In this document: in pieces, positions 1 through 64,000 of the stretch
Layout: the number at the start of each line of letters is the position of its first letter
Position numbering within the stretch: position 1 is the first letter of the stretch
DNA from: Nemertoderma westbladi
Taxonomy: Eukaryota > Animalia > Xenacoelomorpha
Length of the DNA stretch: 64,000 nt
Reading direction: 5' to 3'
Assembly: GCA_032718475.1 (NCBI GenBank)
Contig: JAUCBJ010009040.1
Span: forward strand, 977-64,976
The notes under the pieces: generated by a model
What the model saw: only the letters and a program-made list of their open reading frames with translations
The model's database searches: none
Told to the model about the DNA's origin: nothing
Program-made: the position numbers and the translations under genes

Positions 1-371
1 ATGACTACTGGTTGCCAATAGGCGGTAGGCCTAGATAGCTAGATGATATATTTATGGCTATTATAGCCAGACAGCCAGATACGAGTCAGCCAGTCCCGGT
101 AGCTTTAGGTCCTGGTGGCCTGGTACAGTACCGCTTTCAAATAACGTCGTATTGGATCCTAATAGGATCCTAATAGGATCCTATTAGGATCCAAGTCACT
201 GATTCACTACTATAGGAGTTCGGATTTAATTGGAAATGAAATTTAGCCCAAATTCCAGACTTGGAGGCACTTAGGATTTTACTTGGATTTCATTAGGAAT
301 TTACTTGGAAATCGGCGCTTACTTTGATGTCTGGAAGATGGACTGACTCAGACTATGCTTGTGCTAGTCCA

Positions 372-609
372 AAGCAAAGCAAGCAAACAGTCGGCCGAAG
401 CCGGAGGCGACCCGAAGGCTCCTCTTTCGATAGCTGCTACCCGAGGGTAGGGGTGGGCGCTACTCCTATCCCAAGATTTGCTCCCAGTTATTTAACTGGT
501 ACTCATTTCATCGACCCCAGTGGATGAAAGGCTGAGTGGACCCTGGCGGGGCTGAACCTACAACCAATAGATTGCAGGCCCGGCGCTCAACCAACTGAGC
601 TACCCCGCC
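372..609 (-). mobile_element. tRNA-derived SINE (Deu/Nin-domain-like core)
   Basis: Minus strand begins GGCGGGGTAGCTCAGTTGG (A box) ... GGTTCAGCCC (B-box-like). Then CTCAGCCTTTCATCC...GGTCGATGAAATGAGTACCAG, resembling the Deu/Nin SINE core, and a (TTGC)n-like tail. tgctagtcca occurs near both flanks. Confidence 0.75.
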
Positions 610-976
610 TTTTCACTTGCTAGTCCACTTCTTCTCTATCCTGTCAATCATTAAGTTGTATAGAATGGACTAGACTCAGCATAAAGTTTGCGTAGTGTTC
701 AGTTCATTAAATTGAGGTATGGTAGTCGATGGAAGATTACACTCCTACTGTACCTTGTATTGCCAGCCTCTGACAGTCTGACGTAAATAATATTTAAAAT
801 ATAAACTCTAATAGATGAAATCCACACACATCCGCACATAGTTAACGTGCCGTGGGCTGGTGGGCTCTGGAATAATTTGAAATCGTATTGAACTTACAAA
901 TAAATTTAGGATCACACGCTGTATTTATTACTATTGAACATATTTTCAGTAATAAAGAGTAAAAGACAATATACAT

Positions 977-1212
977 ACAATATTGCAATGTTCTAGAGTT
1001 AATATACGGAAATAATAACCTGAAGCGAATAAAACTGAATAATCACTGATGCCGTTCCAGAAGCAAATTAACCTGTATAATTACCGAGGCCGCAGGCCGA
1101 GGTTATTATATTAGGTTAATTTGCTGAAGGATAAGGCAGAAGTGATTATTACAGTTTTATTCGCTGAAGGTTTTTATTTCCGTATATTAACTCTAGAACA
1201 TTGCAATATTGT
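977..1212. repeat. Long palindromic foldback element with CCGAGGCC-GCA-GGCCGAGG apex
   Basis: ~115-bp arms are reverse complements of each other (acaatattgcaatgttctagagttaatatacggaaat... / ...atttccgtatattaactctagaacattgcaatattgt). Confidence 0.85.
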
Positions 1213-3699
1213 GTTTATTGTTAATTAGAGCATATTGAACGAACAACATGACAGCATACTTTGTATTTTTAAGGATCGTGTTCTAATACAATACGCTGTA
1301 TTCAATTTTTTCAAGCCTTGCGTAGCATTTAAATCCATTTCCTTGAATTAATATCGCTCCAGAGGTCGTGGGGTTGTTCCCCTGCAGGCGGGCCAGGATA
1401 GTTTTCGTTTTGGCACAAATGCTTAAAGGGACTAACCAAACCAGGGCGCGCGCATATTTGCTTTGTTACTTAAATGGTCGTTAAATGAGTACCAGTTATC
1501 TCTTTGCCTGTAAGGAGTATAGTTCTGTGGGGTCTATACTGGAAATGAGTGGTGAGACCTTCTTTTCTATTTTTCGTACTTGTTACAAGGAGGTCTCCTT
1601 GTTTTTTTTCATTTCCGCACTCATTGCCTCTAACATAAGGTAAGGACGATACGACCGAATCTGTGCAACTACTGTTATTTTTTTAATTATCTTATTTAAT
1701 TAATTGTTGCAGAAATAACGTTATTTTATTTTCTTCAATACTAGGCTCTTTTCACTGATAAATAAATAAAGATAAACCAAATTTACTATGGATATTCATA
1801 ATAATAATACGATTTGTTGGTATTTTTAAAAACACTAGCTACTGTACCATTTTTATGAATACACTAACTACCATTGAAAACACTAGCTACCACAAAAATT
1901 AAACATGTAACGAGTCGGAAATATGTTCCAGAACATAAATCACTAGCCAAAACAGCTATACAAAGGCAGAATTATGGTGACACGGGGTTAGTTACACTAG
2001 TACCCCCCCCCCCCCCCCCCCCCCCCCCCCCAGTAAAATTTAATGAAATTAATAAGATGGCAAACAACGAAAAGATCTTAAGTTTTTTTATGCCGTTTCT
2101 ATCTAATTTAATGATGCTCGCATGGCTTTTGGTGAGGTCAGATTGTAATAAGAGTTATCATTCTTACGAATACTGGAGTAGAATTTAAAGTGCCAATCTG
2201 TCAATCTTATTGAGATGGTCATTTTGCTTAATGTGAAATATATAGCTACAGTACATTATAGAAAGAAACCGTAGCAAGTTTGGTATATTGCTGTACCATA
2301 GGATAATACATAAAATTATATGAATATACTGCAACATATATTTTCTAGAATCCCGTATCAGAGCAATTTCTAAGAAAAGAGTATAATTTTAGGAAAAAAC
2401 AACATTTATAGAACATTTTTTTAAAATTATACGATTATAATTTTACCTAGTTTCCGTAGCAATATGCGAAAATTAACAATAAACAGATATATGTGTAATT
2501 ATTAATAGAACAAATATTAGTTTATTTTAATTTATTAGTCCTACAAACTTAACCTCTTGGCATATTGATATTAGTATTAATTATAAATTATATTTATTTT
2601 ACCATGGAAATGGTATAATTGCCAGATCTAAAAAGTTCGCACAATAATTTAAATAAAATTATTAAAAGTTTGACATCCGAATAAAATCAGACTACGCCTT
2701 AGCGGCCCAACTACTTGTTGAGGCTCACTCAATGTGTTGGCGGGCCTACTTTACACAAGCGGCGATACCTTTACCATATGGTAGTTAATGTGTCCAGATG
2801 TTGAGTTAAAGCCAGTAGTGTGTTCTTTGCATATTTAACATTAGCCTATGGGGAGTATTGTTGTTGTAAGACAAGTCAGGGGAAGGGAAATACAACTCAA
2901 CCATACTAGACAAAGCGGCTCTCTTTACTACTTTCAGCTATCCCGGGAGGTTGATTGACAGACACTTCTAAGCTTTGATATTTAGCCACTCTAGGTAGAC
3001 TTACATTAGGCAAATTCCAAGTGATTTTCTAAAGGTTATTTATTTCCAATAGGATCAATTAGGATCCAATAGGACGTTATTTGAAAGCGTTACTGTAGCT
3101 TTTAGGTCCTGGCAGCCTAGCGTTAGGGCCGTCGCCGTGCCATTCCGTCAGTAAGTCCAGTCTACCTACATAACCAGACAGGTTAGTAAAGTAGCAGGTT
3201 ACATAGACGAGTTGAAAGGAACCAAAACTTAAACGCGAGAGTTAGGAATAATTTCATTGAGAATTAGGACCGATTTGGACCTAACGCTACATTACCACTG
3301 ACTAGACCTACACTTTGCAGTTTGTAGGGCCTAATTAAGACGTTCCATACAGGAAATATGGTTCATGGACAATATTTCCATATGTTTCCAAATTACACAT
3401 ACACACACACGCACCGACATACAATCAGACATACAAACAGATGAATTGACTTTTCAATGTTGATTAAGCATCGCCCTGACTTGGAAAATTGACGTGTTTA
3501 CATAATTCGACTTTGCACAATTATTATGAGTAAAACTATAATGGGTCATTTTGACCCAAACGGCCCTTGGCGTTGCCTAAATAATAAAAGTCAAATTAAA
3601 AAAAAGTGTTAAAGTAAAAGTTGTGACCCGTACAGTTGGATAGAGTATAAAAAAGTAGGAGAGGTCATGAAATATTGTGACCCCAATAATTATATTGAA

Positions 3700-4060
3700 T
3701 TTTGTACAGTACATGTAAACTTAGAACTCGCAACAGTGGGCGTAAGGCGGACTCCGAGTGGAAGAGAATTCCAAATATTGGGCGCAGCTACAGCGAAATA
3801 TCGATTACAGTAGCTCTCTAGGTTAAATCGTGGGATGATGGGGAGACCCTGGTCATTGGAGCGCAGTGGGCGTGGTTGATAGTGTGGATGCAAGAGATCA
3901 GTAAGATAGGCCGGACCCATATTACTGTATTAAGGCACACTTAATGTATATGTCAAAAGTGCAAATTTATTATCAATACGGCGCAGAATAGGCAGCCAAT
4001 GAAGATCACGCAACACTCCTGTAATGTGCTCTGTTTTACCGAAACGTAACTTTATTGCCG
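3700..4060 (-). pseudogene. L2/CR1-group LINE ORF2 C-terminal fragment
   Basis: Minus-strand translation EHITGVLRDLHWLPILRRI...GPAYLTDLL...RPLRS...FAVAAPNIWNSLP is typical of the post-RT tail of L2/CR1 LINEs; disrupted. Confidence 0.8.
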
Positions 4061-4129
4061 AATCACTACTCTTGTCGGACGTGATAGTTGCCGAAACGCG
4101 ATGTAACCACTGCGCTGCGACGTACAGTG

Positions 4130-4715
4130 CCTGTATGTAAGTGGTCGCCAGGCGCCCGCAGTCTGTCTGTAACTGGTCGGCAGGCGTTAGCAGTATGCCT
4201 GTAACTGGTATCCAGACGCCCGCAGTCTGTCTGTAACTGGTAGCCAGGCACCAGCAGTCTGTCTGTAACTGGTCGCCAGGCGTTAGCAGTTGCCTGTATC
4301 TGGTAGCCAGGCGCTAGCAGTCTGCCCTATCTGGTATTCAGATGCCCGCAGTCTGTCTGTAACTGGTAGCCAGGCGCCAGCAGTCTGTCTGTATCTGGTA
4401 GCCAGGCGCTAGCAGTCTGCCTGTAACTGATATCCAGACGCCCGCAGTCTGTCTGTAACTGATAGCCAAGCGCCAGCAGTCTGTCTGTATCTGGTAGCCA
4501 GGCGCCAGCAGTCTGCCTGAAACTGGTAGCCAGGTGCCAGGATTCTGTCTGTAACTGGTAGCCAGACGCCCGCAGTCTGTCTGTAACTGGTAGCCAGGCG
4601 CCAGCAGTCTGCCTGTAACTGGTAGCCAGGCCCCAGCAGTCTGCCTTTAACTGGTATCCAGACGCCCGCAGTCTGTCTGTAACTGGTACTGTAGCCAGTC
4701 GGCAGCAGTCTTTCT
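4130..4715. repeat. 32-bp minisatellite (ctgtaactggtagccaggcgccagcagtctgt); shorter arrays at ~6688-6801/9012-9195, 11168-11465, 13437-13735
   Basis: Direct tandem repetition visible. Confidence 0.95.
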
Positions 4716-4976
4716 GTGACAGTTAATCATAAGAATGTAATTTAAAGTGATAACTAACACACAGTGATATCTATACTAAGGTTAGTTACTAATAATTGTT
4801 CTATAAAGGTCTTAATACTTGCCGCCTTTGATTGCCTTTATGAGACTTTATTCATTGCATAAGTAATTGCCTTTGTCAAAAGTGTATAAATAGGAGGAGT
4901 TTTAGGCCTTAAAATCATTCTCTCTCAGAAAATTATCATAACTTTAGTTACAAAGTTATTTACAAATACTGTAAAA

Positions 4977-5033
4977 ATGTTGCCCGTAAGTCTTAAACTA
5001 TTTTCTCTGCTGTCAGCTCTTTTCCTACTCCAG
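4977..5033 (+). CDS. Duplicated signal-peptide exon 1 of the FReD gene, copy 1
   Basis: MLPVSLKLFSLLSALFLLQ|GTAAGT; TATAAATA at 4885, TCATTC Inr-like at 4915. Confidence 0.6.
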
Positions 5034-5465
5034 GTAAGTTTATTTAATGCATAAAGTATTCATTTAGCGTTGTTATCTGAATTATTCATTTAATGATTTG
5101 CTCACGTGAATAAAGACACCCTTTATTAAGGATGTTAGATTTATTCATCAAAACAAATAAAATGTTTTCTCACAGAATTATTCCACAAACAAAAATTTTA
5201 TTTAAACGGTTAGCATCCTAGAGAGAGTGACAACGCATACATGACTGTAGCCAACAGCTGTTTGACAGTCTCACAAACTGTCTGTTAGTTATTCAGTTCG
5301 CATTTATTTTGGTTTTTGTCCCAGTATTGCAGACTGGTTTGCTATTATTATGGCCTCCCCCAGTCTGATGTGTCCGGATATCCATATTGGTTGTCCAGTT
5401 GTCCTTTTTAGTTGTCCGTATAGGTTATCCCCGTCACCACCATTTGGTGTCACCTTGTCCATAAC

Positions 5466-5985
5466 TGAAGTCACCGAGAATTAATCGGAAACTTAAGGTC
5501 CGATTATTTAGAACAGCAGTAGTTCCAGTACTCCTCTACGGGAGTCCATGCTGGGCTCTAACTGCTGAGGACACCAAATCTCTGGATGGCACATTCACAA
5601 GAATGCTACGCCGGGTTCATTGTGTCAAGTACAATGCACACATCTCCAACCAGACACTATATAACATTGGAGGTGTCTCATTGGTTCCCCCAAGCTTGAC
5701 ACTAGAACAAAATCGCCTCCGCTTTGCAGGACATTGCTTTCGCCGTGAGGACCAGCCAGTGCATAATCTTGTACTTTGGCAGCCTCATGGAGTGAATAAG
5801 CATGGTGGACAGCCCATGACTTTCTTGAGACGCATCTTAAAGGACACTGGCCTTAAAGATGCGAATGATCTAGCAAATGTCATGGGTGATAGGGAGTTGT
5901 GGCGGTGCAATTTTGTTGACAAGCCGGCACAGCATTCTTAAAAATGCAGCTGCAATGCAGCATGCCGATCCTAGTAGTAGTAGTA
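5466..5985 (+). mobile_element. 5'-truncated RTE-clade LINE (copies at ~9947-10465 and ~12215-12734)
   Basis: LFRTAVVPVLLYGSPCWAL...LDGTFTRMLRR...RLRFAGHCFRR...DRELWR is the RTE ORF2 C-terminus. (TAG)n tail; 9-bp TSD gtccataac at 5457-5465 and 5986-5994. Confidence 0.85.
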
Positions 5986-6801
5986 GTCCATAACAGGTCC
6001 ACTCATGTCGCGTTGGATATCCGTCTGTCCACGTCTGTTTCCCTGTCCATGTCTGTTTCCTTGACCACATTTGATGTCCCGTTGTCCCGACACCAATTGT
6101 ACCGCAATTCATGTCAGTTTTCTTGTAATTTTGTAATATTTGGTGGATTTTTCAACACTTTCTATTACAGGCCCACTTTTTGGAGTAGCATGTAAAATAA
6201 TATTAGCGATGATAACACTTAATAACTTAACCAGTATTATTATTTATTTAGTATATAAATGTATTATTATTTCATCAATAGCTCTGCCGTGTAATGTGAA
6301 AAGACCGCAAGTCACAAAAAGTCATTTCGAGATTGTTGGTTTAAAATGTCCGTAAATTACAATTTTTTTACAACCCTACGCAATTGGGGGTGGGAAATTT
6401 TTCTATGTGATTATTTTTTACTTTCCATTAATATTTTGACGTCAGAGTTATTTTTTGTACTTACGGTATTTTTGCATTGTACAACCTATATGTAAATACC
6501 TATTTCAAGATACATATTTCCATAAAACCGTATTTGCGTTTACTTATTATCTGTGCAATGACAAAACACCGTAAGTCTTGCTGACTTACGGTTTTTTTTG
6601 CATAAATTCAATTAGTTGCGGTCTTTTGTAAGTATTGCACTTACGGTCTTTTTCCTTTGTAACACTATACACATGTTGTGACTTACTGCCTGTAACTGAT
6701 ATCCAGACGCCCGCAGTCTGTCTGTAACTGATAGCCAAGCGCCAGCAGTCTGTCTGTATCTGGTAGCCAGGCGCCAGCAGTCTGCCTGAAACTGGTAGCC
6801 A

Positions 6802-9011
6802 CCCTGCAAACAATTTACTTTCAAGGAATGTCAGAAAAACATCATTAATTTGTTATAAATGTTGATAAATGTTATTCCCTTGTTTGATAGAATATTTAGA
6901 TGTTCAATATATGTTATTTTAACATTACTCTATAATGTCTTTGTCAGACATTAAATAAATGATAACTGTTGATGTTAAAAAAACGTAATTTTAATGTGAG
7001 AACATAAACATTAGTCAAAAATGTTTTATAAGTGTTTAGTTCTAACATTTTAAGAACATGGTTTGTTACATATCAGAACAATGTTATTTTGTCACATAAA
7101 ATAAACATTATGGATAGACGCTGTCACTTCTATTATCTAATCTGAGATTGATTATTGGCTAATTTTAAAATTCGCGGTAATGGAGGAATTTTCCACATGT
7201 AAATGGTATACAGTATGGTATGTTGTACAATACTCATTCTGGCATGCCTGTATTCAATGTTTATTGTGTATATGTATTGTTATACAGTACTACTGTACTG
7301 CAAGGCCTATATCTATATTACAGTAGTGCTGTAGTGTAGTTACTGCAAGCCTACTGCACTGTACAGTACAGTGTAGCTTATATTTTTGGTTTTATAGTTT
7401 TGGTTTTGTGATTTATTTAACCTGAACTCATAAATAAAACATATCTACCTGAATGCGAGTTCGCCTATACCCTCTGGATTCACACATTACTGCATTAGAC
7501 CTACCAATTACAGAATTCAAGTCTGCCAGGACCAGGAAATCCCCTTAAACCAGCACTGACAGGTGGGGGATTGACTTATTTGTCTGTACTGATGGTGGAT
7601 TTCAACAGCCGAGGACTAAAGATTGGAATTCTTATTATTGGGAGGTCCCAGTTTTCAGTTGAAGGGGCAGGGCACAGGGACAACATTACTACAAAACTTT
7701 CGATTCGATTTGAAAACTTCACATTAACTGTTATTACAAACTATTTATTGTTTCAGTTTTTAGATTGTACTTTTGTAGGGCCTAGGCCTATTGATTTATT
7801 TTTACAGTTTAATAAATGAAGCTCACTCAGCTATAATTATAATAAACATTTAATTTTTTAAATAGGATTTGTTCAGATGGGAGGATTTGCGATGCAATCA
7901 AAATCATCCCTCTCCAGGGAGATATCGATTCAAATAAGTACTGATTACTCTCATAGAAATAAATCTGTAACCTGTTTTTTTTTTATTTACCCGTAGGATA
8001 TAATAATGTGCCTCTGTAGCCAACTGTAAACTGTTCCTTTTAATAATTTATAAACTGTTCCTTTTAATAATTTAACATTGTTGTGAGGTATTATTTATTA
8101 AATAATTTTAATTTAATAAATAAATTTAATAAAATAATGTACATATAGTGGTATATGTACATTATTTTATATAGACTACAAATCAGATCTATAAATCTAG
8201 TGAATAATATTAACTCAAAGTATTTTAATTGATGCAATTCATTACGTTGTTGTCACTTATTATTACGTCATAAACATATTCTTTTTAAGTCTGTGATTAA
8301 CTTTAACCGAAATATCAAAACCATTTACGTAATGGGCCATACAGCCATATATTTGTTTTACTTATTCTGTGATATTTTACTTTGATTTTGCTGTTTATTT
8401 CATTATTTGTTCCTCACTGGTCATTATACAAAAAATTCAATTCATGTTAAACGTTTTAATTGTTATTAATTTGCATACAATTGCCTACAACAAAATTGTA
8501 TTCAATCAAACTGCGTTAGAGATTGTAGCCTGCCACTACCATATCAACATGCGTAGGGAAATTATTAATTAATTATTCAATAAAGGGTTTGGCAATTATA
8601 AAGAACGGCAATGGAGGGGGATTATTAGTTTGAGCAAGCGAACCAACCATAAAACATGAGAGAAGGGCTTAAATGCACGTATAATGTTACGTTTTTAGCA
8701 AACAATATTTTTATGTTAAGAAATAACATAAAAGTAACGATCTAAATAAACATTATGCCGTTGTTATTTTAATGTCAATAAAATACAATAATAATGATAA
8801 GGAATAACATAAAAGTAATGATATATGTAACCATCCTGGCTTTGTTATTTTAATGTTATTAAAAACGAAATAATAACGTTAGTATATAACGTCATATTTC
8901 TTGGCCAATTTACAGTTTTTTTATCATTAATCTAACAATTTGAAATAATGTTATCTATGTCATTAAATAACATTTTAATAACAGCTTTTTAACCATACAT
9001 TGTTTGCAGGG
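6802..9011. mobile_element. Non-autonomous CMC/EnSpm-like DNA transposon inserted in the minisatellite between array units 1 and 2
   Basis: TIR ccctgcaaacaa / ttgtttgcaggg; 2-bp TSD CA. The empty site gcCAggtg is seen in the other array units, and the length exactly explains the spacing. Confidence 0.9.
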
Positions 9012-9457
9012 CAGGTGCCAGGATTCTGTCTGTAACTGGTAGCCAGACGCCCGCAGTCTGTCTGTAACTGGTAGCCAGGCGCCAGCAGTCTGCCTGTAAC
9101 TGGTAGCCAGGCCCCAACAGTCTGCCTTTAACTGGTATCCAGACGCCCGCAGTCTGTCTGTAACTGGTACTGTAGCCAGTCGGCAGCAGTCTTTCTGTGA
9201 CAGTTAATCATAAGAATGTAATTTAAAGTGATAACTAACACACAGTGATATCTATACTAAGGTTAGTTACTAATAATTGTTCTATAAAGGTCTTAATACT
9301 TGCCGCCTTTGATTGCCTTTATGAGACTTTATTCATTGCATAAGTAATTGCCTTTGTCAAAAGTGTATAAATAGGAGGAGTTTTAGGCCTTAAAATCATT
9401 CTCTCTCAGAAAATTATCATAACTTTAGTTACAAAGTTATTTACAAATACTGTAAAA

Positions 9458-9514
9458 ATGTTGCCCGTAAGTCTTAAACTATTTTCTCTGCTGTCAGCTC
9501 TTTTCCTACTCCAG
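9458..9514 (+). CDS. Duplicated signal-peptide exon 1, copy 2
   Basis: Identical to 13995-14051, with TATA and GTAAGT donor intact. Confidence 0.6.
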
Positions 9515-11725
9515 GTAAGTTTATTTAATGCATAAAGTATTCATTTAGCGTTGTTATCTGAATTATTCATTTAATGATTTGCTCACGTGAATAAAGACAC
9601 CCTTTATTAAGGATGTTAGATTTATTCATCAAAACAAATAAAATGTTTTCTCACAGAATTATTCCACAAACAAAAATTTTATTTAAACGGTTAGCATCCT
9701 AGAGAGAGTGACAACGCATACATGACTGTAGCCAACAGCTGTTTGACAGTCTCACAAACTGTCTGTTAGTTATTCAGTTCGCATTTATTTTGGTTTTTGT
9801 CCCAGTATTGCAGACTGGTTTGCTATTATTATGGCCTCCCCCAGTCTGATGTGTCCGGATATCCATATTGGTTGTCCAGTTGTCCTTTTTAGTTGTCCGT
9901 ATAGGTTATCCCCGTCACCACCATTTGGTGTCACCTTGTCCATAACGGAAGTCACCGAGAATTAATCGGAAACTTAAGGTCCGATTATTTAGAGCAGCAG
10001 TAGTTCCAGTACTCCTCTACGGGAGTCCATGCTAGGCTCTAACTGCTGAGGACACCAAATCTCTGGATGGCACATTCACAAGAATGCTACGCCGGGTTCA
10101 TTGTGTCAAGTACAATGCACACATCTCCAACCAGACACTATATAACATTGGAGGTGTCTCATTGGTACCCCAAGCTTGACACTAGAACAAAATCGCCTCC
10201 GCTTTGCAGGACATTGCTTTCGCCGTGAGGACCAGCCAGTGCATAATCTTGTACTTTGGCAGCCTCATGGAGTGAATAAGCATGGTGGACAGCCCATGAC
10301 TTTCTTGAGACGCATCTTAAAGGACACTGGCCTTAAAGATGCGAATGATCTAGCAAATGTCATGGGTGATAGGGAGTTGTGGCGGTGCAATTTTGTTGAC
10401 AAGCCGGCACAGCATTCTTAAAAATGCAGCTGCAATGCAGCATGCCGATCCTAGTAGTAGTAGTAGTCCATAACAGGTCCACTCATGTCGCGTTGGATAT
10501 CCGTCTGTCCACGTCTGTTTCCCTGTCCATGTCTGTTTCCTTGACCACATTTGATGTCCCGTTGTCCCGACACCAATTGTACCGCAATTCATGTCAGTTT
10601 TCTTGTAATTTTGTAATATTTGGTGGATTTTTCAACACTTTCTATTACAGGCCCACTTTTTGGAGTAGCATGTAAAATAATATTAGCGATGATAACACTT
10701 AATAACTTAACCAGTATTATTATTTATTTAGTATATAAATGTATTATTATTTCATCAATAGCTCTGCCGTGTAATGTGAAAAGACCGCAAGTCACAAAAA
10801 GTCATTTCGAGATTGTTGGTTTAAAATGTCCGTAAATTACAATTTTTTTACAACCCTACGCAATTGGGGGTGGGAAATTTTTCTATGTGATTATTTTTTA
10901 CTTTCCATTAATATTTTGACGTCAGAGTTATTTTTTGTACTTACGGTATTTTTGCATTGTACAACCTATATGTAAATACCTATTTCAAGATACATATTTC
11001 CATAAAACCGTATTTGCGTTTACTTATTATCTGTGCAATGACAAAACACCGTAAGTCTTGCTGACTTACGGTTTTTTTTGCATAAATTCAATTAGTTGCG
11101 GTCTTTTGTAAGTATTGCACTTACGGTCTTTTTCCTTTGTAACACTATACACATGTTGTGACTTACTGCCTGTAACTGATATCCAGACGCCCGCAGTCTG
11201 TCTGTAACTGATAGCCAAGCGCCAGCAGTCTGTCTGTATCTGGTAGCCAGGCGCCAGCAGTCTGCCTGAAACTGGTAGCCAGGTGCCAGGATTCTGTCTG
11301 TAACTGGTAGCCAGACGCCCGCAGTCTGTCTGTAACTGGTAGCCAGGCGCCAGCAGTCTGCCTGTAACTGGTAGCCAGGCCCCAGCAGTCTGCCTTTAAC
11401 TGGTATCCAGACGCCCGCAGTCTGTCTGTAACTGGTACTGTAGCCAGTCGGCAGCAGTCTTTCTGTGACAGTTAATCATAAGAATGTAATTTAAAGTGAT
11501 GACTAACACACAGTGATATCTATACTAAGGTTAGTTACTAATAATTGTTCTATAAAGGTCTTAATACTTGCCGCCTTTGATTGCCTTTATGAGACTTTAT
11601 TCATTGCATAAGTAATTGCCTTTGTCAAAAGTGTATAAATAGGAGGAGTTTTAGGCCTTAAAATCATTCTCTCTCAGAAAATTATCATAACTTTAGTTAC
11701 AAAGTTATTTACAAATACTGTAAAA

Positions 11726-11782
11726 ATGTTGCCCGTAAGTCTTAAACTATTTTCTCTGCTGTCAGCTCTTTTCCTACTCCAG
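11726..11782 (+). CDS. Duplicated signal-peptide exon 1, copy 3
   Basis: Identical to 13995-14051, with TATA and GTAAGT donor intact. Confidence 0.6.
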
Positions 11783-13902
11783 GTAAGTTTATTTAATGCA
11801 TAAAGTATTCATTTAGCGTTGTTATCTGAATTATTCATTTAATGATTTGCTCACGTGAATAAAGACACCCTTTATTAAGGATGTTAGATTTATTCATCAA
11901 AACAAATAAAATGTTTTCTCACAGAATTATTCCACAAACAAAAATTTTATTTAAACGGTTAGCATCCTAGAGAGAGTGATAACGCATACATGACTGTAGC
12001 CAACAGCTGTTTGACAGTCTCACAAACTGTCTGTTAGTTATTCAGTTCGCATTTATTTTGGTTTTTGTCCCAGTATTGCAGACTGGTTTGCTATTATTAT
12101 GGCCTCCCCCAGTCTGATGTGTCCGGATATCCATATTGGTTGTCCAGTTGTCCTTTTTAGTTGTCCGTATAGGTTATCCCCGTCACCACCATTTGGTGTC
12201 ACCTTGTCCATAACGGAAGTCACCGAGAATTAATCGGAAACTTAAGGTCCGATTATTTAGAGCAGCAGTAGTTCCAGTACTCCTCTACGGGAGTCCATGC
12301 TGGGCTCTAACTGCTGAGGACACCAAATCTCTGGATGGCACATTCACAAGAATGCTACGCCGGGTTCATTGTGTCAAGTACAATGCACACATCTCCAACC
12401 AGACACTATATAACATTGGAGGTGTCTCATTGGTTCCCCCAAGCTTGACACTAGAACAAAATCGCCTCCGCTTTGCAGGACATTGCTTTCGCCGTGAGGA
12501 CCAGCCAGTGCATAATCTTGTACTTTGGCAGCCTCATGGAGTGAATAAGCATGGTGGACAGCCCATGACTTTCTTGAGACGCATCTTAAAGGACACTGGC
12601 CTTAAAGATGCGAATGATCTAGCAAATGTCATGGGTGATAGGGAGTTGTGGCGGTGCAATTTTGTTGACAAGCCGGCACAGCATTCTTAAAAATGCAGCT
12701 GCAATGCAGCATGCCGATCCTAGTAGTAGTAGTAGTCCATAACAGGTCCACTCATGTCGCGTTGGATATCCGTCTGTCCACGTCTGTTTCCCTGTCCATG
12801 TCTGTTTCCTTGACCACATTTGATGTCCCGTTGTCCCGACACCAATTGTACCGCAATTCATGTCAGTTTTCTTGTAATTTTGTAATATTTGGTGGATTTT
12901 TCAACACTTTCTATTACAGGCCCACTTTTTGGAGTAGCATGTAAAATAATATTAGCGATGATAACACTTAATAACTTAACCAGTATTATTATTTATTTAG
13001 TATATAAATGTATTATTATTTCATCAATAGCTCTGCCGTGTAATGTGAAAAGACCGCAAGTCACAAAAAGTCATTTCGAGATTGTTGGTTTAAAATGTCC
13101 GTAAATTACAATTTTTTTACAACCCTACGCAATTGGGGGTGGGAAATTTTTCTATGTGATTATTTTTTACTTTCCATTAATATTTTGACGTCAGAGTTAT
13201 TTTTTGTACTTACGGTATTTTTGCATTGTACAACCTATATGTAAATACCTATTTCAAGATACATATTTCCATAAAACCGTATTTGCGTTTACTTATTATC
13301 TGTGCAATGACAAAACACCGTAAGTCTTGCTGACTTACGGTTTTTTTTGCATAAATTCAATTAGTTGCGGTCTTTTGTAAGTATTGCACTTACGGTCTTT
13401 TTCCTTTGTAACACTATACACATGTTGTGACTTACTGCCTGTAACTGATATCCAGACGCCCGCAGTCTGTCTGTAACTGATAGCCAAGCGCCAGCAGTCT
13501 GTCTGTATCTGGTAGCCAGGCGCCAGCAGTCTGCCTGAAACTGGTAGCCAGGTGCCAGGATTCTGTCTGTAACTGGTAGCCAGACGCCCGCAGTCTGTCT
13601 GTAACTGGTAGCCAGGCGCCAGCAGTCTGCCTGTAACTGGTAGCCAGGCCCCAACAGTCTGCCTTTAACTGGTATCCAGACGCCCGCAGTCTGTCTGTAA
13701 CTGGTACTGTAGCCAGTCGGCAGCAGTCTTTCTGTGACAGTTAATCATAAGAATGTAATTTAAAGTGATAACTAACACACAGTGATATCTATACTAAGGT
13801 TAGTTACTAATAATTGTTCTATAAAGGTCTTAATACTTGCCGCCTTTGATTGCCTTTATGAGACTTTATTCATTGCATAAGTAATTGCCTTTGTCAAAAG
13901 TG

Positions 13903-13938
13903 TATAAATAGGAGGAGTTTTAGGCCTTAAAATCATTC
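13903..13938 (+). promoter_or_regulatory. TATA box + Inr-like core promoter of the FReD gene
   Basis: TATAAATA 13903-13910; TCATTC 30 nt downstream (13933); ATG at 13995. Confidence 0.7.
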
Positions 13939-13994
13939 TCTCTCAGAAAATTATCATAACTTTAGTTACAAAGTTATTTACAAATACTGTAAAA

Positions 13995-15829
13995 ATGTTG
14001 CCCGTAAGTCTTAAACTATTTTCTCTGCTGTCAGCTCTTTTCCTACTCCAGGTAAGTTTATTTAATGCATAAAGTATTCATTTAGCGTTGTTATCTGAAT
14101 TATTCATTTAATGATTTGCTCACGTGAATAAAGACACCCTTTATTAAGGATGTTAGATTTATTCATCAAAACAAATAAAATGTTTTCTCACAGAATTATT
14201 CCACAAACAGATATTATATAGTAGATACGGTGTTCTCGATTATACCATTAGATAGAGCGCATTATTTAGACCCAGAAAAAGTGAACTTAGGAAAAATGCA
14301 ACTTACGGTCTTTTTACATTGTACGGCAGAGCTATTTATAATTTATTTATTATTACAGGCAAATGATGGACAATGTGGAGCCATTAATGTAAGTTTGTTA
14401 GTTATTTTAAATTATTATTTTAAATGTAATTTCATGCGATTTCATAGATATTGTGAGTGGTGACAAGTTGAGTTAAATTCATAATATTTCCTAACAGGTT
14501 ACAGAGCCGGAAGAACAGAATACAGAGTTGGAAGGAAATATTACACGGTTGAGTGACCAAGTAAAAGATTTAAATACAAACCTAATTAACCAACTCAATG
14601 AGCTAAAGACCGATGTTAGTTTCTTAACCAGTAATTATTTGTAACATAATTATTTGCCGTGTTGAAGTCCTTCTGTTTTATTATTATGTTTTTATTTATT
14701 TGTATGGAATTAATTTCTCACTACCAAATCGCCAGGACGACATATTTCCTAACTTTATATCGCAGTGCGACATTGTTTCTCAGTATGTCCCTACGCCATA
14801 CATTTACTATGTATTTCAGTATATCCAGTATGTCACCGCGTTATTATTAGGTTGTTCTAGAAAGTTTAAGTGCAAAACTACAAATAATTCCACCACATTA
14901 AATCTTTTACGGCCCTCGTTTTATTATTTCACTAAACAAAATCACTCGTGCCGTAACGCTATAATGTGCTATTTTATGAGCAACGACGTAATATAGTTAG
15001 TATTTAATTGTTCTAAATGTTGGGCCGAAATGCCGGCGTTTAATGATATCCCTAGAGAACTCCAACCCAACTACTGATCAGATGTGGGCAGAGGATTTAC
15101 AGAATTTAATAAACAATTTCAATTAATAATATTTCCTAACAGAATAAAGAGTTGGAACAACAGGTTAAAGAGTTGGAACAACAGAATACAGAGTTGGAAG
15201 AGTTAGTTTACAGGTTACATAATTCATCCATTACACTGTATCAGCAAATGGCTCCTCTGCTATTAAAGCATAAAGATGGGCTGAAGATTCAGCAAAGAGT
15301 TGATGGATCTGTTGACTTCTATCGAAACTGGGATGAATATGTTGAAGGATTTGGCGACCCGAATACCAATTTTTGGTTGGGGTTGGAGACGATCCACAAG
15401 CTGAGTAAAGGCGGGGTGAAGTTGAGAGTCGATTTGTGGTTCACTGGAGAGGGGTGGGCTTATCCCAATGATAATAACAATCTTGATAAAAAGAATTACA
15501 ACAACGAACACCGATACGCGGAATACAACAACTTCTCTATCGGATCAGCTGCAACTAATTACACCCTAAATGTATCCGGTTACCATGGCACTGCTGGTGA
15601 CTCATTGGAGTGGCACAACGGTCTCCCATTCTCTACCAAGGACCGCGATAATGACGGGTCGGGCTCCAGCAACTGCGCCGTAGAACAAACCGGAGCGTGG
15701 TGGTACGAGATCTGCGCTTGGAGTAACTTGAACGGAGAATATGGTGCGGGGGATTGGAATGGACCTTATTGGTACCATTTTACTATAGGGAATCCGGCTT
15801 CTCGAGTTGAAATGAAGATTTGGATTTAG
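13995..15829 (+). CDS. Secreted coiled-coil + fibrinogen C-terminal domain (FReD/ficolin-like) protein, ~296 aa; exons 13995-14051, 14359-14388, 14498-14614, 15143-15829
   Basis: All three introns are GT-AG and phase 0. Signal peptide, then heptad coiled coil, then IQQRVDGSVDFYRNWDEYVEGFG...FWLGLETIH...GTAGDSL...FSTKDRDND...NCA...GAWWY..C..SNLNGEY. AATAAA at ~15912. Confidence 0.9.
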
Positions 15830-17094
15830 TAAAACTGTAAGTTTTATATAAAATTACTAAATAATTTCAATAGAGTTGCGTTGGAAACTAACTTTTACAT
15901 TTAATTATAAAATAAATATAAATAAAATATATATAAATAATATTAATATAATGTAAAAAAATAATAATATACTTCATTATTATTTGATTAAATTATATTA
16001 TTTGTGTGAAAAGTTCCTGATTAATAATAATGAGTTCCTGAATAAATATCGTTTTTTACTCTAAAATTATTTACTTTAACGTTTTTATTATTTATTTTGC
16101 AGTTTGAATTCCCAATAAGTTTTAGAAGAGACTTAATCTTGGCTATTCTGCTATATGTTACCAGTTTATATGTGTGATGGTTATGGGTTATTGGTTTATG
16201 TTTGGTTAATATTTACAATATATTAATAAATTATAGTTGCAATAACTTAACTTTATTTACTTAACTTGCTGTTAGACCAGGAGGGGCCGGTTGCATATAA
16301 ATCAACCTTAGCTAAGGTGCACCTTAACTCATAAGTGTTGCCTTAAATATTTCAACATCCGTATCAGTTGTCTGCCTAATATTACCTAATATATTTTATA
16401 GAAACCTTTTGAGAACGTCGGAGGAGTTCCGAGAGCAAAATTTGTACTTTTCAAAATCAGCTGATATAATTAAACAAATTAATTGTTAATTAAAATTCTT
16501 TATTACCTAATATTATACAAATAAATCCTATTATATTTTAACGCGTCCGTTTGAATATCGCCAGTTATTGGGTTTCTGGAACGGTTCCTGTGCCAAAGCG
16601 AGGGAGCGAAGAGGAGTCCTAAATGAACCGGAATCAGGGGCTGTAATACCAACCCGGATATATTCCGAGCGATCAGTCGCCCTGACTACGGGGGTCGGGT
16701 AGACACGGGGGAAGCGGGAGTGGGGTCGGAATGATTCCGAGGTGGCGGCCCGGAATACAGGAGGGATATCAAGCAATATCCCCGCTTTAGTATCCGGGGT
16801 TACAGACGAGACTCGGTTGAAACCAATGGTCGCTCCAATGGGTCTTCTACTGGAGTGTCTAGTAGACAGTCTGATGAAACGTCCGGTAAACAGTCTGGTG
16901 AGACGTCTGGTGAGACATAGCGCGGAACATCCGGCGAAATGTCCTGTTGTCGGTCCCAAAGAGAGTCAAGCGTAGTTTCTGTAAGAAAGTCTGGTCTAAA
17001 GTCTGGTGGACAGTCTGTGGAGATGTCTGGTGGAAATTTAATTTACACCGGGGGGGGGGGGGGGTGTTATAAAGCACACGCTACCCAATAGCAA

Positions 17095-17172
17095 CACGTA
17101 TTGACATGTATTTTAGTGAAACGTATTTTAGTGACAAGTATTTTAGTGACACGTATTTTAATGACACGTATT
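17095..17172. repeat. 15-bp tandem repeat gtattttagtgacac (inverted copy ~62612-62698)
   Basis: 4-5 direct copies visible. Confidence 0.85.
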
Positions 17173-17979
17173 GAAATTAATATTACTCTACGTCCTACGA
17201 TACGTGAATTATATCAAATTTTGTCAACTACACGGAAAAACCAATAAGGACATAAAATCAGGTTAAATTAGTTAATCTTTTTATTATCATATTTGCGCTA
17301 CTTGTTTTTTTCGTGCCCCAGGGGGCACATTCAAAATGACCAGAAATTTTCTCGAATGTTATATTTGAGTTCTATAATCGCGATCAGCATCCAAAAAACC
17401 GCTATATACCGAAAAATAAATTTATTCTAGCGAGTCATAATTAAGACAATTTTAGCACGAAAAATCATTTTTTATGGGTGCAAGAAAGGGACCACAGCAC
17501 GAAAACTAACTCAGCCATAAATTATTGATATATTTGAAGCAGAGACAGTTTCACCTCCATTCTCCGTGGCTGAGCCAGAATTGGCTGAGAATGGGCAACC
17601 GGGCTGGAGGCCACAATAATTATAAAATTATTAGCCAAAATAATATAATTATAAACCGCAACTATTAAAAACTGTGAAATTAATATGTTTTGTTATTAAA
17701 TTATATTATTATGTAACAAGTTAAAAAATATATGTGCCTGTCCCAAAGCCCTTACATTACGTGTCCCAAAATAATACAGATTACATAACAACTGTGCCAT
17801 TTAAGCACTTCGGCTACTTTTAAATCTGTATTACTGATATACTAAGTGTAATTTACTTTAATTAATTATTTTTCCTTACCTATAATTACACTTTTATTTC
17901 AATTTAGATAATTCTACCTTCCTGGCTGATAATTTACTTTAATTAATTATTTTTCCTTACCTATAATTACACTTTTATT

Positions 17980-19478
17980 AGCAAGTCGTTAGACTTGATT
18001 ACTGTAAGAATTGTTGACTGACTGGCTGGCTGACTGGCTGGCTGACTGGCTGGCTGACTGACTGACTGATCTACAGCCAAAACTGCTCTAACGAATTTGA
18101 TGAAATTTTCACAGCGACTAGATACCACGATTCTAAGGTCCCTGGTATGATCGGCTACTCCGTCCATAGCCTCTGGGCTCGAAAAATAGAGATAAACGAA
18201 AAAACGCCATAGGCGCAATGGTAAAATAACATCAATGACAGCTGGTGTCCTGATGAAAAATGGCTTATGTAATGCATTTCTACACAAGGCTTAGTATAAA
18301 TCGATGAGGTTGCCAAGATTATTGTACTTAGTACACCCATACTGTTTGTTTAGGCCCTGCACTCTCTGTCAAAGCAAATATTAACTGGTTGATTTAGTTT
18401 GTGGTTCTACACAGGCTTAGTATAAATCGATGAGGCTGTCAACTGTTTGGTTTAGTTTGCAATCTATTACCGCCTCAGCTGAATAACTCTTCCCCCTGCT
18501 GAATGTCTATTAGGTATACAGTGTATCGGCTACATTATGCCAACATTAATACTGTGGAGGCTGTATGCTTATAAGGTGGAATGTTTACTCAGCCTTATAC
18601 TGATACTCTGTAAGGCTAAGACTAACATTATAGTTTGAAATATAAAAATCACTTCTTATTATCTGTATTGGGTTAATAATCACTGTGGCATTCAAAATGT
18701 TTTATAGTTGATTGACATTTAGTGCAAGCTGAATGACTGTTAGTTACAGAGTACTACTGCACTGTATTTTATTTTTAAATCTTTCGTCCAACATTAATAC
18801 TTTGGAGGTTGTATGCTTATAAGGCGAATGTTTACTCAGCTTCATAGTGATACACTGTAAGGCTAACACTAACGTTATAGTTTAAAACATAAAAATCACT
18901 GCTTATTATCTGTATCAGGTTACACACTGTGGCATTCAAAATGTTTAAATGTTTTATAGGTGATTGATATTTAGTGCAAGCTGAATGACTGTAGGTTACA
19001 GAGTACTATTGCACTGTATTTTATTTTTAAATCTTTTGGCCAACATTAATACTGTGGAGGCTGTATGCTTATAAGGCGGAATGTTTACTCAGCCTCATAC
19101 TGATACTCTGGAAGGCTTACACTAACATTATAGTTTGAAATATAAAAATAACTGCTTATTATCTGTATTGGGTTAATCACTGTGGCATTCAAAATGTTTT
19201 GTTAGGTGAATGACATTTAGTGGCTAAGATTATTCTCTGTCAGATTCCCTTCACACCATAGGCAAACATTGTTGAGGCTGAGGGAATTTACTTTAGTTTA
19301 CTCTACTGAGTCATTCAGCTGAATGGATTTGAGCAATTGCCAAATTACAGAGTGGGATCTCTCTCTGACCATAGATAAATAACACTTCCCTTCTGAACAA
19401 AGGTAAACATTGTTGAGGGAACTTACCTTTGATTGACGACTTCCGACTTGCTTAACGGCGTCTTGACGCCGTCTCTAG
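17980..19478 (+). mobile_element. Helentron-associated non-autonomous element (HINE/DINE-1-like), copy 1
   Basis: 5' subTIR agcaagtcg, (ctga/ctgg)n microsatellite and ~250-bp internal tandem repeats. 3' subTIR cgacttgct + hairpin acggcgtc-tt-gacgccgt + ctctag. Inserted in a T run; absent from the inverted paralog. Confidence 0.8.
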
Positions 19479-19528
19479 TTTCAATTTAGATAATTCTACC
19501 TTCCTGGCTGAATTAAATAAAATAAGTA

Positions 19529-20644
19529 AGCAAGTCGTTAGACTTGATTACTGTAAGAAAAAAAGGCTACTGACCTAGAGCAAAAACGGCTCTAACGATT
19601 TTGATGAAATTTTGCATGGAACATGAAAATGGATTTCTAAGGGTACTTGTGAAATCGCGGTTTAAATTGAAACATCTCGACTTGATTTATTTCGAAAAAT
19701 AGCCCCAAAACACTAAAATTGCCATAGGCGCAATGATAAAACACCAGCTGGCACTCATGAAAAATGTATAGAGATGGCCTGGTAATGTATTCAATAGGAA
19801 GGGCAACTAACAAAGAAGTACTTTGTGTGCCAAGTTTTATTATCACTCTATTCTACAACCCAGACAGTAATCAAACAAAACATTAACTGGTTTAGTTGGC
19901 TATTGCAGTCTCAGCTGAATAACTCTTCCCAAAGCATCCTTGGGCCTTGCTATATAATTAATTGGCGTGCAAGCTAAATGACTGTTAGTTAAACAGTGTG
20001 TTGGCTACACAGTGTATTGTAATATGCTCTCATCGCATTATTGTTTTATTTTGAAATCTCTGTGCCAACATTAATACTGTGGAGGCTGTATGCTTATAAG
20101 GCTGAATGTTTACTCAGCCTCATAATGATTCTCCATAAGGCTAACATTATAGTTTGAAATATAAAAATCTGTTATAATAATAATATAATTGTTATATTTA
20201 ATTAATAACGTGGTTTACATTGAACAGTGTAAATTGTTAATCGCGGTTTACATTGAAACATCTCAACCTGTTTTATTTATTACAAAAATAAGAACGAATT
20301 TGTCTTATCACTTCTTTTGCGCGATTGTATATATTGAATTCATGGCAACTGCTGTTATTATTATTAAACAACGACTCGACTACTCTAACTCTCTGACTAC
20401 TCTATCCTATAGAACAAAATAATCATTTCGCTAACTGCTCTCTATCTTCTATAATCACAACAGCTTTTATAATTCATTAGATGATTACAACATAATAATT
20501 ATAGTTCGAAGTTGTCTAGAAAATTTCTCGTACACCACCGGGACTACCCTCACACTAATTGATTATCAGACAGAACAAAAAGCTTTTACTTGATTCGTAC
20601 TGTCTCCTACGACTTGCTTTACGGGCCGCTAGGCCCGTCTCTAG
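19529..20644 (+). mobile_element. HINE/DINE-1-like element, copy 2
   Basis: Same 5' end agcaagtcgttagacttgattactgtaag; 3' cgacttgct + hairpin acgggcc-gcta-ggcccgt + ctctag. Absent from the inverted paralog. Confidence 0.8.
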
Positions 20645-21873
20645 TTATTATTATTGCTAGAACCACAAATAAAATCCGTTTCTATGGAGAACAGCTTAAC
20701 CTTGGAAGCGCAAGGTTACAACGTTCAAACAACGGAAGTAGAAATGGAAGGACGGACAATACTAAGGTGTATGCCAAAGCTAACAGATGTAGTGGCTCGA
20801 CCCAAAAGTCATAACATTCATAGGTAAATGTATCAACAAAGATTTCAGCATTAGTTTAAAATTAATCATTAAATATTATTGTCATAATATATTTCGCGAA
20901 TATAAATGAATTTCCTTGACCTAGAGACAAAATTACTTAATTACTTAAAACATTTAATATTTTGTGACAAACAAGAGTTTCTGTCACAAATGGGTGTAAC
21001 AATATCAGTTAGAACATTAATCTAACTTAGTGGGTTAGGAGAGCAAAAATCGAACTTACTAAAAGTTAACAGTGACAGTTAATGTTTGTAACACAAAACT
21101 TTACATTAATCTTTTTTCATGTTTACGATTTTTAACATTAACTTAATTCACGTAAGGATAAAAAGTACATCAATAAAATAATCATGGTATATATTGAATG
21201 TATTTTTCATTGTTTTAACATGTACAATTATTTCATAACAAACATACGAATATATAAAAATAGAGCCAGCGAATGAATATGTACTGCAATAAGTTTGGTC
21301 GGTGTAACATTCCTCCTACAACCAAAGAGACTACCGGAATATCTAACCATTTATTTGTAATAATTGAATAAAATATATAAATTATCAAACACGTTTAAAA
21401 CAGCTGATGTTACATAATATAATGGGGCATTTTAATCTAAATACTAAATACCTAAACAATATACACAATAACACAGAAATTAGTATCTGTAGAATAACTT
21501 TATAGAATAATAAAGAATATTATAGAATATTAACGTTCAATAAAATAGTAGTCTATGGATAGTATTGTGTTAATTAGGGATGCAACACAGCTCCGGCTCC
21601 GGAGCTCCGGCCCATTATACTGGCTCCGGCTCCGGGTAAATAAATCCGGAGCTTAACATGTTGAAATTCGAATAAAATAATAAAGTTTTTTTATTTATTT
21701 GTGTGAAATTAATTTCGCACTACCAAATCGCCATGGCGACATATTTCCCATCGCAGTGCGACATTATTTCTCAGTAAGTCCCTACGCAATACATTTTAAT
21801 ATGTTATGTCCAGTAGTTCCACGTATTACATGGGAAAAAGTATAACTTTTTTCACATTAAATAAATAAGTTTC

Positions 21874-23032
21874 TGTAAAAGCTTTTGCGGATATAATCAG
21901 TCCCCTTGCCCGCAAAGTACCGTGTAGGTGTTTTAACGGACATAAAAGTCATTCTTCTGTATGTGTACTTTGGCGGACATAACAAGACACTAATGCCGCA
22001 ATGCGTCAAATCCTCTAGCACAGTGTAGCTTTGATGATTCAGATTACGACATCTACCAGCTGGTTTGCTGGCATGGAAACGGCCGTTGGATCTATGGTTC
22101 TTTGTTCAGCTTAACAGCCAATCAGGGCGATTTTCACTTTATGCATGGAGATACTCTGCAGATCGTACTGGGCGAGTTCAGTATTGGTTTTTCCTATGCC
22201 AAGAACACCGGCTTTGGAATCATTCTGTTTTCAGACTCTAGCAAAACATTAGTAGGCTTAGATTATAGAAACGTATAACTGTTATCAAGTCAAGTCACAC
22301 CACGGCACATATCTTAACATACCTCACTCATATTGTCAAACCTTTCACCGCATTATTTTACTGCTATTTACTGTTGGTTATTAATTGTATCAGTTGATTG
22401 AATATTGTTATACTTGGAGAATATCGATAAATAACCCAAAAATCCCAATCTTCTTGATACACTAAAGGTTAGAGAGACCGGTTACATATAGCAATTGCGA
22501 CTTATATTATCGTGGTTTTGGAGTGAATCTAATGCTATTTCATAGATACTACATGAGTCCATTGCTGTTCTCTTTATGTATGGTCAAATTCAGTGACTGT
22601 CGGCAAATCAGTGTGCAGTAGTGTGGTACCGGTAGTGTGCAAGAGTGATTGATAACTAAGCATCTCCTAAAGAATGCGCCTTATACATGAATCATAAGCC
22701 GTACCGTTGTGTTTAGTATAAGTCATAGCTCTGTTTACATACTTAGAGAGCCACGTCCTAAAGGAACTGTCAAAATTTCCCGAAAGTGAATAATATTTGT
22801 CAGAGATTATATATCAACGATCAATCGAATAATACAGTAGGCTTACACCGCAATAAGGTCTAAGCATCCGAATCCAGTCTCCCGGGTATATCCAGCGGGT
22901 GAATGATCGCGCATCGGCTGGCTTCGGCTAATGTAGTGCATCAAATATTGTCATAGGCTAAAGTCGATTTATAAACTGAAAGACATATAAATTTGGCAGG
23001 TTAAACTGCTGAAGGTCTTAAAAGCGCGAACA
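21874..23032 (+). repeat. 5' LTR of element 1
   Basis: tgtaaaagc...gcgcgaaca, matches 36150-37308. Confidence 0.97.
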
Positions 23033-23044
23033 ATAACAGTTATA
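23033..23044 (+). promoter_or_regulatory. Non-tRNA primer-binding site candidate ATAACAGTTATA
   Basis: Immediately follows the LTR-terminal CA; perfect complement TATAACTGTTAT at 22274-22285 inside the LTR; no TGG. Confidence 0.7.
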
Positions 23045-23383
23045 GCTTTCTTTATTGCCGTAAGCAATAAAGCTGAAGTACCGGTCGACCGGTAACCTGT
23101 AGGCCCAACTGCTCGAACCGGTACTGCTGTAGGCCGGTAGGCCCAACTGCCCGAACCGGTACTGCTGTAACCTGTAAGCCTGTAGGCCCAACTGCCCGAA
23201 CCGGTACTTATAGTACAAGTACATCAGTATTATTTCGATTGTGATATTATACAATGGTAGGCTGTTTAAGAGATTAGGGACTGTACACCCCTTGTTTCTA
23301 TTGGAGCTTATTTATTTCTGTCAGTTTTTATTTACCTGTAAGTTAATATTGAGCAGAAGACGTGTAAGCCTGCTCAGATTGTA

Positions 23384-23990
23384 CAGATAATTTGTAGGCT
23401 GGACTGTTGTCTGACTGTTGTTAGGTCTGGAGAGATTGCGGCGTGTGTAGAGTCTGTCCGATAAAGTGCCAGTTGGGAACGTAGGGGCATCTTGAGTTGT
23501 ATGGTAAACCCCCTCCGAAAGAATAAGTCGTCCTACTCGGTTAGAACGCATACTCACTAACCATTTCGGAATCTGCATATACTGTAGTTTATTTAGGCTT
23601 GATAGTAGTCTGCCAGTGTTTAGTCTGTATTTTGTATGTATAGGCCTAGTCTGTACGGGTAGCATAATATTTCTTATTCAGATAATTTGTAGGCTGGATT
23701 GTTGTCTGGCTGTTGTTAGGTCTGAAGGGACTGCTGCGTGTGTAGAGTCTGTCCGATAAAGTGCCAGTTAGGAATGTAGGGGCATCTTGAGTTGTAAGGT
23801 AAACCCCCTCCGAAAGAATAAGTCGTACTACTGAGTTAGAACGCATACTAACTAACCATTTCGGAATCTGCACATATTGTAGTTTATTTAGGCTTGATAG
23901 TAGTCTTCCAGCGTTTGGTCTGTATTTTGTTTGAGTAGTTTGTACGCGTAGCACAATATTTATTATTCAGAGTTTATGCGATTATTCGCA
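23384..23990 (+). repeat. ~296-bp direct duplication in the 5' leader of element 1 (also in element 2 at ~55790-56370)
   Basis: Two diverged consecutive copies starting cagataatttgtaggctgga. Confidence 0.85.
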
Positions 23991-25105
23991 ACATTCACAA
24001 CCCCAAGTTTATTCCTACAGTAATTGTGCTTGTTATACATACGGTTATAGTTAAATTAACCCCGGTACTACACGGGCTGCTTGGCGTAGGTAAAGACTGG
24101 TGATTTTGTGCCCTGGTCACTCCAGCAGATGCCGTGGTTCTTTTAACTGTTCAAGTATATTTAACTGCTGGTTATTTGTTATACAAGTACTTGTACCTAA
24201 TTTAGGGTTTAGTGTACAGTGCTTTCCTAAAGTAATTAGTGTGTAGGCAGTATATTTGTGTTGTAAAGTGGTTAATAGGCACGTTAGTTCTGGTAGACTG
24301 CGGTAATTAACCTCTAGGTAGGAACACTCCGTGAAACATAACGTAGTACTTATAGCGATATGGCTATAAGTCGCCAGACGGTGGTATTTTTCCTATCTGG
24401 ACAACGCAGTATATTTACTACTACTTTACTATTTTCAAATACCGTAGTATCATGTCCGTTGTAATAACCAGATATTCTAACCCTTTGTTAGGCTGGTTTG
24501 TAGTTCCCTGTCAAATTACCCTAAAAATTCGTACGTATACTTTTTGTGTGTTTATTTAGAGATTGTAATCTCACCTTATATTGTACGTAATTCGTAGCTA
24601 AGTAACTTAGGCCAGTAGAATTATTTGTTTTAGTGTCCAATAAGTAGCACTTCACTGAGAGCGCACAGCTGCTGTGTAGTGATTGCTTTCCAGAAATAGT
24701 AACATCTATTTCAATAGAGAAACAAAACCCCTCATACGGGTATATATCTTTTAAATCAACTCAAAGGTTTATAAACTAGTAGGCCTGTCGTACAACAATT
24801 AGGTCTTAATATCAGTTGGACTACTGCTTGAATAACGGTAATAAAGTAAACTAATATCTATCTATAGAGTATCTACTACTAGTATCTATAATAGGCTTAT
24901 TATATATTTGTATATATTTGCGCTGAAATTATATACCGGTATTCTGTGACAAACCTAGTCTGCAATACTTATTTATACTATAAGTGTATACCGGTATTTT
25001 AATATATTGTAATTGATTACCGGTACTAGGCCAACAGTCATACTGAATTACTAGACTTGCTTTAACTGTAACTATAGCAGTAGGCATCCAACTGTATAAA
25101 CAAAT

Positions 25106-28100
25106 ATGTCTGACACAAAGCAAAACCTGTCAGACAGTCTAATCGATACAACCATTTGTGACCCAGATAGGAGTGTGGAACGTTTAAGACCGAAGTTCAG
25201 CTCACCTCCTACTGTAAGAAATGTCATCCCTCCAGTAGTAGTATCAGACCCTAGGCTAATCCAACACCTTAGGTCTATCATCGGCACTTGGGCCCAAGTC
25301 AAGCGGGATCAGGAAGCAGCTGTTAAACAGCAACAACATCCTAGCCAAGAACTTAGATCCCAGCGACCCGATAGCTCCAGTAGTTCAGATACTGTAGAGC
25401 TGACCCCCGAACGCGGAGTGAAGATGGCAGATACGGTTTATTCGGATCCCCTTCTCACTCTTCCTGCAGCAGTACTAACTACGGTATTGATTGCGGTGGA
25501 GGAACACCAAGTCGATTGGGCGAGAAGTAAGCGATCGACACAAGACAGTTATGCGGGATACGTAAGGGAAGAATTGATGTCTATTGTCGAGTCGCAATGG
25601 AACTTCTCTGGACCCGGACTCCCGTTAGACTTATCAGAAGCTACCTGGGAAGACATACACAGGATGGGAGTGACAAAAAACACAATGGATCCAGCTGTTT
25701 GGAAGAGGTCGGCAGCAGGATATGTACAGGGATTCTTCGGCTCCTTGGAGCGATTAGAGGAACAACTGTTTCGACAACCCCAAGGACCTCAAGAGCAGGA
25801 AGAGCTGCTTTATCAAGTACGCGAAAGAACTCTACGCATTAGACTAATCTTATCGGCCTTTGAGGAGGCTTCGAAAAGAAGACAGGACACGTCGTTGCAA
25901 GTTGCTGTCAAGACTTGGTTCCAGCGGGTAGGTCTCAAGGTTCAAGAAACGGCGCAGTGGAAATTTCAGCTGGCTGAGCGACCAACCTATGCAGAATCCA
26001 CCGACGCCACCTTTTCTCAAGTGGAAAGCGAAGTGACAGCAGAGAAACCGCAAACGAGAGACGCTATCAACATCTATCTGTCAGACTATCAGCGGTTCCT
26101 GGATGATAAAGAGTTGAGGAGACGTCTGTCTGGACTTCGCCCTGATAGTGAAGGAGCCAAGCTTGTGTTGGACTCAATCGATGCAGAAATGTTAGCCGCA
26201 AACCAAGCTAAATTTGATGAACGACTCCGCCTCGCTAGAGTCCAAGAAGAACAAGTAAAGAAAAAACGAATAGAAGACAGAAAGGCAACAGCAGTAGCAG
26301 CGGCAATTGCAACGGCCGAAGCGGAAAGAAAGGCGGCAGAAGCAGCGGCAATGGCAACGACCGAAGCGGAAAGAAAAGCGGCAGTAGCAGTGGCAGTGGC
26401 AGCGGCCAAAGCGGAAAGAAAAGCAGCGGAGGCAGTGGCAGAAGCAGAACGGAGAGCGTCTGAAGAGACCACCCAACTGGAGTTGGAAAATCTTCAAGAG
26501 ACGCAAGACTATATAAATAAACAGTTAACAGCTAGTCAAATGCAGATGATGAGTCGATCTACTCCCAAGCGACAGGGATTTACATCCTGTGATGAAGGCG
26601 ATACCACCGATCCTGAAGGCGGAGGACATAGATCTCGTCTAAGTAGGCGTAGAAGAACGTCTCACCGTCAGAAATTGCCTGATTTGCCTCCAGCTGTTAG
26701 AAGACAACTAGCTAGCACAGACTTAGGTAGTACAGAACCCACAGACCTAAATATTACTGTAAACAGACTCCCTACTATAGTAGATGAGCCTGAAATAATT
26801 AGGCCTGTTCTCGAAGCCACCCCTTTGGTGAGAGAGACCCCTGTACTCCCCGAACCTACCACCAAATTCCCTTTGCACAGTACTAACTGCCTGTACCCGG
26901 TGGTGCAGCCCAGGAGAATGTCCCGGTCCTGGACGCCGAGAGAGAAATCCAAGATTTGTCTCCCGTCATCCCGCGTCGGCCCGCTACTATGTTGGCGACT
27001 CCCGCTTCAGCGGTCGAGTGGGTAGATGAGGGACGGCGGGAGATGGGTCTCTTGCTTGGGCAGCTGAGGGAACACTGGGAATGTTCCTCCCGGCAGGTCC
27101 GAGATTTAGAAGGGACTGTCCACCAGCTCAAGGGAACAGTAAGGGAAAGTAGGTTAGAGTTGCAAGAAGTGCAGCAAAGTATCGCGCTAGAACGCGACAA
27201 ATTAGTAAATATACAAAAGGGTATACCAACACCCCCTGTAACCATGTGTCAACCCGTTAGGTCTGAAGTATTTCATGCGCAAAGTGTGGAGCCTACACGC
27301 GTCTATACTGCTAGTGAAGTAGAAACTCCTATAGTAAATCCTATTAAGGGTGATTATAAACCTGTTGATAATAATATTCCATATAGACCTGATAATAATC
27401 CGAGAAATTTATATACCGATAATTCGATATTAAATAACACGATGGTCCAAGAAAGCTTTACGCGTCAGATGGCTAGAACAGAAGCCTGTCAAGCGGTCAA
27501 AGTGGGAGAGATCGTCAAATTCAATGGAGATGAGATTAAATGGTTACCTTTTAATGAATATTATAAAGATAACAATATACAGAACTCTGTACTATCTAAC
27601 GGAGAGAAACTTAGATTCCTCATCGAGTGTTTAGAAGGACCTCCCAAGTTAATGGCATTAAAGTTTATTGGACATCCAGATGGATTAAGACAAGTTTGGG
27701 ATACATTAAACATCAGGTATGGTAATAGGAATAACATAGCTAAGTATTTGTATGCAAAATTAGTAGCCTGCCGAAAGTTCATTAGTAGCGGGATTATAGA
27801 GTTTTCCGATGATATTCAGGAGGTCTGTAGACAATTGGATTGGCTAGGTAAGTCTCATGAATATCAGAGTTCCATGGTTATTGGAGCCGTAGCCTCTACT
27901 TTACCAAAGGGTGGAGTAGGTACACGCTGGGATAAAAAAGTGTTGTATATGATGGAGCAACAACGACGAGACCCTACCATGGCTGATCTCATGTCATTCT
28001 TAGATGGAGAAGTAAAATTACAACTCATAAAGCAGTCCCGAGAGAAAACACTGGAAAATAAGGTAAGTGAGAAACCCGTTTCTAGGAGAAAAGTAACCCC

Positions 28101-31100
28101 AGTGTGTTATACTGACGATGGCGAAAGCCAAGCTTCTCAAGAAGATGACAGCGGGAAGGACACTGACTGATCTTACTATGTTCACAAAACGGCGAAAGAC
28201 GTAAGTAAATACAAGTCTCGAACCAATGATAGGAGAGAACAGGTAGCCAAGACTCCTCCTCAGTCTCTTAACAGAATTCACGGAAGAAAGCCCGAAGAAA
28301 GAACGAGAATGCATAACGTTATCCAAGGTAAAGTGAGTAACATCAAACCAAACTGTGCGCTGTGCGACGGGCCCCACCGTTTGAGTGCGTGTGCTGAATT
28401 CCTAAAGAAATCCCTGGTAGACAGACGTGAAGTCATGTGGGATAAGCGGTTATGCTATAATTGCCTCAGACAAGGACACCAACGGCGAACCTGTTACTCC
28501 GACGTAAGGTGTGCAAATTGCGGTGCGAAACATCACATCTTGTTACACAGTGAATTCGAACAAAACAGCCCGAGTCAGGTAAGTGAGCCCAAACTACATG
28601 TCCAATTCAGTGATGTAAATGACACTGATCAAGGATCTGAGATGGAAGGATTCTATACGGACGAATTCTCCGATGCCAACGAATCCTGTTACCTAATAAA
28701 TACCGCAGTGTATCGAGCACTTACGTATGAAAAGGACACCGATAATGAGTTCCCCCCAACTACCTTTGACAGACAACCATCTTGGAAGGCTCCAACTTCC
28801 AACGTAGGAATCCGAGAATTTCCTGTAGTGCAGGTAAGAGTTTACGGTCCTGACAAAAGTTACATAGTGAACGCCCTCCTTGACTCCGGCAGCACAAGAA
28901 CATTCATCGACCAATAACTAGCCGAAGACATCTTTGCTGGACAACCCAAATTCCAAACTAAGTTAAACATGTCAGGAATTATGCAGGTTTGGAAATCTAC
29001 CATAATTGCAGATTATTATGTAGGTGCGTTATCCACCCCCCAGGATAAATTAGGAGTACAAAGTATAAGGTCAGTAAAAATGGTGGCGATAAAGAACTTT
29101 GCTACTACCCAAGTAGAACCTTATAACTGGGACGAGGACGAGTGCATCCAGCAACTTAAGATACCTCGATTCCACACAGATTATCCTGGAGTGCAAATAC
29201 TCATCGGCCAAAACGCGCATGAGGCGCTCGAGACATTAGAGAAATGGCCTGCTCAACCGCAGCCACTACAAACCTATGCGGTAAGAACTAGAGTAGGTTG
29301 GTACTTTACTAGCCCTTCCCGTAGAACTCTCAAAGAGAGATTATCCCAAGAACAAGTATACCAAGTAAATGAATGGGAAGTGGAGAGCAGTGAGGTGGAC
29401 GAACCAACTGAGGGAACACCATACTCCTCAGATAATGACAACATCTTCCAACTCTTCGACGAAGAGAACACAATCGACCTTCTTACAGAAAACGAAACTT
29501 GGCAAAACCAGGTGAACCTATGTCAACTGAGTCGCCCATCGGGACCAATTAACTACAATGACGAACTCAATGACGAGATAGAGCGCTACAACGCTAGGAC
29601 TCGGGACGAGCTCGCCGTACGATTCTTTACTCAAGAGGTGGTAGAGCCCAATTCATACGATAAGGCCCTATCGGTAGAAGAAGAAAGAGCCAAGCAGATC
29701 CAGGAGACAACTACACGTTTTCTAAAAGATCAAGGTAGATATGAAATTGGCCTACCATTTCGAAAACGAGAACCTAGATTTATAAACAACCGACCCTTGG
29801 CGGAGAAAAGAATCGCTCAATTACATCGAAGCCTTACGGCAAATGCTTCAGCTAAAGAAATGTACCAAACGCAGTTGAAGAAATTTATTAACAAAGGATA
29901 TACGGAGCGAGTACCGGAAGAAACACCCATAACGGAGAGAACGTACTATCTAACACATCATTACGTTCCCAAACCCGGTAAACCCCATGAAGTACGGGTC
30001 GTATTTGATGGCTCCGCCCTATACATGGGCCAATCCCTCAATTCCGAGTTGTTACCAGGACCCAACTTACTCCAATCCTTGTTGGGAATACTTTTAAGAT
30101 TAAGACAATATTCCATCGCATTCGCCTCCGATATAGAAGGAATGTTCTTACAAGTCAAGGCGCTGAATAGGGATAGAGACAGCCTAAGATTTCTGTGGTG
30201 GCCTGAAGGAGATCTCAACCAGAAACCGGTGGAGTACTGGATGACCATCCAGGCTTTTGTGATCATATCAAGCCCTTCAAACGCCTGCTCAGTGGTGCGG
30301 ACCACTGCGGATGACAACTGGGACGCCTTCTCTAAAGAGGTGATTGACAACATCAAACGGGATATATACATGGACGACAATCTAAAGTCCCTTCCATCCG
30401 TAGCAGAAGCCATTGATGTCGCGAAAGGAACGGTTGAGTGCTTGAAAAGAGGTGGATTTCGACTGACTAAATTCACCAGCAACTCCCGTGAGTTTCTGGA
30501 ATTGATACCGGTAGAAGACTGAGGAGCAAAAGGCCTAGACTTAATAAAAGACGATCTTCCAGAAACCAAGACGCTTGGCTTGAAATGGAACACTGAGAGA
30601 GATATCTTGTTTTTTCAGCTAAAACAGCGAGATAATCCAGTTTGGACCAAACGGATTTGTTTAAGTATCCTGAGCACTTATTTCGATCCATTGGGATTTA
30701 TTAGCCCAGTTATCTTGATTGCTCGGAGTTTAGTACAACAAATGTGGCTCGAAAACCATTCATGGGACGATCCACTTAAGGGAGAACTATTAAAGAAGTG
30801 GATGAAATGGGAAGATTCTCTACCAGCCATCGAGAACTTTATAATTTCCTGTTCATATTTTGGTCATGTTCTCCCTACGTATTCCTATCAACTCCATGTG
30901 TTTGGAGACGCTAGCGATATGGGAATAGGAATAGTAGCATACCTGCGAGTCGAAACTCCGGATGGAATCAAAGTCGCCTTGGTTACCTCTAAGGCATTGA
31001 TTAACATCAAGTTGAAGGTTCCTCGAGCGGAGTTAAAGGCGGCTCTATACACTACAGCCATCGGCCAGAATGTAACTGAACAGATCGATTACCCACTGGA

Positions 31101-33252
31101 GAAAACTGTTTACTGGACCGATGCTTTACTCGTGTTGAGTATATAACCAATGAAGTCTGTCAGTTCAGCGTCTTTGTTACCAACAGAGTAGCCATTATTC
31201 TTAGTCGCACGAAGATAGATCAATGGAGACATTGCCCTGGTACGATTAATCCAGCCGACATCGCCTCCAGGGGAGCAACTCCACAGGAACTGATAGATAC
31301 TCCAGATTGGTTGGGTGGACCCGACTTCCTGAGCAAGGAAGAGGATGAATGGCCTCCTTACCTTACTACGGCTGAGATCAGACAAGCCAAGGGAGCGGAG
31401 AAAGTTAAACCTAAAACCCGGGCGAGTAAATCGAAGTTATTTAAACCGGTGATAGATCTATCTGTATTACATACTTCTGGAAACAATGCTTCGGATCCAC
31501 AATCCCTCACCACAAATAAGTCTGTTGTGGAAATTAGAGATAGAGATTGGAAATCTAGAATACCAGACGTCTCGCAAGGAATCTCACCCTTGCTGCAGAG
31601 AGCGATACATCAATATAGTTCCTGGAATCGGCTCTGTAAGGCCGTCACATATTTAAAGCGATGTTTTTATCATCATTACTCCAGGACGAAGACCACTAGT
31701 GATACCGCTCCATTGACATCTGCGCAAGTTCATGTTGTTAAAGATCTTCCCAAATATAAGATATCCGACCGGTTTCTAAAAGAGAAGATCAGTTACCCGG
31801 AGCATGAAGAAACCAATAAGCAGATACTGAGACTCCTGCAATGCTATGAGGATTCCGATAAGTATTTCCTGTTGTTGAGAAATCCACAGATGCGCTTAAG
31901 GGATCGCTTCTCTAGCACAATTATAGATGGGTTAATACGTGTTGGAGGAAGACTCACTAATGCTCCATCATCCTTTGACACTAAATTCCCCATACTCATT
32001 AGAAATCTTGAAGTACAAATCAAGATGATTGTAGATGTTCACAGTAAACTTTATCATGCTGGTAGAGAACAACTTCTTAGCAAAATTCGAACTCGCTATT
32101 ATTTTTATAAACCCCGTAGAGCTCTGAACCAAGTTCTTAGGAACTGCATACCCTGTAGGAAAGCATTCAGTAGGCCTTTAACACAGCGAGAGGCAGAATT
32201 ACCTAGGGAACGAGTAAGCTTCTATGAACCACCCTTTACTAATACCGGTGTGGATTTATTTGGCCCTATTGAAGTATATCGTGCTAGGACTATAGTCAAG
32301 AGATGGTGTGTCATCTTTGTCTGCATGACTTGTAGAGCTATCCATCTCGATATGGTGAACGATCTATCTACCAACAGCTTCGTCTTAAGTTTACGCCGAC
32401 AGATCGCTCGCTTCGGAACTAGTAACACGATGAGATCTGATAAGGGAACGAACTTCATTGGTGCCAACAACGAAATCCAGGCTTACGTAAAGGACTGGAA
32501 CCAAAGACAGGTGGATGATCAGCTAAGGATAACAGCGTCTAGCTGGACCTTCAATGCCGCCGACGCCCCTTGGTGGGGAGGAAGTTGGGAGAGATTAATT
32601 AGAAGTGTCAAGACCGCATTTCACTTTATAGTGCCGTGCTGCGCGTATCTCACCGACGAACTTTTGCGGACGTTAATGGAGGAAATCGCTGCCTATCTCA
32701 ACGAGAGACCGCTTATGCCAGTCTTATCGAGTCCCGATTCCCTGGAAGCGCTAACACCCGCGCACTTCCTACTTAAGAAACCTGTAGCCATGCTCCCACG
32801 ATCGGAGATCGCTGACGGAGACGAATACTGCCGTCAAACTTGGCAACTTATGCAGTTGCTATCCCGTCGTTTCGCTGACCATTTCGAGAAACATTATCTG
32901 CCCACGCTACAACTTCGAACTAAGTGGTTTGCGCAGCAAGAAAACGTCAGCGCCGGAGACATGGTGCTTATTGTAGATTCAGACCTTCCACGTAAAACGG
33001 TGTCAGACAGGTCGTATCATCGAGACTCACATCTCGGATGATGGTTTAGTGCGCTCGGTAGAACTCGTCATCATGCGGCGTAACTTCAAGAAACCAGGCA
33101 TAATCTTCGAGACGCAACAGCTCAACCGCCCAGTTGGTCGTTTATGTTTACTGGAAAGAGACCGAGAACTCTCCGGAAACTATGGAAGGCAAGACACTCT
33201 TCCCACGACCACCTCCCTAATTCCTCAAACATCTAGGGGCTCCCCAACGTAA
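25106..33252 (+). pseudogene. BEL/Pao gag-pol polyprotein, disrupted
   Basis: Three Zn knuckles (CALCDGPHRLSAC, CYNCLRQGHQRRTC, CANCGAKHHILLH), protease LLDSGS, RT (VRVVFDGSA, SDIEGMFLQ, YMDD), RNase H (FGDAS, PRAEL, WTDA) and integrase (H-H-CxxC, GVDLFGP, SDKGTNF, WERLI). Stops at 28168, 28915 and 30520; frameshifts at ~26886, ~31140 and ~32995. Confidence 0.95.
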
Positions 33253-34719
33253 TACGTCTGGAGTGGGTGCATGACTATATTATTTTATCTATTTTATTAT
33301 ATTTTTATATCCCTCTATGTATGGATTATTATGTACTTTATTATAATCGTTTTATTTAATTTTATTTAGTAGAATGCTATTTTAACGATTATTTAGTAGA
33401 TTAGTGCAATATATATTAGTGTTTATTAATTAATTACATATATTATATATTTAGTGTGACGGCGAGAAATAATTCTTTTCTCTTTCCTTACTGTCCGTAT
33501 TATATTATAAATGCGAGACTACAGTAAGATGACATGTCCGTACTTATTAAAGTACAATAAAGCTCCTACTATTTTTAAGTATTATTGGTAGGCAGAGTAT
33601 TAGGAGTGCAAAGTTCAGATCCTCGGGTCTCGGCTAAACCAAGCTCTGGGTAGACCTTGGAAACAACTTGCCTCTTCACACTGACATTGCTTCGTGCGAT
33701 ATTGCTCTTCTACCTTATATTAAATAATACATATAGTAGCGTGATGTCCCTTTAACAGTAGCGTAAAACGCAAAATAAACCTGTTAAACCTTTTGACCAC
33801 CTATAATTCTAGTCGATTAAGATATCGTGGCACCCACCGATATACTTAAAAGACAAATTCTAGAATCAGTGGTTAACGTCCCCAGACAAGCTCTGGAATA
33901 AAATTGTGTCAATTTTACCATCAAATAATAAAATTCACGGGAATAAATCTAAATTCATATCTTTAATGAATTCAATAAATTGTCATTTTATGCAATTTAT
34001 AACATTCCCAAAATTCCATTAATTAATAGATCACAGGAGTGGAGATTCACCCTATTGAGTGTATTAGAGTGCGAGAATCTCCAATATATAGTCAATAGCC
34101 GATAAAATTCATGAAATCATGCATAAAGAGGATATTGACAATTAAAGAATTACTATTAAATAGCATCCCAGATCTGTATGCATGAGAATTACCCTAATTC
34201 TACCGCTAGCTTACCATAATGTCACCATAGCAACACCCACGCTAGAATTAGAAGCAAGTTAAAAAGAACAATAGAAGGCTTGTCCCATTGCATAGTATAG
34301 GTAAGAAATAGCACACCGCTAGTATCCAAGGATACATAATAATAACGTGGCATTCTGGAAGGCACTGACTAATGGACAAATGGCCTGTATGTGTACAATT
34401 GGTAACAGTTGTGTGGAATTTGTGCGTTTATAGGTGAATGTTACTACTAAAGTGTGTTTACAGTAGCGAGTTGCAATTGTGAAAGTAGCCCTAACTCTAC
34501 CGAAAGAACCTGAAGTTAATCCAAGCCTTTGGGACGGACAGTGGAGGGAATTGTGCCGGTTATCGTTGTCGTGCTGTAGCTACACATTGGCGAAAACACC
34601 GAGACGACGGTACATCGGCGCTGAGAATCCCACTGTCCGGGGGCAGAGAGGGGTAGGCAGCGACGCCCACTCGCCTAAATACAAACTTATTATAATATTA
34701 ACAAACTCAGGTAGCAGAT

Positions 34720-36123
34720 ATGATGGAGTTGATAGAAGATGATCTTGGTATCAGGGAGCGACATACTCTACCTTTACAAGCATTTGTAGATAGCTTGATA
34801 CGTGGTGAAGCCGATCCAACTACTACGGAGGACGATGGTCGCTATATCGAACCGCCGATGTCCCAGGAGCAACTTACGCATGAATTGGACTATAGAAAAT
34901 TCACCGCTCGCTATACGCATCCTAATGGTACGTATATGGACTTCTTAACTACTGGCCATTCTATCGATTTACACGATACGGACTATGTCAACACCGAAAG
35001 GGAAATGGTACTATTTAAATATCCTACCCAGCGGAGTCGGAACGATAAACTGAAATTCGAATGCGAAAATTCTATATGAAATCGACTTGAAAGAAAAGAT
35101 GTTAAAGAAGCGGATAAACGCGGTAACTCCGTATTTGGAATTCTTGAGAGAAGCATTGTAACACCAAATAAATATCCCCGCGTTTCCCCTACAAGACGTG
35201 CGTCTTTGGTATTAATACGATGAATGCCCAAGACACAACCAACAAACGGAAAGACATAAATACCAGCGGAGACGTTGCTTTAAACACCGTTTACTCGCTA
35301 TATTTACGGGAATTTCGAACGAAACTTATTCGATGTATCACCTACGCTCTCTCGACTCAAACGATCCTTAAGTAAACCTATGATCAGAGTTCCGGAATAC
35401 TCGGTCAGACCTCCTCATTCCTTAGTTAGACCTCAGACTCTTGATCCTAATAGTATCACGGATCCTCACGAACTGTACTCACCGTTCAGAGATCTAGTGT
35501 TACCCAAACCGTTCGTAGGTGGCACTCCGGTTGTGGGCTCCCTAAATATCCGCCCATCTTACCTGGCCGGATTGGGGCGTGGACACCTAATATCGCCATT
35601 CAACCGTATAATCGTCCCCGTTTAACACGATACAACCCGTCATCAAGGTGGAGGAGAGCGTTGTACGAAACGAGTTAGACGCTATTCTACAAAGATCAGA
35701 AAAGAAACCTACGTTTTTTCAGATAAACTTAAATTGTAACAGCAAGTCCAAGCGGTAAATGGATTGGCTTTATCTCAGTTCGATTGGGAAATCCAGAATC
35801 TCTAATACAATATCAAACTTGGACAACCCTATTCTCTGCGAGAGTTTTTGGACGAACGTATCCAACGACGAGCGGAGGAAAATCAGCTCGAGGAGAAGCA
35901 TATCGAAACGGCGGATACCCCGACCATAATCCTACACCTTCTGATGCAATCATATTGCACCCTTCACCCAGGAGTTATAGCCCTCCTAGTAAAGTGGCTC
36001 GCCCCAAAGAGAAAAGGACTCTTGTTAGCTTTAAAAAACTGCGTAAACGCCGTCCACGCAAGAAAGACTAACTGTTTAGAGTATTTCTGTATATTAGAAA
36101 CTGTGATTTTGTATATTTTGTAG
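34720..36123 (+). pseudogene. Extra 3' coding region of element 1, unknown protein(s)
   Basis: ORF pieces 34720-35079, 35380-35625 and 35848-36123 are conserved with element 2, with many synonymous changes. Confidence 0.65.
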
Positions 36124-36149
36124 ACTTGAATCCCATTTTCTGGGAGCGG

Positions 36150-37308
36150 TGTAAAAGCTTTTGTGGATATAATCAGTCCCCTTGCCCGCAAAGTACCGTG
36201 TAGGTGTTTTAACGGACATAAAAGTCATTCTTCTGTATGTGTACTTTGGCGGACATAACAAGACACTAATGCCGCAATGCGTCAAATCCTCTAGCACAGT
36301 GTAGCTTTGATGATTCGGATTACGACATCTACCAGCTGGTTAGCTGGCATGGAAATGGCCGTTGGATCTATGGTTCTTTGTTCAGCTTAACAGCCAATTA
36401 GGGCGATTTTCACTTTATGCATGGAGATACTCTGCAGATCGTACTGGGCGAGTTCAGTATTGGTTTTTCCTATGCCAAGAACACCGGCTTTAGAATCATT
36501 CTGTTTTCAGACTTTAGCAAAACATTAGTAGGCTTAGATTATAGAAACGTATAACTGTTATCAAGTCAAGTCACACCACGGCACATATCTTAACATACCT
36601 CACTCATATTGTCAAACTTTTTACCGCATTATTTTACTGCTATTTACTGTTGGTTATTAATTGTATCAGTTGATTGAATATTGTTATACTTGGAGAATAT
36701 CGATAAATAACCCAAAAATCCCAATCTTCTTGATACACTAAAGGTTAGAGAGACCGGTCACATATAGCAATTGCGACTTATATTATCGTGGTTTTGGAGT
36801 GAATCTAATGCTATTTCATAGATACTACATGAGTCCATTGCTGTTCTCTTTATGTATGGTCAAATTCAGTGACTGTCAGCAAATCAGTGTGCAGTAGTGC
36901 GGTAGCGGTAGTGTGCAAGAGTGATTGATAACTAAGCATCTCCTAAAGAATTAGCCTTATACGTGAATCATAAGCAGTACCGTTGTGTTTAGTATAAGTC
37001 ATAGCTCTTTTTACATAGTTAGAACGCCACGTCCTAAAGGAACTGTCAATATTTCCCGAAAGTGAATAATATTTGTCAGAGATTATATATCAACGATCAA
37101 TCGAATAATACAGTAGGCTTACACCGCAATAAGGTCTAAGCATCCGAATCCAGTCTCCCGGGTATATCCAGCGGGTGAATGATCGCGCATTGGCTGGCTT
37201 TGGCTAATGTAGTGCATCAAATATTGTCATAGGCTAAAGTCGATTTATAAACTAAAAGACATATAAATTTGGCAGGTTAAACTGCTGAAGGTCTTAAAAG
37301 CGCGAACA
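36150..37308 (+). repeat. 3' LTR of element 1
   Basis: Matches the 5' LTR; followed by TSD gtttc. Confidence 0.97.
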
Positions 37309-37632
37309 GTTTCTTTGATTTATGAATAATGCGAATATCATAGAGTTAACTTAATCAAATGTGGTTTGAAACTGATTGGTTGCAGGTACAGCTTGTTTTT
37401 CTTAAGTTTTCTGACACCACCTCCCTTGTGAAATTGTTTAAATATTTGAACAACAACATTAAAATTATATAGATAGTTTGTTGAATTTGTGTAAAATAGT
37501 CGGTTTAAATACTTATAATTCTACAACTATTTTATTCACAACATACTATTTATAAAATAATTCAAGAATTGCTCTTTGCTTTTATAACAGTATCTAGTAG
37601 TTTTCATTTATAATTTTTAGTATGTTATATTT

Positions 37633-38250
37633 CGATGGTGTTTTATCATAACCACTCAACAATCAAAAACCTAATTGTTCAGGGGAGCATTTTTCTACAT
37701 TCTAATTCCCCTACGGTACCTAAGAGATAATTTTTGGTTTCATAAGGTAGATAATAAATCTTTCATGCGGTAAAACACCACAATTAGGATTTTTAGTGAC
37801 ATTTAACCAATTTAACCAATTTATCAATGTTTTTTTAGGATTTGAGTGGTTATGCAAAAAATTTTCACTTAAATCAAGATTTTTCATAACGGCATATCTA
37901 TTAATATGTTAGGCATACGAACAAAACAATCAGTGAAATCTGTCCGAGACAGTATTTTCATGAACTGCTAACTATCTGTCCTCCTATCCATCACCTTCGG
38001 CTCCATAAAACCTGGACTTCATGACCAATACAATGCATTGTTTGAACAAACACAATTACCGGTATTCAATTAAATGGCAATTAAAAATGTAAAATATTTA
38101 ATTATTCTGAAATCTGAAAAATCAGTCATGTAAAGAAGTACTTGTAGTAGTTACAATTCGAATTTGCCGCCCATTGATAGTATATTGAGTCTGTAAGGGA
38201 CGAGTTTCAATCACCATCTCTTTATCTGTAATGATGGGCTATGGGTTTAA
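37633..38250. mobile_element. Truncated copy of the Sola1-like MITE at 59441-60268
   Basis: Starts with TIR cgatggtgttttatcataaccactcaa; homology ends at TTAA 38247-38250. Confidence 0.7.
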
Positions 38251-39400
38251 CCCTATTAAACCCGGGGGGGGGGGTCAATATGACCCCCCCCGTGGTTTTT
38301 TTATTATAATTCTAAAACAAACGCAGTTTGGAATCTGAAATTTTATGACTTTTCCTAAAAATCTATTGTCTTCCTAGTTTTCAAAAATATTGGGTAGTTT
38401 TCGAGTTATAGCACCATTTTTTAACCCTACTTTTGGCACTATTTTTGAGACGTTTTTTGAAAATTACATTTCATTAAATATTAATTGTAACATCTCTATT
38501 TTTGATTTACACCGGTTTTTTGGTGTTAGCAATTCGATGGAATTCATATAAATTGTTTTAGAAATTTCAAACTTGTTCTTTTCGCGGGTGCCAAATTTTG
38601 GTGCCAGCACCAAATTTTGAAATATGTCAATTTTATAAATTGATTGTTTGAAACTTGTTTTTTACGCAATTGGGTTTTTTGGGGTTCTGGTTTCGATGAA
38701 ATATATACGAGTTGCACCAAGCGTATCAAACTTGTATTTTTCGGTGCTGTGTGCAAATTTTGGTGCTAGCACGAAATTTTAAAAATCCATTCAATATATA
38801 AATTGCTTGTGACAATTTATTTAATGAATTTTAGAGGTTTATGGCTGTTCTGAATTCAATGGAATATATAATTATCAAACTAGACATCTCAAACTTGTAT
38901 TTTTCGGAAGTGGGTGCAAAATGTGGTGCTAGCACCAAATTTTGAAAACCATCATATATATCAATTAATTGTGTCATCTTGTTTCTTGCGTTATACGGGT
39001 TTGTTAGGGTTCTGAATTCAATGGAATTAGTAAAAATTTCATAAGAGTTTTCAAACTTGTATTTTTCGCCGGTGGGTAAAAATTGTTGTGCCAGCACCAA
39101 ATTTTGGAAAATGAGTAAATTGATCAGTAGATAGTATCATCTTGATTCTTGCGTTATACGGGTTTTTGAGGGTCCTGAATCCGATGGAATCAATGAAAAC
39201 AGCACTGGACATCGCAAACTTGTATTTTTTGGTTATGGGTACGAAATTTAGTGCTAGCACCAAAATTTGCCAAATTACGCCGAAAAATACAAGTAGCAAT
39301 GATCTGGCATATTTGAAATGTATTCCATTAGAATCAGCGCCCAAGAAAACCTAAAACTGTGCATTTATAGCATCGTATAAGTGAATTGAAAATTTTGTGT
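38251..39400. mobile_element. piggyBac-like non-autonomous element, left end only, with ~160-bp internal tandem repeats
   Basis: TTAA|CCCTATT start exactly where paralog homology stops; 5 copies of caaacttgtattttt...gtgctagcaccaaattt (38569-39270). No right TIR found, so the end coordinate is approximate. Confidence 0.55.
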
Positions 39401-40127
39401 TCTAACTGAAAAGTGCTGGTTACTTGTTTTTTTCATTTTTTTCCTATGCATAGAGGACTAAACAGGATTTATGGTAATCTTATCATTTTTAAATATTTTC
39501 CAATGTATTTTGCGCTCCAGAAAATCTGTATTGAAAAACAATTAGCCGAAAAATGTAACTTTCAAATTTTGTAAAAATTGTGCACTACTTGTAATTTTCG
39601 TGCTGCAATATTACCTCCCCAGTACATTTTTTTGAAAATTTTTTTTTTCGGTCGGATCCAGACTAGTGATACCTACGTACAAACAAAAAATCAGACGTTT
39701 TCGTTAATACAGTCGGGGTCTCAAAGTGCATCTGTTGTTTTCTAAAAGTGTCTAAAAGTCATTACATTACTCCCAACGGCCGCTTTGAATTCTTGTAGAC
39801 ACTTTTAGTTGGGAATCTCAAAGTGATTTCCTACTTTTAGGCACTTTTAATTCTTTGAATTCTTTGAGAAATATCACTTTGAGGTAATTTACGACACTTT
39901 GAATTCTTTGAGAAAATCAACTCCGAGGTATTCCTGATTGACAGCTCGTGGTAACACAGGTAAAGGCACACTTGGGGAACAATATCCTGCGGGCAAGAAA
40001 GTGATACTTGGGTGTTACCTTGCCAGTTGTAGCCTAAGCTGTTCCCATTAATTACATTATATACATACATACATTATAGTATGTTGTTTAGTTATAATCA
40101 GAATGTTATTCTGTAATAGGTTTTACA

Positions 40128-40478
40128 GACCCAATTATAAAGACCTGCATAATCTTGTTACATGTGTTAACTTTCGTTAATTGTTTTGAATCCCCCGTCA
40201 CGCCTCTGTAACTTGCTCCTTTACTAACCTGCTCCTTTAAATAGCAATGGTACATAACGCTCATTGTGACCTGTACAAAACAAAGAGGTAAAGTCGCGTT
40301 ACGTCTCAAAGAGCGTTAGGTTCCAAAGAGCTTTAGGACCCATTGCCAGAGAGCGTGAGGTCACATTGCCATTTAAAGGAGCAGGTTAGTAAAGAAACAG
40401 GTTACAGAGGCGTGTTGGGGAACCAAAACAATAAACGAAAGTTAACACATGTCAGCACAGGTCTTTATTATTTGGGTC
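40128..40478. repeat. Foldback/MITE-like inverted repeat (~135-bp arms)
   Basis: acatgtgttaactttcgtt...ctttactaacctgctcctttaaat vs atttaaaggagcaggttagtaaag...aacgaaagttaacacatgt. Confidence 0.8.
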
Positions 40479-41685
40479 GTTGGTCTTTGTTTTGTAGTCA
40501 CTCCACACTGCGGTGTTGCGTGGGGGCCACCAATCCACCCTCCCACACTCAACTCCCAACTTCCTGGACACTAGGATACTGAGTGAAAGCGTCTGAAACT
40601 ACTACAGGAACACCATGACAGACTATGGGCTAGCGACTAGGGACTGGCGCCCTTGAACATGTAAACTGTAGTACCTACTGTACCACCTACCTTAAAGTGA
40701 CCTGTGGGACCAGCCCATTATTAGTGAGGTCGGCATTTCTCTTTATCCTGCCGCTCTCTTTGTATTACAATAGCATACAGCTAACCAATGGCAATGGTCT
40801 ACCCCCAGTGCGGGAAAGACAAGCTGGCTACCATTGAAATGAATAGGGGGGGGGGGGGGGGGGGGGGGATAATATGGTGTGTTCGTGTTCCCATCCTAAT
40901 GTCTGTCGTCTTGGCTCAGCTAAGCTTAAACAGAGCCACAGCCTACAATAGAGCTTTACCTAAATACACTTCCAGTGAGCCAAGCAGCAGTGGCGGGTTA
41001 GCTCCAAAATGCCCATGTAGGATTTCTTCGAAAAAGGACCAATTGGTTGAGTTACGAGTTACAGTGAAAAAGTATTCATGATTAGATTTTGCGTCCAGTT
41101 TAATAAAAATGAAAACAGGATTCACATTCCGAATTATCTACTAATTTCCCCCCCCCCCCCCCCCCCCCATGCACACTCACCATATAGGCCCAAGTATGAT
41201 TCACACATGACCTTACATAGCCATCACACCTCTCCTGAGCCACGGTAAATAATATTAAATCCAGCGAACTTCTAATTAACTCCAGCGAAATTAATTATCA
41301 ATATATTAATTATATTCAACGCAGATACACAGATAAAACACAATAATTATTTATTACATGGGAAAAAAAGTTAAAATGTTTTCACTATTAATTCTCGAGG
41401 CATTATATTTACCGTGTGCGAGCGAGGTTAATAAAGGGTCAAGAAAATATTGAAAATAAAAATGTTCTATGTTTACCTTGCAAAATGACTTGAATTAACT
41501 GGCTGTGATTGACAAGCCAACTTGCCTCAGAAGTTTCTTTCATGAATGCCGCAATTTATATTTGGCCATTTTGGTCGTTGTGGCCGCCAAAATGACCAAG
41601 TTAATGTTTATTGGGATTGGGACTGTAAGTATTGGAAATTAACACTTCTTATTATAACTGTAATGTAGTAGAATTTTAGTAGTAC

Positions 41686-41941
41686 TGTACCACTGTCTGT
41701 ACCACTGTCTGCGCCACTGTCTGCACCACTGTCTGCACTACTTTCTTCACCAGTGTCTGTACCAGTGTCTTCAACACTGTCTGTACCACTGTCTGCGCCA
41801 CTGTCTGCATCACTGTCTGCACCAGCGTCTGCACCACTGTCTGCACCACTGCCTGAACCACTGTCTTCACCAGTGTCTGTACCACTGTCTGTACCACTGT
41901 CTGCACCACTGTCTGCACCAGTGTCTGCACCACTGTCTGCC
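41686..41941. repeat. 12-bp minisatellite (accactgtctgy)
   Basis: ~21 tandem copies. Confidence 0.95.
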
Positions 41942-42241
41942 CCACGGCCACGAACGTGTCGTTCTGTCGTTCTGTCGCGTTTTTTTTTCAGAATTTTATT
42001 TTAAACGTTAATAACTCGGCCAATCCTTGATGAAATCTATCCAAACTTGGTACACATGTTATTTGGCAAAAGTTTGAAAATTTTCCAAGTAGAATTTGCG
42101 TGGGGCCTTCGTGCAGCAGCAGTGTAACTGTTATTGCAGTTATAATAAATTAATTTATCCAAAATTAAAATGCGTTAAATTATTATTAATGTAGGATAAA
42201 TCAGCTGGGTTTCTGACAAATTTTGCAATACTGTACATCTA

Positions 42242-44019
42242 CCCAGTAAAAAAACCGCATTCGTAACGCATGGGATGGCGCATATTTCACGCATTCGTAA
42301 CGCATTCTGAAATGTTACATAGATGAACCATGCGATACGAATGCGAAAACCGAACCAAATATGCATCCTTTATTCGCATATGTATTTATTTGTTCGTATG
42401 ATACCTTTATTCGTATGTTATACGAACCTTATTCGAATTCCGCACATTCTACGAATGCATCCCTAATCTTATACGAATGTTTCCCGCATACTATACGAAT
42501 GCGTCCCGCATGTTATATACGAATGTTTCCCACGCTATACGAATGCGTTACGAATGTTTTACGAGTGTTATACGAATGTTTACCGCAGGATTTTTATTTT
42601 TTTTATTATTTCGCTACAGTTTACATAGTTTTAACAGTTTACAACTGTTAAAACGTGTCCATTTTATTTTATTTTTTTAAATATACTTGAAATTCCGAAA
42701 CGAATATGAAAGCCATTTTCAATTTCCCCAAAAAAATGTTCAGATATAATTCAAGAGCACGCAATTTCAGACATAATTCGTTATAGTTCTGATGATTTTA
42801 TTATCTAGAATATTAATTTCAAGCTATTAATTAATTTAATTAATCTTATTAATTATTATTGATGGTTTATTATTTTTTAAGATATTTTATTATTATTTTA
42901 TTTTATTATTATATTATATTAGTTTATTATTATATATATATTTTATTACTTATTATCGAAAAAAAAGCGAATTAATATTCTAGAATATAGTAAAAAAAAC
43001 ATTGAAATTATGTTGATGCATCTCATAAAATTTATGCCTTTGATGTATTTTGTCTGTAAGATTTTTTTACCATTAATATGTGTAGGGCCTACTGTAGTAG
43101 TTACCGGTAATTAACTGCTACAGTTATCAGTAGACTTTTTAATGGCGTTTTATAGCGAATTAAACAAATTCGACCTGGAGGCCTAAGAAACTGTGTGAGA
43201 ATATCACCATCCACACGTACAATTTAATAAAAATGCCACATGCTTTATAATATGTATTGGTACTGTACTGTAGGCCAGGTGAGATAAATAATGACAACAA
43301 AAAACTACTGTAATAACTTTGGGAAATGAGTACTACTGTACAGGGGCTAAAACTACGGGTGGGGGGGGGGGGGGGGTGCCTAGTGCCTACATACTATAAG
43401 TATGCCTATACTGCAGTTCCTTAAGTTAATACAGTAGTTTTATGTTGTCATTAATGATCTCACCTAGCCTACAGTACATTACCTTTACATTATTACAGTA
43501 TATCAAGCATGTTGGTAAAGGGAACAGTTTTACATACCAAAATAATGGGGAACCAAAATAATAAACGGGAGTTAAGAATTACTGGGTAACCCATTAAATA
43601 AATATATAGTAAAAGTACATGGGACTGGCTGACTGGTAACAAAGGGGGAGAGCTACTAACTAATAACACTACAGTATGTTCGATTATTTGCCGAATAGTG
43701 ATTGACCAGTATTACAGTCTGTACGGTACTCTAATTGAGAGTGCTTTGCATGCGTATCGCATGCGTCTCGAATGGACCACAAATAATATTAAGCGTGGCG
43801 TGGCTAAGCATTCGTATCGCATGTGCCACGAATGATGAGCCACGAATATATTTACAAGTGAAAAATCACATGCGATACGAATACTATACACATTCGTTAA
43901 ATTATTCGGACTGACGAACCATTGACGAAGGCTTCACGAATCTTAAATAACATTGCACGCACCTTTTACGAATGCTGCATGTGGCACGAATGCGTTACGC
44001 ATGGGGATTTTTTACTGGG
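42242..44019. mobile_element. Non-autonomous CMC/EnSpm-like DNA transposon
   Basis: TIR cccagtaaaaaa...cgtaacgcat / atgcgttacg...ttttttactggg; 2-bp TSD TA; many subterminal cgaatg/cattcg repeats. Confidence 0.8.
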
Positions 44020-44483
44020 TATGTACCATGTGTACCGGTACTGTCAGGCTGTACTTAATCCCTGAATCAAGAATTCTGCAATCAGTCAATACTGCAATAC
44101 TGGTCAGTCGGTACCATACACTGCAGACATGCCATATCATGTAATCTAATTAAACATGGCCCCGGCAATCCTTGCGGTGATTATAGTTTAGGCCTAATTA
44201 GCCCAGTACCGGTAATAATAATATAATAGTTTAGATAGTTACCGCTAATCATTCAGTCATTGGCACGGAGCACCGTATTGCTGTACTGCCGTTGTAGTGC
44301 GCACTGTAGGTACCACCCTACTACCGGTACCGGCTGACCGGTGTCAACTAGCACTTCAGCACTTGCACTGTTGCACAGCAACAGCTCTACTGACGATACA
44401 CAGGTTGGAATTTATGTAGAGTTTGCTCAACAGTACAGATATAAAATAGTTATCTAAATTATCTATATTACTATTGACAAGTA

Positions 44484-44900
44484 TTGAAATATATACCGTT
44501 ATTCGTGTTATCAGTATTTGCAACATCTGACATTGAAGAGGTGAGAGAAGATGAATACTGGAATACCGGCACTCTACAAAACCAACGCTTATCACAGGTC
44601 AGTATGGTTACTTCGAAACCGGCGCGACTGTCCACTCGAATACAACTTCAAAACACAAACGCCAATAATAAACTGAAAGCGAATCGAACGTCTTCAGAAG
44701 AATCTGTCATTGGGACGAAGAAAAGGAAGCCGAAACCACGGGAATGGACCACAGCTAAGATTTAATGCTCCCATTGTCAGAGTTCCTGGACCGAAATTGA
44801 AACACCAATTGCCGATGGGCTTGATCTCTCAAACCAAAACTTCCTCTGTGGGGTTTGCGCGGCAGTAAAGATTGAAAGTCTGGAAGCTGGCATCCATAGG
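44484..44900 (+). pseudogene. Probable CR1/L2 LINE ORF1 N-terminal fragment (CxxC...CxxC finger)
   Basis: Reading through the TAA at 44763 gives CSHCQSSWTEIETPIADGLDLSNQNFLCGVCAAVKIESLE, resembling the ORF1 zinc finger/zipper start. Confidence 0.45.
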
Positions 44901-45001
44901 TATTATTATTATAAAGAGCGTCAGCATGCGTTTAATAAATATATTTTAATACAATACAGGTCGAACGCAAAGAGGCTTATAATGAAGACGAGTACTGCAT
45001 T

Positions 45002-46160
45002 TGTTTGCGCTTTTAAGACCTTTGACAGTTTAACCTGCCAAATTAGGATGTCTTTTAGATGATATATAGTCTTTAGCCTATGACGAGTATTTGATACACT
45101 ACATTAGCCGAAGCCAGTCTATGCGCAATCATTCACCCGCTGGATATACCCGGGAGACTGAATTCGGAAGCTTAATGATTGATGGTGTAAGCCTACCGTA
45201 TTATTCGACTGATCGTAATATATAATCTCTGACAAATATTATTCACTTTCGGGAAATATTAACAGTTCCTTTAGGACGTGGCGCTCTAATTATGTAAACA
45301 GAGTTATGACTTAAACTAGACACAACGAAAAGGCTATAGATTCACGTATATGGCGCATTCTTTAGGAGATGCTTTGTTATCAGTTACAATCATACACAAT
45401 GCTGCACAATGCTGCACACCAATCTGCCGACCTTCACTAATTTTAGTCACATACAAAGAGAATAACAGACAATACATGTAGGGCCTATAAAATAGCATTA
45501 GATTCACTTCAAACCACTTAACATAGGTCGCAATCGTTTATCTGTAACCGGTCTCTCTAACCTTTAGTATATCAAGAAGGTTGGGTGTCTGACTATTGAT
45601 CAGTATTCCAAATATAATCTTCCATCAACAAATATAATGAATAGCCGACAGCAAAAGCAGTAATGTTAAGTAAGATATGCATGATATGTTTAGGTAAGCA
45701 TCGATAATGTAACTCGATAACAGATATACGTTCTATAATTAAGCCTACTAATGTAAGACTAAAGACTGAAACACGGAGGTGCCAAAAGCCGGTGTTCTTA
45801 GGCTCTGGGCAAAAACATAACACTGAATTCCTGAGTTTCTGTATCCACCTCCAACACAGAGACAAAAAACGCTCTGATTGGTCGACCGAACAACGAGAGA
45901 ACAAAGAAACAAAGAAATGTCGACGTGGCAATATCAGCTGTTAGCCGTCGTCATGGTAGCGACACTGTTTTCAAGAGTATCGAGCTTATTGCGTCCCGAA
46001 ATTGCGGATTATGTCCTCTAAAGTACAAATACAGAAGAAATGGCTTTTATGTCCTCTAAAACACCAGTACAGTAAGGACACGGCCTTTTTATGCCCAGTA
46101 AACCAACTACAGAGTACTTTACGGGGAAAATAACCGGCTAATTACGCAAAAGCTTTTACA
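45002..46160 (-). repeat. 3' LTR of element 2
   Basis: Matches 56638-57793. Confidence 0.97.
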
Positions 46161-46186
46161 CCGCTCCCAGAAAATGGGATTTAAGT

Positions 46187-47764
46187 CTATAAAATATAAC
46201 AAATCACAGTTTCTAAAATATAAAGATACTCTAAACAGTTAGTCTTTCTTACACAGACGGCGTTTACGCAGTTTTTTGAGGCTAGCAAGAGTCCTTTTCT
46301 CTTTGGGGCGAGCCACTTTACTAGGAGGGCTATAAATCCTGGGTGAAGGGTGCAATATGATTGCATCAGAAGGTGTAGGATTATGGTCGGGGTATCCGCC
46401 GTTTCGATATGCTTCTCCTCGAGCTGATTTTCCTCCGCTCGTAGCTGGATACGTTCATCCAAAAACTCTCGCAGAGAATGGGGTTGTCTAAGTTCGATAT
46501 CTTCTTAGAGATTCTGGATTTCACAATCGAACTGAGATAAAGACAATTCGTTTATCGCTTGGACTTGCTGTTACAACTTACGTTTATCTGAACAAACGCA
46601 GGTTTCCTTTCTGATCTTTGTAGAATAGCGTTTAACTCGTTTGGTACAACGTTCTCCGCCACTTTGGTGACAGGTTATATCGTGTTAAGCCGGGACGGGA
46701 CGATGGTAAGGGTTAAACGGCGATATTAAATGTCCGCGTCCCAATCCGGCTAGGTAGAATGGGCTAGTATCTAGGAAGCCCACAACTGGGGTGCCACCGA
46801 CTAATTGTTCAGGTAACACTAGATCTTTGAGCAGTGAGTACAGCTCGGGAGGATCCGTCATACTAATAGGATCAAGAGTCTGAAGTCTCACTAGGGAATG
46901 AGGAGTTCTGATCGAGTATTCCGAAACTCTGATCATTGGTTTATTTAAGGATCGTCTGAGTCGAATGAGCGTAGGTGATACATCGAACAAGTTTCGCTCG
47001 AAACTCCCGTAAGTATAGCGAGTAAAACCGTGTTTAAAGCAACGTCTCCGCGGATGTTTATGTCTTTCCGTTTGTTGGTTGGGTCTTGGGCATTCATCGC
47101 AATAATACCAAAAACGCACGTCTTGTAGGGGAAACGCGAGTGATCTTTCTCCAGCTTACAATATTCCTCCATCCGTTCGAAGCTATCCGGTACAACAGGT
47201 AGCGATCGATCGGCGGTAAGATACATCATAGTGGAATAGAGCCGTTTGAGTTCTACCATGCGGTCATGATGTATACCTTGAGGATATCGAGTTTCTAGAT
47301 TCTGTTGACTGGTAATATCGAGATAGGTTTCTCTCAAGAATTCCAGGTATTTGGTGGAGTCGCTGCATTTATCCGGCTCTTCGACATCTGCACTTTCGAG
47401 TCGGTTTCGAATAGAATTTTCGTGTTCGAGTCTCAGTTTATCGTTCCGCTTCCGCTGGGTATGATATTTAAATAAACCATTTCCCTTTGGTGTCTATATC
47501 GTTCGTATCGTGTAGGTCGATAGGATGACCAGTAGTTAAGAAGTCCATATACGTACCATTACGATGCGTATAGCGAGCGGTGAATTTTCTACAGTCTAAC
47601 CCACGCGCAAGTTGCTCCCGGGACATTGGCGGTTAGATATAACGACCATCGTCCTCCGTAGTAGTTGGACCAGCGTCGCCGCGTATCAAGCTATCAACAA
47701 ACGCTTGTAAAGGTAGAGTATATCGTTCCCTGATACCAAGATCATCTTCTATCAACTCAATCAT
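46187..47764 (-). pseudogene. Extra 3' coding region of element 2, unknown protein(s)
   Basis: Starts MIELIEDDLGIRERYTLPLQAFVDSL; homologous to 34720-36123 and retains ~175 bp missing in element 1. Confidence 0.65.
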
Positions 47765-49422
47765 ATCTGCTATATAAGTTTATCCATATTATAATCGCGT
47801 TTACTATTTAGGCGAGCGGGCGTCGCTGCCTACCCCTCTCTGCCCCCGGACAGTGCGAGATCCTCAGCGCTGGTGTACTTTCGCCGATGTGCCTATCGCC
47901 AACGTCGTAGCTGCACAACGACTACAACAACCAGCACGAGCCACTCCACCGTCCGTCCCAAAGGCTTAGATATACTTCAGGTTCTTACTGGAGAGTTAGG
48001 GTTACTTTCACAATTGCGACTCGCTACTGTAAACACACCTTAGTAGTAACATTCACCTACAAACGCACAAATTCCACGTAACTGTCACAAATTGTACACA
48101 TTCTATCACACATTCGGGTCATTTGTCTGTTAGTCAAGTGCCTTCCAGAATGTCACGTTGTTATTATGTATCCTTGGATACTAGCGGTGTGCTATTTATT
48201 CCGTATGCTATTCAATACGCAAGCCCTTTATTGTTCTTTTAACTCACTTCTAATTCTAGCGTGGTTGTTGCCATGGTGACATTATGGAAAGCTAGCGGTA
48301 GAATTAGGGTAATTCTCATGCATACAGATCTGGGATGCTATTTAATAGTAATTCTTTAATTGTCAATATCCTCTCTATATATGATTTTATGAATTTTATC
48401 GGCTATTGACTATACATTGGAGATTCTCATACACAAATACACTTAATATAGTGAATCTCCGCTCCCATGATCTATTAATTAATGGAATTTTGGGAATGTT
48501 ATAAATTGTATAAAATTGCAATTTATTAAATTCATTAAAGTATGAATTTAAATTTATTCCCTGAAATTTTATTATTTGATAGTTAAATTGACACAATTTG
48601 ATTCCAGAGCAGGTCTGGGGACATAGGATCCTTAATTCTATGAAAATTGTCTTTTAAGAGTATCGGTAAGTGCTACGATATCTTAATCGACTAGAATTGT
48701 TAAAGGATCTGAATTTTACAGATTTTGATTTATAGATTTGTAAATATTAAATAATTAATATTTGAGATGGGCACCAATTTATTCCAGAACTTGTCTGGGG
48801 ACGTTAACCACTGATTCTAGAATTTTGTCTTTCAAGTATATCGTTGGGTGACGCGATATCTTAATCGACTAGAATTGCAGATGGTCAAAGGGTTTAACAG
48901 ATTTATTTTGCGTTATACGCTACTGTTAAAGGGACATCACGCTACTATATGTATTATTTAATATACGGTATGAGAGCAATATCGCACGAAGCAATGTCAG
49001 TGTGAAGAGGCAAGTCGTTTCCAAGGTCTACCCAGAGCTTGGTTTAGCCGAGACACGAGGAGCTGAACTTTGCATTCCTAATACTCTGCCTACCAATAAT
49101 ACTTGAATATAGTAGTGGCTTTATTGTACTTTAATAAGTACGGACATTTCATCTTACTGTAGTTACGTATTCGTAATGTAATACGGGCAGCAAGGAAAGA
49201 GAAAAAGAATTATTTCTCGCCGTCGCACTAAATATAATATATAAGTAATTAAGTAATAAACACTAATATATTGCACTAATCTACTAAATAATCACTAAAT
49301 AACATTCTACTAAATAAAATTAAAGAAAACGATTATAATAAAATTACATAATAATACATACATAATATAAAATAATAAAATAAATATAAAATAATGTAGT
49401 CACACACCCACTCCGTATGTTG

Positions 49423-52400
49423 TTACGTTATGGAGTCCCTAGATATTTGTTGGATTAGGGAGGTGGTCGTGGGAAGAGTATCTTGCCTTCCATAGTTTCC
49501 GGACAGTTTTCGGTCTCTTTCCGGTAAACATAAACGACCAGCTGGGCGATTGAGTGGTTGTGTTACTTTCTCCGCTCCCTTGGCCTGTCTAATCTTCGCC
49601 GGGTTAAGATGGGGAGGCCATTCATCTTCTTTACTTAGGAAGTCGGGTTCACCTAACCAGTCTGGAGTATCTGTAAGTTCTTGAGGAGTTGCTCCTCTGG
49701 AGGCGATGTCGGCTAGATTGATCGTCTCGGGGCAATGTCTCCATTGATCTACATTGGAGTTGATGTTGTCATTATCTGAGGAGTATGGTGTTCCCTCAGT
49801 TGGGTCGTCAACTTCACTGCTCTCCACTTCTCGTTCACTTAATTGATATACCTGTTCTTTTGGTAATCTTTCCATAAGAGTTCTACGAGAAGGGCCAGTA
49901 AAGTACCAACCTACTCTAGTTCTTCCTGCATAAACTTGTAGAGGTTGCGGTTGAGCAGGCCGTTTCTCCAATGTCTCGAGCGCTTCATGCGCATTTTGAC
50001 CGATGAGTATTTGGACTCCAGGGTAATCGGTGTTGAATCTAGGTATTTCAAATTGCTGGGTGAAATCGTTCTCATCCCAGTTGTAAGGTTCCACTTGGCT
50101 GGTCGCGAAGTTCTTTATCGCTAACATTTTTACTGACCTTATGCTGTGTTCTCCTAGTTCATCCTGGGGGGTGGACAACGCACCTACATAATAATCTGCG
50201 ATTACTGTAGATTTCCAAACCTGCATAATTCCTGACATGTTTAGCTTGGTTCGGAACTTGGGTTGTCCAGCAAAGATGTCTTCGGCTAGTTCTTTGTCGA
50301 TGAATGTTCCTGTACTACTGGAGTCAAGGAGGGCGTTCACTACATAACTCCTTTTAGGTCCGTGGACCCTTACCTGTACTACAGGAAATTCTCGGATTCC
50401 TACATTGGAAGGTGGTGCTTTCCAAGATGGTTGTCTGTCAGAAGTAGTTAGTGGGGGCTCGCTGTCGGTGTCTTTTTCATACGTAAGTGCTCGATACACT
50501 GCGGTATTTGTTAGGTAACAGGATTCGTTTTCGTCGGAGAATTCGTCCGTATAGAATCCTTCCATCTCAGAATATTGGTCAGTGTCGTTCACATCACTGA
50601 ATTGGACATGTAGTTTGGACTCACTTACCTGACTCGGGCTGTTTCGTTCGAATTCCGTGTGCAACAAGATATGATGTTTTGCGCCGCACTTTGCACACCT
50701 TACGTCGGAGTAACAGGTTCGCCGTTGGTGTCCTCGTCTGAGGCAATTATAACACAACCGCTTATCCCACATGACTTCACGTCTGTCCTTTAGTGATTTC
50801 CTCAGGAATTCATCACACGCACTTAAACGGTGGGGCCCATCGCACAGCACACATTTGGGCTTGATGTTACTTACTTTAACATGTGCTGTGTGGTGCACGT
50901 TCGTTCTTTCCTCGGGTTTTCTCACCTGAATTCTCTTGGGAGACGTAGGAGGAGTTTTTCTTACCTGTTCTCTCCTGTCATTGGTTCGAGACTTGAATTT
51001 ACTTACCTGGTCTTTAGGCGTTTTATTGACATAATAAGATCTTTCAGTGTCTTTCCCGCTATCCTCTCCTTGAGAAGTCTGGCTTTCGCCGTCGTCTGTA
51101 TAACACACTGGTGTTACCCTTCTCCTAGAAACGGGTTTCTCACTTACCTTGTTTTCCAGTGTCTTCTCTCTGGACTGCCTTAGGAGCTGTAATTTCACTT
51201 CTCCATCTAAGAATGACATGAGATCAGCCATGTTAGGGTCTCGTCGTTGTTGTTCCATCATATATAACACTTTCTTGTCCCAGCGTGTACCTACTCCACC
51301 CTTGGGCAAAGTAGATGCTAAGGCTCCTACAACCATAGAATTCTGGTATTCATGAGACTTACCTAACCAATCTAGCTGTCTACAGATCTCCTGAATTTCG
51401 TCGGAAAACTCTATAATCCCGCTGCTAAGAAACTTTCGGGGCGCCATTAATTTTGCATACAAATACCTAGCTATGTTAGTCCTATTACCATACCTGATGT
51501 TTATTGTATCCCAAACTTGTCTTAATCCATCTGGATGTCCAATAAACTTTAACGCCATTAACTTGGGAGATCCCTCCAAGCACTCGATGAGGAATCTAAG
51601 CTTTTCTCCGTTAGATAACACGGAGTTCTGTATGTTATCTTTGTAATATTCATTAAAAGGTAACCATTTCATCTCATCTCCATTGAACTTGACGATCTCT
51701 CCCATCTTTACCGCTTGACGGGCTTCGGTTCTAGCCATTTGACGCGTAAAACTTTCTTGGGCCATCGTATTATTTAATATCGAGTTATCGGTATATAAAT
51801 TTCTCGGATTATGATCCGGTCTATAGGGAATATCATTATCAACAGGTCTATAATTACTCTTAATAGGGTTCACTATAGGAGTTTCTACTTCGCTAGCAGT
51901 ATAGATGCGTGTAGGCTCCACACCTTGCGCATGAGATACTTCAGACCTAACAGGTTGACACATTGTTACGGGGGGTGTTGGTATACCCTTTTGTGTATTT
52001 ACTAATTTATCGCGTTCTAGCGCGATACTTTGCTGCACTTCTTGCAACTCTAATCTACTTTCCCTTACTGTGCCCTTGAATTGCTGAACGGTCTCCTGCA
52101 TCTGTCCGAGCAGGAGATCCATCCCCCGTCGTCTCTCATCCACCCATTCAACCGCCGAAGCGGGATTCGCCAACGTTGTAGCAGGCGGACGAGGGACAAC
52201 GGGCGACAAATCATGAATATTTCGCTCGGAGTCCAGGGCATGAACTGTCTCATGGGCTGTTCTGCTGGGCACAGGTAGCTTAGTGCTGTGCAAAGGGAAT
52301 TGAGAGGTAGGTTCAGGGAGTACAGGTGTCTCTACGACCGAAAGGGTGGCTTCGGGAACAGGCCTAATTATTTCAGGCTCATCTACTATAGTAGGGAGTC

Positions 52401-54075
52401 TTTCTATTGTAATTATTTGGTCTGTGGGTTCTGTACTACCTAAGTTGGTGTTATTTAGTTGCCTTCTAACAGCTGGTGGCAAATCAGGCAATTTCTGACG
52501 GTGGAATGTTCTTTTACGTCTGCTTATGTGAGATCTATTTCCTTTGCCTTCAGTATCGGTGGTATCGCCTTCCTCAGATGATGTATATCCCTGTCTTTTG
52601 GGAGTAGATCGATTCATCATCTGCATATTACTAGCTGTTAACTGTTTATTTATGCAGTCTTGATTCTCCTGAATATTTTCCAATTCTAATTGGGCGATCT
52701 CTTCAGCCGCTATCCGTTCTGCTTCTGCCGCTGCCATTGCCGCTTTTCTTTCCATTTCAGCTGCTTTTCTTTTCGCTTCTGCCTCTGCCGCTGCCGCTTT
52801 TCTTTTCGCTTCCGCTTCTGTCTCTGCCGCTGCCGCTGCCGCTTTTCTTTCCATTTCGGCTGCTTTACTTTCCTCTTCGGCTGCTTTCCTTTCGGCTTCT
52901 GCAGCTGCTACTGCTGCTTTCTTTCTGTCTTCTATGCGTTTTTTCTTCACCCTTTCTTCTTGGTCTCTAGCGATGCGGAGTTGTTCATCGAATTTAGCTT
53001 GGTTCGCCGCTAACCTATCCACATCAATTGCGTCCAACACACGCTGGGCTCCTTCACTATTAGGGCTAAGTCCATCTAGCCTTCTCCTCAACTCTTCATC
53101 TCCCAAAAAACGCTGATAGTCTGACAGATAGATGTCAATGGCATCCCTCTTATGCGGTTTCTCTGCCGTCGCTTCACTTTCCACTTGGGAAAAAGTAGCG
53201 TCTGTTGATTCTCCATGGGTTGAGCGCTCCTCCAGCTGAGCTTTCCACTGAGCTGTTCCTTGAACCTGGAGACTCACCCGTTGAAACCAAGTCTTTACGG
53301 CAACTTGCAACGACGTGTCTTGTCTTCTTTTAGAAGCCTCCTCAAAGGCTGATAAGATTAGCCTGATTCGTAGAATTCTTTCTCTAACTTGATAAAGCAG
53401 TTGTCCCTGCTCTTGAGGTCCTTGGGGTTGTTGAAACAGTTGTTTTTCTACTCGCTCCATAGAGCTGAAGAATCCCTATGCGTATCCGGCTGCGGACCTC
53501 TTCCACACAGCTGGATCGGTGGTCTCCTTGGCTACTCCCATCCGGTGTATGTCTTCCCAGGCAGCTTCTGATAAATCAAACGGGAGTCCGGGTCCGGGGA
53601 AGTTCCATTGCGACTCGACCATAGACTTCAGTTCTTCCCTTGTGTATCCCTCATAACTATCTTTAGTTAATCGCTTACTTCTCGCCCAATCGATCTGGTG
53701 TTCTTCCACCGCGATCAATAACCTAGTGAGTACGGCTGCAGGAAGGATGAGAAGGGGATCCGAATAAACCGCATCCGTCATCCTTGCTCCGCGCTCGGGT
53801 GTCAGCTCTACAGTATCTTCACTACTGGAGCTGTCGGGCCGCTGAGAAATAAGTTCTTGGCTCGCGGGTTGTTGCTGTTCCGCTGCTTCTTGGTCCCGCT
53901 TGACCTGAGCTCGAGTGCCTATGATAGACCTACGGTGTTGGACTAGCCTAGGGTCTGAGATTACTACAGTAGGGATGGCCTTTCTTACAGCAGGAGGTGA
54001 CTTAGACTTGGATCTAGGATGTTCTATACTTGGATCTGGGTCACTGATCTTTTTAAGACACTTTCTGACAGTCAT
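49423..54075 (-). CDS. Gag-protease ORF of element 2 lacking RT, RNase H and integrase (one in-frame TAG at 53476-53478)
   Basis: The 199-aa and 1345-aa ORFs are in the same frame (CAG in element 1 vs TAG here). Zn knuckles intact; protease motif LLDSSS; deletion junctions at ~49755 and ~49563. Confidence 0.85.
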
Positions 54076-56626
54076 TCTAACACTATCTAGGAGACTATCC
54101 GACAGTGATTGGGTTGTGTCAGAAATGTTTGATTGTACAGTTGAATGCCTACTGCTAGATTACAGTTTAAGCAAGTGTAGTAATTCAGCATTAACTGCTA
54201 GCCTAGTAATTAATTACCGATACTGCTACTCAGTGTAGCGTGATATATATATAATATTAGAATACCGGTATGCTTATAGTATATATAAGTATTATTAGTA
54301 ACTAGAATTAATTACAGAATACCGGTATGATTTCAGCCTAAATTTATATATATATAATAGGCCTATCGTGAATACCGGTATACAGCTTACACTTATAATG
54401 TATATATATAAGTATAATTACAGACTAGAATTAATTACAGAATACTGGTATGATTTCAGCCTAAAATTTATAGAAATAAATATAATAAGCCTATTGTAAA
54501 TACCGGTATGTCAATTATTTTAGAATAATTGAATTTCTGAATTTTAAGGGTTACTTGGTTGCTTTAACTTACTTTATTACCGTTATTTAAGCAGTAGTCC
54601 AACTGATATTGAGACCTAATTGTTGTATGCCAGGCCTACTATTTATAAATCGTTTGAGTTGATTTATAATATATATATAGACCGTTTAATGGGTTTTGTC
54701 AATGTTTGAAATAAATGTTATTATCTCTGGGGGAGTCACTACACATAAGCTGTGCGCTCTCAGTGGAGTGCTACTTGTTAGACACTAAAACAAATAATTC
54801 TAATTTACCTAAGTTACTTAATACTACAAATTACGTACAATTTGGGTTGAGATTACAATCTCTAAATAAACACAAAAAATTTAATTACAAATACACAAAT
54901 ACAAATTTTTAGGGTAATTTTACAAGAAGTCTACTAACCAGCCTAACAAAGGGTTAGAATATCTGGTTATTACAACGGACAGGTTACTACGGTATTTGAA
55001 AATAATAAGTAGTAGTAAATATACTGCGTTGTCCAGATAGGAAAATACCACCGCCTGACGACCTATAACCGTATCGCTATAGGTACTACGTCAGTGAAGT
55101 GCTACTTATTGGACACTAAAACAGATAATTCTACTTCCTAAGTTACTTATCTACGAATTACTTACGATACGGGTGAGATTAAATCTCTAATTAAACACAA
55201 CAAAAATATTACGTACGAAATTTTATGGTAATTTTACAGGGAACTACAAACCAGTCTAACAGAGGGTTAGATTTTCTGGTTATTACAATGGACAGGATAC
55301 TACGGTATTTGAAAATAATAAGTAGTAGTAAATACACTGTGTTGTCCAGATAGGAAAATACCACCGTCTGACGACCTATAGCCGTATCGCTATAGGTACT
55401 ACGTTATGTATCACGGAGTGTCCCTACCTAGAAGTTAATTACCGCGGTCTACCAGAACCAACGTGCCTATTAACCACTTTACAACACAAATATACTGCCT
55501 ACACTCTAATTACCTTCGGAAAGCACTGTACACTAAACCCTAAATTAGGTACGAGTACTTGTACAACAGATAATCAGTAGTTAAAAATACTTGAACAGCT
55601 AAAAGAACCACGGCATCTGCTGGAGTGACCAGTGCACAAAATCACCAGTCTTTACCTACGCCGAGCAGCCCTGATGTAGTACCGGGGTTAGTTTAACTAT
55701 AACGGTATGTATAACAAACACAATTACTGTAGGAATAAACTTGGGGATATAAATGTTGCGAATAATAGCATAAACTCTGAATAATAAATATTACGCTACG
55801 CGTACAAACTACTCAAACAAAATGCAGACCAAATACTGACAGACTACTATCAAGCCTAAACAAACTACGGTATATGCAGACTCCGAAATGATTAGTTAGT
55901 ATGCGTTCTAACCCAGTAGTACGACTTATTCTTTCACAGGGGGTTTACCTCACAGCACTTGAAGCCCCTACTTTCCTAACTTAGCACTTTATCGGACAGA
56001 TGCTCTACACACACCGAAATTTCCTCAAACCCAACAACAGCCAGACAACTATCCAGCCTACAAATTATCTAAATAAAATTATACGCTACCCGTACAGACT
56101 ACACAAACAAAGTACAGACCAAACGATGGCAGACTACTATCAAGCCCAAATACACTACAGTATATGCAGACTCCGAAATGATTAGTTAGTATGCGTTCTA
56201 ACCCAGTAGTACGACTTATTCTTTCACAGGGGGTTTACCTCACAGCACTTGAAGCCCCTACTTTCCTAACTAGCACTTCATCGGACAGATGCCCTACACA
56301 CACTGCAATCCGTTCAGACTTAACAACAGTTAGACAACAGTCAAGCCTACAAATTATCTGTACAATCTGAGCAGGCTTACACGCCTTCTGCTCAATACTG
56401 GCTTACAAATAAATAAAACTTGACAGAAATAAGTAAAATCTCAATAAAAAACCAGGGCTGCAGTCCCTGATTAATTATTAAGGCCTACCGATATAATTAT
56501 CAAAATCGAATAATACTGCTGTACCTATACTGTAAGTACCGGTTCGGGTGATCAGGCAGTCAGGCCTACAGGTTTCCGGTCGACCGGTACTTTCGACTTG
56601 ATTGCTTACGCCGCAATCCAGAAGCA

Positions 56627-56637
56627 ATATCTGTTAT
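56627..56637 (-). promoter_or_regulatory. Non-tRNA primer-binding site candidate ATAACAGATAT of element 2
   Basis: Adjacent to the 5' LTR end; perfect complement inside its own LTR at 57350-57360 (and 45717-45727). Confidence 0.7.
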
Positions 56638-57793
56638 TGTTTGCGCTTTTAAGACCTTTGACAGTTTAACCTGCCAAATTAGGATGTCTTTTAGATGATA
56701 TATAGTCTTTAGCCTATGACGAGTATTTGATACACTACATTAGCCGAAGCCAGTCTATGCGCAATCATTCACCCGCTGGATATACCCGGGAGACTGAATT
56801 CGGAAGCTTAATGATTGATGGTGTAAGCCTACCGTATTATTCGACTGATCGTAATATATAATCTCTGACAAATATTATTCACTTTTGGGAAATATTAACA
56901 GTTCCTTTAGGACATGGCGCTCTAATTATGTAAACAGAGTTATGACTTAAACTAGACACAACGAAAAGGCTATAGATTCACGTATATGGCGCATTCTTTA
57001 GGAGATGCTTTGTTATCAGTTACAATCATACACAATGCTGCACAATACTGCACACCAATCTGCCGACCTTCACTAATTTTAGTCACATACAAAGAGAATA
57101 ACAGACAATACATGTAGGGCCTATAAAATAGCATTAGATTCACTTCAAACCACTTAACATAGGTCGCAATCGTTTATCTGTAACCGGTCTCTCTAACCTT
57201 TAGTATATCAAGAAGGTTGGGTGTCTGACTATTGATCAGTATTCCAAATATAATCTTCCATCAACAAATATAATGAATAACCGACAGCAAAAGCAGTAAT
57301 GTTAAGTAAGATATGCATGATATGTTTAGGTAAGATCGTAATTAACTCGATAACAGATATACGTTCTATAATTAAGCCTACTAATGTAAGACTAAAGACT
57401 GAAACACGGAGGTGCCAAAAGCTGGTGTTCTTAGGCTCTGGGCAAAAACATAACACTGAATTGCTGAGTTTCTGTATCCACCTCCAACACAGAGACAAAA
57501 AACGCTCTGATTGGTCGACCGAACAATGAGAGAACAAAGAAACAAAGAAATGTCGACGTGGCAATATCAGCTGTTAGCCGTCGTCATGGTAGCGACACTG
57601 TTTTCAAGAGTATCGAGCTTATTGCGTCCCGAAATTGCGGATTATGTCCTCTAAAGTACAAATACAGAAGAAATAGCTTTTATGTCCTCTAAAACACCAG
57701 TACAGTAAGGACACGGCCTTTTTATGCCCAGTAAACCAACTACAGAGTACTTTACGGGGAAAATAACCGGCTAATTACGCAAAAGCTTTTACA
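56638..57793 (-). repeat. 5' LTR of element 2
   Basis: 1156 bp, TG...CA on the minus strand. Confidence 0.97.
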
Positions 57794-58482
57794 GCATTGA
57801 TTATTGAACTTTGATTATTACTTTTATTATTGATTATTGAACGTGCGTTTGGAAATAAGTTCGTGCTACCCTTCCGTGGGTGGTAGATGTCGCGTTTATG
57901 TATTGGGGGGATATGGGGGGGGGGGGGGTGCAGATTAAAAGGGGTGAACACGTACTGTCCCCCTTTCTTTGATTAATTGGTGGTGTGGGATAATCTCTCA
58001 TAACCTGATTTTGTGATACAGTCGCACAATTTTAATTTGTATCTCATAACTGGGCCTCGTGCTGCGCGAAGGCCCCACGAACGTGTTTGATTGTTTATAC
58101 ATGACCTACCTTATACAGATTATGTTTAATTTGTTTACCTTTACTGGAGCCACTGCTTATTAATATTACGAGGTAATCAAATTATTGTCTCATGCTCAGT
58201 CGTCAGTCTGACTTGTTGGCAACTAATTCGAATGTAATTGTTATTATCGATATTCGATTAAGTATTGGAAATTAACACTTCTTATTATAACTGTAATGTA
58301 CTGTAGTAGAATTTTAGTAGTACTGTATAAAAACGTTATTGAAACTCTTTGCAATTGCCGTAGCACTGTCGAGTTTGAAGAAAAGGTGCTGGAAGTGTGT
58401 GGGTCTTGAGACACATTAGAACTGGAAGTCAAACAAGTCGTTTCATTCTCTAGCTGGGTTAAATCGTATTTATATATATATA

Positions 58483-58751
58483 CTAACAGGCAATACCCGA
58501 GGCATGTTACCCGGTATTTCCCGCTACCGGCATAGGCCTACTGGCGTACTGGTACCGGTATAGGCCTACTGACGTACCGGTACCCAGTACCGGTACCGAA
58601 CGTGAATTAAACTTTTCGAAAAGTGGCCTATAACGACCGCTGGTTAAAGTTATACACACATGCCAAGTTCCAGCGCAATCCCTCCGCCCGTTTTGGAGGA
58701 GTTCGAACACACAGAGAGAGAGAGAGAGAATTTGATTTTTATAGGTATAGA
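58483..58751 (-). mobile_element. Short non-autonomous Helitron-like element
   Basis: Minus strand A|TCTATACC start, (TC)n microsatellite, imperfect GC-rich 3' hairpin region and TTAG|T end. Confidence 0.55.
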
Positions 58752-58772
58752 TATATAGACAGACACTGGTCT

Positions 58773-59300
58773 TGTAAAGGCTTTTGCGGATCTAGCTAGT
58801 CATTTTCCCCGCAAAGTACTCTGTAGGTGTTTTAGCGGACATAAAAAGCCGTTTTCTTACTGTGTAGGTGTTTTAGTGGACATAAAAAGCCATTTTTCTG
58901 TATGTGTACTTTAGCGGACATAACAAGCCATTTTATGCCGCAATACGCCAAAATACTCTTAATACAGTGTAGTTCAGATGACGACATCTATCAGCTGATA
59001 TGTCGATGTGGAGCTTTTGGCTTTCTTTGTTCAGGCTCACTCGACCAATCAGGGCGATTTTCATTTTATTTGTACAGAAGCCTATGGGAAATCGCGCAAT
59101 GCATGACGGTCTTTGTTTACCTTTTTTCCTGAGCCCAGAACATCGGCTTTGGAATTATTCTGTGTTTCAGACTTTAGCCAAACATTAGAACGGCTTTGAT
59201 CATAGAAACGTATAACTGTTATCTCAAGTCACAACTCAACATACAACTCAGCCCAGAACATCGACCTTTCACCGCATTATTTTACTGCTATTTACTGTCG
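58773..59300 (+). mobile_element. Truncated LTR (5' ~530 bp) of a third subfamily of the same BEL/Pao family
   Basis: tgtaaaggcttttgcggat..., CCAAT motif and gaaacgtataactgttatc retained; homology lost after ~59300. Confidence 0.85.
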
Positions 59301-59440
59301 GCATGTGGCATGATATTCTACTGTATAACCAAAACAATAACCTAAATTTAATAGAACAGTTTGATTACAGTATTATTTTTAGGAGTAATCAGCTGTTATT
59401 TGTGTCGATTTCCCGAAATATTGTTATTGCATAAATAAAT

Positions 59441-60268
59441 CGATGGTGTTTTATCATAACGACTCAAATGTCATCTTTGTCAAAATAGAGTTTTGGTGTT
59501 TTTCTGCATATTTAGACTTCTACGAATCTTCTATTAAAGTATTAGATCCTAGAGTTGTTGCGTGTGCTTGAGTTACAGCGCATTTCAGAAAATTGCATAA
59601 CCACTCAAATGCCAATTTTACATTAAGTCAAGGGAAACGGCTTTTTTTTTCATAACCACTTAAACCCATAGCCCATCATTACAGATAAGGAGATGGTGAT
59701 TGAAACTCGTCCCTTACAGACTCAATATACTATCAATGGGCGGGAAATTCGAATTGTAACTTCTATAAGTACTTCTTTACATGACTGTTTCTTTCAGATT
59801 TCAGATTAAATAAATATTTTACATTTTTAATTGACATTTAATTGAATACCGGTAATTGTGTTTGTTCAAACAATGCACTGTATTGGTCATGAAGTCCAGG
59901 TTTTATGGAGCCGAAGGTGATGGATAGGAGGAAAGATAGTTAGCAGTTCATGAAAAGACTGTCTCGGACAGATTTCACTGATTGTTTTGTTCGTATGCCT
60001 AACATATTAATAGATATGTCGTTATGAAAAATCACAATTTAAGTGAAAAAATTTTGCATAACCACTCAAATCCTAAAAAACATCGATAAATTGGTTAAAT
60101 GTCACTAAAAATCCTAATTGTGGTGTTTTACCGCATGAATGATTTATTATCTACCTTATGAAACCAAAAATTATCTCTTAGGTACCATAGGGGAATTAGA
60201 ATGTAGAAAAATGCTCCCCTGAACAATTAGGTTTTTGAGTGTTGAGTGGTTATGATAAAACACCATCG
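59441..60268. mobile_element. Sola1-like MITE
   Basis: 27-bp TIR cgatggtgttttatcataacgactcaa / ttgagtggttatgataaaacaccatcg; 4-bp TSD AAAT. Confidence 0.75.
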
Positions 60269-62700
60269 AAATATAACATACTAAAAATTATAAATGAAAA
60301 CTACTGGATACTGTTATAAAAGCAAAGAGCAATTCTTGAATTATTTTATAAATAGTATGTCGTGAATAAAATAGTTGTAGAATTATAAGTATTTAAACCG
60401 ATTATTTTACACAAATTCAACAAACTATCTATATAATTTTAATGTTGTTGTTCAAATATTTAAACAATTTCACAAGGGAGGTGGTGTCAGGAAACTTAAG
60501 AAAAACAAGCTGTACCTGCAACCAATCAGTTTCAAACCACATTTGATTAAGTTAACTAACTATGATATTCGCATTATTCATAAATCAAAGAAACTTATTT
60601 ATTACATGTGAAAAAAGTTATACTTTTTACCATGTAATACGTGGAACTACTGGACATAACATATTAAATGTATGGCGTAGGGACTTACTGAGAAATAATG
60701 TCGCACTGCGATGGAAAATATGTCGCCCTGGCGATTTGGTAGTGCGAAATTAATTTCACACAAATAAATAAAAAACCTTAAATTATTTTATTCGAATTTC
60801 AACAACTTTATCTCCGGATTGACTCCGAATTAATATGCCCGGAGCCGGAACCAGTATAATGGGCCGGAGCTCCGGAGCCGGAGCTGTGTTGCATCCCTAA
60901 TTAACACAATACTATCCATAGACTACTATTTTATTGAACGTTAATATTCTATAATATTCTTTATTATTCTATAAAGTTATTCTACAGATACTAATTTCTG
61001 TGTTATTGTGTATATTGTTTAGGTATTTAGTATTTAGATTAAAATGCCCCATTATATTATGTAACATCAGCTGTTTTAAACGTGTTTGATAATTTATATA
61101 TTTTATTCAATTATTACAAATAAATGGTTAGATATTCCGGTAGTCTCTTTGGTTGTAGGAGGAATGTTACACCGACCAAACTTATTGCAGTACATATTCA
61201 TTCGCTGGCTCTATTTTTATATATTCGTATGTTTGTTATGAAATAATTGTACGATGTTAAAACAATGAAAAATACATTCAATATATACCATGTTTATTTT
61301 ATTGATGTACTTTTTATCCTTAAGTGAATTAAGTTAATGTTAAAAATCGTAAACATGAAAAAAGATTAATGTAAAGTTTTGTGTTACAAACATTAACTGT
61401 CACTGTTAACTTTTAGTAAGTTCGATTTGTGCTCTCCTAACCCACTAAGTTAGATTAATGTTCTAACTGCTATTGTTACACCAATTTGTGACAGAAACTC
61501 TTGTTTGTCACAAAATATTAAATGTTTTAAGTAATTAATTAATTTTGTCTCTAAGTTAAGGAAATTAATTTATATTCGCGAAATATATTATGACAATAAT
61601 ATTTAATGATTCGTTTTAAACTAATGCTGAAATCTTTGTTGATACATTTACCTATGAATGTTATGACTTTTGGGTCGAGCCACTACATCTGTTAGCTTTG
61701 GCATACACCTTAGTATTGTCCGTCCTTCCATTTCTACTTCCGTTGTTTGAACGTTGTAACCTTGCGCTTCCAAGGTTAAGCTGTTCTCCATAGAAACCGA
61801 TTTTATTTGTGGTTATAGCAATAATAAATAATAATTATTATTATTTTATTTAATTCAGCCAGGAAGGTAGTATTATCTAAAATGAAATAAAAGTGTAATT
61901 ATAGGTAAGGAAAAATAATTAATTAAAGTAAATTACACTTAGTATATCAGTAATACAGATTTTAAAAGTAGCCGAAGTGCTTAAATGGCACAGTTGTTAT
62001 GTAATCTGTATTATTTTGGGACACGTAATGTAAGGGCTCTGGGACGGGCACATATATTTTTTAACCTGTTACATAATAATATAATTTAATAACAAAACAT
62101 ATTAATTTCACAGTTTTTAATGGTTGCGGTTCATAATTCTATTATTTTGGCTAATAATTTTATAATTATTGTGGCCTCCCCAGCCCGGTTGCCCATTCTC
62201 AGCCAATTCTGGCTCAGCCACGGAGAATGGAGGTGAAACTGTCTCTGTTTCAAATATATCAATAATTTATGGCTGAGTTAGTTTTCGTGCTGTGGTCCCT
62301 TTCTGGCACCCATCAAAATTATTTTTCGTGCTAAAATTGTCATAATTATGTCTCGCTAGAATAAATTTATTTGTAGTATATAGCGGTTTTTTTGGATGCT
62401 GATCGCGATTATAGAACTCAAATATAACATTCGAGAAAATTTCTGGTCATTTTGAATGTGCCCCTGGGGCACGAAAAAAACAAGTAGTGCAAATATGATA
62501 ATAAAAAGTTTTACTAAATTAACCTGATTTTATGTCCTTATTGGTTTTTCCGTGTAGTTGACAAAATTTGATATAATTCACGTATCGTAGGACGTAGAGT
62601 AATATTAATTTCAATACGTGTCACTAAAATTCGTGTCACTAAAATACGTGTCACTAAAATACGTGTCACTAAATTACGTGTCACTATACGTTTCACTAAT

Positions 62701-62731
<31 letters not shown>

Positions 62732-64000
62732 TAAATTAGCGCAACGTCTCAGAACAAAATGTATAATATGGTTGTTTATCCTACACTAAATGCAACTCCA
62801 ATCAAATAATGTACCGCAATGGAGTAGCGAATGGCAACATCTATTACCTTGAGAGAATTATTGCTTGGCAACACGGAGGGGTAATCAATACACCGTTAAT
62901 GCCAATCTAATTAACGGCCGACTTATTCTCGGGTTGGTTGTATTAATATTAGCATGTTTGTGGCTTTGTTTATTTTTTTGTAATTATTTTCAAATTTTAT
63001 CAAAATTATCGTTTTAACCGGTTTTTTTATGTTGTATATTTTTATTTATAAAGTACGGCTCTACCTCGAGTGGGAATATTGAGTTACTTTATATAAATTT
63101 GCTAGTGTTAGACGTAGAATGAAATAAAATGTTTCTTCGTTATTAATTCGACGTACTATATTCTCTGAGTATGCCGAAAGCTAGCCAACCTTGGTCACCA
63201 TGGTTACCAATAGACCACACGTGGTATTACCATAGAAACGAGGCGCCACCACTGGCAATCCGAGAGAACACGACTGCAGGGGAAATGATGACAGATATCT
63301 ACCGACACTCTGGCAACAATAATGTTCTAGAACTTTCGCAAAGCCGCGACGCTTCTACCTACAGAATACCGCCGGATTTCCTAAACAAATCGAGGCGAAT
63401 ATAATAAACTGGAAACCCTTTTTCTTTCCTCGACAACCGACACCAGACGCGCGACTACGGGGTTTATTTCGACGAGAAGTTTGGGAAGTTTAAATCCTAC
63501 GGAGATATGCGGCAGCATCTGTCTGCGAACCACATCGAGTGGGTGAGTGACACAGCTGGGCGAGGTACCCGGCCCTACACGTCGGTTTACCGGAGGAGTT
63601 TCAACCGAGACTCGTCTGTAACCCCGGATACTACCGCGGGGATATCGCTTGATATCCCTCCTGTATTCCGGGCCGCCACCTCGGAATCATTCCGACCCCA
63701 CTCCCGCTTCCCCCGTGTCTACCCGACCCCCGTAGTCAGGGCGACTGATCGCTCGGAATATATCCGGGTTGGTATGACAGCCCCTGATTCCGGTTCATTT
63801 AGGACTCCTCTTCGCTCCCTCGCTTTGGCACAGGAACCGTTCCAGAAACACAATAACTGGCGATATTCAAACAGAGGCGTTAAAATATAATAGGATTTAT
63901 TTGTATATTATTAGGTAATAAAGAATTTTAATTAACAGTTAATTTGTTTAATTATATCAGCTGATTTTGAAAAGTCCAAATTTTGCTCTCGGAACTCCTC
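59660..64000. repeat. Right arm of the inverted segmental duplication (runs off the window end)
   Basis: Reverse complement of parts of 16421-38250, lacking BEL element 1 and both HINEs. Confidence 0.9.

Follow-up and report, generated by a model that had tools for sequence, protein, structure and literature searches.

The window analyzed here, a 64,000-nt stretch of contig JAUCBJ010009040.1 from Nemertoderma westbladi, contains two related LTR retrotransposons in opposite orientation, which we call E1 (+ strand) and E2 (- strand). E1 (21874-37308, +) is 15.4 kb long and is flanked by a GTTTC target duplication at 21869-21873 and 37309-37313. Its 5' LTR (21874..23032, +; 1159 bp, TG..CA) and 3' LTR (36150..37308, +) have 25 mismatches in 1159 positions, and a polypurine tract lies at 36142..36149 (+). 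The gag-pol region (25100..33252, +) encodes DUF1759, Cys-His boxes, a protease motif, reverse transcriptase (RT, with YMDD), a Peptidase_A17/RNase H region, an integrase zinc finger, and DUF5641, and contains several stops and frameshifts. The ends of E1 were fixed by an empty paralogous site at about 60590-60594 (-) in an inverted paralogous segment. An inverted segmental duplication (16421-21651 and 37344-38119 versus 59792-64000, 95-99% identity) has E1 in one copy and the empty site in the other. The window also contains tandem units of about 2.27 kb with a 32-bp minisatellite (4100-13900) and reading frames with a fibrinogen C-domain (15140-15829) and an HDNR domain (63408-63890). ARAGORN found no tRNA genes in the window, nor in 35 loci holding relatives of these elements.

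E2 (57793-45002, -) is 12.8 kb long with an AATGC target duplication. Its 5' LTR (56638..57793, -; 1156 bp) and 3' LTR (45002..46160, -; 1159 bp) differ by 8 substitutions and 3 gap columns. It is a non-autonomous copy with a gag-protease region (49423..54159, -), the RT and most of the RNase H and integrase having been deleted. Neither element has an intact pol, and both are dead or non-autonomous copies. Their family is very abundant in three DNA runs from one organism, and a third, truncated family LTR lies at 58773..59305 (+).

Pfam searches identified PF03564 (DUF1759), PF05380 (Peptidase_A17), PF17921 (Integrase_H2C2), and PF18701 (DUF5641) in the order typical of BEL/Pao. Because of these domains and their order, we assign E1 and E2 to BEL/Pao (Belpaoviridae), the group that an earlier note on this DNA had named. 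Pfam RVT_1 gave no match to the RT part. At E 1e-20 or better, a search with the RT part of E1 gave 772 relatives; among the 120 listed, 118 carry PF05380, identity to E1 is 36-48%, and the named sources are corals, molluscs, echinoderms, a tunicate, a brachiopod, and fish. With the Belpaoviridae (Semotivirus: BEL, Pao, Tas, Sinbad, Suzu, Dan, Flow), E1 and E2 share the order gag-PR-RT-RH-IN, DUF1759, Peptidase_A17, and DUF5641, as well as TG..CA LTRs (1.16 kb here) around gag-pol, a polypurine tract, and 5-bp target duplications. The ICTV profile describes BEL/Pao elements as tRNA-primed, as the earlier note had done, gives them a length of 4.2-10 kb and an 18-nt primer binding site (PBS) for tRNA-Arg or tRNA-Gly, and calls their replication "poorly understood" (PMC8742986). 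E1 and E2 differ in having no tRNA PBS, and E1 differs also in its 15.4 kb, which exceeds the ICTV range because of a gag extension and a 2-kb leader. The 18-nt tRNA PBS is a described trait; family membership rests on pol.

The N-terminal extension of gag (25100-27000 and 52100-54159) is long, contains an Ala/Glu/Lys-rich repeat, and has no Pfam match. Between pol and the 3' LTR lie about 3 kb (33250-36140, +; 46170-49400, -) that are 86-89% identical between E1 and E2 and carry homologous broken reading frames. These frames had no Pfam match below E 0.1 and an atlas score of only 0.75; the stretch is possibly a decayed extra gene. A donor-like word, GTAAGC, is conserved at 23061-23066 and at the matching place in E2, about 16 nt past the PBS, as for the major splice donor of a long leader.

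Primer binding sites and their complements in the LTRs

Directly after its 5' LTR, E1 reads ATAACAGTTATA (PBS, 23033..23044, +), the exact complement of 22274-22285 in the same LTR. E2 reads ATAACAGATAT (PBS, 56627..56637, -), the complement of 57360-57350. The LTR sites (22274..22285, + in E1; 57350..57360, - in E2) are the predicted self-primers, and each has a copy in the 3' LTR (36550-36561 and 45717-45727, respectively). Both PBSs start at offset 0 past the terminal CA. The TGG of a tRNA site was sought after both 5' LTRs and was absent from E1 and E2 alike, as the earlier note had reported, and all the strings that it quoted were found where it had placed them.

The longest reverse-complement match of the PBS within its own LTR was 12 nt for E1 (LTR position 401) and 11 nt for E2 (position 434). 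In 20,000 Markov shuffles, matches of this length had P values of 3.5e-4 (E1) and 1.8e-3 (E2), or 7.5e-4 and 3.9e-3 when offsets of 0-5 were allowed. An empirical null from 62,780 window positions gave 0.0019 for 12 nt and 0.0033 for 11 nt. Between E1 and E2, each 11-mer has a single difference, and the two differences fall at partner positions; this is the compensatory change of the earlier note, an A/T swap. Given one change in each 11-mer, we estimate the probability of such a swap by chance at about 0.03 (1/11 x 1/3) for what is one event in the window.

These values can be set against the reading that the match arose by chance or is a promoter palindrome (a TATA-like word) with no role in priming. 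The PBS of E1 is AT-rich and its core is almost palindromic, so that E1, taken alone, could equally be read as having a direct repeat with a single mismatch, and E1 and E2 are homologous, so that their two matches are not independent. E2, however, breaks the palindrome yet keeps complementarity. The P value of 0.004 or less for either element, and the zero offset from the LTR end together with the compensatory change, also argue against coincidence, which we consider very improbable.

Another reading is that the primer is a tRNA half, a tRNA fragment, or another small RNA of the host, and that the LTR pairing serves to mask the PBS as a regulatory or structural switch. Priming by half-tRNAs is known in Ty1/copia lineages, according to the available part of PMC6317226. 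Here, however, both PBS variants would need to be matched by a single RNA, and the sequence is AT-rich with no complement of CCA.

Conservation and folding around the LTR site

E1 and E2 are 59% identical in the LTR further upstream, 82% over the 34 nt that precede the site (22240..22273, +), 92% at the site, 49% in the next 72 nt, and 81% thereafter. The third LTR keeps the E1-type site (59212-59222), has no PBS, and diverges one base after the site. In family contigs, the bin that holds the site (57351-57377) has a summed depth of 147,000-306,000, which drops to 7,000-12,000 in the bin directly downstream; at 22286-22287, three joints lead out of E1. Conservation thus ends at the 3' end of the predicted primer. 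When contigs of the three DNA runs were aligned to both LTRs, none of the variants listed (40 of 149 and 40 of 83) fell in the PBS or the site.

From its sequence, the conserved block at 22240..22273 is likely the core promoter. No TATA box is visible on inspection at about 30 nt upstream of the site. TATA-like words are found 10 nt upstream and at the start of the site itself (TATAA or TATAT). Because of this arrangement of TATA-like words, the site could lie in U3. Some 155 nt before the site, there is also a conserved CCAAT box.

The primer might instead come from the 3' LTR copy, with an RNA 3' end formed at a poly(A) site or by an internal cut and pairing back onto the PBS. The presence of the site in both LTRs fits this reading, as do the CA that follows the site in E1, an ATTATA word about 20 nt upstream, and the lack of AATAAA or ATTAAA in either LTR. 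E2, however, has CG rather than CA at this place.

Folding predictions gave the E1 helix between PBS and site a pairing probability of 0.84-1.0 for four different 5' ends. For the E2 helix, the probability was at best 0.25-0.39, with an RNA starting at the site, and it fell to 0.00 with each of three longer 5' ends; the helix was absent from the minimum-energy fold of E2. The E2 model favors a start at the site, yet the helix that it predicts is marginal. The loop from the site to the LTR end is 747 nt in the window versus 44-208 nt in the relatives discussed below. Overall folding of the two elements was unremarkable (z -0.76 and 0.23), which would also be expected of a chance match.

A start further upstream (e.g., near 22232) would allow a longer self-primer: RNase H would release about 50 nt from the 5' end of the RNA, and the 3' end of this piece would sit on the PBS. 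The conservation of the block before the site and of the CCAAT box would suit such a start. Beyond a small loop, AGAAA/TTTCT in E1 corresponds to AGAA/TTCT in E2, the lengths changing together, and this pairing is part of the E1 centroid fold. Extended imperfect pairing past the core helix was convincing by eye but failed its controls: the extension energy was no better than that of shuffles (E1 p 0.28, E2 p 0.23; 16 relatives, permutation p 0.06). The E2 helix, as noted, vanishes with longer 5' ends. Perfect helices end at 10-15 nt in all 18 elements listed for this comparison. A longer primer is therefore unlikely, although we give it more weight than any other departure from a primer made of the first bases of the transcript.

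Priming sites in distant BEL/Pao relatives

An alignment of RT sequences supplied relatives at 79 metagenome loci and 10 genome-bin loci, 25 of which were tested. The other 64 were without a definable 5' LTR or were duplicates; these include L001, dropped as belonging to the same family as L002, and L069, dropped because its end could not be defined. Relatives were also sought in viral contigs, where none were found. The ten contigs from prokaryotic genome bins (L080-L089) most likely reflect host contamination of the bins. In L010 and L011, one BEL/Pao element is repeated in tandem every 6138 bp, with shared LTRs. This array resembles the tandem Tf elements of an integrase-independent route described in the available part of PMC11042837, and could be an assembly effect.

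None of 17 relatives had a contiguous PBS match of at least 10 nt at the end defined by paired repeats. At several of these loci, the best short match started directly past a splice-acceptor-like AG. We tested for complementarity across a GT-AG junction at 13 loci with the LTR end taken from the paired repeat, allowing any GT as donor. A perfect PBS complement of 10-15 nt across such a junction in the element's own LTR was found at 10 loci (P 0.03 or less, 300 shuffles per locus). The best donor was GTRAG in nine of these ten, although GTRAG makes up only 28 of the 542 GTs, and in the tenth, L082, a GTGAG donor scores equally well. The three loci without such a complement were L064, whose end had been set wrongly, L089, which is degraded, and L068, which has TGG at offset 5. 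In a blind scan, 12 of 16 loci (four of the 16 shared with the first set) were positive, each with a score reached by none of 40 shuffles; the LTR end was here picked by score, and only the shuffles guard against circularity. With L064 counted from the blind scan, 20 of the 25 loci were of the junction type (16 lineages after near-copies were collapsed), one was tRNA-like, and four gave nothing (L022, L072, L074, L089). The pairing of the PBS with its own LTR that the earlier note proposed for E1 and E2 thus holds in both, as well as in 20 of the 25 distant relatives that could be tested. That a predicted intron splits the primer in the relatives was absent from that note, as was the lack of an intact pol in both window copies.

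The complementarity is specific to each element. A PBS-LTR score of at least 10 nt was found for 18 of 19 elements tested against themselves and for 7 of 342 foreign pairs; two of these seven are the sister pair L005/L020, and E1 and E2 each scored below 10 against the other. Between L082 and L084, covariation is seen at two positions of the primer. That 20 of 25 relatives repeat the pattern with letters of their own, against 7 of 342 cross pairs, weighs further against a chance match. It also bears on priming by a host small RNA, since E1, E2, and the 16 junction-type lineages carry many PBS sequences, each matched by its own LTR. One relative does point toward such priming, however. L068 has TGG at offset 5 (site at 56-80) and no self-complement, and its distance from E1 is similar to that of other relatives. 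Its site resembles one for tRNA-Tyr. The sequence of L068 suggests that both priming modes occur among these relatives; for E1 and E2, we consider a host RNA primer quite unlikely. Priming from the 3' LTR copy fares worse and appears highly doubtful to us: in L082 and L084, AATAAA lies past the primer end, which places the poly(A) site downstream of the primer, and the progeny of junction-type relatives would be expected to lose the intron if a spliced 3' copy were used.

The LTRs of E1 and E2 have no GTRAG donor, and their contiguous match exceeds any junction match. Judged by sequence, their family is the contiguous, intron-free form. A possible intron inside R-U5 would use AG/GT words at about 22470 and about 23000; there is no GTRAG donor, and its junction mismatches the PBS. 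The PBS of L021 starts with ATAAC at offset 0, as in the E1/E2 family. E1 grouped weakly with L068 and L021 in the RT tree, stood apart in the integrase tree, and had a long branch in both. An origin of E1 and E2 by intron loss was not adopted, and no direction is claimed, given the disagreement of the trees and the long branch of E1. By analogy, the relatives (42-46% RT identity) would support self-priming of E1.

Predicted self-priming and its known counterparts

Self-priming in some form is very likely for the E1/E2 family. We consider it probable that it takes the form known from Tf1, with the first 11 or so nucleotides of the transcript cut off by RNase H as the primer. The transcript would start at about 22275, at a T/A step present in both elements, and its 5' end would fold back onto the PBS. 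Cleavage by RNase H at the duplex end, after 22285, would free a primer that is extended into the terminal CA. Plus-strand copying of the primer would then regenerate the PBS, stopping at the RNA 5' end. Because the PBS would be regenerated from the primer, mutations in the site would be copied into it, which would explain both the covariation and the sharp length of 10-15 nt. In the junction-type relatives, the spliced 5' piece would be cut off, and the junction thereby kept out of strong-stop DNA. The intron could for this reason be inherited from the 3' LTR, whereas tRNA priming would erase it.

[quoted passage not shown] About half of Tf1 cDNA keeps a copy of the PBS at its 3' end, and the PBS starts with ATAAC (PMC11042837, in the part seen), which the earlier note had given correctly and which the window family shares. 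Tf1 and Tf2 of S. pombe, Tj1 of S. japonicus, and the Tf1/sushi Ty3/gypsy chromoviruses resemble E1 and E2 in having no tRNA PBS and a complement of about 11 nt from their own LTR adjoining the LTR end. The window elements differ from them in being BEL/Pao elements with Pao-type domains rather than a Ty3/gypsy chromovirus pol, and in their 747-nt loop; their start and cleavage are moreover predicted here. The relatives of E1 and E2 differ further in building the primer across a predicted intron. In the literature searched, we found no intron-spanning primer described for any self-primed element.

Self-priming has been reported for Tf1/sushi and predicted for the plant elements Tcn1 and TAR, as far as the available parts of PMC6317226 and PMC4600332 describe it. 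The definition used for plants is a 5' LTR complement of at least 10 bp to a region starting 0-5 bp past the LTR (PMC6317226, part seen), and the arrangement in both E1 and E2 falls within it, as in Tcn1 (Ty3/gypsy) and TAR/Houba/Osr-1 (Ty1/copia). Those elements differ in their plant hosts, in belonging to other superfamilies, and in having contiguous primers only. A term search of the main text of a BEL/Pao survey (PMC3118150) and of the Sinbad paper (PMC554778) returned no mention of PBS or tRNA, and the available portions of PMC3601003, PMC5443660, PMC8220671, PMC5341516, and PMC5445492 do not mention a self-primed BEL/Pao element. Titles and the beginnings of abstracts likewise yielded none, although supplements, Repbase, or subscription journals may hold one. 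What we propose is a known mechanism in a superfamily for which we found no description of it.

We are evenly divided over a broader proposition, that tRNA priming has been abandoned across a wide radiation of animal BEL/Pao elements, which would prime with the capped 10-15 nt of their own 5' end. In most lineages of this radiation, the spliceosome would join a first exon of 3-10 nt to the next, while the E1/E2 family would be intron-free and would have reached the ATAAC start of Tf1 independently. If this is true, splicing would act as a switch for retrotransposition, and an intron in the LTR would survive reverse transcription because its junction is cut off as the primer and never copied.

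If BEL/Pao elements do prime themselves, each of the three LTR superfamilies would have self-primed members, which would bear on the proposal, found in the available part of PMC3601003, that hairpin priming preceded tRNA priming. Self-priming would also explain why annotation based on tRNAs misses the PBS in many BEL/Pao elements, and these elements would likely be freed from control by tRNA fragments.
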